Notes: generated by a model from the letters alone, not told the origin. DNA of 64,000 bases from an archaeon (GCA_043806035.1 JAZDHK010000028.1:1-64000), one strand, 5' to 3'; positions 1 through 64,000 are shown, counted from the stretch's first letter. A program made the numbers and translations.

Positions 1-181
1 CCTTTCTTGATCACGCCTGATATCTACACCTCGACAGAACGTGTGGATATGCCCGATCGGCAGCGAGATCAAAAAGGCCACACCTCCACCACAAAAGACA
101 GAGCGCTCAACCACCACACAACCCTACGGAGATACTGACAAAATAGTAACCTATTTAAATGGACTCTTTTTCCCGAAGGGT

Positions 182-706
182 ATGGCAAAATTGAGGAAAG
201 GCAGGTCATACACGAATTTGGAACGGCCGTACACGAGAAAAAGCAAGTACAAGAAGAAATCATTCGTGAGGAGCATGCCCGTCTGCAAAGTCACAAAATT
301 TGTTTCTGGCAACGCCAAGAAGAATTTTGAATACACGCTCCTCCTGCACTGCAGCAAGGACATCCAGCTCAGACATAACGCCCTAGAATCAGCTAGACAG
401 AGCTCGAACAGGCTGCTCGAGAAGAAACTGGGAACGAACGAATTCTTTTCCAGAGTCAGAGTCTACCCACACCATGCGTTGCGAGAAAATCCGCTGGCAT
501 CAGGCGCTGGGGCCGACCGTATGAGTACAGGAATGTCGAAGGCGTTCGGCAAAGTCATCGGCATCGCCGCACAAGTCAAGAAAGGACAGCCCGTCTTCGA
601 AGTGCAGGTGAACACCGCAAACCTGGAAACGGCAAAGCTGGCGCTCACGCGCGCAAAGAACAAGCTGCCCTGTGATTTCACCATTTCTATGACGAAGAAT
701 GCCTAA
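182..706 (+). CDS. rpl10e: 50S ribosomal protein uL16 (L10e)
   Basis: RPYTRK, QLRHNALESARQ, RVYPHHALREN..GAGADRMSTGM..AFGK signatures; ATG at 182 with TATTTAAA upstream. Confidence 0.96.
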   Translation: MAKLRKGRSYTNLERPYTRKSKYKKKSFVRSMPVCKVTKFVSGNAKKNFEYTLLLHCSKDIQLRHNALESARQSSNRLLEKKLGTNEFFSRVRVYPHHALRENPLASGAGADRMSTGMSKAFGKVIGIAAQVKKGQPVFEVQVNTANLETAKLALTRAKNKLPCDFTISMTKNA

Positions 707-1566
707 TGTTTCTCCTGCTTTTTTTCTAGAGTTACGAGCAGAACACCTCCTATGATGAGCAGGCCTCCAAGTATTGCCATGAGTGACGGCAGTTCTTTGA
801 AGAAGAGTATGGCAAACACCACAGGAAAGAGAATATCAAGAAGGATGAGCACTCCTGCTTTCTGCCCAGAGAGTTTTTCCAGGCTCTTGAAGATGAGAAT
901 GAATGGCAAGGCCGTGCAGACAACGCCGAGAATGAGCAACAAGCCAATGTCTGCCGTCTTGAACTGGAGAGGGATGAAGAGCAGGAAGGGAAGCAAGAAA
1001 GGCAGCGCAATCAGATTCTGCCAGAATGTCAGAGAAACTTTATCATACGTCTTGAATTGCTTGCTCGCAACGTACACCCAGCCAAAGCCGACACCAGCAA
1101 GCAATCCGGCGACTGAACCAAGCACGTTGTTGAATGAGAACATCTGGGAAGGGTCGAGGACAAGTACCACTCCAGCCAGTGCAATGCAGAGCGCAGTAAT
1201 AGTTCTTGCCGTCAGCTTTTCCTTGAGCAGCAGCCAGGAGAACACCACCATCCAGATCGATGCAGAGTAGAGCAGCAGTACTGCATTGGCTATGCTCAAA
1301 TGCTGGATGGCGAGGAAGTAGCCGAGGATGATGAAACCATGCACCGCTCCAAAAAGCAACAACCGTCCACGCTCCTCCTTGAATGGAGCGAAAGTTTGCC
1401 GTGCCAAAAGGAAAAAAGCACCCAATGCAAGGGCAGTGATGAGTATGCGAAAGAATGCCAGACTGAACGAGCCTATGCCACTGCCAAAACGCACGACAAT
1501 GGGAATGAATCCAAAAAGAAGCTGCGCAATCAAGAATTGCATGAGCGCAGATGTTTCAGTCTTCAT
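703..1566 (-). CDS. EamA/DMT family transporter
   Basis: About 10 TM segments in two EamA repeats (LSIANAVLLLYSASIW..LLKEKL; LDILFPVVFAILFFKE); start moved to MKTETS. Confidence 0.88.
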   Translation of the reverse strand: MKTETSALMQFLIAQLLFGFIPIVVRFGSGIGSFSLAFFRILITALALGAFFLLARQTFAPFKEERGRLLLFGAVHGFIILGYFLAIQHLSIANAVLLLYSASIWMVVFSWLLLKEKLTARTITALCIALAGVVLVLDPSQMFSFNNVLGSVAGLLAGVGFGWVYVASKQFKTYDKVSLTFWQNLIALPFLLPFLLFIPLQFKTADIGLLLILGVVCTALPFILIFKSLEKLSGQKAGVLILLDILFPVVFAILFFKELPSLMAILGGLLIIGGVLLVTLEKKQEKH

Positions 1567-1699
1567 TACAAACTCCCTACTTTTCGCATTTAAAAATATT
1601 CCCTCTCGATTAAATAGTTGCTGCATGCTCGAGAAAGCGCTTGTTCTCTCAGGAATACCACAACACATATAAACAACAGGTCGGGAATACGTATCCCGT

Positions 1700-3283
1700 A
1701 TGAAATTCATTTTTGTTACGGGCGGCGTTCTTTCAGGGATTGGCAAGGGCATAGCGACGGCAAGCATGGGCAAGCTTCTGGCAGACAATTATCGCGTCCT
1801 TCCCATAAAGTGTGATGGCTACCTGAACGTTGATCCCGGCACCATGAATCCTACTGAGCACGGCGAAGTCTTTGTCTTGGATGATGGCGGTGAAGTGGAC
1901 ATGGACTTCGGCCATTACGAACGCTTTCTGAATATTGCCTGCAAGTTCGACTGGAACCTCACCATGGGAAAAGTCTATGAGCAGGTCAGGATCAAAGAAA
2001 GAAGAGGAGACTACCTCGGCAGAACTGTTCAGTTAATTCCGCACGTCACAAACACCATAAAGGATTGGTGGAAGGGCCTTGCAGAAAGAGAACAAGCAGA
2101 TATCGTCCTCATCGAGATAGGCGGGACGGTGGGGGACATTGAGAATGAGCTGTACATCGAAGCGGCAAGACAACTCCATCAGGAACGCAAGCAAGACACG
2201 CTTTTCGCCCACCTCTCCTACATCCCCATCCCGGGAGGAGTCAAAGAGCAGAAGACAAAACCAACGCAGCAAAGCGCGGCAATGCTTCGAGAACGAGGCA
2301 TCATCCCTGATATAATCATTGCTAGGTGCTGTGAAGAACTAACAGAACAGGCCAAGGAAAGAATAGCGCTGTTCTGCAACCTCGACAAGAAGGACATCAT
2401 CAGCGATATAGACAACAACAACGTCGCCATCCTTCCTCTAAGTTTTCACGAGCAAGGCCTGACAAGCATACTTGAGAGCAAACTTGGGCTGAAACTCAAG
2501 CCTGATTTTGAGCAGTGGAAGAAACTCCTCAATAATTTCGACCATCCAGACAAAAACATAACTATTGCCATCTGCGGCAAGTATACACGGTTAGAGGACA
2601 GCTATGCGAGCATCAACGAAGCATTGAAGCACTGCAGAGCCCATTTCGGGACAAACATCAAGGTCAAATGGATAGACACGACAAACCTCAACGATGCCGA
2701 GCCTGCACTGCAAGGGATTGATGCTGTCATCGTTCCTGGCGGCTTTGGCTCGAGAGGCACGGAAGGCAAGATCAAGGTCATCGAACACTGCAGGACACAA
2801 GGAATCCCTTTCCTCGGCATCTGTTTTGGCATGCAGCTTGCAGTCATTGAATTTGCAAGGAACATCTGCAATCTTGTGAGCGCAAACAGCACAGAGATCA
2901 ATCCTGACACGCTCTATCCTGTCATCGACATCCTGCCAGAGCAAAAAACAGTAACCCTGAAAGGGGGCACGATGCGCCTTGGCAGCTATCCTGCCCTGCT
3001 CAAGCAAGGAAGTCTCGCATATTCGCTGTACGGCACAACTTCTGCAAGAGAGAGGCACAGGCATCGCTACGAGGTGAATCCTGACTATCATAAACTTCTT
3101 GAGGAGCACGGCCTTGTCTTTTCCGGCATGAGCCCTGATGGGAGGCTTGCGGAGTTTGTCGAGCTTCCCAGCCATCCGTACTACATCGGGACGCAAGGGC
3201 ATCCTGAACTAAAGAGTTCGCTACTGCACCCTGCTCCTTTGTTCTATGGGCTGGTGAGGGCGGCGCTGAAAAAACAGATATGA
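1700..3283 (+). CDS. pyrG: CTP synthase
   Basis: MKFIFVTGGVLSGIGKG, DGYLNVDPGTM, KTKPTQ, GICFGMQ, RHRHRYEVN, QGHPE. Confidence 0.98.
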   Translation: MKFIFVTGGVLSGIGKGIATASMGKLLADNYRVLPIKCDGYLNVDPGTMNPTEHGEVFVLDDGGEVDMDFGHYERFLNIACKFDWNLTMGKVYEQVRIKERRGDYLGRTVQLIPHVTNTIKDWWKGLAEREQADIVLIEIGGTVGDIENELYIEAARQLHQERKQDTLFAHLSYIPIPGGVKEQKTKPTQQSAAMLRERGIIPDIIIARCCEELTEQAKERIALFCNLDKKDIISDIDNNNVAILPLSFHEQGLTSILESKLGLKLKPDFEQWKKLLNNFDHPDKNITIAICGKYTRLEDSYASINEALKHCRAHFGTNIKVKWIDTTNLNDAEPALQGIDAVIVPGGFGSRGTEGKIKVIEHCRTQGIPFLGICFGMQLAVIEFARNICNLVSANSTEINPDTLYPVIDILPEQKTVTLKGGTMRLGSYPALLKQGSLAYSLYGTTSARERHRHRYEVNPDYHKLLEEHGLVFSGMSPDGRLAEFVELPSHPYYIGTQGHPELKSSLLHPAPLFYGLVRAALKKQI

Positions 3284-3344
3284 AATATTTTCGCTTTTTC
3301 GTTCATAAGACATAAGAAAACATAAGTTTTATATAGAATGATAA

Positions 3345-3376
3345 CTTTTTTACGTATGTATACGTACGTAAAAAAG
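3345..3376. promoter_or_regulatory. 32-bp near-perfect palindrome, probable antitoxin operator
   Basis: CTTTTTTACGTATGTA|TACGTACGTAAAAAAG (one mismatched pair) between the TATA-like TTTTATATA and the GGTGA RBS of the antitoxin. Confidence 0.65.
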
Positions 3377-3384
3377 GTGACTCT

Positions 3385-3615
3385 ATGGTGTTGAAACAGA
3401 TAAGCGTGAACATGCCCGACCTGCTTTTTGAGGCGGCGAAAGAACATTCAGAGAAGTTCGGTTATAGGAACGTGCAGGAACTTATTCTCGAGACATTACG
3501 TCAACGAGTCATTCAAGAGAAAGACTACGCTCAAATCGAGACGCGCATGAAGAAAGGCAAAGGAGTTAAACGATTCAACCAACAGGATGCTCTAGCGCAC
3601 GTAAGAGGACTATGA
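3385..3615 (+). CDS. Ribbon-helix-helix antitoxin
   Basis: KQISVNMPDLLFEAAK..GYRNVQELILETLR RHH pattern; ATGA overlap with a RelE-like gene. Confidence 0.75.
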   Translation: MVLKQISVNMPDLLFEAAKEHSEKFGYRNVQELILETLRQRVIQEKDYAQIETRMKKGKGVKRFNQQDALAHVRGL

Positions 3616-3872
3616 TGTATGTCATTGAGTTCAGCAAGGAATTCGAGAAGGCAATGCGGAAACTCAAGAAGAAGAGCCCCGTATTGCATGAACAGATCAA
3701 GAAGAAGCTTGTCGAACTCATTACGCATCCAGACCACTACACGCCATTGAGCAATGTTCTTTCTGGATTCCAAAGAATCCATTTCGGAAGCCACGTCCTC
3801 ATTTTCAGAGTAGAGAAAGATATCGTCAGAATAATAACGTTAGACCATCACAACAACGCGTACAAAGAATAA
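3612..3872 (+). CDS. RelE/ParE-family toxin
   Basis: YVIEFSKEFEK..L..L.GFQRIHFGSHVLIFRVE..IITLDHH, 86 aa. Confidence 0.82.
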   Translation: MMYVIEFSKEFEKAMRKLKKKSPVLHEQIKKKLVELITHPDHYTPLSNVLSGFQRIHFGSHVLIFRVEKDIVRIITLDHHNNAYKE

Positions 3873-3886
3873 GAAAAAAAAGAAAT

Positions 3887-4399
3887 TTATACTGCTCGTG
3901 CCCGGATAGAGCCAACAAGTGTGTGTTCCTGCCCTGACAACGCATCTATATACAAAAGGGTCATGTCTGCCGAGAATCTTCCCTTGACAGGCTCTCCACT
4001 GCTATCACACCTGACACGGATGTTCACCTTGTCCTGGTCATCCACAAGCACTGAATTGAAATTGACGAATGCACTTCCATCGAATGTCGAATAGGCATCT
4101 GCCAGCGTTGTTGCACAGACAAAGCCATCCAGCGGTGTGAGGGTTATCGCTGTTATGTTTATTCTGCCGCCGACACTGTTCATCAGCGTAACGTCTATGG
4201 TCCCTCTTCCCGCTGTTCCCGCAACGACTGACGCACGGTCTATATTCCCCAGAGGAGCGGGGAACACTGTTCTGTCCATGAGGATATCTTGGGGATTGAG
4301 CACGCCGAAGTATGAAAGCGCTGCAAACGCTGCGAGCATGATGACGATTGCCACGCCGTACGTCATCAGGAATTCCATCGCAGCTTGGCCCTTCATCAT
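3887..4399 (-). CDS. Type IV pilin-like protein (class III signal peptide), paralog 2
   Basis: MKG|QAAMEFLMTYG plus hydrophobic stretch; paralog of 4441..4956. Confidence 0.85.
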   Translation of the reverse strand: MMKGQAAMEFLMTYGVAIVIMLAAFAALSYFGVLNPQDILMDRTVFPAPLGNIDRASVVAGTAGRGTIDVTLMNSVGGRINITAITLTPLDGFVCATTLADAYSTFDGSAFVNFNSVLVDDQDKVNIRVRCDSSGEPVKGRFSADMTLLYIDALSGQEHTLVGSIRARAV

Positions 4400-4440
4400 G
4401 ATTCACCAGAAGGAAAAAGAAAAAAAAAGACTAAAAGAAT

Positions 4441-4956
4441 TTATACTGCTCGTCCCGTTATGGAACCCGTCGTAGTGTGCGCCTGGCCTGAGAACATGTC
4501 CGTGTAGTCAACAGCCACATCAGCCGAGAATTTTCCTGACGGAATTGCTGTGCAGTTGAACTGCAATGTGATGAAGTCACCATTGTTTGCAGTCCTTCCA
4601 TCCGCAGGAACAAAATCAGCAAGTGCTCCTGACGCAGTTGCACCAGTTCTTATTTGAGCAGCGATAGTGTTACATGCCGTGCCTGAGGTTCCATTGAGCA
4701 CCAATCTTGTAATATTAATCTGGTTGCCAACACTATTCGTCAAGGTAACGGTTACCGTGTTTGCCGCATCAGCTATCGATGCCTTGTCAATGTTCGCCAA
4801 CGGCGCGGGGAACGTTGTTCGTTCGGGAAGAAGTCTGTCTGGGCTTAGCACACCAAAGTATGCAAGTGCTGCGATTGCCGCGAGCACAACGATGATTGCC
4901 CAGCCATACGTCATCAGGAATTCCATGGCTGCTTGGCCTTTCTTCATATACTTCAC
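4441..4956 (-). CDS. Type IV pilin-like protein (class III signal peptide), probable major pilin
   Basis: KKG|QAAMEFLMTYGWAIIVVLAAIAALAYFGVLSP; GAGGTG RBS-like motif and TATA upstream. Confidence 0.88.
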   Translation of the reverse strand: MKYMKKGQAAMEFLMTYGWAIIVVLAAIAALAYFGVLSPDRLLPERTTFPAPLANIDKASIADAANTVTVTLTNSVGNQINITRLVLNGTSGTACNTIAAQIRTGATASGALADFVPADGRTANNGDFITLQFNCTAIPSGKFSADVAVDYTDMFSGQAHTTTGSITGRAV

Positions 4957-5105
4957 CTCGTTTTCTTTACGATTAATTGCTTTTTAGTCATTCTTGCATG
5001 AACTCATATATAAAGATTGTCATTATCTACTATTTCCGTATACTGGTGTGGCTAATGTGGTTAATCAGTTACTAGCCACATAAAACTACTTGAAAGGAAA
5101 GACAG

Positions 5106-5393
5106 TCAGGGAAACGAACGCTCAAGCTGCTCAGCAAGATTAACATAGTCCTTATCCCTATCAAGGATACACACGAGTTTCACTGCATTCTTCTGAACAA
5201 AGTATATGAGCCGTTTTGATGTATGGTTATCAGAAAATCGTATCCTGAACAGAAAACGATATCCGTGCAATTTCTTGAATCTGAACGGGTTCTTGCGCAA
5301 TAGAGAAATTTTCTGATTAAGTACGTGTCGTGCATCAGCACTGAGTTTGTCAATCTGTTTGAGGAATAGCCTACTCGGCACGATATCGAACAT
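5106..5393 (-). CDS. RelE/ParE-family toxin
   Basis: FLKQIDKL..KISLLRKNPFRFKKLHG..FRIRF..RLIY..ILDR. Confidence 0.8.
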   Translation of the reverse strand: MFDIVPSRLFLKQIDKLSADARHVLNQKISLLRKNPFRFKKLHGYRFLFRIRFSDNHTSKRLIYFVQKNAVKLVCILDRDKDYVNLAEQLERSFP

Positions 5394-5402
5394 GCCATGT
5401 AT

Positions 5403-5642
5403 TTACTGACGTAGTTTCTTAAACAATTCCTCTTCAGTTCCGTAAAGATTTCGCTCTTCAGAAAGTTTGATTATTCTCTTCACCATCGCTAATTCTTTTT
5501 TTGTAAGCTCTTCTTCGAATAGTTTTTCTCTAACTGCCTCCTTGATGAACTCCTGGATACTGCCATATCCCTGTTTCTGCGCACGCTCTTTAGCCAGAAC
5601 AAGCAAGTTCTGAGGAAGCCGCACATTGACCTGCGCATTCAT
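5403..5642 (-). CDS. Ribbon-helix-helix antitoxin
   Basis: QVNVRLPQNLL..GYGSIQEFIKEAVREK; similar to 3385..3615; directly upstream of the toxin. Confidence 0.75.
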   Translation of the reverse strand: MNAQVNVRLPQNLLVLAKERAQKQGYGSIQEFIKEAVREKLFEEELTKKELAMVKRIIKLSEERNLYGTEEELFKKLRQ

Positions 5643-5695
5643 GCAAGCAATAGATACCAATAGATATTAATAGTTTTCGGTTGTCACAGAGAAAA

Positions 5696-7132
5696 TTATA
5701 GCAAGCTGCCCATCATCGTCCCAAAAATGCCGAGCGTCGTATAATAAATGGCAATCGTCACTAAATACATCACGGGAATGTATGGCAGCATCCGACGAGC
5801 AGATCCGTAACGAATAGTGCCGATAATCGCCATGCTGAACGCAGTGGTCACGAAAAGCACGGTCAGGCTGAACAGCTTGAAATCAGCGACTTTGACGGCA
5901 TCGGGAACGAGTGAGAACATCATCTGCGCATTGCTCAAGCTTTCCACACTGATGTTGCCCATCACCGACTTAATGACAATGATGAGCTGCGTGCTCAGTC
6001 CGAGCATGAACGGGGCAGCGATGATGCTCGCAAAGCCGATGAAGATGACATAGCTCATGATGTTTGCAGCCATCTCCTTCTGCATGATGCGCGTCTCCTG
6101 AATGTCAATGGAAATCTTGTTCAGCAGGTCCGCCATCTCACCGCCTGCACTGATGCCTTCGAGCAAAAGATTGATGCTCCTCTTGAGCGTCTTCGAATCA
6201 TACTTTTGAGAAAAACGACTCAGCGCAGCCCCCAAATCTTCGCCCGTCATGGTGGATTTTGCAACATCCTCTATCTCCTTTGCAAGAATGCCGAAACGAG
6301 GACGGACGGCAAACCACAACGCCCTGTCGATAGTCATGCCTGAACTGATATTTGCGGCGGCAAGCTGCAAGAAATCAGGCAGCACTGCCTCTATCTCCTG
6401 CGTCCGCTGATAGATGCGCAAGTCGACCATGACAAAAAAGCCAAGCCAGATCAGCCCGAGGATGAGCACGAATACAGCAGTCCAAATGCCACCCAGAAAA
6501 AGAAAGATACTCCTAAAATCAGTATTCCGAACGGCAGCATAGACAATAATGACGCCTGAGATGCTAAGACAGACAAAAATGCTGATCTTGAAGATAAGCA
6601 CGCTCAGGTTCTTCATGCTCAGCTGCCCAAGTCCTGCCTTCTCCAGGAAAGACAAGAGTGTTGCCCTTCTAATCATTCTTGCCTCTTCCTTCCGCATACG
6701 CCGCTCATCGGCAGTAATGACCTTGGCGTCACTGCCAGGCTGCATCAGCTTCCGCTGGCGGATCTTCTGGATAAGTAGCATGATATCGACAAAGGCATAT
6801 AGTGCAATCCAACAAAGAACGTAAATGAACAGCAGGACAACCGTCCACACGCCAGCAAGGAAAAGCAGCACTTGAATGACATCGTTGCCGTAGACGGAAG
6901 CATACGCAAGTACGCCCAATGTCAACGCAAGGCAGATGTATACTGCAATCTTGAACAGGAGCATGCTCAAATTCCCGCGCTTAGGAAAGTTTATGCCTGC
7001 ACTTTTGACGTACTTATCTAGAATTCCTTTCGTCCGCATATCGCTAAAAAGCGTACTGAATTGCCTAGTGATGCTCAACCGCTCAGCTCGGCGCTCGCCC
7101 GCCAGCTTCCTCTCAATATCTTCCTCACCCAT
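5696..7132 (-). CDS. Type II secretion system F family (TadC-like) platform protein with duplicated N-terminal module
   Basis: IEAVLPDFLQLAAANISSGMTIDRAL..FGILAKEI..GGEMADLL; several TMs. Confidence 0.9.
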   Translation of the reverse strand: MGEEDIERKLAGERRAERLSITRQFSTLFSDMRTKGILDKYVKSAGINFPKRGNLSMLLFKIAVYICLALTLGVLAYASVYGNDVIQVLLFLAGVWTVVLLFIYVLCWIALYAFVDIMLLIQKIRQRKLMQPGSDAKVITADERRMRKEEARMIRRATLLSFLEKAGLGQLSMKNLSVLIFKISIFVCLSISGVIIVYAAVRNTDFRSIFLFLGGIWTAVFVLILGLIWLGFFVMVDLRIYQRTQEIEAVLPDFLQLAAANISSGMTIDRALWFAVRPRFGILAKEIEDVAKSTMTGEDLGAALSRFSQKYDSKTLKRSINLLLEGISAGGEMADLLNKISIDIQETRIMQKEMAANIMSYVIFIGFASIIAAPFMLGLSTQLIIVIKSVMGNISVESLSNAQMMFSLVPDAVKVADFKLFSLTVLFVTTAFSMAIIGTIRYGSARRMLPYIPVMYLVTIAIYYTTLGIFGTMMGSLL

Positions 7133-7139
7133 GCTGTCC

Positions 7140-7934
7140 TCATATGCCTATTGGTGGCCGTTGTGACCGTATGACTGCCAAAAACATGAATTGGATGAAT
7201 GCAATGCCTCCCGCAATGGAGAGCAGGACAACCAACTGCAGCTTGATGCCTATGAACGTCGACATGATAACTAGCATGGTCATGCCCAAGCTTGGGACGA
7301 TGATGGCTGCCATCATGTAGAACATGGCAAGAGGGCTAAGCTTCCTGCCATACTCCTGCACGGTAATCTGCTGTTCCCGCACCATCTGGTTAATGGCGAC
7401 GTTCAGGGAACGTGCAATATCGCTTCCCGTCCGCAAGCTGTTAAGCACTTGCCAGAGAATCTTCCTCAAATTTGCAGACGGGCAAATATCAATCGATTCA
7501 TTCAGCGCATCCTCCAAACCAGTTCCCATCTCCACCTTCTCGATAATCTCCCCAAAATACCTGCCAATAACGCGATAATTCCTGCTGATGTTCAAGAACG
7601 CAGTATAAATGGGAACGCCAGACTCAACTTCAATGATGAGAAACCTCCCTGCAAAGATGATTTCCTCATTAATCTGCTTCTCAATCTTGAGCACTTTAAG
7701 GTCAGTATAGCGCAAAAAGTAGAAGAACGCTATCACGAAGACGAAGGGTAATGCCAGGATGAGCCAGGGCGTCTTGAAGAACGCAAAGAGGAAAAAGAAC
7801 AGACCTATCGTTATGTAGAACGCCAACATCACCGTCTTTTTGATATACTGCTCAGGTGATTCGAGCATGTGTGCCTGGAGCAGTTTCAGCTTCAAACCAG
7901 GAATTCGCTTTGCAATATTCTCGTAAATCAGCAC
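7140..7934 (-). CDS. Type II secretion system F family (TadB/TadC-like) protein
   Basis: ESGVPIYTAF..GTGLEDAL..PSANLRKILWQVLNSLRTGSDI; TMs. Confidence 0.88.
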   Translation of the reverse strand: MLIYENIAKRIPGLKLKLLQAHMLESPEQYIKKTVMLAFYITIGLFFFLFAFFKTPWLILALPFVFVIAFFYFLRYTDLKVLKIEKQINEEIIFAGRFLIIEVESGVPIYTAFLNISRNYRVIGRYFGEIIEKVEMGTGLEDALNESIDICPSANLRKILWQVLNSLRTGSDIARSLNVAINQMVREQQITVQEYGRKLSPLAMFYMMAAIIVPSLGMTMLVIMSTFIGIKLQLVVLLSIAGGIAFIQFMFLAVIRSQRPPIGI

Positions 7935-7947
7935 GTCGCACCCTCTA

Positions 7948-9603
7948 CTAATCCAACTTCTTCCCCGCCCGTATGACTTTCATGAGATTGTCCTTGTTCG
8001 TGTAATACTCTGCCATGACCCTGCCGACACGGTCAATGTCCTCAATATTGAACTTGACCAAATACCTCAACACAATCTCTTTCTCCTTGAGATTTCTCTT
8101 AATTTCCGCATCAGTGTAGCCTGTGTACAGCTTCAGGTTCTGCACGAGTGACTTCGAGGCTGCCTTCTTCACCAGCACGTCCTTCTTCGTGTCATACTGC
8201 ATGAGCACATTCACGGTCGCATCAGCAAGTATCTCCGCTATCTGGAACGTTCTTCTCGTTCCTGTCCTCCTGTTCCTGAACTGCACCACGATGAGCGAGA
8301 TTGCCGGCAGCATGAGCTTGGGCACCTCAATGGGTGGATTAGTCAGCCTGTCAACCGTCTCCTGTGCATTGTTTGCGTGGAAGGTAGCATACACGCTATG
8401 TCCTGTGTGGATCGCCTCGAAGAGCGTTTCTGATTCTTCCTTACGTCGCACCTCTCCCACAAGGATCCTGTCAGGCCGCATCCTCAGGCTGTTCACGAGC
8501 AGATTCCCCATGGTCAGCGCTCCCTTTCCCTCGCTGTTCGGAAGTCTCGTGTTCATGGGAACCCAGTGCAGGAATTTTGGCAGCTGAATCTCTCGCGTGT
8601 CCTCTATAGTGATGATCCTCTGGTTGGGAGGGAAGAAGCTGGCAAGGCAGTTCAGCGCAGAGGTCTTCCCTGAAGCAGTTCCTCCTGCAATGATGGCAGA
8701 CATCTCATACTGCATCGCCATCCAGATGAGCGCTGCCGCCTCTACGGACATCGTCCTTGCATTCAGGAACTTCGTTATCGTCCACGGATCCTTGGAGAAT
8801 TTTCTGATGGTTATCGTGTTTCCTCTTGTTGAAATGGGCATGAGCGTGGCATTTGCCCTGTCTCCCTCTTTCAAGTGTGCATCAAGGAGAGGCTCTAACA
8901 CGGTCAGTTGCCTACCTATTTTCCTGCCGATGGTTGTTGCATAATGTTGAGTGTCCTCTTCATTGTTGAGGAAAACATTCGTCTTGAGCCATCCGTGCTT
9001 TTTGTGGTACACCCAGATGGGCTCTTCAGCGCTATTAACACAAATCTCCTCAAGCAGCTCATCGCTCATGAGCAGCTCAATATTGCCCAGGCCTAGACTC
9101 TTTGCAATGAGGTAGCTGATGAGAAATCCTTTCGTCTCCTGATCAACATCGGGAAAGTACTTGCCGACGAGCACCCCAATAGTCTCCCTGAACTTATCCT
9201 CGATGATCGTCGCTTTTTTCTCATTGGTTATGTCAACCATGCCCAGATTGACTTCCCGAATGAGCTCTTTACGGATTTTTTCAAGAATAAACTCGGTTGT
9301 TGGAGAGATGCTTGCAATGCTCACCTCGTAAATGGGAACGAATTCTCCCCTTTTATCGTAAATGATGATGAGTATGGGTATGTTTCCTGAAAAGTAGTTG
9401 TACGAGTCCCGCCTTGCCGTCTCACCGTCCCGCTTGTCAGCATCAGCCAATGACGTGTCTGCCCTTTTTGCTTTCTTCCCTGGCTGTATGGGGGGCAGTA
9501 TCTTAACAGAAACATCTGGCGTTACCTGCCCTTTTCCAGGAATTGCTGGCTTTGTCTTCTTGAAAAAACTTGCTCTATGATACACGCGTATGGTCTTCAC
9601 CAC
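7948..9603 (-). CDS. CpaF/TadA/VirB11-family pilus assembly ATPase
   Basis: Walker A GGTASGKT, TIEDTREI, LRMRPDRILVGEVR, HTGH..TFHA. Confidence 0.95.
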   Translation of the reverse strand: MVKTIRVYHRASFFKKTKPAIPGKGQVTPDVSVKILPPIQPGKKAKRADTSLADADKRDGETARRDSYNYFSGNIPILIIIYDKRGEFVPIYEVSIASISPTTEFILEKIRKELIREVNLGMVDITNEKKATIIEDKFRETIGVLVGKYFPDVDQETKGFLISYLIAKSLGLGNIELLMSDELLEEICVNSAEEPIWVYHKKHGWLKTNVFLNNEEDTQHYATTIGRKIGRQLTVLEPLLDAHLKEGDRANATLMPISTRGNTITIRKFSKDPWTITKFLNARTMSVEAAALIWMAMQYEMSAIIAGGTASGKTSALNCLASFFPPNQRIITIEDTREIQLPKFLHWVPMNTRLPNSEGKGALTMGNLLVNSLRMRPDRILVGEVRRKEESETLFEAIHTGHSVYATFHANNAQETVDRLTNPPIEVPKLMLPAISLIVVQFRNRRTGTRRTFQIAEILADATVNVLMQYDTKKDVLVKKAASKSLVQNLKLYTGYTDAEIKRNLKEKEIVLRYLVKFNIEDIDRVGRVMAEYYTNKDNLMKVIRAGKKLD

Positions 9604-9636
9604 ACCTCACCCCTTTTGCTTCCAACCTCTGTTGGA

Positions 9637-10791
9637 TTACTTGAACTGCAAAGCATTCCTTGCCTGCAAAACACGCATTTTGTAGGCAGCGTGCCGCTTC
9701 TCTAACTCTTCATATGCATTCTCAAGATCCTTGACGTAATCTTTTGTCGAGGTCGAGCTCTTCATGCTGTCAAAGACGGATGCTTTCTTGATAAGCTGCT
9801 CGTATTCCATCTTCAACTGCAACCGTTCTTCATCCATTTTCTTGAGGATGTCATCAAGCTCCTTCTGCTTTTCAAAGAAACGCTCGAACCTCTTCGAGAC
9901 ATCAACAGGTGTTCCCGACTGGAGCTGGCGTTGTGTCTGTCTCGCTTTTCTCAACACGGCATCTTGCGCTGCCTGAATCTTCCGCTCATGATCAAATTGC
10001 GCCTCGACGAGCGGGTCAATGAACTTCTTCTTCATGCGCGAAAGGCTCCCGAGTATCTCCTCGGCAACTTTGCGAAGCTTCTCAAGATGTTCTTCGCTGT
10101 ACTTGAACGTCGCCCGCTCCTTATTCAAATCATCTCTGACTAACTTTAGCCTTCCCTGCATTTCATCAATGCGTTTCCTGATCGCTTCCTCCTGTGCCTC
10201 GAGACTAATGACCTTCTTCTCTTCAGACGTCATGGTGCCTTCCGTGTTCTTGACATCGCCGATGAGCTGCATGAACCTCTTCTCTTCACTGCCAAGCTGC
10301 CGATGCGCATCATCTATCTTCTTCGCATAGTCCATGCGCTGCTTGTCCAGCTCAGTATCAAGATTGTGTTTCATGTCCTCATACTGCTTGAGCTCAAGCA
10401 ATTCATTCTTGACTTTCTCGATTTCCTGAGCGAGACCGTTACGCACTTCTTCGAACTCTTTCCTGAAGCGGGAGATGGCATCTGCACTGTCCTCAAGATT
10501 GTTCAGACTCGTCTCGACCTTCCTGATGAAGCTCTCCTTGTGGCTTAAGTATTCCTTTGTCTTCTTAGCAACCTCTGATTTTGACAGCCTTCGCTCCTCC
10601 AAGAACATGGTGCTCAAGCTGTACTCGACCGTGATAAGCCCTTCTTCTTCTAGAAAGAGCGCCCAGTCCTTGATGACATCAACACTGACGCCCAACTCCT
10701 TTGCTGCCTTATCAACCGTGATCTTTTTTTCTTTGCTCACCAGTTCGATGAGCTTGTCCGGACCAGTCAGTATCTTTTTCTGCTCTTGCAT
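9637..10791 (-). CDS. N-terminal winged-HTH plus long coiled-coil protein
   Basis: ITVDKAAKELGVSVDVIKDWALFLEEEGLI followed by about 300 aa of heptad-rich E/K/L sequence. Confidence 0.7.
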   Translation of the reverse strand: MQEQKKILTGPDKLIELVSKEKKITVDKAAKELGVSVDVIKDWALFLEEEGLITVEYSLSTMFLEERRLSKSEVAKKTKEYLSHKESFIRKVETSLNNLEDSADAISRFRKEFEEVRNGLAQEIEKVKNELLELKQYEDMKHNLDTELDKQRMDYAKKIDDAHRQLGSEEKRFMQLIGDVKNTEGTMTSEEKKVISLEAQEEAIRKRIDEMQGRLKLVRDDLNKERATFKYSEEHLEKLRKVAEEILGSLSRMKKKFIDPLVEAQFDHERKIQAAQDAVLRKARQTQRQLQSGTPVDVSKRFERFFEKQKELDDILKKMDEERLQLKMEYEQLIKKASVFDSMKSSTSTKDYVKDLENAYEELEKRHAAYKMRVLQARNALQFK

Positions 10792-10870
10792 AGCCTAACA
10801 CCTGGATACGCCATTTAAATATCTTTCTAGTTGCGACAGATGCACCTGGCGAACCCGCACACCCATCTGC

Positions 10871-11827
10871 TTACGTGCACACCGTGTAGTTGAGCCCGGT
10901 CATGCCGTAATAGGCGAAATGACCCTGATCTATCCTGAACCAATCATCTGTGTAGTGCATGTTCTGCACCTGGCAACGGTCGTTTGCAGTCGAGGTGTTT
11001 GTAAAGTACAGATAATCAGCGATGCTATAGTCCCTGCTGATGAGCGATTCATCCAACGAGGGCAAGTACACAAAACTCTCAATGCCGAAAGGACTGGAAC
11101 TGATATTTCCCTCGAAGCGCATAAGATAGCTCGGCGCGTCAGGATTCTCATGATAGTAGCTGCCGTTGAGGAACAGTCGCAGATTTGTCGTGTCATTGTT
11201 TGAAAGGTTCACGAACGGCGTTTCCGTGAATTGTTTGATGATGACAATGAACTTCCCTTTCGCATACACGCTGTACAGCGGATCTTTCAAATCCAGAATG
11301 GGCACCGTGACGTTGAATTCTTTCTCATAATTCCATTGCGCCACGCCGAACTGATCACTAATGTTGATGATGTAGACAATGCTGATCATGACATCCCACG
11401 GGTCCACCTGCAGCATGTTCACTTGTTTGGGGGTGAGGCTGAGGTTGATGTTCACCTGGCTGGCAAGCTGTTCGACTTTGGCTTCATAATCGCTTAAGCT
11501 CGCATTCTGCATGAGTGCTGTCGACGTGCCGTTTATCGTGCCCAGATAAAATGCTTCGAGGAAACTCTCGTTCGTGCTGTTCAGGAACTGCCCTGAGCGT
11601 GCAACCTGATCTTCTAACGCAATGAACGCCCTATACCCTGAAATGTACATGCTTCGCTGCAGGTCATCATGAATGTCATTGATGAAGCTGATCATGGAAG
11701 ATACTCGGTACTCATGCGCTTCTTGCCGTGTCGTGTATGGTGTCGATGTCTTGAAGAAGACGAGAACAGTGATGAGTGCGAGGATGACGAATGCCACGTA
11801 CGTGTAAATGATTCCTCTCTTCATCAT
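10871..11827 (-). CDS. Pilin-like secreted protein (class III signal)
   Basis: MKRG|IIYTYVAFVILAL; many N-x-S/T sequons. Confidence 0.7.
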   Translation of the reverse strand: MMKRGIIYTYVAFVILALITVLVFFKTSTPYTTRQEAHEYRVSSMISFINDIHDDLQRSMYISGYRAFIALEDQVARSGQFLNSTNESFLEAFYLGTINGTSTALMQNASLSDYEAKVEQLASQVNINLSLTPKQVNMLQVDPWDVMISIVYIINISDQFGVAQWNYEKEFNVTVPILDLKDPLYSVYAKGKFIVIIKQFTETPFVNLSNNDTTNLRLFLNGSYYHENPDAPSYLMRFEGNISSSPFGIESFVYLPSLDESLISRDYSIADYLYFTNTSTANDRCQVQNMHYTDDWFRIDQGHFAYYGMTGLNYTVCT

Positions 11828-11828
11828 G

Positions 11829-14588
11829 TTACCTCCACACGTCCACCTGCATCAATGAAGGACCCCACAAGTAGGGCACTTGCTGCACAAGGCTTATCAC
11901 GAGCTCGAGATCGAACTGGTCCAGATTGACAAGGACCCTGCCGTTCCTATCAAAATCAAGCTGCTGCAAGAGGTCAAAAATGGGCATTTGGTAGGCGTCA
12001 AGCGCATCATAGCTGATGCTGGCGTTCGTGTACGAGCACAGATTCGCCCCCGAGTAGTTCGAGGGTATGAGCGTCTGGCTGAAGCTCCCATCCTCGAACT
12101 CTATCGTCCAATTACAGCCCTCGGCTTTTGGCAGAACGATGCTTCTCGGTGTTGAGCTGTTCACCATCGCCAAGTAAATGATCGTGTTGTTCAACGAGCA
12201 GCCAGTTTCCAGTAGAGAACTATCTCCCGTAAGGAGGGTTATGTTGTTCTCGCCAATGTTGAGAAGAGAGGCGGGAACGCTGATACTGTACGGGTCTCCG
12301 AGGCTTGCGAAATCAGCCCCGTACACGGATAGGTTGTAGACGGTGATATTGTTGATGATGACGTCTCTCGTCCAGTGCTCGCCACTGTAGCTCGTCACTC
12401 TAGCAGATATAATCCTTACACCTTCAGGAATGGTGAAAGTGGTATTGCATCCGCTGAACGGGCTGCTTTGCAACACGATGCTAATCTCGTTCGGCTGTGG
12501 CTGGTCAACATACGGCGTGTACGTGAGGTTGATGACGGAGTCATCATACAATACTGAAGGAACGAGACCTCCCTCGCTCACGACGAGGCTTTGCGCGCTC
12601 AGATTAACAGAGACAGTCCTGTTGGCAATGAATTTGTAAATATCTTTAAGTACGCTTGCGTTCGAGCTGATGAAGTAGCTGCCATTGGAGACGTTAGCAA
12701 TCATGCGCAACGTATAGTTTGCGTTTGTACACGTTTCTAATGGGCCTATGCCTACTGCATAGACCGTGACGTTGAGATCATCAAAAAGCCGTTGGGCAGA
12801 GTGTATTGCATTCGCGATGGGTGCATTGCACTGATTCCCTGTGCAGTCAGCCATATTTCCCCCGCAGTCGTTATCAACTGACACACTATTCACTCCTGTG
12901 CTCGTTGTGGAGCAATACCAATGACTTCCGCTCTTGTATCTGCCACAGCAGTAGGCAGGGATGCCGTCTGTCATGAGCACGACAGATCGTTTTCTTGTCG
13001 GGTTGCTGTACAAAGGATTACTGAGCAGATTATACGCCCTATTAAGCCCACAGCAGATGCACGTGCCGCCTGAAGGGGTTGGTGTCCAGTACGTTGTGCT
13101 AATTGACTGGTTCAGCAGCACTTGGGAAACGTTGGTGAGATCGCTGGAATATTCAGAATCATCAGAGAACGTAACGAGCCAGACTCGCGTGCCGTTATAG
13201 CTGGCATTCATCACATAATTGACGAATTCCCAATCGAGGCATGCCGCTACCTTGCTTCTTTTCGCCGATGAGTTCTCAAGCCATGTGTCATTGCAGTTGG
13301 GGATATTGTAGCCACTGCTTCCGCTTATCATGTTCCAGTTCATGCTGCCTGACATGTCCGTGATGAGAACGATGTCTGCGCTACTACCATTTATGGGGAT
13401 GAAGCTCGTATTGAAGCTGCTGAAGCGAATGGGAATGGTTCTGTTAGACAGCTGATCCAAGTACAGCACGGTGAGATTCTCCATGCCGAGCGTGACATTG
13501 GTTTCGTTCTGCGTCACGTTCGATCCGTTAGAAATGGCAGAGTAGACGAGCTTGTCTTCGATGTACAAAAAGGTTGAGTAGTTCGTCTTGTAGTGCAGGA
13601 ATATGCTGATATTCGTCAATTCCCCAGGAACGATGAATGCATCATACAGGTTGACAAGACCGCTTATGCCCGGGAAGGAGTACTGCTCAAGGCCGAACGT
13701 GTAGTTCTCCTGCAGCTGGTCGGTCCTGTACGTCACTTTGAAGTAGCCTCCTGCAAGGTATGCCTGGCTGATGTTGCCCTGGAAGACCATGCTCAGATTG
13801 GTTCTGGGCATGGTGATGAAGTCCTTGCAATGCGTGAGATTCCATCGTTTCGACTGGCTCGTATTCTGGACGGGAGTGAAGACTGCAGACGCATTTGAGC
13901 TGTTGCAGGCATTGCCATTGATGCTGAGCGTGAATGTTGCATTGCCTGCTGCCACCTCTAGGATGACATCGGTAATGTCAGATGTGTTCACATCAACAGG
14001 CAGGGTATCAATGAACGTAGTGATGTTTCCCTGCCCTATGAACCCACCAAAATAGGCATAACTTGAAGTTTTCTTGTTCTTTGCCCTCTTCACGAACGCT
14101 GAAGCCGTGCTGCCGAGCAGGGATTCGTTCTGCTGCACCTGCTTTATGCCTGAAATCATACGCCTCGCCACGATGCGCTCCTGCACCGGCAGTTGGCTGT
14201 TGTTGTACACGACCGTCCTTGGTGACTGTATCGTCTCGAAGAAGCTGATGTTCACCCCATGATTCTCCGGCGTGAGATTGCCCAGGAATGTCGCGATTAG
14301 TGTTGAAGCCTTGTCCGATTTGTTGAGCGCCCAGTACTCGCCCGCCTGCTCAAGTAGAGATTTGTTCTCATCGGTAATATTGCCATTGGTTATCTCTGCC
14401 AAAATGAATGTATCATTCAGCTCTGCAAGCCTCACCGTCTGCAATGCGAGGACGATGTCCTCAGCATAGAACGTCACTTGATCAGTGGTGTGCTTGAACG
14501 TAGAGACTTCGTTGATGAGCAGTAATCCTCCGATGAGCAGCATGGCTGCCAAGATGCTATCCATGGTGAACAGTATTGCTTTTCTCAA
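11829..14588 (-). CDS. Large pilin-like vWA-domain adhesin (TadG/PilY1-like role)
   Basis: RKA|ILFTMD signal, MIDAS DMSGS, GGT, VLMTDG, VTVYAVGIG; Cys-rich insert; TTG start overlapping the upstream stop. Confidence 0.8.
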   Translation of the reverse strand: MRKAILFTMDSILAAMLLIGGLLLINEVSTFKHTTDQVTFYAEDIVLALQTVRLAELNDTFILAEITNGNITDENKSLLEQAGEYWALNKSDKASTLIATFLGNLTPENHGVNISFFETIQSPRTVVYNNSQLPVQERIVARRMISGIKQVQQNESLLGSTASAFVKRAKNKKTSSYAYFGGFIGQGNITTFIDTLPVDVNTSDITDVILEVAAGNATFTLSINGNACNSSNASAVFTPVQNTSQSKRWNLTHCKDFITMPRTNLSMVFQGNISQAYLAGGYFKVTYRTDQLQENYTFGLEQYSFPGISGLVNLYDAFIVPGELTNISIFLHYKTNYSTFLYIEDKLVYSAISNGSNVTQNETNVTLGMENLTVLYLDQLSNRTIPIRFSSFNTSFIPINGSSADIVLITDMSGSMNWNMISGSSGYNIPNCNDTWLENSSAKRSKVAACLDWEFVNYVMNASYNGTRVWLVTFSDDSEYSSDLTNVSQVLLNQSISTTYWTPTPSGGTCICCGLNRAYNLLSNPLYSNPTRKRSVVLMTDGIPAYCCGRYKSGSHWYCSTTSTGVNSVSVDNDCGGNMADCTGNQCNAPIANAIHSAQRLFDDLNVTVYAVGIGPLETCTNANYTLRMIANVSNGSYFISSNASVLKDIYKFIANRTVSVNLSAQSLVVSEGGLVPSVLYDDSVINLTYTPYVDQPQPNEISIVLQSSPFSGCNTTFTIPEGVRIISARVTSYSGEHWTRDVIINNITVYNLSVYGADFASLGDPYSISVPASLLNIGENNITLLTGDSSLLETGCSLNNTIIYLAMVNSSTPRSIVLPKAEGCNWTIEFEDGSFSQTLIPSNYSGANLCSYTNASISYDALDAYQMPIFDLLQQLDFDRNGRVLVNLDQFDLELVISLVQQVPYLWGPSLMQVDVWR

Positions 14589-15106
14589 TTACCCACCTTC
14601 AAGTCAAAAACGTACACGTTCATCTTGATGAGGCTGCTGTTGAAGAGCAGAAATCTCGTTACCTTGACGAGATTATCGTAGGATGTGCTGTTCAGCTGGA
14701 ACGTGCAGTTGCCATTATCCTGCACGACACGAGCAGATCCATATCCACATGCCGTGATGTTGAGTATGTCTGTCTCATTCTGGAAATTGATGAAGAAATC
14801 GTATCTGAGCGTCATGAGCTGCTTTGCCGCACTATACGAGATGGATTGGTTGGTGAGCCACTGATACTTGGCAATGTCAAGACGATCCGCAGTCAGCAAT
14901 CCTATCCTGTACGGGCTGCCCGTCAGCGACCAATTTTCGGGATTGCCTTCGCTCATGAGGTAGTTGCTCAGAGTTATTGCTTCTTGTTGTAAGAGAGTAG
15001 CGTCTACAGGGAAGAGCCCCGCAATGATCTTGATGCTAAGCAGCAGCGCAGCTATGAATATTATGACGCTGATGAAGAAGTCCGCGGTGAAGCTTTGTCC
15101 TTTCAT
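14585..15106 (-). CDS. Minor pilin-like protein
   Basis: MKG|QSFTADFFISVIIF; LMSEGNPENW motif. Confidence 0.75.
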   Translation of the reverse strand: MKGQSFTADFFISVIIFIAALLLSIKIIAGLFPVDATLLQQEAITLSNYLMSEGNPENWSLTGSPYRIGLLTADRLDIAKYQWLTNQSISYSAAKQLMTLRYDFFINFQNETDILNITACGYGSARVVQDNGNCTFQLNSTSYDNLVKVTRFLLFNSSLIKMNVYVFDLKVGN

Positions 15107-15136
15107 AGTATTGTGCGTTGCAACCTAATGACGTGA

Positions 15137-15526
15137 TCACGTATGGCTGTTGATGATGGCTCCTGAGCTGTTCATGAAGAGCGTGTTGTTCCCCTTGGCA
15201 AGCCCATCACCAGCAAGAGGAGGTGCCCTGAACGAATATATCGCAGTCGCTGTGCTCACGGAAAAACCGTCAACATCAGAGGTTATTGAATAATTGTGCC
15301 CTTGCAGCATTTCGGGAATGACAACTGTTCTCGTGTAGCCTTGCGGGCTCTTTGCGGCAAGCAGCAATTCCGACTGTATGCTTTCCCCGAAGTTCTTGAG
15401 CAGCGCGTCCTGCTTTTGCTGCACTTGATCGAGCAGGATGGTGTTCAGGACAATGAGTGATATGCTCATGATGATGATACCTACTGCAATGAGTGCAATG
15501 AATTCTATGGTGATTTGCGCTTTCAT
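15137..15526 (-). CDS. Minor pilin-like protein
   Basis: MKA|QITIEFIALIAVG class III signal. Confidence 0.78.
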   Translation of the reverse strand: MKAQITIEFIALIAVGIIIMSISLIVLNTILLDQVQQKQDALLKNFGESIQSELLLAAKSPQGYTRTVVIPEMLQGHNYSITSDVDGFSVSTATAIYSFRAPPLAGDGLAKGNNTLFMNSSGAIINSHT

Positions 15527-15529
15527 GCA

Positions 15530-15997
15530 TTACCCGTTCGTAATACTCACATTCCCTGAGGGAAGAGCTTCTATCCGTATGGTGTTCATGCCATGAATGA
15601 TGGCCATGCTACCTTCAATATCAGTTATGGCATCTCTTGAAAGCGTGTATACCGTCCGCTCTCCTTGAACGGAAATCAGCATGCTTTTGTTGCTGAACGC
15701 AATGGCAATGACCCGTTGCGGCATGTACGCCTTTATGGTTTTTGTCGTCGGCGCCCCATAATAGTGCACGCCTTCTATGGTAGAAAGCATCTCATCAAGC
15801 ACTTTTGCTGCCTGGGAAAGGCTGACGTCATCATTGATGGCTTGCGTGTGGCTTAGGTAGATGATGATAACAGGAATGAGGAGGAGGAAGGCGAACCCCA
15901 TGATCAGTAAGTATTCCATGGCTGCCTGGCCGTAGTTGTGCTTTCCCACGCTGCGTTTCTGCAACCTCTTGTTCCGAACGTGACGAGAATGCATCAC
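15530..15997 (-). CDS. Minor pilin-like protein
   Basis: Long basic leader then G|QAAMEYLLIMGF; GGAGGTG RBS. Confidence 0.78.
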   Translation of the reverse strand: MMHSRHVRNKRLQKRSVGKHNYGQAAMEYLLIMGFAFLLLIPVIIIYLSHTQAINDDVSLSQAAKVLDEMLSTIEGVHYYGAPTTKTIKAYMPQRVIAIAFSNKSMLISVQGERTVYTLSRDAITDIEGSMAIIHGMNTIRIEALPSGNVSITNG

Positions 15998-16111
15998 CCA
16001 CCTCCGTACTTTTTGCAGAAACCGAGTTTATAAAGTTAGTGAAAACCGACGCACGACAGAACGTTCCATTTGCCACTTATGCAAGAATGCACAAATATGA
16101 ATGCAGATAAC

Positions 16112-17098
16112 TCACAAGAACATGCTGACGACCAGATAACTCCCCGCAGCGAAGATGGCAGCGACAGGAATGGTGATGATCCATGCCCAGACAATCTTTC
16201 GGGCAGTCACCCAACGGACGGCTTTCGCATTCTCCACGCTACCAACGCCCATGATGGATCCGGCGATGACGTGGGTAGTGCTGACGGGAACGCCCAAGTG
16301 TGCCGTGCCTATGAGCACGAGTGCAGAAGAGCTTTCCGCACAGAATCCTTCTGTCGGCCGTATCTTCGTTATGCTCGTCCCCATGGTCTTGACAATCCTC
16401 CACCCGCCAAATATTGTTCCTAAAGCAATGGCTGCGTGACAAGAAAAAATGACCCAGTTGTCAACCCTGAACGCACTGATTGCTCCTGTTGTAAAAAGCA
16501 CCAACGCTATAATGCCCATGGTTTTCTGCGCATCATTCGTACCATGCCCGACACTGTAAACAGCTGAGGAAAGAAGTTGCAAGTACTTGAATGCCTTGTT
16601 CGTTCGCTTCCTGTCCATAAGATGACACACCCATGTCACCAGAAGAGTGAAGAGCATCGCTCCAATCATGCCAATAAAAGGTGCAATGAAGATGAACAGG
16701 AACACCTTCAAGACGCCAGAAAGAATGACAATGTTCATGCCTGCCGCCGCAAACCCAGAACCCACCAGGCCGCCGATGAGCGCATGACTGCTTGATGTCG
16801 GCAGGCCTAGCAGCCAGGTAATGATGTTCCAAATGATGGCGCCAATGAGTGCAGCCAAAATGATAGGCAGGGTCACCAGTGTACTGTCAATGATCCCCTT
16901 ACCCACCATCGTGGCAATAGCAACACCGAAAATAAAGTAGCCGATGAAGTTCGCAGCACCTGCCATGAGCACTGCCTGGAACGGCTTGAGCGTTCTCGTA
17001 ACAACAACCGTCGCTATTGCATTTGCTGCATCATGGAATCCGTTCAGAAAGTCAAAGGCAAGCGCCACTGCAATGATGATGATTGCCAGCGTCTCCAT
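16112..17098 (-). CDS. pit: Inorganic phosphate transporter, PiT family
   Basis: NGFHDAANAIAT, GLPTSSSHALIG, HGTNDAQKTMG, PVSTTH. Confidence 0.95.
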   Translation of the reverse strand: METLAIIIIAVALAFDFLNGFHDAANAIATVVVTRTLKPFQAVLMAGAANFIGYFIFGVAIATMVGKGIIDSTLVTLPIILAALIGAIIWNIITWLLGLPTSSSHALIGGLVGSGFAAAGMNIVILSGVLKVFLFIFIAPFIGMIGAMLFTLLVTWVCHLMDRKRTNKAFKYLQLLSSAVYSVGHGTNDAQKTMGIIALVLFTTGAISAFRVDNWVIFSCHAAIALGTIFGGWRIVKTMGTSITKIRPTEGFCAESSSALVLIGTAHLGVPVSTTHVIAGSIMGVGSVENAKAVRWVTARKIVWAWIITIPVAAIFAAGSYLVVSMFL

Positions 17099-17102
17099 AC
17101 TT

Positions 17103-17738
17103 TTAGCCTTGCTTGATCAGCACCCGCTTGACGAGCTTCGCTATCGCCTGCACGTCATTGACGACATCTTCGAGCTGCGCATAAATCTCTTTCAGCTTAA
17201 TAATCTCTATGGGATCTTTTTTCTGAAAGAGTTCAGCCATGCTGTCGTGAAAGAGAAAATCAGCCTTGTGCTCTATCTCGTGGATGTTCTTGACAATGCC
17301 CTTCAGGTCTTTTCTTTCCTTGAGGCCGTGAATGAGTTTTTTGAGCTCTGCAGCGCCGTCAACCACCAGGTTGCTGAACGTCAGCATGTTCTTGGGAATG
17401 ACCTTAACGTGATAGACTTCTATCTTTTGAGAGATTCGCCGGATACTATCTAATGCGTCATCGACACTCACCACGATGGCATGGATGTCTTCCCTATCGA
17501 GAGGAGTGATGAAAGTCGTATCGAGCGCTTCCGAAATGAAGAGCTCTATCCTGTCCCCTTTGTGCTCGTATTCAGAAATTCTCAGCACCTGAGCATGGAG
17601 ATCATGCTCAGTCAGCACCTGCACATTCTTGATGAACTCCCTGAAATACACGCACGCTTCCCAGAAGTTGTCCACTTGGTTATTGAGATGCGTAAAAAAT
17701 GCGGTCTCCCGCGGAAGAAGCACATCAAACAACTTCAT
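17103..17738 (-). CDS. DUF47/PhoU-like phosphate transport regulator
   Basis: EHKGD..TFITPLDREDI..EHKAD; directly upstream of pit. Confidence 0.92.
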   Translation of the reverse strand: MKLFDVLLPRETAFFTHLNNQVDNFWEACVYFREFIKNVQVLTEHDLHAQVLRISEYEHKGDRIELFISEALDTTFITPLDREDIHAIVVSVDDALDSIRRISQKIEVYHVKVIPKNMLTFSNLVVDGAAELKKLIHGLKERKDLKGIVKNIHEIEHKADFLFHDSMAELFQKKDPIEIIKLKEIYAQLEDVVNDVQAIAKLVKRVLIKQG

Positions 17739-17804
17739 GAACTTGACACCTTTCCCACCAATTATAAAGCTTGTGTTTTAGAACTTCGGCTTTTTCACAT
17801 AGAC

Positions 17805-18209
17805 TCATTCGTGCCTGTATGACTGGCGAAGGACATCATCGATGCTGTAGATGTCCCGCATGTTGAAATCACGAATGCCTCTCCAGGAAGATCTGCAGCA
17901 GGGCTTAAGGTCAATAGCGAGACTGTCCCCTTCACCAATGAGACTATCGACATATTGCATCCGTTGGAAGTCTCCTTCAGGGATGTAGTCTCGAAAAATC
18001 ATGATGCCTGCGCTGTCATTCTCGAGGATGAGACGGTAGACGTGTTTCCCTGCAATTTCGTACATGCCGTGCCGGTATATCTTTCCCGTGACGAGCTGAG
18101 AATAAACGAGAGGCTCCGGCTTGCGGCGCTGATGAAACAACTCATGCGTGTCTTGCGCAAATAACACGGACGACAAGCAGAGCATGCCTACCGCCAAGAG
18201 CGATTTCAT
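17805..18209 (-). CDS. Hypothetical secreted protein
   Basis: MKSLLAVGMLCLSSVLFAQ Sec-type signal peptide. Confidence 0.55.
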   Translation of the reverse strand: MKSLLAVGMLCLSSVLFAQDTHELFHQRRKPEPLVYSQLVTGKIYRHGMYEIAGKHVYRLILENDSAGIMIFRDYIPEGDFQRMQYVDSLIGEGDSLAIDLKPCCRSSWRGIRDFNMRDIYSIDDVLRQSYRHE

Positions 18210-18246
18210 GATAGGGGCAATATGCATGAGAATAAAAATATATTCC

Positions 18247-19047
18247 TCATTGCCCTGTTTGGGCGATTTCTTCAGGTAGAGTTTCTCCATTCACCCTGTT
18301 GAATAGCTCCTCGTCGATGATTGGTTTAAAAGAACCTTTGTAGAACGTGTCCTTGTACTTGACTTTGCCGATGTACGTCGGGTTCTTGATGATAGTGTAC
18401 AGCGTCGATATGGGCAGACCATATTTTGCCGCTATCTCCTTATAGCTTATGCCTTGCGCCCACATGGCGAAGATCTCCCTCACTTTTTCAGCATTTTCTT
18501 CGTGCACGACAAGCTTTTTGTTCACGTATTTGTAGCCGAGGGGAGCTCTCGACAATGCCTCTCCTAACTCGATTTTCCTGCTGAAGGCGAGTTCTACACG
18601 ATCTTTAATCATGCCTCTCTCCAATTGGGCGAAGACGCCTATTATCTGGAAGAACGCCTCACCCATCGCAGATGTCGTGTCTATCTGCTCGGTAACGGAG
18701 GTGAAATTGATTCCTTGCTCCTTCAGCTTCTCCATAATCGTGATAAGATCCTTGAGCTTTCTCGAGAACCTATCAACTTTGTAGACGAGGATGATACTGA
18801 ATTTCTTTTCCTCCGCGTCACGCATGAGCAGCTCGAACGCAGGCCTGTTCATGCTGCCCGCGCTGAAGCCCGCATCCTGGTAGACTTTGTAGACGGTCCA
18901 GCCCTTCGCCTCGCAATATGATCTACAACGGTCAACTTGCGCCTTCAGAGAGATGCCTTCTAGGGCTTGTTCTTCTGTCGAGACGCGGACGTAGATGGCT
19001 ACTTGGTTCTTGACCTGCTCAGTGTTTGAAATGTTCTTCCTTACCAT
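18247..19047 (-). CDS. Serine recombinase (resolvase catalytic domain plus recombinase domain)
   Basis: AIYVRVSTEEQ, DAGFSAGSMNRPAF, VYKVDRFSR, FAQLER, APLGY, NPTYIG, PIIDEELF. Confidence 0.93.
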   Translation of the reverse strand: MVRKNISNTEQVKNQVAIYVRVSTEEQALEGISLKAQVDRCRSYCEAKGWTVYKVYQDAGFSAGSMNRPAFELLMRDAEEKKFSIILVYKVDRFSRKLKDLITIMEKLKEQGINFTSVTEQIDTTSAMGEAFFQIIGVFAQLERGMIKDRVELAFSRKIELGEALSRAPLGYKYVNKKLVVHEENAEKVREIFAMWAQGISYKEIAAKYGLPISTLYTIIKNPTYIGKVKYKDTFYKGSFKPIIDEELFNRVNGETLPEEIAQTGQ

Positions 19048-20711
19048 GTTTCTTTGGCACCGCTTCGCGCAAGATCGAAATCTATTATTTTCACGACAAG
19101 TCGTGACATTCCTTCATGATTTTTTTCTTTCATCACCGTGAAATTACCATCGTGCGGATGATTATGAGCTATCCGTTGTCGCCTAAGCTGCGATGTTATC
19201 CATTGTTGTTGACGATCAATCTCTGCTTCCTCCTCTGCACTTTGTGGACGGTATGAACGTAATGCCTGACCGGCAAATTTTGTCAGGACTTTAACGTAAC
19301 GCCCATCCTTAGAGTGCACAATTCTTGGATTTCCTTGCCCGTCACGGAGTATTTCCTCACAATGCAAGACACCATCCTTATCTGTAAGAGCGTGTTCTGC
19401 AAGTTCCCAGGCCACATACGCATCCCGTGATACGATGCGTATGATGTATCCTGTCAGTTTTCCTCCAAGAGGAATAAGTACGCTTCCTGTTTTATTGAAC
19501 TGCAGTCGATTGAATATGACTTCCTGACTAGCTAGTCTGTCCGCGTTCTCCCCCACCAGCTTGTCCGTATATTCGCTCGACCCCAAGAGGTCATAATACT
19601 GTTGGGCTACGGTCATCAGTGTATCTAGCTTGTCGATACTGTTGATTGAGCACGATTTTGTGGATAGCACGAACAGGTGCGGATTCTTTCTGATTCGTTC
19701 CATGATATCAGGCCACTTGCCTGCATAGATGATGCGTTGGCAATTGCACAAGCTGAACCTATACGTGTCACAGATATCGTTTTTCACCACTTCAGCAACC
19801 TGTACCAGCAACGGCCAGTTCTCCCATGTCAGCAACCCCGCTTTGCGCAGAGCATAGAAGCCAAACACAAACACGTCCTGTGTCTGTTCCTTCGCAGCAT
19901 TTGACATCTTCACCATGCCATCGACGAGCGATGGCCATGTTCCTGACAATAGCATACCTGCATTCTGCAGATGCTGCAGTCCAAGATCGAAGAGGCCTTG
20001 CGTTCCTTTTACCTTCATATAATCTGCTTCGCAAAGCCTGAGCGTGTCCTGTTGGTGTTCCTGCAGGAATTGCCAGAGAACCGTATTATATCGGAAAAAA
20101 GATTCAGTAACGCCTCGTCGCAAGAGTTCTTCTTTGAACGCATCGCTGCTCATGCCGGGAATCCTCTCTTTCATAGACGTAAGTATATACAGAACGTTAT
20201 CTATGCTCTCGTTCACGAGCTCTGTCGTTTTTGGCTGTGATGAGAGAGTAGCATGCAGCCAATCCATATATCGCTTGTCACCCTCCCATGCATTAAATAC
20301 TGCCTTCAGGAATTCCTCTAGTTTTGCGACAGCTTCTGCGTCCTTAGCTGACAGTCTAAGCGTCTTCGTTTCCTTCAAATCCTTTATGAGAGATGCAAGA
20401 TGCTTACGTCGCTTCTGGTCAAACCAATACAATGAATATCTCTCCAACCTGGCTCTTGTCATATTATTAAGAAGTATGTCTATTTTCTTCTGCAGATGGG
20501 TATCAGGCGCAACATCAGAGCCTGAATACGTGTATTCAAGCTGCCTGCCGAACCATTTGCTCAAAAGGTGTGGTAATGCCAAAGTCTCACTTTTCTGCTT
20601 CAAAATTGGTTGTCGTTCCTTACGCCTTTGCCACGCTCTGTTTAGGTCATTTGCTGCCGCATCCTTGGTGCAGATGATATCTGTTACTGCAAAAGGCTTT
20701 AAAACAGCCAA
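19041..20711 (-). CDS. Hypothetical protein with helical repeats and a C-terminal atypical kinase-like domain
   Basis: IAHNHPHDGNF..KIIDFDLAR; imperfect repeats L..AGLL...WP.LV. Confidence 0.55.
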   Translation of the reverse strand: MAVLKPFAVTDIICTKDAAANDLNRAWQRRKERQPILKQKSETLALPHLLSKWFGRQLEYTYSGSDVAPDTHLQKKIDILLNNMTRARLERYSLYWFDQKRRKHLASLIKDLKETKTLRLSAKDAEAVAKLEEFLKAVFNAWEGDKRYMDWLHATLSSQPKTTELVNESIDNVLYILTSMKERIPGMSSDAFKEELLRRGVTESFFRYNTVLWQFLQEHQQDTLRLCEADYMKVKGTQGLFDLGLQHLQNAGMLLSGTWPSLVDGMVKMSNAAKEQTQDVFVFGFYALRKAGLLTWENWPLLVQVAEVVKNDICDTYRFSLCNCQRIIYAGKWPDIMERIRKNPHLFVLSTKSCSINSIDKLDTLMTVAQQYYDLLGSSEYTDKLVGENADRLASQEVIFNRLQFNKTGSVLIPLGGKLTGYIIRIVSRDAYVAWELAEHALTDKDGVLHCEEILRDGQGNPRIVHSKDGRYVKVLTKFAGQALRSYRPQSAEEEAEIDRQQQWITSQLRRQRIAHNHPHDGNFTVMKEKNHEGMSRLVVKIIDFDLARSGAKETW

Positions 20712-20865
20712 TTTTCACACATTTCATTCTAAATTGGGAATCCTTCACATAATGGTTTTAAACCCTTATTAGAATAAACTTGTATTTATACCTTTCGAAA
20801 ACAAACCTAATGCTTAAAGGTTGCGAGCAATAACTGAAAATTATGTTATCCTTACTCAAACATGC

Positions 20866-21429
20866 TCATTTATTCAACGCCTGCTCGAGCTTTGACGGAG
20901 CTTTCTCAGGAAGGGCAACCCCATTAGTCTCGGAAGATTTTTTCACAGATTTCTTTTTAACAGATATATTTTTTATTTTTGTACTGGCAATCGGGACAAA
21001 TTGTTCTTTTTTCTCTTTATTAGACGTATTCAAGGCAGATTTTTGCACAGCTGTCTGAACTGCCGTGTCTGGTTTCTTTTCTTGTTCGGACTGCACTTTT
21101 TTCTGCCTTGGCTGCTTTTGGACCGTTTGTTTCTTCGGTCGCTGGATCAGCCCCTTGAAACCATAGAAATATCTGCTAAAAAGAGAGTATTGTCTTTTTA
21201 ACTCAACACTACCTTGATCAGTTAATGCATACATCTTTTTTCTTCCCGCTCTTCTAAAAAAAACGAGTTTCATTTTCCTTAATCTTTTTAATGTCGGATA
21301 GATTGTCCCCGGAGTCAACGTCGATCCTTTCCTTTTTCCTATACGCACTGCAAGCTCGTCCCCCGACTGCTGTTTCTGCTTCAATTCATGCAAGATAATG
21401 AAACTGAGGAATCCTTTGAATTCAATCAT
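20866..21429 (-). CDS. PadR-family winged-helix regulator with a Lys-rich C-terminal tail
   Basis: GFLSFIILHEL..SGDELA..TPGTIYPTLKRL..GRKKMYALTDQG. Confidence 0.85.
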   Translation of the reverse strand: MIEFKGFLSFIILHELKQKQQSGDELAVRIGKRKGSTLTPGTIYPTLKRLRKMKLVFFRRAGRKKMYALTDQGSVELKRQYSLFSRYFYGFKGLIQRPKKQTVQKQPRQKKVQSEQEKKPDTAVQTAVQKSALNTSNKEKKEQFVPIASTKIKNISVKKKSVKKSSETNGVALPEKAPSKLEQALNK

Positions 21430-21627
21430 ATTAACGCCTCTTTCAACCATTTTTTGCCATTTCACCAGCCATCAAGCAACAACAATACACAAATGAATGC
21501 TCCTATTTAAATGTTTCTTTTTCATATTGGTCACACAATAAATAAAGCCAAGAAAACTTTTGTTTTTTGCCAAGAATATTTAAGCAGAAGAAACAACAAT
21601 TCTCATTGGTCAATAAATATGTAGTTT

Positions 21628-21655
21628 GATAAATATATAGTACATTATATTTATA
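21628..21655. other. dif-like 11-6-11 site in an AT-rich intergenic region
   Basis: GATAAATATAT-AGTACA-TTATATTTATA with 9-bp perfect inverted arms; resembles archaeal dif architecture. Confidence 0.4.
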
Positions 21656-21832
21656 GTAACAACAATTAATTTATTTATCAATATATTGAATAATAAATAT
21701 GTGTGAAAACAGGCAATAAACAAAACAAAAATAGGTCAAAGCAAAAAAAAAAAGAAGAATACCTCTTCAAAAAAATCGAAAGAAAACTGTCAAAATAAAG
21801 AGAAAATAAAGAAAATACAGCAAAAAAGTGAG

Positions 21833-22243
21833 CTACTTACACAAAGAACCAGCCAAATAAGAGACTGCAGACAAACAAAAACCAACAATAGACCCCACCA
21901 TACCATACTGACCCATACTCTCATCATCAGATTCTATGCCTCTCTCCTTACAAAAGTGAGCATCTTGACGTTCTTTATACCAGCCATAGCAAACGCCGCC
22001 ACCCATACCCGACGCAGTCCCTATGCCTAAAGCAGCATTGCCTCCAATAGAGCCAGTATACCCCTCAAAAAAAGGCAGAAGAATACACCCGCCTACACCA
22101 AAAAGAACCGATGAACCGTACAAAACATTGTCTCCAAAGCGAGAAAGTGAGCTTTTGTTAATGGGAGTCACTTGCATGACAAACTGCTTATTCGTTAACT
22201 GCTCAACAAGCCCATCAAGTTCACCAACAGATTCTCTGTCCAT
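21833..22243 (-). CDS. Hypothetical Gly-rich membrane protein
   Basis: Three Gly-rich hydrophobic segments; GAGGAGG RBS. Confidence 0.6.
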   Translation of the reverse strand: MDRESVGELDGLVEQLTNKQFVMQVTPINKSSLSRFGDNVLYGSSVLFGVGGCILLPFFEGYTGSIGGNAALGIGTASGMGGGVCYGWYKERQDAHFCKERGIESDDESMGQYGMVGSIVGFCLSAVSYLAGSLCK

Positions 22244-22254
22244 ACTATTCCTCC

Positions 22255-22764
22255 TCAAACCGTCCGCTCTTCCCGAATGTGCTTAACAACACCCTCATCG
22301 ACCTTGACAAGCTTATTCCTTGCCTGCAAAGCCTTGAATTGAGGATCCAAATACAAGTAAATCTTCTCATCGATAAGCTGCTTTAAAAGGGGAACTCCCT
22401 TCGCAGTTATATTATAAACGGCATTGTTGACCATATCTTCAGTAAGGCCGAGCTTTCTTGCAACATCTGCAGCAGTCAATTTTGCCTCAGATGCATACAC
22501 GACCAAGAAAACCTCCTGTTCCCTGTGCGTGAGCGTGATGTTCAACGTGGAGAAGTGAGGATTCAGCTGTAATGAAAGCTCGTCCATGCGTTCTGCCAGC
22601 TTGTCGATCTTCTTCTCCAACTCAGCAAGCTGGTCCTGCACGTAATCAATCTCTTGCGTGTTCTCATTAATGGAATCGAGATGCTGGTCCAGCTCCTCCT
22701 TGACTTTAGAAAATGCCCGACGGATACCATCGTCCATCTTTTCGAGAAGCTCATTCGCGTCCAT
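22255..22764 (-). CDS. Coiled-coil plus winged-HTH protein
   Basis: N-terminal heptads (AFSKVKEELDQHLDSINENTQEI..LEKKIDKLAERMDEL), then LTHREQEVF..LTAADVARKLGLT. Confidence 0.75.
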   Translation of the reverse strand: MDANELLEKMDDGIRRAFSKVKEELDQHLDSINENTQEIDYVQDQLAELEKKIDKLAERMDELSLQLNPHFSTLNITLTHREQEVFLVVYASEAKLTAADVARKLGLTEDMVNNAVYNITAKGVPLLKQLIDEKIYLYLDPQFKALQARNKLVKVDEGVVKHIREERTV

Positions 22765-22791
22765 GCACACCCCTTGCATCGGAAGTCAGCA

Positions 22792-23634
22792 TTACTTTTT
22801 ATAGTTTCTTATTGGCACAGCAGTTGCGCGATCCTGCAGAGATTCTCCACAATACTTGCAGAATTTCGCCGAGAAATCATGACCTTCTCTTCCACATGAC
22901 GGGCACGCTTGTGTGGAAACTCTCGTCACTTTCGCCATCTCCACAGAAACTATGCCTGTAGGGACTGCCAATACACAATAACCGAGAATCATGAGCATGC
23001 TCGCCACTACCTTCCCCCAAACTGTTCTCGGTACGAGGTCACCATAGCCGACGGTGGTGAGGGTGACTATCGCCCAATAAATGGAATGCGGGATGTTGTC
23101 GAATCCAGATGCTGTTCCTTCAATAATGTACATGACTGCTCCTGCGATGATGACAATGCTGAGCACGGCAAGAAGAAACACGCTGATCTTGGGAAAGCTT
23201 TCCTTGAGCGCCAGACTGAGCCCTTCAGCCTCGAAGACATACCGTCCCAGCTTGAATATCCTGAACAATCTGAGCAAGCGCAGCACCCTGATGACGAGCA
23301 GCACTTGCAGCCCTGGAAAGATGAGGCTCAAGTACGTCGGCAAGAAGGATATGAGATCGACGATGCCGTAAAAGCTGAAGATGTACTTGCTTGGCTTATC
23401 TATGCTGATGATACGCAGAACATACTCTACCGTGAAGAGTATGGTGAAAAACCATTCAATGCCCAACAGCAATGAACCGTGAGCGAGGTTGAATCCGGAC
23501 AGGCTATCAAGAATTACTGCCAGGACGCTGGCGATGATTGCAAGGATGATGATGACATCAAATGCCTTTCCTGCTGGCGTGTCTGCCTCGTAGATGATTT
23601 CGTGCAGCTTGTTCTTCCACTGCTCATTCGCCAT
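22792..23634 (-). CDS. Voltage-gated-type potassium channel (ion transport protein)
   Basis: S4 RVLRLLRLFRIFK, filter TLTTVGYGD, C-terminal CPSC..CKYC. Confidence 0.93.
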   Translation of the reverse strand: MANEQWKNKLHEIIYEADTPAGKAFDVIIILAIIASVLAVILDSLSGFNLAHGSLLLGIEWFFTILFTVEYVLRIISIDKPSKYIFSFYGIVDLISFLPTYLSLIFPGLQVLLVIRVLRLLRLFRIFKLGRYVFEAEGLSLALKESFPKISVFLLAVLSIVIIAGAVMYIIEGTASGFDNIPHSIYWAIVTLTTVGYGDLVPRTVWGKVVASMLMILGYCVLAVPTGIVSVEMAKVTRVSTQACPSCGREGHDFSAKFCKYCGESLQDRATAVPIRNYKK

Positions 23635-23676
23635 GCCCTTCCTGTGAGGAAGAGATTTAAATAAGTTGCGAGAAAA

Positions 23677-23952
23677 TCAATGATACAGAGAGATTTTTCC
23701 TTGTTCTTTGCTAATGAAAGCAGTCAGCAAGGCAAGTATGCCATCGAGATCCTTAACCGTTGTCTTCCCCTGCTCATCTCTAATCTGACATGTAGTCGAA
23801 AAATCAACGTCGACAATTTTCTTCGTGAGGGGATTGATAATGCTTGGCATGATCTTGCAGGAATATCCTTGCTCGCTCGAGAAAACGTTCACGAGATGTC
23901 TATCATACGTGCCGCCATCAACGTAATATTGCTTGAACAACTTTTCCCCCAT
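23677..23952 (-). CDS. Hypothetical protein
   Basis: 91-aa ORF with upstream TTTATTAA, fills the gap. Confidence 0.5.
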   Translation of the reverse strand: MGEKLFKQYYVDGGTYDRHLVNVFSSEQGYSCKIMPSIINPLTKKIVDVDFSTTCQIRDEQGKTTVKDLDGILALLTAFISKEQGKISLYH

Positions 23953-24008
23953 GCTCTCACAAATCAGCGCTGCTTAATAAACATGACGAAAAAAAGCCTA
24001 GCATCCCA

Positions 24009-24350
24009 TTATTCCTTGTACTCAACGTATACTGTTTTGCCATCAAGAGAAACTGCATTGAAGAGGTGTTCCCAACAGTCATCGAGATGCCACCCATCAT
24101 CAGCAACAGGGTTGTTTCTTTTGGGATGAGGACAGGCATCTAGACAAAGCGTTTGTATTTCTTGTGAATCATATTTTCGTAAATCCCGCAGGCAAACGAG
24201 CATGCCGTGCACGTTTGGTCTTGGTGCGACATACACACCGTGCTCTAACCTGCCACTTTCGCCTCTTCGCTCATACTCAGCAATATCACGGTCTATAACG
24301 TCATCGTGGATAATCATCAGTTTGCCGTTCACCAGTAGTTCAATTGCCAT
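24009..24350 (-). CDS. Hypothetical protein
   Basis: ORF starting MAIELL with TTTTTAAA about 25 nt upstream. Confidence 0.5.
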   Translation of the reverse strand: MAIELLVNGKLMIIHDDVIDRDIAEYERRGESGRLEHGVYVAPRPNVHGMLVCLRDLRKYDSQEIQTLCLDACPHPKRNNPVADDGWHLDDCWEHLFNAVSLDGKTVYVEYKE

Positions 24351-24454
24351 CAAAAAAAGAAAGGATAGCTTGTTTAAAAACATATCTAACAAGACAGCAT
24401 GACAACAGCCACCGCATTGGCTCTTTCAGGACAGAACCAGGCCCACAGCAAACT

Positions 24455-24462
24455 TTATAAAC
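24455..24462 (+). promoter_or_regulatory. Archaeal TATA box of rpoL (probably leaderless mRNA)
   Basis: TTTATAAA ending 22 nt before the ATG at 24485. Confidence 0.6.
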
Positions 24463-24484
24463 ACCCTGCCTCTCCCGAAACGTC

Positions 24485-24769
24485 ATGGAAACGGTCGTCC
24501 TCGAAAAGACAAAGAAAAAGCTTGTTTTTGAGCTGAAAGGAGCGGATCATACGCTCTGCGGTGCGCTCAAGCAGGAGCTCTATAACGACAAGGCAGTGAA
24601 GGTTGCCACATACAGCATGAGCCACCCGCTCACGAGAATTCCCAAACTCATTATCGAAACGGACGGCACGAAAAGCCCTGCAAAGGCTCTTATTGATGCT
24701 GCAAAGCGCATCCAGAAGGACAATGAGACATTGGCCGAGTCCATAAAAAAATTCAAGATTTCTGCATAA
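24485..24769 (+). CDS. rpoL: DNA-directed RNA polymerase subunit L (Rpo11)
   Basis: FELKGADHTLCGALKQEL..ATYSMSHPL..PKLIIET. Confidence 0.93.
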   Translation: METVVLEKTKKKLVFELKGADHTLCGALKQELYNDKAVKVATYSMSHPLTRIPKLIIETDGTKSPAKALIDAAKRIQKDNETLAESIKKFKISA

Positions 24770-24777
24770 TTGGAATT

Positions 24778-25383
24778 CTACGTCCTGGCAACAAGTTTTC
24801 CTAGCTTGCCCAAACCCTTTGCGAGAATGAATACACCGAGCACACCAGCACCAGAGATTGCAGCGTCCTTGTACAGCCTGGTTTTTTCCTGCTCATACGG
24901 CGCTCTTGTTCTTGACTCCTCATCCAGGTAAGCGTGAAATATGGATTGCGCCGTGCGAAGCAATGCAAGGCTACTCTCGCTAAACTGCCGTATCGTATCA
25001 TTAGTGATGTCCACGGTCTTGCCCGGAGTTGCAACATACGTCTTCTCAAACTCTAGCAGTCGCTCATACAATGCTTGTTTGTTTTCTCGCTCAAGAACGC
25101 CCGTCTCTAGACTATACTCGAGAAACTCTTTGGCATGATAGAAAGCACGTACTGAACGTATCGGCAGGAACGTGTCCACCGGCTTGAAGTCCCTCCTGTT
25201 CATGGCATTAATCGCATAATTGCGAACAGGGCACAGTTCCGCATACACTTTCTGGAAGAGCTCTCTTTCCCCAACAATCTCGTCAAGAGCACGTTTACTC
25301 TGCGTGTAGGATTCCTTGCTGCGCATAAGCGCCTTTCCATTAGGAAGTACTTTTTCAATGCTTAACTTCACGTAGGGATGCAT
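24778..25383 (-). CDS. Hypothetical C-terminally anchored protein, paralog A
   Basis: Paralog of 25539..26153 (LFQKVYAELCPVRNYA, AKEFL.YSLETG); C-terminal TM plus basic tail. Confidence 0.75.
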   Translation of the reverse strand: MHPYVKLSIEKVLPNGKALMRSKESYTQSKRALDEIVGERELFQKVYAELCPVRNYAINAMNRRDFKPVDTFLPIRSVRAFYHAKEFLEYSLETGVLERENKQALYERLLEFEKTYVATPGKTVDITNDTIRQFSESSLALLRTAQSIFHAYLDEESRTRAPYEQEKTRLYKDAAISGAGVLGVFILAKGLGKLGKLVART

Positions 25384-25538
25384 CTTTCTTTCACCCACAA
25401 CATACAAAGCAGTTTTGGTATAAATACCTTGTGCTCAGGTTTTGCCGAATGCATAACAAGAAATATATCTGCCAAGTTTTCATTAAGCACAGCAGAGTCA
25501 TCACAAATGACTTTGAGCAGTTTCCTGCTCTGTAACGT

Positions 25539-26153
25539 CTACACTCTTGTGATAATCTTTCCTAGTTTGCCTAGTCCTCTGCCGATGAACATAATACCTA
25601 TAGTCCCTGCCACGGACAGGGCAATCTCCTTGTAGAGCGTGCTCTTTTCTCTCCGGTAGGGCTGCCTGAGCTTCTGCTCTTCCTCGATATATGCTCGCAG
25701 GATTCCTTCCGCTTGCAGAAGCAGGTCAAAGCTCTTGTCGCCAAAATCCTGGACTGTTTCATCAGTTATGCGCTTTACCTTTCCAGAGAATCCAGTGACG
25801 TACTGGTCCTCAAGCACATCAAGTCCTGCAAGCAATGCCTGCTTTTCCTCAACATGCAGTTTTCCCGTTTCTAGACTGTACTGGAGGAATTCCTTGGCGT
25901 TATAGAATGCACGAAGGGCGTTGATGGGCATGACGCTGTCCAATGGCTCAAAATTGCGCTTGTTCATGGCTTCAAGGGCATAATTACGGACAGGGCACAG
26001 TTCCGCATACACTTTCTGGAAGAGGTGTTTCTCACCGACAAGGTCATCAAGAGCGTGCTTCCGTTCAAGGAAAGCAGCCCCCTGCTTCATGACCATCTCT
26101 CCATTCATCACGACCATGCCTATTCCGCGCTTAACATAAGGATGCATATCCAT
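25539..26153 (-). CDS. Hypothetical C-terminally anchored protein, paralog B
   Basis: Colinear paralog of 24778..25383. Confidence 0.75.
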   Translation of the reverse strand: MDMHPYVKRGIGMVVMNGEMVMKQGAAFLERKHALDDLVGEKHLFQKVYAELCPVRNYALEAMNKRNFEPLDSVMPINALRAFYNAKEFLQYSLETGKLHVEEKQALLAGLDVLEDQYVTGFSGKVKRITDETVQDFGDKSFDLLLQAEGILRAYIEEEQKLRQPYRREKSTLYKEIALSVAGTIGIMFIGRGLGKLGKIITRV

Positions 26154-26227
26154 CACCCGAGAGAGGTAAATGCTTCACCATTTATATATGTTATGAGAAA
26201 ATCTTGCCTGGATGCAATTCAAGAACG

Positions 26228-26974
26228 TCATTCTTTCAATGCGTATTTCCACATCAGCAGGAACTGGTTTCTATAGCTGTCTGCGTTCTCTTTGTTACAG
26301 ATGACGATGGCAATGGGCGGTCTTGCCGTCCATATGAAGAGAATGACATTGTTGTTGTAGATCATGGTGTCGGTTATGCTGGCAAACTCTCTGGGATGGA
26401 ATCGTGCTTCTCCAACGTAGTTTTGCAGAAGCTCTGGCGATTTTTTTTTCACGTCCTCATTAAAGATAACTTGGGAAGTGATGCCTAGCTTTTTCTTTCT
26501 TTTCTGCCAGAGTTCCCAATAGGGACCCATGACTTCTTTGAAAAGTCCGGAGACGCCGAAATCAGAGTATTCTCCTTTTGAACCAAGTTCATCGAGCATC
26601 TTGTCCAGAACAGCTCTGATGCCGTTCACGCCAGAATAGACAGTGACGTCCTGTTTTTCAATGCTCAGCTTCGCCTTTAATGCCAACTCTGGAAGGATGC
26701 TGTCCAGCTTCTCTTCCTTCTCCTTCAGCATGTCCTTGAACTGTTCTGGAGGCGCAGCGGCGAAATGCTGCTTCTTCCCTTTTATTATCGATGATACGAG
26801 TCCTTTCTCTTGCAGACGCTGGAGAATCTGATATGTTGTGCCTCTATGCAGTCCTGTTTTTTTGATTACTGGACCAGCCAAGGTCGATCCTAGCTCGAGC
26901 AAGGAAAGATAAACTCGAGCTTCAGCCTCTGAGAGGCCGAGATCTTCAAGAACTTCCATTTCGGTATAGGGCAT
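26228..26974 (-). CDS. TrmB-family transcriptional regulator
   Basis: LEDLGLSEAEARVYLSLLELG..TGLHRGTTYQILQRLQEKGLVS; VTVYSGVNGI effector domain. Confidence 0.9.
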   Translation of the reverse strand: MPYTEMEVLEDLGLSEAEARVYLSLLELGSTLAGPVIKKTGLHRGTTYQILQRLQEKGLVSSIIKGKKQHFAAAPPEQFKDMLKEKEEKLDSILPELALKAKLSIEKQDVTVYSGVNGIRAVLDKMLDELGSKGEYSDFGVSGLFKEVMGPYWELWQKRKKKLGITSQVIFNEDVKKKSPELLQNYVGEARFHPREFASITDTMIYNNNVILFIWTARPPIAIVICNKENADSYRNQFLLMWKYALKE

Positions 26975-27090
26975 GTCTTGTTTTTGTGCTTCACCTATTT
27001 AAATATTCTCATTTTGTCATCTTAATCAAGACTACAATAGTTTATATACATAATTTGACACTATTATATAGTGATAAAATTAGAGGTGAG

Positions 27091-28731
27091 ATGATGACTG
27101 ACAAAAAAATTGGTCTGGAAACCATTGCTGACAAACTCGGCACGAACAATGTACGGACTTTCTTCAAGTATGCACGAAATAGGTATCTGGCAGCCCGCAA
27201 TCTCGAAAATCAACCAGAACATGATGCTCAATTGGAAACCAGTCTAACAGATGTCGCTACCGCTCTTGGCGAGAAGCCAGAAAATACGTGGGGTTCACAG
27301 AAATTCCAACTCGCCTACAGAGCAACAAGACCCGAGCACTTACGAATGCTTGGCATCAGCGAATCACAATGCAAGGAAGCTGAAGAAGCCACTGCTGCAG
27401 GCAGAGTCATGAGCCTATTACCCTACAACACCGTCATGAGAGAGACGACCATACGCAAGTATCTTCCATCAAAACCCGAGAAGTTCTCAGGGAATTGGCG
27501 CCATAGTATTGATCCCTATGGTCTTTTCAGGAAGATGGATAAAGTCGAGGCAATAGATAAAGAAGGAAAGAGCACCTATCTTGCAACGAGGAAATTCCCC
27601 TACGCCGTCCTCGCCAACATTACCGAAGCGTGCCATTTCGGCTGCGACGGCTGCTATAAGGGATCCATGGTGCGCACCGCACTTTCTGCGCTCGAGGGAA
27701 TCAGTCCAGAATATGCCAAACTCAAGAAACAATTAACGATAGAAGAGGAACGGGCCGTTGAACAAGCAAAACTGCTCACGCAATGGCTGAACAAACATCC
27801 AGAAGTGGACACCATCATCATGAGCGGCGGAGAGCCAACACTGTTCTCCAACCATTCCCTTGAAAGAATCATTGGCGAATACAAGAAGGCAGAGCACGTG
27901 AAGGCTGTTCGTCTCTGCACATCCTCCGTCTTCCAAGGTATGTGGTACAGAATGGACGACGGACTTGCCAAGATTATGCAGGATTTCGAGAAAGAGACGG
28001 GCAAACAGTTCTACGTCAACGCCCACGTCACCGATGAGTACCAGCTCTCTGCTCCCGAAGCAAAACTCGCAGTTGACAAGCTGAACAACGCAGGCATAAC
28101 CGTACACCTGCAACTGCCCCTTCAGGAAGGTATCAATTTCAGGAGAGACGACCTCGAATGGAGTGCAGAGAAGCTGAGCAACATATCCAAACAGGCTTAT
28201 GCTCTCGATGTCGTCCCGTACAAGATGATCGTGGATATGCACTCGCCGTCACATCCAGACGTCACAGTCCCGATTGAAACGGTCAGCAAAGTCATCAGTG
28301 ACTTCGATGAACACATGGAGCACTCGGACATGGAACGATGGCAGGCATATAACGTGTTGCACGAGCAAGGAAACCTGTATCTCTATCCGTTCCCACACTT
28401 CACCGCTGTCAAGGAAGTTGATCAGGAACGCGGGCGAGTAACGTATTTCATCCCCAAAAAGGATTCCGTGCACACGTACGAGGAGCCGCTCATTGCAGGC
28501 CAGAATGATGATCCTGACAGCCTCGCTCCCATCACGGACAAGAAGCTGCAGCAAAAGATTGCACAGGTCAGGTCTGCCTATCACACACTACGAGATAAGA
28601 TAAACATACTTGCCGAGAGTGGCAAGCCTTTCGAACAGCAGGCGAAGGAAATAGAGACGTTTGAGAAAGAGTACTATGCTCTGTCAGGCATAACCTATCC
28701 GAAGAACGAGCCACTTATGCTCACTCAATGA
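27091..28731 (+). CDS. KamA-family (lysine 2,3-aminomutase-like) radical SAM protein
   Basis: DPYG, TRKFPY..ITEACHFGCDGCYK, HPEVDTIIMSGGEP, VRLCT, LQLPLQEGIN, VVPY; GAGGTGA RBS. Confidence 0.8.
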   Translation: MMTDKKIGLETIADKLGTNNVRTFFKYARNRYLAARNLENQPEHDAQLETSLTDVATALGEKPENTWGSQKFQLAYRATRPEHLRMLGISESQCKEAEEATAAGRVMSLLPYNTVMRETTIRKYLPSKPEKFSGNWRHSIDPYGLFRKMDKVEAIDKEGKSTYLATRKFPYAVLANITEACHFGCDGCYKGSMVRTALSALEGISPEYAKLKKQLTIEEERAVEQAKLLTQWLNKHPEVDTIIMSGGEPTLFSNHSLERIIGEYKKAEHVKAVRLCTSSVFQGMWYRMDDGLAKIMQDFEKETGKQFYVNAHVTDEYQLSAPEAKLAVDKLNNAGITVHLQLPLQEGINFRRDDLEWSAEKLSNISKQAYALDVVPYKMIVDMHSPSHPDVTVPIETVSKVISDFDEHMEHSDMERWQAYNVLHEQGNLYLYPFPHFTAVKEVDQERGRVTYFIPKKDSVHTYEEPLIAGQNDDPDSLAPITDKKLQQKIAQVRSAYHTLRDKINILAESGKPFEQQAKEIETFEKEYYALSGITYPKNEPLMLTQ

Positions 28732-28769
28732 TTTTCTTTTTTTTATGCAAAAAGAATAATAAGGAAAAG

Positions 28770-29762
28770 TCAAACATTTCTTCCTATGACCACGGTGTCA
28801 TATTGTATGTTAATGGCAGCCGTGCTTTTTCGCCCATACCAAAACGTACTCACTAGAACGTCACCACTTTTGTTAGAATTTATACTAACTCCCGATAAGT
28901 ATAGATTATCAACAGCACGTTTTTCTAATCCCCACCGAACAAGACGAGACAATGGTTTTGTTGGTGCAGCAACAAAAATACCCCCTCCCGAGTCGTATTT
29001 TGTACCACGTGCCTCGTTACCAATTATTCGCGTATCAACCAGAGTATACTGAGCACCAGTATTTTCTGGTTGCAGGAATACTCCTCCACCAAGCCCTGCC
29101 TTATTCGAGGTTATGATGACCGTATTGAACGTCACAAAACGGGAAGTGGTAAGATAACAACCGCCGCCAGTTCTTGCAACATTGTTCTGTAACAAAACTC
29201 TCGTCAAACATACCTTGCCACAATCATAAACATAAAGCCCACCGCCATAATTTGCTTTGTTGTATTCCAACGTAGAGTCCTCAATAAGAATGTCATCAAC
29301 AGACTCTACAGAAATACCTCCTCCATTCGAAGACTCACCTGCACGGATAGTACACCACGAGAAACGTGACGTGTTTGCACCAGCACCTTTCAAGCGAACA
29401 TTTGCCCAGCGTTTTCCTTCTATGATGACTGGTTTTTCCATTGTTCCCGATGCATTCAAGACACCCTCCGAATAAATCCCCACATCCTTCTCGAAGAATA
29501 ACTTGACACCAGGGCTTAGTTCAAGACGTCCTCCTGGACAAATAATCAGATAATTAGTAAGCACGTATTCCCCTTCTGGAATATAGACCAGATCCCTTAT
29601 CGGAAGTTGAAGTAGTTCTTTCGCTTGTTGATAATCAGGAGTTAGTCTCTGCACGTGTTTCGCTTGCATACACCTGTCATGTATCGCCTTCAAAACAAGT
29701 TGTTCCAGTTCTCCTTCTTTCATATCATTGAGTAATGGACCTAAATTTAAAAAGTTTACCAC
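28770..29762 (-). CDS. Right-handed parallel beta-helix repeat protein
   Basis: LELSPGVKLFF..LNASGTMEKPVI and repeated N.A..GGG(I/L/V)x motifs. Confidence 0.75.
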   Translation of the reverse strand: MVNFLNLGPLLNDMKEGELEQLVLKAIHDRCMQAKHVQRLTPDYQQAKELLQLPIRDLVYIPEGEYVLTNYLIICPGGRLELSPGVKLFFEKDVGIYSEGVLNASGTMEKPVIIEGKRWANVRLKGAGANTSRFSWCTIRAGESSNGGGISVESVDDILIEDSTLEYNKANYGGGLYVYDCGKVCLTRVLLQNNVARTGGGCYLTTSRFVTFNTVIITSNKAGLGGGVFLQPENTGAQYTLVDTRIIGNEARGTKYDSGGGIFVAAPTKPLSRLVRWGLEKRAVDNLYLSGVSINSNKSGDVLVSTFWYGRKSTAAINIQYDTVVIGRNV

Positions 29763-29771
29763 TGAAAAGTA

Positions 29772-30866
29772 TTAATTTAAGTGCAATTCCAGCACGTCCT
29801 CATCCTTCAGCACGTGATGCAATGCCAGCTTCTGGCCATCGAACTTTGCAGATTTCCCCCATATCCTGCAGAACTTGAACTTCTTGACAAAATCCCTATG
29901 CAGCTTATTACAAACGTCCTCCACCTTCCATCCTTTGAACGCGATGAGCGGAATATTCATGTCCGCAGGCTTTCCTGGCTCTTTCATGTAGATGCGGATG
30001 ATGTTCAAACGCTCAAAGATGAGCCTCTTGAGCTCTTCCATATGCTCTTTCTGCTCTGCAGAGACTATGAGGTCTGGATGGTAGCGGCGCTGCAAGCTCT
30101 TCAGGTTATCAGGTGAGAGCAAGTCTGCCTTGTTCATCACAAAAATGGCAGGCATGTATTTCTTGTTGTCTTCAATGCAGTCGATGAGCTGATCATCGGA
30201 AATGTCCTCTCTGATGACGACGTCTGCATTGTTTATTCTGAATTCTTTGAACATGTCCGTTATGGTTTGCTTGTCCAGCTTCGTCAGCTTCACTGTAGTA
30301 CCCACACGGATGCCGTTCTTTCCTGTTTTCTTGATGCGCACGTCTGGCCGTTTCTGATTGAAGCGGATGCCCACATCGAACGCTTCCTTCACCAAGTACT
30401 CATGCTGTTCTGGCTTGCGGACGTCAACAAGAAGAATGGCCATGTCCGCATTGCGCATGCATGCCAGGACTTCCTTGCCCCTGCCTCTTCCAGAAGCTGC
30501 TCCCCTGACAATGCCTGGCACGTCGAGGATCTGGATCTTGGCATGACTGTAATCAAGCACTCCAGGAATAACCGTTAACGTGGTGAATTCATACGCCCCC
30601 ACAGGACTGTGCGCGTCCGTTATGGCGTTGAGCAATGTTGATTTTCCGACGCTGGGAAAGCCGAGAAGGATAACCGTGCCATCGCCCGTCTTCCTCACTT
30701 GATAGCCTTCCCCTCCCTTTCCTGAACTTGAGCGGGCTTCCTGCTTTTCCCTCAATTTTGCAATCTGCGCCTTATACAGGCCTATGGCATGCTGCGTGCT
30801 CTTGTTGTACTTCGTCGAGCTTATCCGTTTCTCGAGCTCAGCAATCTGCTCGTCGTACGCGACCAC
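29772..30866 (-). CDS. drg: DRG/Rbg1 family OBG GTPase with TGS domain
   Basis: GFPSVGKST, YEFTT, DVPGIVRGAASGRGRG, NKAD, IWGKSAKFDGQ. Confidence 0.95.
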   Translation of the reverse strand: MVAYDEQIAELEKRISSTKYNKSTQHAIGLYKAQIAKLREKQEARSSSGKGGEGYQVRKTGDGTVILLGFPSVGKSTLLNAITDAHSPVGAYEFTTLTVIPGVLDYSHAKIQILDVPGIVRGAASGRGRGKEVLACMRNADMAILLVDVRKPEQHEYLVKEAFDVGIRFNQKRPDVRIKKTGKNGIRVGTTVKLTKLDKQTITDMFKEFRINNADVVIREDISDDQLIDCIEDNKKYMPAIFVMNKADLLSPDNLKSLQRRYHPDLIVSAEQKEHMEELKRLIFERLNIIRIYMKEPGKPADMNIPLIAFKGWKVEDVCNKLHRDFVKKFKFCRIWGKSAKFDGQKLALHHVLKDEDVLELHLN

Positions 30867-31089
30867 GGTCCATTGGCTAGAAGCAGTCCTTTAATAATAT
30901 TCTGTTCGGGAAGGGAAACAGTTTCATACACATCTTAATACACACAAGTGTGTATGAAATTCACGTTCATCAGGAAATACACGTTGCAGAATTATGCCAT
31001 GAGCAAGAAAGTGGAACAAGCTATGCTGGAGCAGATGGAGAGAAAGAAGGTAGAGTAAACTTCTTAAAATAAATGGCATTCTTACCACC

Positions 31090-31881
31090 ATGACCTTAAT
31101 TGACGTCATCGAAGAGCAGGAATCATTGCAGACAACAACCAACAGGTGCAGGACCCTTGAGGAGTATGGCTTCAGCTTTCTCCAAATAGGCATGACGACA
31201 AAGGACAGGAGCTGGGGAAGGATGGGCATGAGGAAACTCATCAAAGACAAGCTTGAGCAGAAGAAAAGAATTGTTTGGCTTGACCTCGGTTGCGGTAATG
31301 GTATCGCCTTGCGCATGGGCAAGAAGTATGCAGAAGAGCTTAACAGAAAGGATGATCTGCTCACTATCGGCGTTGACACCCTGCCTCCTGACGAGGAAGA
31401 AGTTGCCTATCACGTCAAGAAATGGCACAGGTCCTTCCCAACATACGTGCTTGACGAGGCGTACAAGCCGACGTTTTTGCAGGCAGACATTGCAACTGTC
31501 TCCTTTTCTGAATTGCAGGCAGAACCTCCAGACATCATTACGTGCGAGAGCGTGCTGTTCTGGACACAAGACCCCTTGCTTGTCTTTGCAAACGCAGCCC
31601 AACAGGTCCAAATTAGGGGAACGCTCTGTATTAGCCAACTCACCTGCATGCACTACACAAAAAATCCTGAAAGCATCTTCTATGACCGTGATCTCATCAC
31701 AGAAGCAAGCAGATACACGAACGGAATCCTTCCCGGTTTCACACACCACATTCCGCTCACTGATACTGCAGTCCTCACCAAAACTGCTGAAAAGGATTTC
31801 ACGTATGGTTTTGAACTCGTTTCGAGAAAAAAGACGAGAATGGGACCGTTCGATTATCTCTATGTGAAAAAAAACATCTAA
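31090..31881 (+). CDS. Class I SAM-dependent methyltransferase
   Basis: WLDLGCGNG, IGVD, QADI, PDIITCESVL. Confidence 0.75.
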   Translation: MTLIDVIEEQESLQTTTNRCRTLEEYGFSFLQIGMTTKDRSWGRMGMRKLIKDKLEQKKRIVWLDLGCGNGIALRMGKKYAEELNRKDDLLTIGVDTLPPDEEEVAYHVKKWHRSFPTYVLDEAYKPTFLQADIATVSFSELQAEPPDIITCESVLFWTQDPLLVFANAAQQVQIRGTLCISQLTCMHYTKNPESIFYDRDLITEASRYTNGILPGFTHHIPLTDTAVLTKTAEKDFTYGFELVSRKKTRMGPFDYLYVKKNI

Positions 31882-31887
31882 TTTAGG

Positions 31888-34191
31888 CTAAATGAGTCGT
31901 GGCCTTACCAAGTGCTGCTTCCCCTTCTGATAGTCTTCCAATGCCTTGTACCTTTCCAGCTCGTCCCAATTATGGGGCAAGGGCATTTCGAGAACGTACA
32001 CGTCAAGGCTGTAGTTGCCGTACACATCGCCTTGGTTCAGGGTGAAATTAACGAGTGCACCGCCAGAGAGCCATGTCGAAAAGTTCTGTGCAGGATACGT
32101 TATTGTCTTCGTTGATCCTATGCAGATGCCTGCGTCAAGGCCTGCACAGATGGTTTTTGTCTTTTCAGGAATGGCTAAAGGAGGGTTGCCTGACCAGAGC
32201 AAGTATGCAGTAAGCTCATACCTTCCCGGGACAAGCTCTGTCTTCTCAAGCGATTGTGTCGTTGTCGCCTGGACGTTCTGGACATACTCATCGTACGTGC
32301 TCTGATTGATTATTTCCTGCTCAAGGCCGAAATCAAGGTTTGGGGGCATGAGCACTGCTGATTCGTTGCCTTTGAAGAGCAAGACTGCAGTCAGTGGAAT
32401 GTCATCCTCATATTCTGATTCTTTTATCCTGTGCATGGTAAGCATGACTGTATCATTCGCTGAAAGGTTAGTTGCTTCTGTTCCGTACAATGCAATTGCT
32501 CCTGGGCCGTGCGTGAGTATAGCCATGACGTTTTGCGGCGTTCGCTTCAGGACAGAGACGTCCTTCTCTGCAATAGGCCACAATTCAAGCGTGGACGATG
32601 CTGGATCTCGACCCTCCCTATTGTTGAACGCTATGCCTGTGCTAAGGTAGCCTTGCTTCCGTGCAAGGATTGCCCCTCCGAACTGGCAGAAAGGGAATTT
32701 TTGAGCAAGAACTGCGTCTTTGCCGTCGAATTCAGTCTCTCCTATAATGAATTCTGGACCGCAGCTGTAGCTTATTGCCACGCCAGAAAGTTGTTGTCTC
32801 GTGTACTTGTCGAGTGTTTTTACCGTTATGATTCGTTCTGGGCGTTGCACGTCAGAAGCCGTGTCCATGCCCGAAGGCATCCTTTGCGTAAAGGTTGTCT
32901 GGTTTATTGTCAATGGCACGTTGTTGCGTATGATGCTCTGCATAGCAAAACTGAAGGAGTAGCCTGCTCCTTTGAATGCGTTCTTGTCCTGGATGGTTAT
33001 GAGCAAGGGAACGGTCATGTCATACTTGAACCTGTAGTCGTTGAGGAAGAATCCCATAAGGCGCATGGGCAGGTTGTCACCTGTGTCCATCTGCTGTGGT
33101 TGGATGAGCTGGCTTTCGTCATCACCCGTCCTTATCCTGAGGTAGATGTCGCTGAATGGATACGTGACTTTTGCCGAGAGGTCATAATAGGCGTTTGACG
33201 TCTTGAATTCTAAGCTCTTGTAGATGCCTTCATTGTAGATGCCGTAATTCGAGTCATCAATAATCGCAAGAGGCCTGTAGCCTTCCGTATTGATGAATTG
33301 CACGATGTTGAGGTAAGGCAGGACATCGTACATGAGCTTGTCCTTCACTGCATTGAGCACCCATACCGTCCTTCCCGCAGTAAAGAGCTGCACTTGAGAC
33401 GTTGGAGGCAATAAGTCGGCATCTATGCCGCTATAAATGGCGAGCAGATCAAGAATCACCCTATCAAATAGGTTGTAGTCCTTTTGTGCAGCATAAATCT
33501 CCTTTGAGAGTTTGAAGATATTAACCAGATCGACGTCCTGACTTGAAAGGAAGTATGGAATAGTCTCCTCCTGCTGCGTGCTTCTGCTCGTGATGTGCAA
33601 AGGATACGTGAGTATTGCGGATACTCCTGATTGTGAGATAAACACCTGCGTTGAAGGCTGCGCAAGTTCTGTCACGTCAACCGTCTCAAACTGCAGATCA
33701 AGGCATCTGTCCTTGATGTTCTCGCTGATGAACTGCTCGAGCTGCTCCTGCAAAGAGCCAGGACCTGACTCGTCACGTAGCGGGCAGTCTACAGTCTTGC
33801 ACAGGAATGGTTTATTTGAACTTAGGCAGCCGCTTGGATTCTGGCAGGAGCTGTCGAGATAATACCAGTAGGGAATGCTCTGTGGAGGGAAGAGCAAAAC
33901 TTCTGACTCGTAAGGAATGGGGCTCTGCCTGAAATTGTTCGTTATGTACCCTCCGTTCATCCCTGCCTTTGTCAGCCCTTCTTTGATGAGTTCGCCCAGA
34001 CAGGCTTCCACGTGGTTCTGCACGGGCCGTGCCTGTTCCGAGACTGCTGGGCTTTTGAGTGGCGGCTTGTTCTGCTGCGTCTCCCGAATGACAACGACTG
34101 CTATGACGACGATGAAGAGGAGCACGATGCCTATGATGACGAATATGGTCACTTGACCTTTCCTATTCGTGCTTTGGTCCTTACAGTTCAT
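31888..34191 (-). CDS. Large pilin-like surface protein (class III signal)
   Basis: RKG|QVTIFVIIGIVLLFI, V..HVEACL, IPYWYY. Confidence 0.75.
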   Translation of the reverse strand: MNCKDQSTNRKGQVTIFVIIGIVLLFIVVIAVVVIRETQQNKPPLKSPAVSEQARPVQNHVEACLGELIKEGLTKAGMNGGYITNNFRQSPIPYESEVLLFPPQSIPYWYYLDSSCQNPSGCLSSNKPFLCKTVDCPLRDESGPGSLQEQLEQFISENIKDRCLDLQFETVDVTELAQPSTQVFISQSGVSAILTYPLHITSRSTQQEETIPYFLSSQDVDLVNIFKLSKEIYAAQKDYNLFDRVILDLLAIYSGIDADLLPPTSQVQLFTAGRTVWVLNAVKDKLMYDVLPYLNIVQFINTEGYRPLAIIDDSNYGIYNEGIYKSLEFKTSNAYYDLSAKVTYPFSDIYLRIRTGDDESQLIQPQQMDTGDNLPMRLMGFFLNDYRFKYDMTVPLLITIQDKNAFKGAGYSFSFAMQSIIRNNVPLTINQTTFTQRMPSGMDTASDVQRPERIITVKTLDKYTRQQLSGVAISYSCGPEFIIGETEFDGKDAVLAQKFPFCQFGGAILARKQGYLSTGIAFNNREGRDPASSTLELWPIAEKDVSVLKRTPQNVMAILTHGPGAIALYGTEATNLSANDTVMLTMHRIKESEYEDDIPLTAVLLFKGNESAVLMPPNLDFGLEQEIINQSTYDEYVQNVQATTTQSLEKTELVPGRYELTAYLLWSGNPPLAIPEKTKTICAGLDAGICIGSTKTITYPAQNFSTWLSGGALVNFTLNQGDVYGNYSLDVYVLEMPLPHNWDELERYKALEDYQKGKQHLVRPRLI

Positions 34192-34199
34192 GTTGTTCC

Positions 34200-37100
34200 T
34201 CAAATGTCTGGGTTGCGCTGCTCTCCAGGCCCTCCGTCTGGGCCTGCATAGTTCTGCTCTTCAGGCACAGGGCTTCCTGTGCTGAGCACGTTCTCACGGA
34301 TGGGCCTGCAGTACTCTCTTTCCTGGTAGAGGTCTGAAGGAGGGAATGGTTCCTGGAAGACGATGCACAACTGGTCGTACGCATAGCTGCTTACTGTGCT
34401 GAAGGAAACGCTTGCCGTCTCTCCAAAGGGCAGTGATGACCATTCCCTCACGTCTATATTCACCCTTCGCTGGCCGCGCAGCTCAATCCGGTAATTGACA
34501 GGTCTTTGTCTTGGAAGGTCAGGGTCTTGCAGGACTGGGCCGAGATACACGATGATGGTGTAGATGGAGCTTGCCGGCTGATTGTTTTCTGTGTAGTTGT
34601 ACGGGATTTTCTCTCCTGCATAGCTGAGGACGAGGCTGCACCTATCCTTGCACGAATACACCGCTCCTTCCTTGCCCGCATTGATGTTGTTCGCATTTGG
34701 ATTGCATAAGGAGTTCTTCCACTCGTCAGGATCAGTATATCCCAAAAATTTCGTTCCTGCAGTGAATCCCCACTGGTCGAACCAGTATTCTGAGCTGAGG
34801 AATTTGTCCAAGTGGAATTGCTCAAGCGCAAATTTCGTAAGTATGGATATGGCGTCTGCGACTTCTTGCATACGGGTGATGCGCCTGCGTTGTTCTAATT
34901 GCTTCTTCACACCGAGTGCATACTGGTTAACATATGTTTTTGCAGCGTCACCACCTTGCTCAAGCACTGCTTTCATGTCGGCTTCGCTCATCGATCCACG
35001 CCAGTTCGGATTGCCCATTGCTGCATAGTACTGGTTCATGTCGTTATAGAGTTGGTCAGCGAGCGCATCTGTCCTGTCTGCATTGTTCCTTCTCGCGACA
35101 GAATCAGGTTCTTCGTGACTGCGAACTCCTGTTGTGCTCAAATACTCATCTAATGACTGCTGATAATTGTACAGTACTTGTGTTGTGAGGACTCCTGGAG
35201 CGCTGTAGGTCCTATCCGTAGGCAAGGCAGAATCCTCAGCAGAGACCCAGTTTCCATTCTGCATCCTCCACACTTTTCCTCCTGCTCTGATGAGTGATCC
35301 TTCTGGAGGGATAGCATCATTTCCTAATTGCTGGTTCCACTCTTTCCAGGCATCAGTGGTCGTAGGATTCGTTCCCTGTTCTCTTCGCTGGATTCCCTGA
35401 TTGGGAGGGCCAACCGTTCCTTTTGCACTGTCAAAACTCACATCAAGACTGCCAGGTTTGTAGTCTTCATCTCCTGGCACGCTATCAGTTGATGTCATCT
35501 TGCCTTCCTCGTTTAGGGGAGATGTTATCTGTCTGCCCTCATCCTTGTTCTGCGGGTCTGTATTGTACGCATCGATGAAACCAAGCAGGTTCTGCTGGGC
35601 CATATTCATTTGTCTTCTGTAACTGTCATCTTGGGCGCCAGTCTCCGGGTTTCTCGGCAGGCCATAACTTGTCGTATACTTCCGCACTTCCCTATACAAA
35701 TTAGCATAGCTGCCTTCGCTCCTCTGCACTACCGCCTCAATTCCTCCGATGTTCGGCAGCTCAAAGCCGAAGAGGCTATTGCCTTGCGCGTGACATTGCG
35801 GGCCTACGCAGTTAGCAATGGCGCAGTAGTTTGGAAGGCTGCTGTAGTAGAAATTCCTGTTTATGGTGCTTCTCTTCTGGAAGTCCACTGCCTCATAGAT
35901 TGCCCGGGGAAGCTGGCAGAGGTAGAATTTCGTTTCGTGCTCTGCGTTTGCTATGAGGTTGGCCTCGCTCACCGCAGTGTTCTTGCAGACGGAATTATCA
36001 AGCACTTTCCATAAGGAAACAGGCCCTATGTTCCTGATGAGCTCGTTGAAGTTCGTGAAGAGATTCTTCCCTATCCTGACGAATGGCAGCTCGTAGACTT
36101 CTCCGATGATGAACTGGCACTGCTTTGTGCTGTGCAGTTCCTCGCAATAGCTCACGTCAAGTCCACGATAGCTGTACTCTTTGAGGCATTGGATGTATTC
36201 GCAATTTTCCTGCCTGAACTTGTTGAGGTTGTACATGACTGCTGGCACGCAAAACCTCAATATGGACATGACGAGGCTGTTGTGCAGGTCGCTCGTTCCC
36301 AGATTCTCTGCCAAATCCCCAAACTTAAGCGTGCCTCCAAGACCTCCGCCTGTCTGATAGCCTTCCACTTCCTTAATGACGCTCTGGTCGAGGTTCTTTA
36401 CAGGGCTGTACTGGTCGAAGAGCTTGCAGCTCATGGCATCGCACATCTGTCCAACGAAGGGAACAGCGTTTTCCATTTTATAGCCCATGACGTTCTCGGT
36501 TATTTTTTGTACGGCACCAACGACAGCCGCTCCACTCCTCGAGGGGGCCGTGCCTGCAGGAGGGGCTAGCTTGTTGATGCCATCACCCGTCACTTTCAGC
36601 ACAACGCCTACCTGCTGTGCGTAGTTGAGGTATGCATCGACTTGGCATATTTGCTGCAAAGTAGAAGCCCACTTGTCCACCGTGTCCAGCCACTTCATGT
36701 GATTCCACGTACTTGCCTCGGCATGCTTGATCTTCTCAACAAACTGCTCTCCTGGCGTCCCTATGCTGCTTTCCCTGAAATGCAAGGGGAATCTGAGCGT
36801 GAGAATCTGCGGTTTCTCATAGTAGATGTTGTCCTTCCTGCCGTACACGCTGATGTTGCATATGGCAATGAGTGTGTCCGGCAGGGCATTCGCTGCGCCG
36901 TACACGATGTATGCGTTGAGCCTGTTCCTCTCATTAAGGCCGAGCTCCTCATCCTGGACGGATACTGTAAGAATGTCATAATCTGCAAATTGCCCATCTA
37001 TCTGGTAGATGCAGCCGCCCATTTTTGTGTGGACGAGCACAGCCGTCGGCTCAGTGGAACTCACTCTGTAGGGGATGAATGTAGGATACTCAAGGCCTTG

Positions 37101-38837
37101 GTCGGTGATGAGCTGCAACGTTATTCTGTTGATGCTTTGCGGCTTGATCTCCCGCTCATAGACCTGAGCAGAGAAGAATGTCGGCGTATCATTTTCTAAA
37201 ACGCCAAGCACGGGCATGGTCTTCCTGTACAAGATTGTATTGTTGACGATGTCTGAGAAGATGAAGGTGAGGTCTGCGACAAAGTAGCCCTCACGCAGTA
37301 TCTGCACTTGCCATGTGCAGGCCTGGACGTCGTTCTCAAAAGAAGAGCACGTGGCTTGCCTGACCTCATCACTTGCAAGCTGGCTTACGTTGAGTGTTGC
37401 CTGGAGGGGGTTGAGTTCCTTGACGTATGCTGTTATGGTTACGGTGCTTCCCGTGATGGTCATGCCAAAGGGGTCGCTGCTGTTGAACGTCACGTTCTGG
37501 ATAACAGGAGCAAGTGTATCACAGACGACCACTGCAGAGTCTCCTTGCACCTCATTGCCCGCATCATCCCTGCTTCCGGCAACGAGATAGTAGTTAAGGG
37601 ACTGCCCGTCCTGGCATTGCACCGCAGCCCTGCCGTAACAGGTGCTTTGGTTGCAAGACTGCACCTGGTTCCTGCCATCGCCGACTGCGTAGAAAATTTG
37701 TAGGTCGTCGTACGTCTTGCCACTTCCTGCAAGGGTGATGATGAAGTCATTCACGCCATTCTGTACATAGCAGCGCTGCGCATCACAATATCCCGTACGC
37801 AATCCCTGAATGCCTGGCTGAGCGGTGTCGAGCGAGAATGACGCGGTGAGGTTTGCTTCTCCCACATTCCCTGCGCTGTCTTCCGCTACGATTCGTATCA
37901 TGACGCTGTCGCCATCAGAACGTAATTCCCTATCGAGGATGCTGCACGTGTACGTTGTCTCGTTCTGCTCGCACGAGGCCTGCGCAATGCCTTGCGGATG
38001 GGCGATATCATTTATTGTGGAAAGGTCCGCTGTCGCCCTTGCCAAGTCCTGCTCCTCAATACTGAAGTAGATGTTGATGTTTATGGGGAATCCTGGAGCG
38101 AGGCTGCCAATGGGCTGACCGTTCGCTCTCGTGATGATCAGATTACTTATCTCAGGAGGTGAGACGTCTATGCTGACATTTTGTTCCAGGCTGGAAAACT
38201 CATTTCCCAGCTTATCAGTAACGAGGACATGTACGACATGCGTGCCCGTCTCGAGGTCGCTCCTGTTCAGTGCCAATATTCCTGAATACATGCAGGACTG
38301 CCCTTCGACAAGGGATTCTGCGATGGTGCTGCCGTCCATGACGAGCTGGATGCTCTGCAGGCCAGAACAGGGAGAGGGATCTGTTGCCTGGACGTTTGCT
38401 TGCAATCCCTCTTCCAAGGAAAAGGATACGGTTGCGTCTGGAATCTGTTCGTCAACGAAAAGGCTTGCCGTGATGCTCTCCAGGCTATTGCTGAACTGAT
38501 AGGTTGCCTGCTGTTGCCCTTCGGGAAGCTCATCTGCAATCGTGCACGTGTACTGGAAGATGTTCGTTTCGGGAACGAGGCCTCCTGTGCAGCTCCCCTG
38601 CACGCCGGCCATGATTACTCCCACTGATTGGCTGTTCACGACAGCGGTGATTGTGTCTGACCTTGCCCTGAATCCTTCAACGCCATCGCCACCATGGATG
38701 CTTTGTAGGGACATGATGGCAAGCGCTGAACTGCAAGCGAGAAGCGCGACGAGCAGAAGGACAACGCTTTGCGCAAAACCACGAACGTATCGACTAGCAC
38801 TACTACCCTGCGCATCTGACACTACCCGCTTGTCCAC
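34200..38837 (-). CDS. Giant secreted Cys-rich surface protein with Ig-like repeats
   Basis: Signal peptide VLLLVALLACSSALA; repeated D..GN / D..PP.I Ig-like boundaries; Cys-rich helical core; 1545 aa. Confidence 0.7.
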   Translation of the reverse strand: MDKRVVSDAQGSSASRYVRGFAQSVVLLLVALLACSSALAIMSLQSIHGGDGVEGFRARSDTITAVVNSQSVGVIMAGVQGSCTGGLVPETNIFQYTCTIADELPEGQQQATYQFSNSLESITASLFVDEQIPDATVSFSLEEGLQANVQATDPSPCSGLQSIQLVMDGSTIAESLVEGQSCMYSGILALNRSDLETGTHVVHVLVTDKLGNEFSSLEQNVSIDVSPPEISNLIITRANGQPIGSLAPGFPININIYFSIEEQDLARATADLSTINDIAHPQGIAQASCEQNETTYTCSILDRELRSDGDSVMIRIVAEDSAGNVGEANLTASFSLDTAQPGIQGLRTGYCDAQRCYVQNGVNDFIITLAGSGKTYDDLQIFYAVGDGRNQVQSCNQSTCYGRAAVQCQDGQSLNYYLVAGSRDDAGNEVQGDSAVVVCDTLAPVIQNVTFNSSDPFGMTITGSTVTITAYVKELNPLQATLNVSQLASDEVRQATCSSFENDVQACTWQVQILREGYFVADLTFIFSDIVNNTILYRKTMPVLGVLENDTPTFFSAQVYEREIKPQSINRITLQLITDQGLEYPTFIPYRVSSTEPTAVLVHTKMGGCIYQIDGQFADYDILTVSVQDEELGLNERNRLNAYIVYGAANALPDTLIAICNISVYGRKDNIYYEKPQILTLRFPLHFRESSIGTPGEQFVEKIKHAEASTWNHMKWLDTVDKWASTLQQICQVDAYLNYAQQVGVVLKVTGDGINKLAPPAGTAPSRSGAAVVGAVQKITENVMGYKMENAVPFVGQMCDAMSCKLFDQYSPVKNLDQSVIKEVEGYQTGGGLGGTLKFGDLAENLGTSDLHNSLVMSILRFCVPAVMYNLNKFRQENCEYIQCLKEYSYRGLDVSYCEELHSTKQCQFIIGEVYELPFVRIGKNLFTNFNELIRNIGPVSLWKVLDNSVCKNTAVSEANLIANAEHETKFYLCQLPRAIYEAVDFQKRSTINRNFYYSSLPNYCAIANCVGPQCHAQGNSLFGFELPNIGGIEAVVQRSEGSYANLYREVRKYTTSYGLPRNPETGAQDDSYRRQMNMAQQNLLGFIDAYNTDPQNKDEGRQITSPLNEEGKMTSTDSVPGDEDYKPGSLDVSFDSAKGTVGPPNQGIQRREQGTNPTTTDAWKEWNQQLGNDAIPPEGSLIRAGGKVWRMQNGNWVSAEDSALPTDRTYSAPGVLTTQVLYNYQQSLDEYLSTTGVRSHEEPDSVARRNNADRTDALADQLYNDMNQYYAAMGNPNWRGSMSEADMKAVLEQGGDAAKTYVNQYALGVKKQLEQRRRITRMQEVADAISILTKFALEQFHLDKFLSSEYWFDQWGFTAGTKFLGYTDPDEWKNSLCNPNANNINAGKEGAVYSCKDRCSLVLSYAGEKIPYNYTENNQPASSIYTIIVYLGPVLQDPDLPRQRPVNYRIELRGQRRVNIDVREWSSLPFGETASVSFSTVSSYAYDQLCIVFQEPFPPSDLYQEREYCRPIRENVLSTGSPVPEEQNYAGPDGGPGEQRNPDI

Positions 38838-38870
38838 AACCCACCTCGAGGCGTTCTGCGAGAGGAGGAT

Positions 38871-39254
38871 TTATAAAGTTTGTTGCCGTGCTGCCCGTTC
38901 CTGTTTGAGACAGCGTTCGCACACGCCCGTCATGTCGAGCTGGAAGTGGCAGAGCTCTCCCTTGATGCTTCTCTTGATGTCTGCGATGCGCTGAAGATCC
39001 ACATGTATAGTCTTGTGGCAGCGCATGCAGGTGAAGTGGCAATGCATGTTCTTCTCTCGAGCATAGACCGTCACGTTGCCACACATAAACGCATGCAATT
39101 GCCTCTGGGCTCTTTGCTCTCGCAGGAAACGGTAGATGGTTGCTATGCCTATGCTGGGAAGCTTTGCTGCAAGGTCATCTGCAGAGAAGAATCCGCTCAT
39201 GCCGTGCAAGGTATTCTTCAGCAGTTCCTTCTGTCGTGTCCATCGTGAATTCAT
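38871..39254 (-). CDS. Fur/Zur-family metalloregulator
   Basis: R.T.Q, FFSADDL, SIGIATIYRFL, HCHFTCMRC, GVCERC. Confidence 0.9.
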   Translation of the reverse strand: MNSRWTRQKELLKNTLHGMSGFFSADDLAAKLPSIGIATIYRFLREQRAQRQLHAFMCGNVTVYAREKNMHCHFTCMRCHKTIHVDLQRIADIKRSIKGELCHFQLDMTGVCERCLKQERAARQQTL

Positions 39255-39277
39255 TATTGATAATGAAAATCAATAAG
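39251..39277. promoter_or_regulatory. Fur-box-like operator in the divergent fur/zip promoter
   Basis: GATAATGAAAATCAATAAG matches GATAATGATAATCATTATC at 15/19; overlapping inverted repeats TCATTAT-TG-ATAATGA and TTATTGAT-N7-ATCAATAA. Confidence 0.7.
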
Positions 39278-39308
39278 AAATATAAATGCTTTCCTTTTCT
39301 ACACACAC

Positions 39309-40067
39309 ATGCTTACCACTATTGGACCTTGGCCAGCAACCCTGTGCAGCGTTATTGCCGTCAGCCTCATCTCGCTCATCGGCATCTTCACACTGGGACT
39401 GAACAGGAAATTCTTGAACAGCATCATCTTCCTGCTCGTCAGTTTTGCCGTCGGCACGTTGATAGGGGATGTCTTCATCCACCTCCTGCCAGAAATCGCA
39501 GAAAGAGGCGGCCTGACCTTGCAGCGCTCGTTCGCCATACTCGCAGGCATCCTCCTGTTTTTCCTGCTCGAAAAGGTCGTCCATTGGCGGCACTGCCACC
39601 AGGAAACGACAAAAGACCATCCGCATCCTGTGGGTGTGATGAATCTTGTCGGCGATGGCCTGCATAACTTCATCGATGGCATGGTCATTGCGGGCAGCTA
39701 CATCATTAGCATGCCCATAGGCATCGCGACGACACTTGCAGTCATCATCCACGAAATTCCCCAGGAGATAGGAGATTTCGGCATTCTTATCCATGCAGGC
39801 TATTCGCGAGGCAAGGCACTGGTGCTCAACTTCCTCTCTGCGTTGCTTGCCGTGCTCGGTGCAGTGCTTGGTTTGCTGCTTGCCAGTAGGACAGAGCAGT
39901 TCGCCATGTACATCATCCCTTTCACCGCAGGCGGGTTCATCTACATTGCCGTCGCTGACCTCATCCCTGAATTGCACAAGACCACAAAGCCATGGAAGTC
40001 AATGCTGCAGCTGCTCACCTTACTTGCAGGCATAGGAATCATGATGCTGCTCCTGTTACTGGAATAA
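39309..40067 (+). CDS. ZIP family metal (Zn/Fe) transporter
   Basis: GDVFIHLLPE, HWRHCH, DGLHNFIDG, HEIPQEIGDF, AGGFIYIA..DLIPELH. Confidence 0.95.
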   Translation: MLTTIGPWPATLCSVIAVSLISLIGIFTLGLNRKFLNSIIFLLVSFAVGTLIGDVFIHLLPEIAERGGLTLQRSFAILAGILLFFLLEKVVHWRHCHQETTKDHPHPVGVMNLVGDGLHNFIDGMVIAGSYIISMPIGIATTLAVIIHEIPQEIGDFGILIHAGYSRGKALVLNFLSALLAVLGAVLGLLLASRTEQFAMYIIPFTAGGFIYIAVADLIPELHKTTKPWKSMLQLLTLLAGIGIMMLLLLLE

Positions 40068-40089
40068 ACTGCAACACAGCATAAACGGT

Positions 40090-41211
40090 TCAGGAGAAAT
40101 AGTGAGTGAAAAACTCTTCTTCAAACGGCTTGCGAGTGTCTACATTGAATTTTGAGCAGGGCGTGCTCGTTTCAATGCATCTATCTATTCCTTCTTCTGC
40201 GGTGGCGCACGCGTACAGTATGTTGAACGCAAGTGCGGGATGCTCGCAAAAATGTGCCTTCTGCTCTCTCGACAAATACCATCTCTTGAGAAATTTTTCC
40301 ATGCCGAGCTGTTCTGCTTCTGAGTGTATAGTGTTCATGGTCGAAACACAATCAAGCTCATCTCCAACTAGTCGCCATCTTACTTTTTCTTCTCGTGTGC
40401 TCTTGCCTTTCATCACGTCTTCTTTCAACGATTCGTACTGTGCGTGCAGTCTCTTGAGATCATGATCAAGCTGGTCTTTCTGGAAGAAGAATCGTGACGT
40501 TCCAAAATCAGTGATGACGCCGCCGTTCTTCCCCTGTCTGAATTCGTCAAGCCAATGGTTATGGTCATAGATGACGTCCAGCTTCGCAAGATCTGCATGC
40601 ATGCGAGCGCCTATCCTGACGAAAGGGATAAACGCTTCCGTAACCATTCCTGTCATCCGCTCAGCTTTTTCTCGGTCGCTAGGAAATCCGAATTGCGCCT
40701 GCCACAAATCTTTGTGGAATTGTAGTGAAAATGGTTCTGTTTTGAGAAGTTCTGCAAGCAAGCTCGGATACGCACTGTGGTCAAAGTAGTCTTCTGAAAA
40801 GAACTCTTGCCCTTGATGCAGGACGCGGGGCGCGATTTTTCCCGACACGACAGCAAGCACATCTTTCTCTCGTCGAGGATCATACTCATCATACATCTTG
40901 ATAACATACGTGTTGTCTTTTGTTTTTACGAGAAGAGGGATTCTGGTGCTGCCACGGATGATCTCGTGCGTGTCTTTGCTGCGCATGAGGGAGATTGTTG
41001 CGTCCTTCTCTCCCTTCTCTTCGAGGTAGTTTTTTGCCTTCCGAAAATAAGCGCTGTTTGGATGATTGATCCTGAACTCGTTTGTGGAAATGTTCAATAT
41101 GTTTTTTGCGAAGTTCGTAATTCTTTCCAAAGGTGCAGGATACGTTCGCTTTTCTTCGAAGTAGATACGTACTCGTTCTTTGAGCGATCGATGACAGTGC
41201 ATGCGGATCAT
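40090..41211 (-). CDS. Atypical kinase-fold protein (RIO/Bud32/Kdo-like)
   Basis: YVIKMY, REKDVL..IAPRV, EDYF, VIYDHNHWLDEF, VITDFGTSR. Confidence 0.6.
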   Translation of the reverse strand: MIRMHCHRSLKERVRIYFEEKRTYPAPLERITNFAKNILNISTNEFRINHPNSAYFRKAKNYLEEKGEKDATISLMRSKDTHEIIRGSTRIPLLVKTKDNTYVIKMYDEYDPRREKDVLAVVSGKIAPRVLHQGQEFFSEDYFDHSAYPSLLAELLKTEPFSLQFHKDLWQAQFGFPSDREKAERMTGMVTEAFIPFVRIGARMHADLAKLDVIYDHNHWLDEFRQGKNGGVITDFGTSRFFFQKDQLDHDLKRLHAQYESLKEDVMKGKSTREEKVRWRLVGDELDCVSTMNTIHSEAEQLGMEKFLKRWYLSREQKAHFCEHPALAFNILYACATAEEGIDRCIETSTPCSKFNVDTRKPFEEEFFTHYFS

Positions 41212-41433
41212 GGGCAGGAGAAACGCTATTTTGTTTATAAACGTTTTCTTTCTTATCACTATTAAGTAATAAATAATTTAGTGAACGGAGCAACACAACA
41301 AAAACAAATCAGTAAGCAATCCTTCATAAAACTTATAAATTAACTATCGTTAACTTTCTCTGAGGCAATGTGGTGTTTCATACAGTTTTCCTGTTTTTTT
41401 ATCTTGCACGGGTGATGATGGCAAATTAACACA

Positions 41434-41484
41434 CTACCTCCTGCGGATATGGCGCGCAGCACGCCTATCTCCGCAGGAGAGTAG
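41434..41484. other. Strong GC-rich intergenic hairpin
   Basis: CTAC-CTCCTGCGGA..GGCG..CGCC..TCCGCAGGAG-A-GTAG. Confidence 0.6.
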
Positions 41485-41548
41485 GCACTGCAAAAAGAAC
41501 GCACAATCATTACGATATGCAAGAAAAGAATATCGTCGAATGACTGAT

Positions 41549-41854
41549 TCAACGAGGAGTTCGCAACAGCCCATACAGGCGATCCGCCTGTTCGCGCACG
41601 TCAGCCTGCCGGTCGCCACGGGCAACGCTCACGACATTCAGTACAGTATACGCCTCCTGAGCAAGTTTTTCGGAATGTCCTGGCAGCGTAAAGTCCCGGC
41701 GATATGGTGTTTGCAGCAAGGATTCGTCAAGCAGTGACGTGATGCGTCGCAGTGTGTCTGCCCGCTTGCGTATATCATCAAGATATGCTTTCTTCTCTGT
41801 CGTTGTCTTCTTGAGAAATGTGTCAGGATGCAACAGCACGTTCTCTTCATTCAT
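41549..41854 (-). CDS. Hypothetical protein
   Basis: 101-aa ORF coupled by ATGA overlap to the upstream oxidoreductase. Confidence 0.55.
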   Translation of the reverse strand: MNEENVLLHPDTFLKKTTTEKKAYLDDIRKRADTLRRITSLLDESLLQTPYRRDFTLPGHSEKLAQEAYTVLNVVSVARGDRQADVREQADRLYGLLRTPR

Positions 41855-42807
41855 ATTCCCACATCGTTTCGTACCTTGTCAGCAATACTGAATGCGGCAG
41901 CGACGGCACTATCCCCCATTGCGACAACATTGATCCACTGCTTGTAGTGATCATCCCGTTCGAGCACGAATGGTGCTGAGGAGAACAGCACATCATGTTT
42001 TTTTGAAAAGACCACACGATAGTGTGTCTGAAGCGCATCGTCAAGAGCTTGAGGCATCTTCTTTTTTGTGAAGAACAATAAGGAGTCATCCTCTTGCAGC
42101 GAAGGACAGCTCTGCGTCTCGAGCCTGCCATTATACGTTGAGACGATGGCCCGATCATTACCGTCTAAACTCATGCATTCGATCGCCGAACCAATAGTGT
42201 GCTGCACCGCATACTCTCTTGACGTCAACATATTCGCAAGCCGTTCAGGACGAAGCGGAGCTGCGTTGATGACGACGTCTGCAACATACGACTTCGGCGT
42301 ATTCTCCATGTCAACCGTCTCCAAAACGAACACGTCATGCACGGTCACTTTTGCAACCGCACGATTGACGACGTGCACGGCTTCCTGCAGCTTCTTGGTA
42401 ATCGCGCCAGGATCGACAAGATATCCCTTGAACTGCACTGCACCCGTGGCGTGTATGCCCCTATCTACAAGGTCTTCTGCACATGCACACGTCACATTCG
42501 TCTCTTCGTCAACAATCGTGTCAAGAATGGATTTCGGATCGTCAGCAAGGACGAATTCGTTCATCTTCTCTCGAGGAAGCCGTTCTTCAAGGCAATAGGC
42601 GAGAAGTGCCTGTTTTCCTTCATTGGCCATGATGGAGAGTTGTCCTTCTCCAAAATACCTGCCGTGGATGACGCAGGGACGGAGAAGAGACGTTTCTGGA
42701 GGATGATACATATCAAAAAGAGCGACGTCGTGATAGGGTGTGAGCTTGTGCGCAATGGCCGAACCCACAATACCTCTGCCAATTACTGCAACACGCAAAC
42801 GAGACAT
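41851..42807 (-). CDS. Divergent FAD-dependent oxidoreductase (LhgO/DAO-like)
   Basis: VAVIGRGIVGSAIA, ETS..VIHGRY, VDPG, ADVVINAA; AGGTGA RBS. Confidence 0.7.
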   Translation of the reverse strand: MSRLRVAVIGRGIVGSAIAHKLTPYHDVALFDMYHPPETSLLRPCVIHGRYFGEGQLSIMANEGKQALLAYCLEERLPREKMNEFVLADDPKSILDTIVDEETNVTCACAEDLVDRGIHATGAVQFKGYLVDPGAITKKLQEAVHVVNRAVAKVTVHDVFVLETVDMENTPKSYVADVVINAAPLRPERLANMLTSREYAVQHTIGSAIECMSLDGNDRAIVSTYNGRLETQSCPSLQEDDSLLFFTKKKMPQALDDALQTHYRVVFSKKHDVLFSSAPFVLERDDHYKQWINVVAMGDSAVAAAFSIADKVRNDVGI

Positions 42808-42975
42808 GTTATCACCTTATAATGAATATTTTCTTCATTTTGAGAATGTCCTGATGCTTATAAAGATATCGCAAAAAAACGGCAGCATCGCTCACCGCAA
42901 CTAAAGGCAGCGCGTGCTCGAGCAAACGCTCTTTTCCAGCGGAGACTTTAAATAATAGCAGCATTCAGGACCTGC

Positions 42976-43713
42976 ATGCAAAAAACATTCCTGATCCTCA
43001 TCATCCTGATCGTCCTTCCCTTCACCCTGGCATATCCAAAACTGACCGGCTATGTAACTGACACAGCAGGCATCATCACCCAGCCTGCACTCCTCGAACA
43101 GCACATTGCTCAGATTGAGCAGAATACCACTGCAGAAATAGCCATCGTCACCGTACCCAATCTGGAGGGAGAGGAAATCAACGCGTATGCCGTCAAGCTT
43201 TTCGAGGAAGCAGGCATCGGCAAGAAGGACAAGGACAACGGCATGCTCATCCTCATAGCCGTGCAGGAAAAGCAGTACAAGATTCTCGTCGGTTATGGGC
43301 TGGAGGGAAGCATTCCCGATGCCAACGCACGTATCATAGGGGAGAAGGTCATGGCCCCTGCATTCAAGCAGGATGACTTTGATGGCGGTTTGCAGAATGC
43401 ATTGACGGTCATCGAAGGATTCCTCGTAAACAATGAGGAAATCATTTCACAATACCAAAAGCAAAGCCTCTTCGACAGAACTGAGCTGTACTACCTGCTT
43501 ATTTTTCTAGCGCCGCTCATCATGACCCTCATCATCTTCACGCTCATGAACAAGAAAAGAAACAATAACAAGCCCATACCTCCCATCATGTTCGGCGGAT
43601 TCGGCGGCGGATTCGGTGGAGGGCTGACCGGGTTCGGCGGCGGATTCAGAGGAGGGTTCGGCGGATTCGGTGGGGGAATGACGGGTGGCGGCGGATTCGG
43701 AGGACACTGGTGA
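42976..43713 (+). CDS. TPM-domain (YgcG-like) membrane protein
   Basis: GYVTDTAG, GIGKKDKDNGMLILIA, VGYGLEG.IPD, C-terminal GGFGG repeats ending GGHW. Confidence 0.93.
   Translation: MQKTFLILIILIVLPFTLAYPKLTGYVTDTAGIITQPALLEQHIAQIEQNTTAEIAIVTVPNLEGEEINAYAVKLFEEAGIGKKDKDNGMLILIAVQEKQYKILVGYGLEGSIPDANARIIGEKVMAPAFKQDDFDGGLQNALTVIEGFLVNNEEIISQYQKQSLFDRTELYYLLIFLAPLIMTLIIFTLMNKKRNNNKPIPPIMFGGFGGGFGGGLTGFGGGFRGGFGGFGGGMTGGGGFGGHW
43591..43703 (+). repeat. Gly-Gly-Phe coding tandem repeats
   Basis: Repeated TTCGGCGG(A/C) units encoding the FGGFGGG tail. Confidence 0.8.
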
Positions 43714-43717
43714 GAAC

Positions 43718-44377
43718 ATGGAACAACTGACTGAGGAGTGCAAGAAGATTCTCGGCAAGAATCTCCTATCTATCATTGAGTTCGGCAGCGAGGGCAAGCA
43801 GACGAGCGTGATCATCATCTGCAAGGACTTGCCGTTCGCGATCATCGAACGTCTCAAGAAGACAATGCGGGAATTCATGCAACGGACAGGCATCGTTCCT
43901 CTGCTGTCGACAAAGAAAGAGCTGCTGCGCAGCACTGACGTTTTTCCTCTCGAGCTCATCGACATCAAATACCCGCATCGCGTCCTCTACGGCCAAGATG
44001 TGCTCGAGAAGCTGTCCTTCAAACGGGCAGAGGTGCGACGTGAGATAGAGTTCGAGCTGCGAAGCAAGCTCATCCATCTCAGGACACAATACCTCACGGC
44101 AAAAAACACCAAAGAGATCAATGCACTCATGCAGGCAGCAGTGCCAACGCTCATGCCGCTCTTCTATGGCCTGCTCTTCCTCAAGCAGACCACCGTTCCC
44201 GTCACCCTGCGGGAGCTCTACGGCCGTGTCGAGGAACTCTATCATGTCGACCTGAGGATATTCCATGCCATCCGCAAACGAGAGATTGTTGAGCGGGATA
44301 CGAAGAAGAACATTAGTGATCTTATCGAGGTCTTGGAAACATTAATAAACATCATTGATACGCTGAAGGTCAGGTGA
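43718..44377 (+). CDS. Nucleotidyltransferase-like protein with degenerate active site
   Basis: ILGKNLLSIIEFGS, DVFPLELIDIK..RVLYGQDVL, EFELRSKLIHLR; lies between TPM and LemA. Confidence 0.7.
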   Translation: MEQLTEECKKILGKNLLSIIEFGSEGKQTSVIIICKDLPFAIIERLKKTMREFMQRTGIVPLLSTKKELLRSTDVFPLELIDIKYPHRVLYGQDVLEKLSFKRAEVRREIEFELRSKLIHLRTQYLTAKNTKEINALMQAAVPTLMPLFYGLLFLKQTTVPVTLRELYGRVEELYHVDLRIFHAIRKREIVERDTKKNISDLIEVLETLINIIDTLKVR

Positions 44378-44381
44378 TACC

Positions 44382-44963
44382 ATGGCTCGTCGCATAAACG
44401 GAGGCACTGTCGCGCTCATCGCAATAGCTGCCGTCATCATTATCTGCATCGTCTGGTTCATTGCAACGTACAACGGACTCATTCTCGCGAAAGCGAACGT
44501 CGATGCGGCGTGGGCGAACGTCCAAACGCAGTATCAGCGACGTGCAGACCTCATTCCCAACCTGGTCACTATCGCAAACAAGACGGCGAATTTCCAGCAG
44601 GAGACATTCACCGAGATAACGCAGCTCCGGTCGCAGTGGGGACAGGCGCAGCAATCAGGAGACCGGGCGCAGATGGATCAACTCGGCCAGGAGATGGGCA
44701 GCGCACTCTCGCGGCTGCTTGTTGTCGTCGAGAACTACCCCAGTCTGGACATCGAGGCATTCACCACCTTGCAGGCGCAGGTCGAGGGGACAGAGAACAG
44801 GGTGTCCGTTGAAAGGACACGATACAATGCACAGGTAAAGGTATTCAATGTCAAGATCAAGATATTCCCCACTGTGCTCGTCGCAAACATGTTCGGCTTC
44901 ACGGCAGAAGAGTACTTTGCTGCACAGCCTGGCACAGAACAAGTTCCTGTCGTGACGTTCTAA
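44382..44963 (+). CDS. lemA: LemA family protein
   Basis: YNGL..AWANVQTQYQRRADLIPNLV, VENYP.L, EGTENRVSVER.RYN, FPT..VANMFGF. Confidence 0.96.
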   Translation: MARRINGGTVALIAIAAVIIICIVWFIATYNGLILAKANVDAAWANVQTQYQRRADLIPNLVTIANKTANFQQETFTEITQLRSQWGQAQQSGDRAQMDQLGQEMGSALSRLLVVVENYPSLDIEAFTTLQAQVEGTENRVSVERTRYNAQVKVFNVKIKIFPTVLVANMFGFTAEEYFAAQPGTEQVPVVTF

Positions 44964-46192
44964 CGACGTGACTTCAGAGGCGTTGCAGTAGCTGTCCGTG
45001 CGTGGAAGAAGACGCGTAACGAGCTCAGGACGATGGTGGCAAATATTGCTGAGTACGTCACTCCTGCAATGGTCGAAGCGTAGGCAAGGTTCATCTGCAA
45101 GACGATCTGGGCAATGGCTGCTGCCGCCAGCCCTCTGGCAAAGATGGCAGTAACCAATTGTCGTTCCTTTTCTTCGAAACCAGTGATGATGTATCTGCTG
45201 AGCATCCTCGTCAGCATCAGAGCAACGGCAATGCCCGCCCCTATGAGCAGCAGGGTGATGTCTGAAAAATCGATGAGGACGCCAACGTAGACGAAAAAGA
45301 ATGTCTTGAGAAAGAACGTCAGCTGCGCATAGAATACTTCCTCTTCCTTTGACGCCACGGCGACCGCATTAAAGTTCACTTTTCTCAGGATGAACTTGTT
45401 GAAGATGACTGTGATTTGCTTGCTGTTCCTGATCACGAGACCGAAGAACAATGCTGCAATAGCACCATTCCCCTGCATAAGCTCAGTAATCACATACAGA
45501 AAGATGAGATACGCTACGGTGAGCATGTAGAATTTATTGCCTTTGAAGAATCTCAGGACGATGACCATCCAGATGATGCCCGCAATGACGCCGATGAAGC
45601 CGGCGATGGCAAAGAGCGATATGATATTCACGACGATGGCTTGCGCGCTCACCGAACCGAGCTGGATGATCTCTATCGTTGCTAGAGCGAAGACGATGCA
45701 GAACACATCGGTCAAGGCGGATTCGAGCGTCAGCACGGAATAGATCTTCCCTTTTATGTTGAGCTGCTTGAGCAAAGGTATGACGAATGCTGAGCTTACC
45801 CCACCGAGGATGAACCCGGTGAGCAATGCGTAGAGTATGGGCAGTCCAACAATATAGAGAATGCAGGTGATGACTGCTGCCGACAGGATGAAGTTGAAGA
45901 GGGTTATGTTCAGGCTCTTGACGAATCCTTTTGCGAATGAGGCGAGATTGATGTTGAATGCGCCATCGTAGAGGAGGAAGAGCAGGGCGAAGGTGGTGAA
46001 GACGGGCGCATAGCTGGCAACTGCTGCTGGCGAGATGTACTTGAGGACGAACGGTCCCATCACTATGCCGAGGAGAATGAGCAGTAGCACATCGGGGACG
46101 TGGATTTTCTTGAAGAGAAACTCGGCAAAGTAGCCGAAGAAAAGGATGAAGCTGATGCCGATGAGCACGGGAATGACTTCGACCACGAACAA
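44960..46192 (-). CDS. Cation:proton antiporter (CPA1/NhaP-like)
   Basis: About 12 TMs, PDVLLLILLG..GP, LESALTD, RGLAAA. Confidence 0.9.
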   Translation of the reverse strand: MFVVEVIPVLIGISFILFFGYFAEFLFKKIHVPDVLLLILLGIVMGPFVLKYISPAAVASYAPVFTTFALLFLLYDGAFNINLASFAKGFVKSLNITLFNFILSAAVITCILYIVGLPILYALLTGFILGGVSSAFVIPLLKQLNIKGKIYSVLTLESALTDVFCIVFALATIEIIQLGSVSAQAIVVNIISLFAIAGFIGVIAGIIWMVIVLRFFKGNKFYMLTVAYLIFLYVITELMQGNGAIAALFFGLVIRNSKQITVIFNKFILRKVNFNAVAVASKEEEVFYAQLTFFLKTFFFVYVGVLIDFSDITLLLIGAGIAVALMLTRMLSRYIITGFEEKERQLVTAIFARGLAAAAIAQIVLQMNLAYASTIAGVTYSAIFATIVLSSLRVFFHARTATATPLKSRR

Positions 46193-46230
46193 AATGCAGA
46201 ACTGCAGATATTTAAATTATTCGCTTGCCC

Positions 46231-46608
46231 TCATTCTTGGGGGAGATAGTCGAGAAGGATTTTTGTTTCAGAAAATCTTGGTAGGTTCTCTCTCAGCTGC
46301 CCAAGTATGATTTGACGAAGGTCATCCTTGTTGTTGTCATCCCTGTTGACGAAAACGAGACGATGCTCATATTTCTGCTCGCTCGTTGCATGCTTGCCCA
46401 GATACAGGCACATGCCGCCACGCAATAATGGTATGTTGATATCCACGAGCGACATTGGACGATAATTTATCTCTTCAAAAGATAAATCGATATCATTGCC
46501 ACTATCCTGTTCTGCTCTGGCAACCGCATCCGTAATGATGGCACTCATCACGCTCTTCACATGATCTCGGTCATCGATACCGTCATTGTTCCAATCGCGA
46601 AAACCCAT
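46231..46608 (-). CDS. Hypothetical protein
   Basis: 125-aa ORF with GAGGA RBS and TTTATAAA upstream. Confidence 0.5.
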   Translation of the reverse strand: MGFRDWNNDGIDDRDHVKSVMSAIITDAVARAEQDSGNDIDLSFEEINYRPMSLVDINIPLLRGGMCLYLGKHATSEQKYEHRLVFVNRDDNNKDDLRQIILGQLRENLPRFSETKILLDYLPQE

Positions 46609-46742
46609 TATTTTTCCTCTTACTATTGAAATGACAGCCCATTTATAAACACTTCGTTTTTTATTTACTTATCAATGACAACAAGAACTGCTTGGACACG
46701 TGAACCTTTTTAAAGAAACAACCCTTTCCCTTAGACGAGAAC

Positions 46743-47240
46743 ATGAGCGAACAGCCACGAACAGGCATTGACGAGCAGGAACTCGCTGCATTCCTCGTCG
46801 AGGCAAAAAAAGCGACATATGCAGGGAATGGTACAGAAGTCACTCCCGAACGACCAGGATTCAAAGAACTCGAGTACAGCCAGGAAAAGTGGAATTATCG
46901 TGACAGCTATGTCGGTTTCTTCTCTGCACCAGGACAGGAAGTCGTCCGCTTCCAAGGAAAACCCGTCTGGATCATGAGCTACAGCGGCGGCATGCGTCCT
47001 CTTTTTAACACCAATATTGTTTACGCAAAAGAAGTGTTCGCGTTCCTCAAGAGATGCCTCCTGCTCATTCCTGAAGACAGTCCTTTCCGCGGACCAAAAC
47101 TGCACGAGGAGGGAGATTGGAAATACACGAACAACGTGCAAGGAGATCTTTCCTATTTCTTCGGCTATGAGAGCATCTTTCATCAGTCAGAGCTCGTCTT
47201 CAGACAACAATACATCGGAGGAGCGGTGCGAGAAAAATGA
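46743..47240 (+). CDS. DUF5680-like protein
   Basis: FLVEAKKATYAG, YRDSYVG..GQEVV, PVW.MSY.G, PFRGP, G.ESI. Confidence 0.75.
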   Translation: MSEQPRTGIDEQELAAFLVEAKKATYAGNGTEVTPERPGFKELEYSQEKWNYRDSYVGFFSAPGQEVVRFQGKPVWIMSYSGGMRPLFNTNIVYAKEVFAFLKRCLLLIPEDSPFRGPKLHEEGDWKYTNNVQGDLSYFFGYESIFHQSELVFRQQYIGGAVREK

Positions 47241-47803
47241 AAAGAGTCTTCATCATCCACGGCTGGGAAGGCTATCCTGAAGAAGGCTGGTTTCCTTGGC
47301 TCAAGCAAGAACTGGAAAGCAGAGGAGTTCAGGTCGCAATACCTGCCATGCCGAACCCACAAGCACCCACCATCATAGACTGGACGACATACCTTGCAGA
47401 GCAGGTGGGCATTCCTGACAAGGAAACATTTTTCGTCGGGCATAGCATCGGCTGCCAGGCCATCCTTCGCTATCTTGAGACGTTGCCCAACGACACAAAA
47501 ATAGGTGGCACAGTGTTCGTCGCAGGATGGATACACCTCACGCCAACGTCAAGCAACGATCCGGTCGCACTGCCCTGGCTCGAGACGCCACTACAGTGGG
47601 AAATTATTCGACGACACGTGGACACGTGCACGGCCATCTTCTCTGACAATGATGAGTATGTTCCTTTGCAGGACGCACAAATCTTCGAAGAAAAACTCAA
47701 CGCAGAAATCATCATCGAATACGGCAAAAAACACTTTTCCGGCAGCGACAATGTTACAGAACTGCCTGCTGCTCTCAACGCCCTCCTCCACATGATACCA
47801 TGA
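47237..47803 (+). CDS. RBBP9/YdeN family alpha/beta hydrolase
   Basis: IIHGW..GWFPWL, GHSIG, SDNDEYVP, KKHF. Confidence 0.9.
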   Translation: MKRVFIIHGWEGYPEEGWFPWLKQELESRGVQVAIPAMPNPQAPTIIDWTTYLAEQVGIPDKETFFVGHSIGCQAILRYLETLPNDTKIGGTVFVAGWIHLTPTSSNDPVALPWLETPLQWEIIRRHVDTCTAIFSDNDEYVPLQDAQIFEEKLNAEIIIEYGKKHFSGSDNVTELPAALNALLHMIP

Positions 47804-48366
47804 CCCTCAGCTCTGCATTCTATGCGAGAAACACAACTGCAGTAGCAAAAGCACTACTGGGAAAACTACTCATTCACGACTCACCACACGGCAGGACTGC
47901 AGGCATCATCGTCGAGACGGAAGCATACCTGCAGGATGATCCCGCATCGCACTCCTATTCAGGCAAGAGCAAACGCAATGCTGCAATGTTCGGCAAGCCA
48001 GGAACTGCATACGTCTACACCAGTTATGGTGTGCACCGCTGCTTCAATGTCGTAACAAACAAGGCAGGCATCGGCGAGGCTGTTCTGATACGCGCGCTCG
48101 AACCTGTCGAGGGAATATCGCTGATGCAGCGACGACGAAGAACGAAAGATGTGCATGCATTATGTAGCGGACCGGGAAAGCTCGTCGAGGCAATGGGCAT
48201 CACCCTGCAGGACAATGGCTGCACGCTTGACGGAAAACTACGTATAGTTCCAGGCAGGAGAAAAAAACAAAAGATCATCGCATGCAAACGGGTAGGCATC
48301 AGCAAGAACGTACACGCATATCTGCGATACATTATTAAGGACGCGGCATTTTGCTCTCGACCATGA
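47800..48366 (+). CDS. mpg: DNA-3-methyladenine glycosylase (MPG/AAG)
   Basis: IVETEAY, MFGKPGTAYVY.SYG.H.CFNVV, AVLIRALEP, SGPGKL. Confidence 0.95.
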   Translation: MTLSSAFYARNTTAVAKALLGKLLIHDSPHGRTAGIIVETEAYLQDDPASHSYSGKSKRNAAMFGKPGTAYVYTSYGVHRCFNVVTNKAGIGEAVLIRALEPVEGISLMQRRRRTKDVHALCSGPGKLVEAMGITLQDNGCTLDGKLRIVPGRRKKQKIIACKRVGISKNVHAYLRYIIKDAAFCSRP

Positions 48367-49469
48367 CCACGTATGCACAATCCGGCGTGCACATCGAACT
48401 CGGGAACCAGGCAAGCAAACTGCTCTACGAGGCAGCAAAAAAAACCTGGCAGTGCAGGCAGGGAAAACTGGGCGAGGTCATTGTCCCCGTCGATGATTTC
48501 TCAGGAATAAAATACATCAGGGCAGACCATCTCCCAAACGGAACGGTGTGGTTCGCCAACGCAGACGGCATTGGAACAAAGATCGAGGTCGCCGAGCGCA
48601 TGCAACGCTATGAAACGCTCGCGTTCGATCTCATCGAGATGGTGGTAGAAGATGCCGTCATCCGAGGGGGAGAGCCTGTCGCCGTCGTAAGCATCCTCGA
48701 CGTCAATACTATCAGCGAGCTGTCCAGCATCAAACAGATAGCACAAGGGTACACGAAGGCAGGTCTTGCTGCGAACGTCGCCATCATCAACGGTGAGCTT
48801 GCAGAGCTGGGCAGCAGAATTTCAGGATATGGCAGTTTCAACGTCAACTGGGGTGCGTTCTGCGTGTGGTTCGCGAACGAGCAGCGCTTGCTAACGGGAA
48901 AAGAAGTGCAGCCAGGAGATTATCTTGTCGGCCTCAGAGAGCGAGGATTCCGCTCGAACGGGCTGTCGCTCGTCAGGAAGATACTCAGCGATGAGCACGG
49001 CGACCAGTGGCATACGCGCATACGGAATAATGGGCAGTTAGGTGAGCAGGTGCTCGCGCCTTCTGTCAGCTACTGCACCGCCATCGTGGACATGCTTGGC
49101 GGATACGACCTGGAAAGGATTCCTCGCGCGGAGGTGCACGGCATTGCGCACATCACGGGAGGAGGGCTTCCTGAAAAACTAGGACGGATGCTCAGGCCAT
49201 CAGGACATGGCGCAGTCATCGATAACCCATTCGACCCGCCAAGTATCATGCTCTACTGCCAAGAGCTCGGCAAGGTAAACGATACTGCAGCGTACACGAC
49301 GTGGAATATGGGACAGGGCATGGTCATTGCAACACCGCATCCAAAACAAGCAGGTGATGTCGCGCGAGAATATGGGCTTACGGCGAAGGTCATCGGTTAC
49401 GTCACGTATGAGCAAGGCATTCACATTACCAGTGCAGGAATGGAAGGCAAAACACTTTTCTTCACCTGA
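48363..49469 (+). CDS. purM: Phosphoribosylaminoimidazole synthetase (PurM)-like protein
   Basis: TYAQSGV, DGIGTK, GELAEL, GFRSNGLSL.RK, AHITGGGL, TWNMGQGM. Confidence 0.85.
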   Translation: MTTYAQSGVHIELGNQASKLLYEAAKKTWQCRQGKLGEVIVPVDDFSGIKYIRADHLPNGTVWFANADGIGTKIEVAERMQRYETLAFDLIEMVVEDAVIRGGEPVAVVSILDVNTISELSSIKQIAQGYTKAGLAANVAIINGELAELGSRISGYGSFNVNWGAFCVWFANEQRLLTGKEVQPGDYLVGLRERGFRSNGLSLVRKILSDEHGDQWHTRIRNNGQLGEQVLAPSVSYCTAIVDMLGGYDLERIPRAEVHGIAHITGGGLPEKLGRMLRPSGHGAVIDNPFDPPSIMLYCQELGKVNDTAAYTTWNMGQGMVIATPHPKQAGDVAREYGLTAKVIGYVTYEQGIHITSAGMEGKTLFFT

Positions 49470-49473
49470 TCAA

Positions 49474-51621
49474 TTATCTGATCTTCCCATCAGTGACCTT
49501 CTCAATCAGGACATTCTTGCCATTAACAGTCATCATGACATCGTTGCAGTATGCCTTGCCTTCTTTCGCTTCGAGCGAGAATGTTGAGAATTCCTCGTAC
49601 GTGATCTGCTCTGCTGCGTTCTTGCCGATGTCGACAACGCTTCCTGGTGCAGCGTCGATGGTGAGAATGCCGATCTCTTTCCCGTCGTCTGCGGCAAGGA
49701 GCATGCCCTGGCTCTCTACTCCTCTGAGCGTGGTGGGCTTGAGATTCGCAACGATGATGAGGTTCTTGCCAAGCAAGTCCTCTTTCGCATAGTGCTGTCG
49801 TAATCCCGCGACGAGCTGTCGCTTCTCAGAACCGAGATCGAGCTGAAGCACGTAGAGCTTGTCAGCTTTTGGATGGTTGTCTACCGCAAGAATTTTTGCA
49901 ACACGAAGGTCTAGGCCAATGCGCTGCTCGACAGGTGTCTGTACAACTTCCTGCTGCGTGCCAGAGAATCGCTTCCTGAACGCATCAAGTTGTTCCGGCT
50001 CCACTTTCTTAAGGAGGAGGAATGGTTTGCCGAGCTTATGCCCTGCAGGCAGCGGCTTGCCTAGGTCATCCCACGAAAGATCGTTCATGTTGAGTTGTTG
50101 CTGCAGCTGCTTGGCAAGTCCTGGCAGGAAGGGACTCGCGACGATGCTGATGTCCTTGACGAGGTTGAGCAAATGCACGATAACGCTATCACATTCTTTT
50201 CTCGTGAACGATCCTTCTTTCGCGTCAGTGAGCTTCCACGGCGAGTGATCCTGGAAGTACTGATTGCCGAGTTTGGCGAGGCGCATGACTTCCTTGAGCG
50301 CAGCCCTGAGCTCGATGGATTCGAGCAGGATGGTGATGCTTGCGATAATCTCATCGCCCGCTGGCTTTTCAGGAAGAGACCCATCCTCAGTTGTGGGCAG
50401 TGCGGGAACTTTTCCCTGATAGTTCTTCTCGACAAAGAACAGCAGCCTATAGCAGAGATTTCCTAGATTGGCGACAAGCTCATTGTTAAGCTTTTCCCCG
50501 AAATCATTCCAGCTGAAGACCGTGTCCGCCTTTTCCGGACGGTTCGTGATAAGATAGTATCGCCACACGCTCGCAGGAATGTTTGTTTCCCGTGCGGAAT
50601 CGGCGAAGACACCAACATTCCTGCTTTTGCTGAACTTGCCATCCTCATAATTGAGGAATTCGTTGACGCTGAGCCTCTTGAGCAGAGTGTAATTTTCCTT
50701 CGTTCCCAGGAGGAATGCGGGAAAGAGTATGGTGTGGAAGGGAATGTTATCTTTGCCCATGAACTGCACGAGCTCGACGTCTTTCTCAGCAAGAGGCTTC
50801 CACCAGTCCTGCCAGTCTTTCCTGCACTCCTTAACAATACCGATGTAGCCGATGGGAGCATCAAACCAGCTGTAGAACACCTTGCCAGGCAGTCCGGGCA
50901 CAGGAATGCCCCACGACAAGTCTCTCGTTATGGCCCGCGGCTGCAGCCCTTCCTTCATCCACGCTTCTGTCGTGGTGACTGCGTTCTCGCTCCAACTGTC
51001 ACGCACGGTCAGCATCCAATCCGTCAGTTTAGGTGTCAGTTTCGGAAGGTCGATATAGAGGTGTTTTGTCGATTTCTTGACAGGAGTTGTTCCGCAGACC
51101 TTGCAGCGCGGATTAATGAGTTCGTGCGGCTCGAGGAGCTTGTTGCACTTGTCGCACTGGTCTCCTTTGGCATCGTCGAACGAACAGTACGGGCACGTGC
51201 CAATGATGAATCTGTCTGCAAGGAATTTTTTGCATTGCTCGCAGTACATCTGCTCCACATCTTTCTCAAGGATGAAGCCGTTCTCTTTGAGCTTGGTAAA
51301 GATGTCGAGAGTGACCTCTGCATTCTCCTTGCTCGACGTCCTGCCAAAGCAGTCAAATGCACACTCAAACCAATCATACAATTCTTTATGTGTAGCAAAG
51401 AACCTATCACAGCATTCCTTCGCCGTAATGCCTAACTCCAACGCTTTTGTCTCCGTCGTCGTGCCGTGTTCGTCCGTCCCCAGGACAGAAATCACATTCT
51501 CCTTCTTGAGCCGAAGGAATCTGGTGTAGACATCAGCGCTCACGACGCAGACCATGGTGCCGAGATGCGGCAGATTGTTTACGTACGGTAGTGCTGAGGT
51601 GATGAGGTACTTCTTTGCCAT
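49474..51621 (-). CDS. metG: Methionine--tRNA ligase with C-terminal tRNA-binding domain
   Basis: ITSALPYVN..PHLG, GTDEHG, Zn knuckles, WFDAPIGY, GKDNIPFH, KFSKS, DLRVAKI..HPKADKL. Confidence 0.98.
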   Translation of the reverse strand: MAKKYLITSALPYVNNLPHLGTMVCVVSADVYTRFLRLKKENVISVLGTDEHGTTTETKALELGITAKECCDRFFATHKELYDWFECAFDCFGRTSSKENAEVTLDIFTKLKENGFILEKDVEQMYCEQCKKFLADRFIIGTCPYCSFDDAKGDQCDKCNKLLEPHELINPRCKVCGTTPVKKSTKHLYIDLPKLTPKLTDWMLTVRDSWSENAVTTTEAWMKEGLQPRAITRDLSWGIPVPGLPGKVFYSWFDAPIGYIGIVKECRKDWQDWWKPLAEKDVELVQFMGKDNIPFHTILFPAFLLGTKENYTLLKRLSVNEFLNYEDGKFSKSRNVGVFADSARETNIPASVWRYYLITNRPEKADTVFSWNDFGEKLNNELVANLGNLCYRLLFFVEKNYQGKVPALPTTEDGSLPEKPAGDEIIASITILLESIELRAALKEVMRLAKLGNQYFQDHSPWKLTDAKEGSFTRKECDSVIVHLLNLVKDISIVASPFLPGLAKQLQQQLNMNDLSWDDLGKPLPAGHKLGKPFLLLKKVEPEQLDAFRKRFSGTQQEVVQTPVEQRIGLDLRVAKILAVDNHPKADKLYVLQLDLGSEKRQLVAGLRQHYAKEDLLGKNLIIVANLKPTTLRGVESQGMLLAADDGKEIGILTIDAAPGSVVDIGKNAAEQITYEEFSTFSLEAKEGKAYCNDVMMTVNGKNVLIEKVTDGKIR

Positions 51622-51677
51622 ACATGCTGGTGCGAGAAGCGTGTTTAAAAAAGTTGTGAAAACCAAGGTCGTGAAAA

Positions 51678-52112
51678 TTATTTCTTCAGCTGCTTGTTCA
51701 CGTACAGCACGCTGATAATAAACAACAGAAGCAGCACGATGACGCCGAATATGGACTGGTTCACGTTGAAGCGCAACGAGAAGAGGATGTTTAGCGCAGC
51801 ACCCACGAACAAGCCATAGGCGATGAGTGGCTCGAAGGGAATGAACCAGATGATGGCTACGGTGATGAAGCTGATGATTGCCGCAACGAGGAAACGGAGT
51901 GTATCATCATGCTGCATCTGCGTCTCATAAGCAATGCTTTCCAGGCGTTGCTGTTCAAGACAAGAATCATCCTGCGTGCCATTCACCATGCAGTCCTTCT
52001 GCGGATAGGCGTACGGGCTGGAAAAATTATCCCGAGGAAAGATGGTCGTTATGGAAATCTGCACCAACGGCAGATAAACAACGACCAATGCAACAACAAA
52101 CACCCACTGCAT
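51678..52112 (-). CDS. Hypothetical membrane protein
   Basis: Four TM segments with an extracellular Cys pair. Confidence 0.6.
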   Translation of the reverse strand: MQWVFVVALVVVYLPLVQISITTIFPRDNFSSPYAYPQKDCMVNGTQDDSCLEQQRLESIAYETQMQHDDTLRFLVAAIISFITVAIIWFIPFEPLIAYGLFVGAALNILFSLRFNVNQSIFGVIVLLLLFIISVLYVNKQLKK

Positions 52113-52219
52113 GAACTTGTGCTTCACTACACAACAAGACATAACGTTTTTTATAAATGTATCGGAGAATAGAAACGCATATAAATGCGCAGCGAAGCAG
52201 TGCACTTCCAGGTGATGCC

Positions 52220-52531
52220 GTGATCGAAATCTCAGACAAAACATTCACGAAAGAAACGAAAAACAAGACCGTCATCGTCGACTTCTGGGCAGAATGGTGC
52301 GGACCGTGCAAGATGATGGAGCCTATGTTCAAGGAATTGAGCAAGGACTATGACTGCATTGTTTTCGCGAAGATGAACGTTGACGAGCATCCTGATTTCG
52401 TCGCCGAGCTCGGCATCCAGAGCATACCCACTCTCATCGTCTTCAAGAACGGCAAGGAAACGGACAGGATTGTCGGTATGATGCCCAAGCCCGTGCTCAA
52501 GAAGAAAATGGATGGCATCTTTGGAAAGTAA
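52220..52531 (+). CDS. trxA: Thioredoxin
   Basis: VDFWAEWCGPCK, IQSIPT; GTG start after AGGTGA. Confidence 0.96.
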   Translation: MIEISDKTFTKETKNKTVIVDFWAEWCGPCKMMEPMFKELSKDYDCIVFAKMNVDEHPDFVAELGIQSIPTLIVFKNGKETDRIVGMMPKPVLKKKMDGIFGK

Positions 52532-52564
52532 ATATTTATAAACTGTCATTCTCAAGAAGCGTGC

Positions 52565-53536
52565 ATGGCCGATCGTCTTTACGAAAAAATTCTCAGCGCA
52601 AAACCCATATGGATGACAGGAGAGCGCGGCGATGTGCTTGGCATCCATCTCGTCTTGCAGGTGAAGCTTGGCGTGCTCGGCATGCAGAGGACGGAATACA
52701 TGGACGTGAGTCTCGACATGGCGTTCGAGCTCGGCATCCTTCCTTCTGACAAGCGTGCCGAGTTTGAGAAAATGAAAGAGGATGATCTCAAGACCTATTT
52801 CGAGAACAACATCAACAACCGTGATTTCCAGTTCAGGATCATCTCAAGCATCAAAGACAAAGCAGAACACGCATTGAAGAATGTCCTGCACACACCCATC
52901 ACTGCGTTCGAGAGCATCATCAGCAGGCATCCACACAAGCAGCACATCATCGACAACATCACCTACGAGCTGCACGAGTATGAGCTGAAACGAGACGACG
53001 AGCATCTGCAAAGAGCACTGACATATGCAGCAGGAGCCATTGGTGCATACTCGCAAGAATACGTCACGTATCTTCTGGGCGTTCTCAGCCACTTGCAAAA
53101 TGACATTGCAGACCATTACGCCGGACTCCACCCAAACACAGAATCAAAAAGCATCACTCTGTGGGAAAGAGAAATAGATAAACACACAAGCGCAGTCAAT
53201 GACCAACTCAAAAAAATCATGGAATGGATGACCAATCTCCCACACGCATTGCACATCAAATTAGAAGTGCACGTCCACGACCGAGTGGCTTTCCTTTCGG
53301 ATCCGAAAGAATTCAACGTCAGAGTGTACGCCCATCCAGACTCAAGCTCGCTCATCATGCATGATATGCCCCAGAAGATCATCGACACAAAACTCAAGCA
53401 GCAGTACGACCAGCACATGAACAAATACTTGAACAAGATTGTGGAAGTGCACACAATCGGCTTTTCCAGCCCGAAAGGACTGCCTGCAGTATTCTCCATC
53501 CTCGAACCGCCCAGAAACTACTACTATCTCAAATAA
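52565..53536 (+). CDS. Hypothetical protein
   Basis: 323-aa ORF with TTTATAAA upstream. Confidence 0.65.
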   Translation: MADRLYEKILSAKPIWMTGERGDVLGIHLVLQVKLGVLGMQRTEYMDVSLDMAFELGILPSDKRAEFEKMKEDDLKTYFENNINNRDFQFRIISSIKDKAEHALKNVLHTPITAFESIISRHPHKQHIIDNITYELHEYELKRDDEHLQRALTYAAGAIGAYSQEYVTYLLGVLSHLQNDIADHYAGLHPNTESKSITLWEREIDKHTSAVNDQLKKIMEWMTNLPHALHIKLEVHVHDRVAFLSDPKEFNVRVYAHPDSSSLIMHDMPQKIIDTKLKQQYDQHMNKYLNKIVEVHTIGFSSPKGLPAVFSILEPPRNYYYLK

Positions 53537-53971
53537 TCAGTCGTCGTCTGCATCTTTAGGATCGACATCCGCTTTTCCCTTCTTCTTATCCTTCATCTCT
53601 TTCATCTTCTTCGTGATGTCTATCGGCGCATTGCATTTCCTGCAGAAGACTCTCAGCGTTTTGACGCCATTGATGCTTTTCCTCTTGAACGGAACTTCCA
53701 TCTCGCCCGTCGCATTGCACGCAGGGCACGTGTAGGAAATGCACGCCAGCAGTGTCTCTTCATACGCTGACTTGTCAACAGTATATTTGCAGGCAGGACA
53801 GACGTACTCTTTCGCACGAATGGCGACTTTCCCCGCGACAATGGGCTTGCTCATCTTCGCCTTCTTGCATTTGGGGCAGTCCTGCTTGAAGACCCAGCAT
53901 TTCGTCAGGCCATTGCCCATGAATCTGTTCGTGAAATACACGCATTCATCAACGCTTTTAGGAAACTGCAT
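53537..53971 (-). CDS. Multi-zinc-ribbon protein
   Basis: Four CxxC pairs (CPKC, CPAC, CPAC, CRKC); GAGGTG RBS. Confidence 0.75.
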   Translation of the reverse strand: MQFPKSVDECVYFTNRFMGNGLTKCWVFKQDCPKCKKAKMSKPIVAGKVAIRAKEYVCPACKYTVDKSAYEETLLACISYTCPACNATGEMEVPFKRKSINGVKTLRVFCRKCNAPIDITKKMKEMKDKKKGKADVDPKDADDD

Positions 53972-53982
53972 ACCGCACCTCT

Positions 53983-54777
53983 TCATGCTTCGATTAGCTC
54001 TATGCTGATGCCAGGACGGAGCATGCGTTCTCTCGTCGGGCACAGCAGATATCGGTGTTTGTGCTGCTCACAATACTTTATTAAGGTTTCTTTTTCTTTC
54101 TCATCCGTCGTCTCGATGAGGACATTCCAGCCGTCACCGTAGCGATGGATAATGTCAAAGCGCACCAAGTCTTTCTTGATGATGCGCGATATGCTCAGCA
54201 GCCGCTCGCGGAGCAAAGGCAACTTCATCAGATTGGCGTACAACTCATCTTCTTCAACCAACGCCGCTTTCTTGAAATTCATCCTGAAGAAGTCCTTGAA
54301 ACTGTTTGCGGCAATCATCGCACCACCTGACTGCAAAGGTGCTTTCTCGAAATTGCAGACGGCGACATTGCCATACGTTGCCTGTTTCGTCCCTATGCTT
54401 CCCGAGACATCGTTGATGAGGAAGATGTTATTCTGCTGGCACCAGTAGTTGAGTCCATAGAAATCAGCAAGGACTGCGAATGAGGGCATGCTGTTGGCGA
54501 AGAGGACGACACGGTCGTAATGTTTCATGATACTGCCGAGAAAGAGCCCGTGCTTCGTAGGGAAGATGATAGCAGTCATATCCAGTCTCTCCAGAAGGTC
54601 CTGTGAGGGCACGATGCCGCCCTGGTCAGGAACGAGCACGGTCGAGAATCCCTTGTCATGCGCGAACTTCAGGGCAAGGATGATTGCGCTCTCCCACGTG
54701 TCCGTGAAGCAGATGTCTTCTTTCCTGACGAGCTCGGCGAGCATGTCCTTGCAGTCCTCACGAATCAGTTCAGGCAT
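53983..54777 (-). CDS. Divergent PLP-dependent transferase fold (DegT-like)
   Basis: VLVPDQGG, FLINDVSGSIG, CPTRERMLRPGISIEL. Confidence 0.55.
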   Translation of the reverse strand: MPELIREDCKDMLAELVRKEDICFTDTWESAIILALKFAHDKGFSTVLVPDQGGIVPSQDLLERLDMTAIIFPTKHGLFLGSIMKHYDRVVLFANSMPSFAVLADFYGLNYWCQQNNIFLINDVSGSIGTKQATYGNVAVCNFEKAPLQSGGAMIAANSFKDFFRMNFKKAALVEEDELYANLMKLPLLRERLLSISRIIKKDLVRFDIIHRYGDGWNVLIETTDEKEKETLIKYCEQHKHRYLLCPTRERMLRPGISIELIEA

Positions 54778-54851
54778 GTCTCCTGAGGAGTGAAGAAAGT
54801 TTATATGTGTTGTGCATAAACTATAAATAGTGCGCATTCACCGGACAGCCT

Positions 54852-55250
54852 ATGTACGCACTTTCTGTCAGAAAACCCTACGCAGATCTCATCCTCTCTG
54901 GGGAGAAAACAATAGAGATCCGCCATTGGAACATCCCGAAAAAATTCACGCTCCCCTTCACCGTCTTCGTGCACACGGGCCTGCGGGTCAGTGAAGACGG
55001 CATTTCCCTGTACGGCGAAGGTGACTTACCGAGAGGCTGCCTTGTAGGCAAGATAACAATCATCGGCGTCAAGAAATACGTGAGCGAAGAAGAATACACA
55101 CGGGACAAGGACAAGCATCGTGCAGTCTCTCCTAACTACTATGCTGAAGGGCGAACGTATGGATTTCTGCTCAAGGATCCTGTGCTTCTCGACAAGCCCG
55201 TGCTGTACAAGGGTGAGTTGGGATTTTTCAAAGTACATCTCTCTCAATAG
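54852..55250 (+). CDS. ASCH domain protein (ASC-1-like)
   Basis: ALSVRKPYADLILSGEKTIEIR, G.LVG, P..YKGELGFF. Confidence 0.92.
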   Translation: MYALSVRKPYADLILSGEKTIEIRHWNIPKKFTLPFTVFVHTGLRVSEDGISLYGEGDLPRGCLVGKITIIGVKKYVSEEEYTRDKDKHRAVSPNYYAEGRTYGFLLKDPVLLDKPVLYKGELGFFKVHLSQ

Positions 55251-55314
55251 AGTGGCTGTAACATAACGATGCCACTACAGAAATGCATAAGAAGAAGCAT
55301 CTCTAAACAAGCGC

Positions 55315-55839
55315 ATGGGGTTCGATTTCCGTTTTAGAAGTATAGATTCTTTGACTGATGTCAGAAAAGTTGCCGACTTCTTGGTAGTACAGGATCTTTC
55401 CTATCCTGGCTATCAGGACTGGGTGATGCGGACAGAGCATGAGCTGGCAAAAGGGTTCAAGACGGCAATCATCGCAGAAGCAAATAAACGAATAGTGGGG
55501 GATCTTGTCTACCAGCAACACAAGAGCCTGCCGAAGACTATGGAACTGAAAAACATGCGCATTCATCCTGATGTCAAGGACAGGTATTTCGCGCAGTTCA
55601 TGCTGAGGAATGCAGAGCGGGAAGCGAGGCTGCAGGGCATGGATAGGATACTCTGCGACGTCAGAGAAACGCCTGCCATGGATGACGTGCTGAACGTGCT
55701 GTTCAGGACTGGCTACAATGTCCTCTTCCGCGTCCCTCTCTACGAGAGTATGCAGGAGGAAATCGTGCTCTCCAAAGAGCTGAACAAAGCGCCGCGGCTC
55801 ATGTACAAATCAGGAGTTATTGCCCTCAACTCTTCGTAA
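55315..55839 (+). CDS. GNAT family acetyltransferase
   Basis: YPGYQDWV, IVGDLV, LKNMRIHPDVKDRYFAQFML, LF.RTGY. Confidence 0.8.
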   Translation: MGFDFRFRSIDSLTDVRKVADFLVVQDLSYPGYQDWVMRTEHELAKGFKTAIIAEANKRIVGDLVYQQHKSLPKTMELKNMRIHPDVKDRYFAQFMLRNAEREARLQGMDRILCDVRETPAMDDVLNVLFRTGYNVLFRVPLYESMQEEIVLSKELNKAPRLMYKSGVIALNSS

Positions 55840-55903
55840 ATTTTTCTTTCACACAGTCACAACATTTATAAACAAAGTAAGATGTTTCTTACCAGGTGAA
55901 AAC

Positions 55904-56169
55904 ATGATTGACATCGCCGTAACGAGAATGAGCTCGAAAGGGCAAATAGTCATCCCTGCAGAGATGCGCACTGACATCAAGGAAGGAGAAAAATTGCTGA
56001 TCATCAAGGACGAGAAAAGAATCATCATGAAACGCGCCAAGGACATTTCCAGAATTGAAGAAGACGTAATATTTGCGAAAAGAACAGAAGAAGCGTTAAA
56101 AAGACATGAACGTGGAGAAACGATACAGATGGAATTCGATGAATTCCTGAACTTACTGCGGAATCATGA
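55904..56169 (+). CDS. AbrB/MazE/SpoVT-family antitoxin (3' end apparently frameshifted)
   Basis: TRMSSKGQIVIPAEMR..IKEGEKL; as written the frame runs on to 56308 over the toxin. Confidence 0.75.
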
Positions 56170-56415
56170 CAAGAGTCGAAATCGACGAAACATTGCTGAA
56201 AATCATGGAAAAAATACACCATCAGGGACTGCGCGAACGCATCGCCAAGCACATCGAGAAACTACGAACAAATCCTCTGCTCGGAAAACCCATGCGATAT
56301 CAACGTAAAGACACTCGCGAAGTCCACATTCACCCTTACCGACTGACATATTATTATGATGTGAAAACAGACGTCATTCATTTTCTCGATCTCTACCCAC
56401 AAGGATGAACAATAA
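56166..56415 (+). CDS. RelE/ParE-family toxin (C-terminus apparently frameshifted)
   Basis: KL..NPLLGKPMRY.RK.TREVHI.PYRL.Y; removing one C at 56396-56398 gives a YHKDEQ* end. Confidence 0.75.
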
Positions 56416-56445
56416 ATTAATAAGTAGGCACTTCCAAAGAACAAC

Positions 56446-56814
56446 GTGAAAAAAACCCTCATCTTCATCAGCATCCTCGTGCTCATTCTTGCAGTCATCA
56501 CCACCTACTTTGCTTTTGACACCAACCCTGCCTGTTCCATCAGCGCAGAATGCGCACTCGCCAATGCAGGAAACGATCCCTGCCTCTGCGACACGAGCAG
56601 TTCCGATTTTGTGTGTGTCAGTCTCGCACGGAAAGCCATGCTTGACGATGCACGGCAAAAAGTGCTGTGTTCTCTCTGTCCGATTTCTGAAACGAGCTAT
56701 CGTTGTGAGTGCAGCAAAAACGCATGCGTAAAGACAAACGCATGCACGGCAGATGAGGAATGCAGGGACAAGAACTATGTCTGTAAAGATGGCGTGTGCA
56801 GAAGGTTTATATAA
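56446..56814 (+). CDS. Small Cys-rich secreted or membrane-anchored protein
   Basis: N-terminal TM, many Cys, C..DEEC....C..G.C motif. Confidence 0.65.
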   Translation: MKKTLIFISILVLILAVITTYFAFDTNPACSISAECALANAGNDPCLCDTSSSDFVCVSLARKAMLDDARQKVLCSLCPISETSYRCECSKNACVKTNACTADEECRDKNYVCKDGVCRRFI

Positions 56815-56836
56815 TGCCGCGTATTCTCCTTAACTC

Positions 56837-57295
56837 ATGAAAACCGTGCTGTTCGCGTTGTGCATTGCAAGCGTCGCCGCTGCTACAGAACCTATCGATC
56901 CTCTCGGCGAGACAATGAACTACCCAATTGATACGCTCGTCGTTGACTCCTTCCACGAACTCCCCTACCTACAATCTTTTCCCTATGAGCCAAAAACAAT
57001 CATGACCATACAAGAATATCTCGAACAACAGAACATTCATCTCGAGCAAGGTATCAATTCCTGCACTGTATACAAAGCCGCTCTTGCCTGGGCCAAAGCA
57101 CATAGTAGAGAATATCGTATCATCACAACTGATGGTAAAGAACACCTACTGGAGAACCTAGCCATACAGCCCGCCACAATGAATTATTTGCCAGGGGGAA
57201 TTCGCCAACTCGCTACTGACGGAACAATCAGCAAGTGGAATGTCGATCACGTCTATGACTGCATTCTGGACTCACTGAAAAAAGCCAAAGAGTAA
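56837..57295 (+). CDS. Hypothetical secreted protein
   Basis: MKTVLFALCIASVAAA signal peptide. Confidence 0.6.
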   Translation: MKTVLFALCIASVAAATEPIDPLGETMNYPIDTLVVDSFHELPYLQSFPYEPKTIMTIQEYLEQQNIHLEQGINSCTVYKAALAWAKAHSREYRIITTDGKEHLLENLAIQPATMNYLPGGIRQLATDGTISKWNVDHVYDCILDSLKKAKE

Positions 57296-57329
57296 ATTTA
57301 TAAAAGAATTCTCTTACCTCTGACGTACA

Positions 57330-57438
57330 GCGGGGATAGCAAAGCCTGGTCAAATGCGCAGGACTTAAGCGTAACATAGAAGCGACGCAGACATCCTGTC
57401 CCTTAGTGGGTTCGTGGGTTCGAATCCCTCTCCCCGCA
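57330..57438 (+). tRNA. tRNA-Leu(UAA) with a 23-nt intron at 37/38 (57370-57392); CCA not encoded
   Basis: Acceptor GCGGGGA/TCCCCGC+A, D loop with GG, anticodon stem CAGGA/TCCTG, CT-TAA-G, long variable arm, TTCGAAT T loop; TATA box at 57297-57304. Confidence 0.92.
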
Positions 57439-57478
57439 GCCTTTTACAAAAAGGCTGGCGAAAACGTGTGCGTTTCGC
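57437..57478 (+). terminator. Tandem hairpins directly after the tRNA
   Basis: CAGCCTTTT-ACA-AAAAGGCTG then GCGAAA..TTTCGC. Confidence 0.45.
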
Positions 57479-57510
57479 TACGCTCAAGCGTACATTGCCA
57501 AAAATTTATA

Positions 57511-58476
57511 ATGAACAATAACTTACCTCGTTCTGTGACGCTGCCAAACACATACACGCCAGCAGCTGCAGACAGCCTCCTTACCGATCTCTACGGTCTG
57601 TTTCCTGGACAGGGCAACCAGTACGTAGGCATGGGCAAGGACCTCTACGAGACGTATCCTCTGGCAAAACGAATGTATGATCTCGCTTCAGATATAACTG
57701 GGCACGACCTTACAGCAATTTCCTTCTCAGGACCGGAATCAGTACAGAAAGAGACGCTCAACACGCAGCTCATCACGTTCGTGCATTCCTGCGTCGTCCA
57801 TGCCCTCATCACCGAGCAAGGCAATCCCTTCTCTGGATTTGCAGGACATTCCATAGGAGAATATGCTGCACTCGTCGCTGTAAACAGCATAGCATACGCA
57901 ACAGGTGTCATGCTGGTGCTCAAGCGTGCAGAGCTCATGAACAAGATTTCCTTTGAGAAGCCGTCACTCGTTGCCATTCTGGGAGCGACCCTCGCCGAGT
58001 TAGAAGAGTTTTGCGACAAAACGAACGGAGCACTAACTGTTGCACTGCACAACGCTCCAAAAAAATACGTTATCGGCGGCCTGCCTGAAGCAATACAAGA
58101 ATACCTGCCGAGCATGCCTGGCAAGAAAATTCCTTTGGGCGTCTCTGGCCCATTCCACACAAAACACTACCAGCCAATAGCCGAGGAATTCATGACGTTC
58201 ATGAAGCATGTTGCATTCAAGGAACCCGTGCTTCCCGTATACGCGAACGCCACGGCACAACCGCACACGCAATCGAACATTGCAGAGACGCTCGCCGAAC
58301 AGCTCTACCGTCCCGTGCTGTGGGAGGAAACCATGCGCAACATGCAGGGAGATTTCTTGGAGATGGGTCCCGGCAACTCACTCTCGAAATTCGCTAAAGA
58401 TGTGCACGGAGAAGTTCTCATGCTGAACGCCCATGACCAAGCGACTGTGGAAAAAGCAAAGCAATACGTATTCTAA
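57511..58476 (+). CDS. fabD: Malonyl-CoA:ACP transacylase
   Basis: LFPGQGNQYVGMGKDL, T.NTQ, AGHSIGEY, R..LM, L.VSGPFH, QL.RPV.W, EMGPG. Confidence 0.92.
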   Translation: MNNNLPRSVTLPNTYTPAAADSLLTDLYGLFPGQGNQYVGMGKDLYETYPLAKRMYDLASDITGHDLTAISFSGPESVQKETLNTQLITFVHSCVVHALITEQGNPFSGFAGHSIGEYAALVAVNSIAYATGVMLVLKRAELMNKISFEKPSLVAILGATLAELEEFCDKTNGALTVALHNAPKKYVIGGLPEAIQEYLPSMPGKKIPLGVSGPFHTKHYQPIAEEFMTFMKHVAFKEPVLPVYANATAQPHTQSNIAETLAEQLYRPVLWEETMRNMQGDFLEMGPGNSLSKFAKDVHGEVLMLNAHDQATVEKAKQYVF

Positions 58477-58593
58477 GCAGGTCATTGCAGCACAAACACA
58501 AGAGCGACACGGATTGACTACAAAACACGCCATGCCTCTATGCTCAACAGTCGTGCACTGCTCAATGCGTACGTACACTTAATGACGAAAATG

Positions 58594-59217
58594 CTATCGC
58601 ATCACCCCCAGCAGCAGCACGGAATCGCCGGCTGCAAAATCTAGCTTGAGCTGTTCTCTGAAAAATTCATAATCTCCGGCGTGGTAGGGGATACAATCAT
58701 AGAGCGAAACACCATACGTTCCTCTTCCCACGAATGTTTCCTCATCAAAATCACGCATATGCAGATGATCTCGTGCAAGAATTCTCCCGATGGTCTTGAT
58801 ATCCGAGGGAATGTCTCTGCCATCAGGATAGAGTTTCTTGACGAGTTTCTTTCGCGCGGCATACACGACAGGATTTTGCGTCCTGCCCGCAAAGATGTCA
58901 CATGTTGAAGGTATGACTTGCCTGTTGACTTTTCCGAAGAGACCCTTGCCCTGGTATGCAGGACGGAGTACCATGCCGCTCAAATACAGCACGTTCTTTC
59001 CCTCAATGACGTAGAGGTCATATGAAGAGAAACCTATTGTTTCTCCCTCTTGCTCGATGAGGTACAGATCCTGCACGTCGAGAACGTGCCGTTCCACGTC
59101 CTCGCTTGTTATCTTCGTCCCAAACCCTTCCTGCGCTATCGTTGTTAGCACACGAACCAATTGCTGTTTTCGTTCACGTGCTACAGCCTGTGGTCTATTG
59201 ATGTGTCGTAATTGCAT
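58594..59217 (-). CDS. GNAT-fold protein
   Basis: IGFSS, VLYLSGMVLRPAYQGKGL, RTQNPVVY; AGGTGA RBS. Confidence 0.75.
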   Translation of the reverse strand: MQLRHINRPQAVARERKQQLVRVLTTIAQEGFGTKITSEDVERHVLDVQDLYLIEQEGETIGFSSYDLYVIEGKNVLYLSGMVLRPAYQGKGLFGKVNRQVIPSTCDIFAGRTQNPVVYAARKKLVKKLYPDGRDIPSDIKTIGRILARDHLHMRDFDEETFVGRGTYGVSLYDCIPYHAGDYEFFREQLKLDFAAGDSVLLLGVMR

Positions 59218-59481
59218 AGTTTCACCTATTCTCAAGTGTATTCGTTGCTTGCAGAACTATCTAGAACCGCCAATGACAGAAGTAAATCGCTGCCGAACGC
59301 CGTAATGGACGAGCAGTACATCTAGAACGAAATGCTGCATTGCCAAAGACAATCACTCGTCATGCAGCGTGGAATGGCAAGGTAGTATTTATACCTTTCT
59401 CTCAAAAAATAAGGCAATCTCCGAAAAAAAACTACATAAACTATAAATATATCCCTCGCTTACCTCTAGAGGGGTGATACC

Positions 59482-59901
59482 ATGAAAAGCATAACAAGGC
59501 GGCCTTTGGATCAGGCGATAGAAGAATTCATGAGAGACCCTCTGGGGTTAGGCAGGCATTTCCTCGGCATGTACTCGCCCATCCAGGAAGAGTTCAGCGA
59601 AACAGACAATGCCTACACGCTGAAAGTGACCCTGCCTGGCGTGAAGCAGGAAGACATCAAAGTCACGCAGACAGGAGACTATTTGCGGATCAGCGCACAC
59701 GGCAGACAAGAAGAGAAGAAGGAAGAAAAAACATACCACACCACGCGTATCGAGGAAATCACGTACGAGCGAACGTGGGATTTGCCGAAGGGCGTGACGA
59801 GCATCAAGCCGCTCTACGAGAATGGCTTACTGACGGTGACTATAGAAAAGCCGAAAGCGCAGCAATCCGACGAGAAAGAAATTCCCATTGAAAAAAATTA
59901 G
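59482..59901 (+). CDS. Hsp20/alpha-crystallin small heat shock protein
   Basis: LPGVKQEDIKV, YERTWDLP, YENGLLTVTIEK, IPI tail. Confidence 0.92.
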   Translation: MKSITRRPLDQAIEEFMRDPLGLGRHFLGMYSPIQEEFSETDNAYTLKVTLPGVKQEDIKVTQTGDYLRISAHGRQEEKKEEKTYHTTRIEEITYERTWDLPKGVTSIKPLYENGLLTVTIEKPKAQQSDEKEIPIEKN

Positions 59902-60512
59902 AGATAGAACTTGCCCGTGCTGCGCATCGTTTCATCGGATGTGCTCTTCCTCAGCACGTCCAGATTCTCATAGATGATGGCATCGTCCTTGTACATGCGC
60001 ACGATCGCAGATACCTCACAGAGGAAGGGAATGCCAAACGTTACTCGCGCATCACACTTTAAGGAAATGCTCTGCAATGGATCAATCCGTTCAACGAGAC
60101 CGTCACACATCACGAGCTGATCGTGCCTGAATAGTTTCTCCCTGACAACAACGTGCTGGTTGAGCAAAGCGTGCACGATGTATTCTTCGTCTGCAGTCTC
60201 CTTTCCTTTCTTCTCGATCTTTGCATGGTGTGTTCCTTGTTGCCGGAGGGAAGCCTGCGATGCTTCGGGAACGCCTTTCCACTGATAGGAGTTCATGATT
60301 GCGTCCTCGTTGCTATACAGCAGGAAATCTTCCATGTCCTGAATGCCGAGAATGCCTTGGCTGAATCCAGCGTAGGGAATGTAGGAGTCCTGTCCTTCCA
60401 TGAACAACCGTTCCGCATCTGCCTTCATCACCAATCCCTTGAGGACGAGCGGTTGCTCCTTCATGCAGTGCTTGACGCGAACCGTGAGATATTTTCCGAC
60501 AAGATCGTCCAC
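59898..60512 (-). CDS. Hypothetical protein made of two tandem copies of one domain
   Basis: L...(K/Q)...VR.K..G.V...D..IP(Y/F)....I......Y.N.D pattern occurs twice. Confidence 0.65.
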   Translation of the reverse strand: MDDLVGKYLTVRVKHCMKEQPLVLKGLVMKADAERLFMEGQDSYIPYAGFSQGILGIQDMEDFLLYSNEDAIMNSYQWKGVPEASQASLRQQGTHHAKIEKKGKETADEEYIVHALLNQHVVVREKLFRHDQLVMCDGLVERIDPLQSISLKCDARVTFGIPFLCEVSAIVRMYKDDAIIYENLDVLRKSTSDETMRSTGKFYL

Positions 60513-60564
60513 ACGACCACCCCCCTGCGCAGAGGGAGAAAGGACAATTATTTAAGGGTTTCGT

Positions 60565-61959
60565 TCATACGACGTGCACTTTCAGCAGGTTCGTGATGCC
60601 CTGTTCAGAGAACGGAATGCCTGCAGCGACGATTACTGTTTTTCCCTGCTGCACAAGCCCTTTTTGATGGATGACGGCAACTGCTTTTTCTATGAGATCG
60701 TCCGTGTCTTCCGGCATGGCCATGGCGAGCGGATGCACACCCCACCACAGATTGAGGCGTCGCAATTCGGTCTCGTTCGGTGTGAGTGCAAAAATGGTTG
60801 TCTTCGGCCTGTACTGGGAAATGATTTTAGCCGTACTTCCTGAAAACGTGCAGGTAATGATGGCGCTTGCATTGACGTCGTGCGCAGCCTGACAGACCGC
60901 CCTGCCAATAGCTTGCTGTACCGTCAGGTTGTGTCCGTGCGAAAAGCCATGAAACTCCATCTCTTTCTCTGCCTGCTCTGCAATCCTGCACATGACTTCT
61001 AAAGCGCGCAAGGGGAAGAGGCCTGCCGCAGTCTCTCCCGACAGCATGAGACAGTCAGCCCCATCAAAGACGGCATTGGCAATATCCGTTATTTCTGCAC
61101 GCGTCGGCCGAGGATTCTTGATCATGCTCTCGAGCATCTGTGTTGCGACGATGACGGGCTTGCCTGCTGCATTGCATTTTTTGATGATCATCTTCTGCAT
61201 GTGCGGCAGCTGCTCAATCTCCAGGCTCACGCCTAAATCCCCCCGTGCAACCATGATGCCGTCGGCAACTGCAATGATGGCGTCGATGTTCGCAATGGCC
61301 TGCTCGCTTTCTATCTTCGCAAGGACAGGTATGTCTGCGTTGCTCTGTGCGATGAATTCTTTCAGGACGAGAACGTCGTTCGCCTGTCGTACAAAGCTTT
61401 GCGCGATGAAGTCGACACCGTGCTGTATGCCGAAGAGCACGTCCTCCTTGTCTTTTTCAGTGATTGCGGGCAGGTCGATGATGGCGTGCGGGATATTGAC
61501 GTTCTTCTTTGAATTGACTTCCCCTCCTTCGATGACTTCGCAAATGACATCAGCATCCTTGATGTCCTTGACGTGTAATTCGATGAGGCCGTCGGCAATG
61601 TATATCCTGTCCTGCGGTTTCACTGAAGAAGGGAGGTTCTTGTACGTGACGCTCATGATCTTGTCATCACAAGGAACGTCCCTAGTAGTGAGTACGATCT
61701 GTTGGCCTCGAACGAGCGTTTTCTTCTCTGAAAAAATGCCGAGCCTGATGAGCGGGCCTTGGATGTCCTGCAGGATGGCCAAGGGGATGTCCAGCTTCTT
61801 GTTGAGTTCCTTGATCAGAAGTATCTTCTTGAGATGATCGTCGTGCGTTCCGTGGCTGAAGTTCAACCTAACAACGTCCATGCCAAGTTTCGCCAAGTTT
61901 TCAATAATCTCTGGAGTGTCGCTTGCGGGCCCTATCGTGCAGATGGTTTTGGTGCGCAT
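60565..61959 (-). CDS. pyk: Pyruvate kinase
   Basis: TKTICTIGPAS, RLNFSHG, AKIES, MVARGDLG, ATQMLESM..PRPTRAE, MLSGETA. Confidence 0.98.
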   Translation of the reverse strand: MRTKTICTIGPASDTPEIIENLAKLGMDVVRLNFSHGTHDDHLKKILLIKELNKKLDIPLAILQDIQGPLIRLGIFSEKKTLVRGQQIVLTTRDVPCDDKIMSVTYKNLPSSVKPQDRIYIADGLIELHVKDIKDADVICEVIEGGEVNSKKNVNIPHAIIDLPAITEKDKEDVLFGIQHGVDFIAQSFVRQANDVLVLKEFIAQSNADIPVLAKIESEQAIANIDAIIAVADGIMVARGDLGVSLEIEQLPHMQKMIIKKCNAAGKPVIVATQMLESMIKNPRPTRAEITDIANAVFDGADCLMLSGETAAGLFPLRALEVMCRIAEQAEKEMEFHGFSHGHNLTVQQAIGRAVCQAAHDVNASAIITCTFSGSTAKIISQYRPKTTIFALTPNETELRRLNLWWGVHPLAMAMPEDTDDLIEKAVAVIHQKGLVQQGKTVIVAAGIPFSEQGITNLLKVHVV

Positions 61960-62057
61960 GCATTCTCTGAAATCTGCATGTTTTTAAACGTATTGAAAAG
62001 TAGGGCTCTTAGGCAAATGAATATAAACCAACACTTTCGTGTGGGTTGCTAACGCCT

Positions 62058-63302
62058 TCACGCAATTCCTGGGAGACTATTCGTGGAGAATTCTTCAAAT
62101 GTTTGTGCAATAATATCTTCTGGACTATCGTACGTTTTTGTCGTCGTTACCAGTTTGAGCATGAATTGCCTGTGTTTTTTCTTGAATTCTCGCAATCCGT
62201 CATATTCCCGTTCAGGAATCTCTTTTGCAATTGTCGCGTTCACCGCTTGTTTGTCGAATACAAAATCGACTTCGCTGTTCTCGCGCCAATACATGATCTG
62301 TTTATGGGCACCGCTTATCGTAATAGCTATGGCGTTCTCGAATCGTTTCCCTTCGTTCTTTGAAAAATTGCTAGAGAGTTGCATAAAGCCGTTGTCTGCA
62401 ATGTAATATTTTGGTTGGGTTGCTTTGTCGAAACGTTTTTTTAGAGAATAGGAAAAATGATCGACCCGGAGAATGACATATGCTTCTACCAAGTAGCTGA
62501 GATACAAATCAACTGTCTTGTTATCGATTCCTATAGCGTCTGAGAGCTTGTTGATGCTAAATGGTGTGCCGCAGTTCTCGATGATGAATTTCGCAAGCTT
62601 GAGGAACTCTTGGACATTACGGATGCTGTGCCGGTTGATGATGTCTTTATAGATTGTATCATCAAAATATTGCTGCAGAATCCGCTTTTTTTTGGAAATG
62701 TCTTTTTCCAGAACTACTTCGGGAAATCCACCAAATGAAAGATACTCCTCTACGTGCGGTTCTAATGTGAAGGTCTTATATTCGAGGTAATTCAGTGGCC
62801 TGATTTCGATGGTGAGATTTCTCCCGGTGAGCAGGGTTGAAAGATCCTGTGAAAGAAGGGACGCGTTTGATCCTGAGATGATAAACTTGATGGCTGTCTG
62901 TTGGTCATACTTCGTTCTGATGAAGCGCTCCCATTCTGGCAGGAGTTGAATTTCATCGATGAAGAAAAAAATTTTCCCTTGAGAATGAAAGTTCTCTTCA
63001 TGGACCTCAAGAACTCTCTCAAGTAGCTTTAGATTGAGAGAATCTTTTAGGCGGTAGTCTTCAAGGTTCAAGTAGATAATCTGTTCTTTTCTTACGTTTT
63101 GCTGGACTAGTCGTTTCATCAGCTGGCGCATGATTGTCGATTTGCCTGAGCGCCGAATCCCTTTGAGTATAAGCACTTCTTTTCGAGTGATTAATGGTGA
63201 GATCTGCTGGACATATGCTGAGCGATCTATTCCTGTTTCTAGGTCATGCTCCCACAGATTCCATTCCTTTAGAATGATTAGAAGCTCTTGGTCGGATATC
63301 AT
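62058..63302 (-). CDS. AAA_14 + DUF4143 ATP-binding protein
   Basis: GIRRSGKST, FIDEIQ, ISGSNA, LTGR, GGFPEV, K.Y.AD.G, ENA, EVDF. Confidence 0.92.
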   Translation of the reverse strand: MISDQELLIILKEWNLWEHDLETGIDRSAYVQQISPLITRKEVLILKGIRRSGKSTIMRQLMKRLVQQNVRKEQIIYLNLEDYRLKDSLNLKLLERVLEVHEENFHSQGKIFFFIDEIQLLPEWERFIRTKYDQQTAIKFIISGSNASLLSQDLSTLLTGRNLTIEIRPLNYLEYKTFTLEPHVEEYLSFGGFPEVVLEKDISKKKRILQQYFDDTIYKDIINRHSIRNVQEFLKLAKFIIENCGTPFSINKLSDAIGIDNKTVDLYLSYLVEAYVILRVDHFSYSLKKRFDKATQPKYYIADNGFMQLSSNFSKNEGKRFENAIAITISGAHKQIMYWRENSEVDFVFDKQAVNATIAKEIPEREYDGLREFKKKHRQFMLKLVTTTKTYDSPEDIIAQTFEEFSTNSLPGIA

Positions 63303-63438
63303 AAGAATGATAAAGATAAAACTATTTAAATAACTTTCGATTTTATTCCAAACTTTTATATGTGTTTTGATTAATTTCTGTTTTCATTTATAAAAGGTTT
63401 GATTAGATGAACTAGTGGTGAATGCAATGCACACTCTA

Positions 63439-64000
63439 TGTGTTATCCTGACATTATTTGACCTCGCTGTTGTTTTTTGCTTTGTCATATTTAAACCTCT
63501 GCCTTTTTCTTGCGTTCGAATGCCTGACTGGGCGTCTCGAGGACTGCCCAGTTCAGGCTGCGGTGTGGCCTGATATTGTTGTACCAGTCAAGAAAATCCT
63601 TAAGAGTGGTGAACGCATCTCGGAGGTTCTCATAGGTGTCAAACCACTTCTCGACTTTGCCATTGGTCTGCGGATGTTTGATTCGAGCAAGAATTTGCTG
63701 GGTGCCATGAGCATCCAGCAGTGCTACGAACTTACTTTCACCGTCGTTGTTCGAGGTAAATTGAGAGCCATGATCACTGATGCACTGCTTAATGTGCCCG
63801 TAGGTGTATGCTTGGAGCATAGCTCGCAATGTAACCTCGCCTGAAGGGCTGTCCTCTTCAAGGGCCACTAGCAGCATCCTGCTTGCGTCATCAATGATGG
63901 CACAGCATCATCGTCCAGCATTCGGGCGCTGGTGCCAGTCAATATGCACAGCAGTCAAGCTGTGCTGACGCTCGTACCAATTCCATTTGATCTTGCGTTT
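63439..64000 (-). mobile_element. IS481-family insertion sequence, 3' part (continues beyond the window)
   Basis: DDE transposase remnant; putative terminal inverted repeat starting TGT at about 63439-63441, 50 nt past the stop. Confidence 0.7.
63491..64000 (-). pseudogene. IS481-family integrase-core transposase with an in-frame TGA
   Basis: YERQHS..HIDW..GR*CCAIIDDASR..SDHGSQF..HPQTNGKVEK..YN..RPHRSL; TGA at 63908-63910. Confidence 0.8.

Follow-up and report, generated by a model that had tools for sequence, protein, structure and literature searches.

Resolvases autoregulate at res, and in the Tn3 and gamma-delta systems, as in plasmid multimer resolution, the promoter of a serine recombinase gene contains the enzyme's cis site or lies next to it. 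Known single recombinases with an adjacent site include XerS/difSL, XerH/difH and the haloarchaeal xerA operon with dif upstream of it, and an individual xerA/dif module has been described in PMC5357621 and PMC11840125. XerA is altogether absent from some archaea (Cortez 2010), so that loss without replacement is possible. The listings returned by a literature search name no serine recombinase that resolves chromosome dimers. At the dif intergenic region of T. kodakarensis the stalling of SMC correlates with A-tracts (PMC11840125). Regulators of the PadR-s2 type control their own genes via several inverted repeats with AT-rich cores and oligomerise on DNA; higher-order binding to such repeats is described for cdPadR1 (PMC5050560).

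Here we analyse a locus of an archaeal genome of 1.5 Mb (GCA_043806035.1). The window is the whole stretch of 64,000 nt that was examined (JAZDHK010000028.1:1-64000, contig C28). An original prediction had seen in this locus an undescribed DPANN module of replication terminus or origin. We consider it very probable that the locus is neither, and that it is a conserved module of recombinase and regulator instead.

Composition and conservation of the module

Along the minus strand the module consists of the CC-wHTH gene, a T-tract-rich gap, the PadR gene and a recombinase cassette. The genes and open reading frames at and beside it in this genome are:

22255..22779, minus strand: CC-wHTH gene, 174 aa, long N-terminal helix, then a MarR/ArsR-like winged helix
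21833..22258, minus strand: Gly-rich membrane-like ORF, 141 aa, between the CC-wHTH gene and the gap
20866..21465, minus strand: PadR-family gene, 199 aa, N-terminal wHTH and Lys/Gln-rich C-terminal tail
19041..20711, minus strand: p556, its end overlapping the recombinase gene by 7 nt
18247..19047, minus strand: short serine recombinase, 266 aa, Pfam Resolvase 4.2e-41, Recombinase 1.2e-10
17805..18290, minus strand: p161, possibly part of the module, overlapping the 3' end of the recombinase gene by 44 nt

The three DNA-binding proteins named in the original prediction, a coiled-coil-wHTH protein, a PadR-fold wHTH with a basic tail and a stand-alone serine recombinase near the gap, are thus borne out. 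The CC-wHTH protein is modelled with a mean pLDDT of 83.8 as a 65-residue helix (residues 8-72) followed by a wHTH (85-173). No Pfam family scores above its cut-off; the best Foldseek matches are MarR-family proteins (E about 1e-4), and a profile of 16 homologues finds AdcR among the PDB sequences (1.9e-4). It is a single-copy core gene of the archaeal order, with one match each in 37 of the 41 genomes which form our sample and in which kin are not independent of each other. The order itself is Woesearchaeota-like, judged by atlas neighbours.

The PadR assignment is supported by Pfam (3.6e-10, 40.1 bits at a cut-off of 27, residues 24-90, the tail following after these), and of the 18 genomes that belong to the same family, 15 have homologues with 54-65% identity. 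Comparison with the PDB gives 20 matches at E <=1, 19 of them named PadR-type regulators and one an uncharacterized protein; the regulators have about 100-125 aa. RTP is not among these 20 matches and the Pfam search finds no RTP family, so the proposed likeness to RTP is not specific.

Of the 19 loci that were retrieved, 16 have the CC-wHTH and PadR genes side by side, and the linkage in relatives on which the original prediction depended therefore exists. The module is vertically inherited, chromosomal and belongs to this archaeal order. The ORF at 21833-22258 has no match in Pfam, NCBIfam or PHROG, and tblastn at 1e-5 finds no copy in the loci of 19 relatives; there the gap between CC-wHTH and PadR is non-coding, and the ORF is a lineage-specific insertion. 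The same three databases give no match for p556, a lineage-specific ORF which was not found in the relatives' loci either. In the atlas its neighbours, by features and by structure, belong to kinase-like families, a lead that its C-terminal ~250 aa may be protein-kinase-like. Between PadR and the conserved flank, where p556 lies here, relatives carry a papain-like protease and unknown ORFs. p161 matches no family in Pfam, NCBIfam or PHROG and is unrelated to the second recombinase-like ORF of the relatives.

The gap upstream of the PadR gene

21822-21834: CTCACTTTT motif, opening the T-tract-rich half of the gap
21711..21832, minus strand: half of the gap that is rich in T-tracts (plus strand A-rich)
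21600..21700, no strand: phased palindrome array, with a perfect CAATATATTG at 21679-21688
21628..21655, no strand: 11-6-11 inverted repeat overlapping two array units, probably the dif-like site of the original prediction
21523-21536, minus strand: further GTGTGACCAATATG copy, just 5' of the TATA-like CATTTAAATA
21504..21536, minus strand: putative PadR promoter, with the TATA-like CATTTAAATA at 21504-21513

With a gap defined as a stretch without any ORF of at least 70 aa, the window has 10 gaps of more than 150 nt. The gap at 21466-21832 is, as predicted, both the longest (367 nt) and the most AT-rich of these (GC 0.245, compared to ~0.48 window-wide); a 155-nt gap at 63303-63457 has a GC of 0.252. 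In the whole genome its 300-nt core (21518-21817, GC 0.22) ranks second of 26 separate stretches with GC <=0.30. On the coding strand T-tracts exceed A-tracts in all 17 gaps compared, with spacing peaks near 11-12, 22-24 and 34-36 nt, and a CTCACTTT motif was seen by eye in most of the relatives' gaps inspected, the shortest one (L039) being an exception.

The exact 10-mer CAATATATTG occurs only once in 1.5 Mb, and degenerate copies follow it in phase at +16, +32, +48 and +64 nt (e.g. 21631-21640). The array site is the top profile match of the genome (23.6 bits, the second reaching 19.0), and in relatives the two-unit pattern is found at exactly one place per genome (5/5). The spacing in the relatives' gaps is 16 nt in 14 of 16 cases and 32 nt in two. 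The array lies 100-180 nt upstream of the PadR promoter, and the layout of array, TATA, about 25 nt and start codon is the same in relatives; from this layout we infer that 21504-21536 is the promoter of PadR. All 16 PadR loci have the array, including that of G024, in which PadR and CC-wHTH are on different contigs, and it is found alongside either type of recombinase. From three PadR-less XerA/CC-wHTH gaps it is absent, save one single copy. The array therefore travels with PadR. One way to read it is as a series of adjoining ATTG-N6-CAAT dimer sites, and it is predicted to be, probably, the PadR operator.

The serine recombinase and its candidate site

Judged by its matches, the recombinase is kin to the large serine recombinases, minus their C-terminal half. 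It matches phrog_95 integrase with 279.8 bits (1e-82), only at profile positions 80-352 of 651, the catalytic domain of TP901-1 integrase with 7.6e-33 and CcrB with 155.7 bits (1.8e-45; NCBIfam cut-off 900). Matches to DNA-invertase families (phrog_125 1.2e-49, Mpi 4.7e-11) and to gamma-delta resolvase (1.9e-12) were also found. Y19, R21, S23, D58, R68, D92, R93, R96, E143 and R144 are invariant in 11 sequences. The gene is the sole Resolvase match in this genome, and the same holds for the gene in this slot in each of the five relatives' genomes tested. The GC content at 18-19 kb is host-like (0.49), and a PHROG search finds no phage or plasmid genes beside the recombinase gene. In the recombinase tree two deep clades (A and B) are seen, which are interleaved on a backbone tree built on just two short proteins, CC-wHTH and PadR.

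The elements of the candidate site all lie in the gap between PadR and p556:

20733..20792, minus strand: promoter and candidate serine-recombinase site, in a gap of 154 nt
20783-20792, minus strand: TATA-like GGTATAAATA
20761-20772, minus strand: element 1, CTAATAAGGGTT
20733-20746, minus strand: element 2, GAAGGATTCCCAAT

A short serine recombinase occupies the slot in this genome and in 12 relatives. Ahead of it lies a palindrome with GGGTTCCC at its centre, which occurs once per genome in the relatives and is present here as a degenerate copy. The stretch 20733-20792 is collinear with the DNA that precedes the recombinase gene of G019 and G013. In these two genomes element 2 forms a perfect palindrome, TAAGGGTTCCCTTA, a 14-mer found exactly in 5/5 clade-A relatives. 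All five have ATAAGGGTTCCCTTAT 55-420 nt upstream of the recombinase gene, and in clade B (six relatives and G010) the TATA box and the ATG flank CTTAGGGTTCCCTAAG or a close variant of it. The exact recombinase-type palindrome was found at one place per genome in 10/10 genomes tested. Here GAAGGATTCCCAAT is hardly palindromic, and AAGGGTTCCCTT has no match at 20733-20792 within two mismatches. The site in this genome is thus degenerate, and its serine-recombinase system could be decaying.

XerA and dif in the slot of relatives

The slot is occupied by recombinases of two kinds. In G005 the order is Rpo11, CC-wHTH, PadR, serine recombinase, F4, F4, F11, L35Ae; in G007 it is Rpo11, CC-wHTH, PadR, several small ORFs, XerA, F4, F4, F11, L35Ae. 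In 11 genomes the tyrosine recombinase of the slot matches the NCBIfam profile recomb_XerA_Arch with 246-281 bits (cut-off 220), and comparison with solved XerA structures gives 1e-49 and 9e-48. The dif of the relatives, AGTTCGYATAA-TGTAYA-TTATRCGAACT, lies upstream of xerA; this 11-6-11 site with its TAA-N6-TTA core is found 17-110 nt upstream in four loci and 1.2 kb upstream in one. A profile built from these five xerA-associated sites gives at least 18 bits in four of six further XerA loci. Of the 13 serine-recombinase loci, 12 stay below 10 bits, and only G019 scores higher (19.8 bits). In 3/3 XerA genomes tested the dif pattern is found at one place.

XerA of the high-scoring group is missing from all 13 genomes with a serine recombinase, and the serine recombinase is missing from the slot in the six XerA genomes with a PadR locus. 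Phage_integrase matches are lacking entirely in G013 and G019, and the only one in G005 (100% complete) scores 45 bits. The present genome has an Xer-like tyrosine recombinase at C20:4040-4846, which with 187 bits is below the cut-off of 220, and one intergenic dif-like 28-mer with a TAA-TGTATA-TTA core (C42:2442-2469); an Xer/dif pair may therefore still be present in this genome.

The dif-like site which the original prediction placed in the gap was not confirmed. The arms of 21628-21655 are complementary at 9/11 positions, and 18 of 28 positions are identical to the T. kodakarensis dif (reference sequence from PMC11840125). A likeness of at least 18/28 is reached at 42 strand-specific positions in this genome and does not exceed what chance would give. 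In addition, the TAA-N6-TTA core is missing from the candidate, and the dif profile of the family itself gives it less than 11.1 bits. No family-type dif is found in the window, the best profile score of the contig being 11.1 bits. Because XerA with dif occupies the slot in relatives, the term chromosome-resolution locus is fair for the ancestral module, and this part of the original prediction stands, while its replication terminus does not.

Origin and terminus signals

If forks started or met at the AT-rich gap, with the wHTH proteins acting there, one could point to the gap being an AT extreme at genome level, to its phased T-tracts and the genes of DNA-binding proteins on its flanks, and to the dif of T. 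kodakarensis, which lies in an intergenic region of ~1.9 kb with an SMC-dependent boundary (PMC11840125). In addition, the raw cumulative GC skew of the relative G005 has its maximum at 64-68 kb, at the locus, and its corrected skew switches sign within about 10 kb of it. However, this raw peak coincides with a switch of gene orientation, and the same contig has several further sign changes. Against such a reading, the sole Cdc6_C match of the genome, orc1, sits on contig C18, and full ORB matches (TTCCAnnnGAAATnAnGGGGT, zero mismatches) are found only at C18:88 and C18:7845, with none on C28 in the exact search. The same ORB type lies 5' of orc1 in 6/6 relatives examined, and the genuine oriC-type region is on C18, away from the locus.

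GC skew is independent of gene strand in this genome (C20, with 16% of its coding bases on the plus strand, has +0.052). Corrected for strand it stays below zero to the left (-0.106) and to the right (-0.044) of the locus, as it does in the adjacent segments of ~10 kb (-0.056 and -0.124), and its sign is unchanged across the locus in C28, G015:C3 and G017:C16; strand-corrected GC skew gives no terminus signal here. In the complete genome of G034 the skew switches at ~715-761 kb and ~130-195 kb, with orc1 at 765 kb, distant from XerA and CC-wHTH at 432-436 kb.

The plus strand is indeed T-rich to the left and A-rich to the right of the gap, but only locally. AT skew is -0.14 to -0.26 across the three left-hand genes, +0.69 in 21711-21832 and +0.25 in the gene 21833-22258; it is already -0.06 at 22255-22779 and -0.08 to -0.19 in three genes at 24778-26974, so that the asymmetry fades within 1-3 kb. 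In 1-kb steps it ranges in the window from -0.26 to +0.25 with many sign changes. This local A/T asymmetry tracks protein composition, K+E+N+Q making up 23-35% in the left genes and 16%, with 17% Gly, in the right one; the amino-acid bias that the original prediction named as a possible cause thus holds for A/T. An origin or terminus is largely refuted, and we give it next to no probability.

Explanations for the locus

The anatomy and conservation of the module, the uniqueness of both DNA elements and the swap in one slot can be read directly from the genomes, as can the lack of origin or terminus signals. The best explanation, to which we give an even chance, is that a serine recombinase and its site have taken the place of XerA/dif in the slot, within a conserved module whose gap holds the probable PadR operator. 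PadR dimers would bind the CAATATATTG array, oligomerise and thereby regulate the PadR gene, perhaps along with the cassette. The cassette of promoter, cis site and gene would be exchangeable, its ancestral form being xerA with dif just upstream and its present form a short serine recombinase with a GGGTT/CCC-type site in its own promoter region. The recombinase would bind its single-copy site and repress its own promoter, and two copies would recombine only when a chromosome dimer or sister chromosome brings a second site. In this manner it would substitute for XerA/dif, a functional replacement that we hold to be possible but somewhat doubtful; with its degenerate site, this genome would show it more weakly than the relatives do. 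Which protein binds which DNA element, and the dimer-resolving role of the recombinase, we infer from sequence patterns.

It is also conceivable, though rather unlikely, that an ordinary autoregulated PadR promoter lies beside a domesticated or selfish remnant of a serine integrase without any role in chromosome resolution: a minimal mobile cassette with repeated landings in a permissive spot, the gap regulating PadR only. The closest kin of the enzyme are large serine recombinases of phages and of the SCC type, those of archaea have to date been observed in transposons (PMC8371274), the cargo behind PadR is variable and the site in this genome degenerate; the interleaved recombinase clades agree equally with a selfish cassette transferred several times and with a replacement in function. 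However, the intact palindrome at one place per genome is unlike attL/attR or terminal repeats, the gene is single-copy with host-like GC and without accompanying phage or plasmid genes, and it occupies exactly the slot of XerA and dif, never together with that group of XerA. Hin/Gin and Bacteroides Mpi are invertases of the phase-variation type, and the invertase matches of the recombinase, as well as the promoter and many palindromes in the gap, could point to a switch in which the promoter-bearing gap is flipped or deleted. This is very improbable, as an invertase needs two inverted sites, while 10/10 relatives have a single exact palindrome, and the array is unchanged where the recombinase is XerA.

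Comparison with known systems

The locus has features of several known systems. With Tn3/gamma-delta it shares the cis site in or beside the recombinase's own promoter, which by analogy suggests autoregulation and resolution; it differs in being chromosomal and single-copy and in having a Recombinase domain of the large-serine-recombinase type, and a res-like layout of three subsites is not part of the likeness. The large serine recombinases (TP901-1 integrase, CcrB, XisF) give the best sequence matches, but with 266 aa the protein is without their C-terminal half, and no attL/attR pattern is present. Archaeal oriC, in which ORB boxes surround an AT-rich unwinding element next to orc1, shares the AT-rich non-coding stretch with repeats, here without ORB box and orc1. 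The dif boundary of T. kodakarensis (TrmBL2/SMC roadblock) is similar in layout, without a claim of homology, having a large AT-rich intergenic region with A/T-tracts by the resolution site and wHTH DNA-binding proteins involved (PMC11840125); the proteins here are PadR and the order-specific CC-wHTH. Like the PadR-s2 autoregulators cdPadR1, LmrR and bcPadR1, the locus combines a short PadR wHTH with upstream inverted repeats with AT-rich cores, but the motif, strictly phased at 16 bp, is CAATATATTG and differs from ATGT-N8-ACAT and TACT-N11-12-AGTA, and the archaeal protein has a long basic tail and a gene tied to a recombinase cassette. XerA/dif is matched by the relatives themselves: their xerA is a true one, their 11-6-11 dif lies immediately before it and is found at a single place in each genome, and they fit the individual module of PMC5357621 and PMC11840125. 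In the present genome, too, the slot contains a recombinase gene whose promoter region carries a candidate site, but the enzyme is a serine instead of a tyrosine recombinase, and the site is of the GGG-TT-CCC type with a two-base centre instead of 11-6-11.

Organization of the locus and its AT-rich gap

The genome under study (G000) comprises 1.50 Mb in 42 contigs and is 93.7% complete, and its nearest protein clusters carry Woesearchaeota/Nanobdellota labels. Between 16.1 and 23.6 kb of the window every gene is encoded on the minus strand. In reading order the locus is composed as follows:

22792-23634, minus strand: ion channel gene, first in reading order
22255-22779, minus strand: coiled-coil winged-helix (CC-wHTH) gene
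21833-22258, minus strand: Gly-rich ORF, 141 aa
21466-21832: gap of 367 nt between the Gly-rich ORF and the PadR gene
20866-21465, minus strand: PadR-family gene with a Lys-rich tail
3' of the PadR gene: gap of 154 nt between PadR and p556
19041-20711, minus strand: p556, an ORF of 556 aa
18247-19047, minus strand: serine recombinase gene, 266 aa
after the serine recombinase gene, minus strand: p161, an ORF of 161 aa, then PhoU and PHO4 genes

With a GC content of 0.245 the gap at 21466-21832 is the longest among the ten gaps of more than 150 nt in the window, and its core is the second most AT-rich stretch of 300 nt genome-wide, so that the gap was accurately described in the original prediction. 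An Rfam scan of 20500-24600 (E<=1) gave nothing but a chance match to enod40 (17.6 bits vs. 45), and the gap is thus not accounted for by a known family of RNAs. No tRNA genes were found in the window.

Public metagenome contigs from three runs, which are short and have a depth of about 2-7, show neither joints nor an alternative orientation at the locus, this depth being too thin for inversion, excision or marker frequency. The sole differences in these contigs are the lengths of A-tracts at 21743 and 21797 (2 nt and 1 nt left out; same organism), and the gap core at 21528-21715 is present with one difference in a run from a second study. None of the four public runs listed is recorded as RNA.

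Some genes of the region deserve mention on their own. The C-terminal ~250 aa of p556, which was not found in the loci of relatives, resemble atypical protein kinases (HNHPHDGN ... IIDFDLA in the sequence; Kdo/APH/RIO/OspG-like neighbours in the structure atlas). No likeness was found between p161 and the second recombinase-like ORF of relatives. A fold search with the CC-wHTH model gave generic MarR/ArsR/CodY winged helices alone, without any pointer to a known recombination accessory factor. Further along the window two tandem paralogous ORFs on the minus strand (24778-25407 and 25539-26156; 209 and 205 aa) match no family and have similar C-terminal ends (GLGKLGK), and 5696-15997 (minus strand) is occupied by an archaeal type IV pilus-like operon with two T2SSF genes, a T2SSE ATPase, a VWA-domain protein of 919 aa and several small pilin-like ORFs.

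Linkage of the genes in related genomes

Homologues were searched in 40 relatives, 18 from the same family and 22 from other families of the order. Nearly universal across the order, the CC-wHTH gene was detected in 36 relatives, always as a single match, and it often lies next to a recombinase gene. PadR was found in 23 relatives and the serine recombinase in 13. CC-wHTH neighbours PadR in 16 of the 19 loci fetched, and Rpo11 lies beside them in 15. The genes are therefore linked, contrary to the outcome named with the original prediction as one that would speak against it. By a tally of coordinates, 23 of the 36 relatives with CC-wHTH (15 of the same family, eight of other families) have a site-specific recombinase gene no more than 5 kb away from it. 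A third kind of recombinase neighbour occurs in two other families, where a short tyrosine-recombinase-like ORF of ~220 aa adjoins the CC-wHTH gene (G027:C15:8986-9543 and G031:C15:23147-23719); both are limited to the catalytic domain, and the copy of G027 is interrupted by an internal TGA.

One slot for two recombinases

The recombinase position downstream of PadR, here called the slot, is filled in one of two ways. Where the serine recombinase is missing, a tyrosine recombinase of ~270 aa is encoded one to five genes downstream of PadR. It reaches 246-281 bits with the NCBIfam XerA equivalog (cut-off 220) in 11 genomes, and matches solved XerA structures with 1e-49 and 9e-48. The two enzymes share both flanks, as a comparison of the relatives G007 (XerA) and G005 (serine recombinase) reveals. 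None of the 13 serine-recombinase genomes contains a XerA of the high-scoring group, and in all six XerA genomes with a PadR locus the slot is without serine recombinase. At E<=0.001 no tyrosine recombinase is found in G013 or G019, and in G005, which is 100% complete in six contigs, the match has 45 bits only. Furthermore, the gene in the slot is the sole Resolvase match in each of five genomes tested and likewise in G000. The serine recombinases form two deep clades, A and B (100/100 support), which are interleaved on the tree of the CC-wHTH+PadR backbone, and hence the slot has changed its occupant several times; two short proteins underlie this backbone tree, in which two rows have long branches, and related genomes do not count as independent.

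In the XerA loci we looked for 11-6-11 inverted repeats with a TAA-N6-TTA core, and a dif profile was built from the five sites found, all upstream of xerA. Examples of such sites are:

L043:2245-2272
L044:4027-4054
L086:5684-5711
L088:5648-5675
L040:11062-11089

The sequence AGTTCGYATAA-TGTAYA-TTATRCGAACT provides a dif consensus for this order. In four genomes the site precedes xerA by 17-110 nt, in a fifth by 1.2 kb. The profile scores 18-25.5 bits in four of six further XerA loci and less than 10 bits in 12 of the 13 serine-recombinase loci, the exception being G019, where a match of 19.8 bits precedes the serine recombinase gene by 110 nt. In all three genomes tested (G011, G006, G024) the dif pattern is confined to a single place. 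In G000 the best profile match has 15.3 bits genome-wide and 11.1 bits on C28, the contig of the window. From these profile and pattern results it follows that the true dif of the family belongs to the xerA cassette, not to the AT-rich gap, and is absent from the window. The 28-mer in the gap which is probably the dif-like site of the original prediction has no TAA..TTA core, and its identity of 18/28 to the dif of T. kodakarensis is reached at 42 genome positions, so this part of the original prediction must be given up as a chance resemblance. A match to the dif pattern with two mismatches at C1:171400 of G005 lies inside an ABC permease gene and was likewise dismissed as chance.

The best XerA-profile score in G000 itself, 187.3 bits (cut-off 220), belongs to a Xer-like tyrosine recombinase of 268 aa at C20:4040-4846. 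Its gene borders a 4-kb segment of low GC content (0.28-0.37) at the contig end (C20:1-4846), and the enzyme looks like an island integrase. Four sites of the genome combine the 11-6-11 geometry with a TAA..TTA core. One of them is an intergenic 28-mer at C42:2442-2469, GTTTGTAATAA-TGTATA-TTACGACAAAA, which has a TAA-TGTATA-TTA core and is complementary at 8 of 11 arm positions. It lies right in front of the TATA box belonging to a TrmB-like gene and may be either an operator or the dif site used by the Xer-like enzyme on C20.

The serine recombinase and its candidate site

The slot's gene in the window encodes a Resolvase catalytic domain (140.9 bits; cut-off 23.3). The residues R21, S23, D58, R68, D92, R93, R96, E143 and R144, which we take to have catalytic roles, are invariant across 11 recombinase sequences, and judged by these residues the enzyme looks intact. 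Large serine recombinases have a zinc-ribbon/coiled-coil C-terminal half of their own, whereas the window's protein matches only positions 80-352 of the 651 in phrog_95, and Pfam shows no zinc-ribbon family for it or for a relative of 409 aa.

Upstream of the recombinase gene ATAAGGGTTCCCTTAT is found in all five clade-A relatives, and clade B has CTTAGGGTTCCCTAAG or a close variant of it in the interval from the TATA box to the ATG. In each of the 10 genomes tested the exact palindrome around GGG-TT-CCC, which has a 2-bp centre, is limited to a single place. A cis site of this kind, beside the gene and single-copy per replicon, belongs to resolvase/res-type resolution systems; it is seen in the relatives, whereas the homologous element of the window is degenerate. 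Such a single-copy site argues against an invertase or an inserted element and fits a dif-like use. In the window the corresponding elements are collinear with those of G019 and all lie in the gap between PadR and p556:

20783-20792: TATA
20761-20772: element 1
20733-20746: element 2, homologue of the recombinase palindrome, with most of the symmetry lost

Here p556 is inserted between the candidate site and the recombinase gene. An exact copy of AAGGGTTCCCTT at C27:21540 is located inside a coding gene and was rejected as chance.

PadR and a phased array of palindromes

The PadR wHTH is recognized by Pfam with 40.1 bits (cut-off 27), and the PDB matches of the protein are PadR-type regulators. 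Bacillus RTP, a replication terminator protein which the original prediction had called a PadR-like wHTH, is absent among the 20 PDB matches (E<=1), and Pfam gives no RTP family (E<=0.01), so that at the sequence level membership in that family finds no backing.

In relatives the gap from CC-wHTH to PadR is non-coding, about 190-700 nt long and contains some 50-nt blocks with a GC content of 4-20%. The order of its elements is a CTCACTTT motif, T-tracts, copies of a palindrome, a TATA-like box, ~25 nt and the PadR start codon. In all 17 gaps the coding strand has more T-tracts than A-tracts, and the spacing, with peaks near 11-12, 22-24 and 34-36 nt, suggests curved DNA.

The 10-bp palindrome CAATATATTG is present in two to four copies per gap, spaced by 16 nt in 14 of 16 gaps and by 32 nt in the other two. 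In the window a perfect palindrome at 21679-21688 is the sole exact copy in 1.5 Mb as well as the genome's best profile match; weaker copies follow in phase at +16, +32, +48 and +64 nt, and another copy adjoins the TATA box. Each of five AT-rich relatives searched for a two-unit version of the motif has it at exactly one genomic place. The array is present under serine-type and tyrosine-type recombinases alike, and also in G024, where PadR and CC-wHTH sit on separate contigs, but it is absent from the PadR-less gaps between XerA and CC-wHTH in G035 and G033; G036 has a single copy. Thus the array follows PadR. Its units can be read as ATTG-N6-CAAT, which is the one-turn half-site spacing of wHTH dimers. 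PadR-s2 regulators are known to control their own genes by way of several inverted repeats with an AT-rich core, and to oligomerise on DNA (PMC5050560). Because the array travels with PadR, its half-site spacing fits wHTH dimers and the PadR-s2 regulators offer a precedent, we assign it to PadR as the predicted binding site.

Another recurring palindrome, GCTTAAAA-n-TTTTAAGC, is found in the PadR gaps of relatives and at 21568-21587 of the window. It also accompanies the 3' ends of xerA and CC-wHTH genes that converge, and might form a terminator-like hairpin or bind another protein. One genus has, in addition, a 45-nt element, TTTAG-n-CTCACTTT-n-TTTGTGCTYAA.

Replication origin and terminus

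The original prediction also regarded the locus as a candidate replication terminus or, alternatively, an origin. An AT-rich unwinding feature is indeed present (21601-21710, GC 0.17), although this is not origin-specific. The full ORB pattern with two mismatches allowed has three matches genome-wide and TTCCANNNGAAA has 26, none of either on C28, a contig with no ORB or mini-ORB. The only full ORB boxes without mismatch in the genome are at C18:88 and C18:7845, and the single Cdc6_C match (orc1/cdc6) is located at the start of the same contig (C18:1107-1373). In all of the 10 relatives checked orc1 is on another contig than the locus or, in the one-contig genome G034, ~330 kb away from the XerA and CC-wHTH genes. 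In six of six relatives orc1 is preceded by a gap of 0.6-1.1 kb in which classical ORB boxes (TTCCAnnnGAAATnAnGGGGT) surround an AT-rich stretch, and the same box is found on C18, 110 nt before orc1. The locus is therefore not a replication origin, and an ORB-type origin next to orc1 can now be provided for this order. On C18, 1-260 and 7800-7950 form a canonical oriC-type region, the second cluster at 7.8-7.95 kb comprising one full ORB and two mini-ORBs.

The proposal of a terminus drew, among other features, on strand asymmetry. On the plus strand the AT skew is -0.14 to -0.26 (T-rich) over the three genes left of the gap, +0.69 (A-rich) over the right third of the gap and +0.25 over one gene of 426 nt. 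It is already -0.06 at 22255-22779 and -0.08 to -0.19 over 24778-26974, and the 1-kb skew swings between -0.26 and +0.25 many times along the window. Lys, Glu, Asn and Gln make up 23-35% of the residues of the left genes, and the right gene has 17% Gly. The asymmetry described in the original prediction does exist, but it is local and tracks amino-acid composition, an explanation that had been named there as a possible refutation.

GC skew can be used in G000 and in one complete relative, being independent of the coding strand there. In G000 it is not set by gene orientation: the plus strand holds 16% of the coding bases of C20, whose skew is +0.052, and 74% of those of C29, whose skew is -0.051, and the strand-independent third-position component shares its sign with the total skew. 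On C28 the cumulative skew drops almost monotonically from 0 to -1241, every 16-kb window is zero or negative, and the corrected skew is -0.106 left and -0.044 right of the gap, with -0.056 and -0.124 in adjacent ~10-kb segments. The strand-independent skew thus does not change sign across the locus, which speaks against a terminus. The same holds for the homologous locus on G015:C3 and G017:C16. On G005:C4 a raw skew peak at the locus coincides with a switch of gene orientation, and the corrected skew flips its sign at several other places on the contig. Sign changes of the cumulative or strand-corrected skew of G000 are located on C39 (~24-30 kb), C19 (~15-18 kb), C5 (~9 kb) and C33 (~49 kb); the one on C39 is a plus-to-minus change, the kind marking the terminus side in G034.

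For the complete, one-contig G034 the skew was sampled in 22 stretches covering 419 of 1301 kb. Of the 12 stretches that lie between 761 kb and, past the end, 130 kb, 11 have a positive corrected skew, and all six between 195 and 455 kb have a negative one; this pattern places the switches at ~715-761 kb and ~130-195 kb. The orc1 gene is located at 765 kb, the XerA and CC-wHTH genes at 432-436 kb. Archaeal dif sites are reported to lie 122-144 degrees from oriC and not at 180 (PMC5357621), and therefore terminus and resolution locus need to be judged separately. For the locus studied here no sign of a terminus was found in the skew.

A serine recombinase as a possible replacement of XerA

Although the terminus, the origin and the dif site in the gap were not borne out, the locus is real and unusual, and chromosome resolution was rightly suspected. 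The reading with the best support is a conserved module of regulator and recombinase, in whose slot XerA and dif have given way to a serine recombinase with its own site, be this replacement functional or merely positional. On the rival reading the locus would be just a regulator beside a domesticated integrase, and ordinary. The degenerate site in the window, the Xer-like enzyme of C20 and the 28-mer of C42 weaken the claim that G000 itself depends on the serine recombinase. A further-reaching reading we consider tentative and rather improbable: several lineages within this DPANN order would have exchanged XerA/dif in place for a short serine recombinase and a GGGTTCCC palindrome present once per chromosome, and the pair would serve the resolution of chromosome dimers, on a conserved platform. 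Three parts would make up this platform: the array of phased PadR operators, DNA that is rich in T-tracts and probably curved, and the order-specific coiled-coil wHTH gene.

The slot represents a natural experiment: among the same neighbours, some genomes hold XerA and dif there, others a serine recombinase with a single-copy site of its own. Two shared wHTH genes and a genome-unique operator array flank either type of slot, and the locus offers concrete proteins and DNA sites of a few dozen bp each for direct assays. The main text of a preprint on 208 complete Nanobdellota genomes (2026), in its accessible part, mentions neither XerA, recombinase, skew nor ORB, and in 12 of its 16 passages with words beginning in 'dif' these are all ordinary words such as 'different'.

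If this reading is true, a serine recombinase would for the first time form the basis of a cellular system of chromosome resolution. In bacteria chromosome resolution is under the control of FtsK, to our knowledge a control whose equivalent is still unknown in archaea, and it is this control that the proposed platform would supply.
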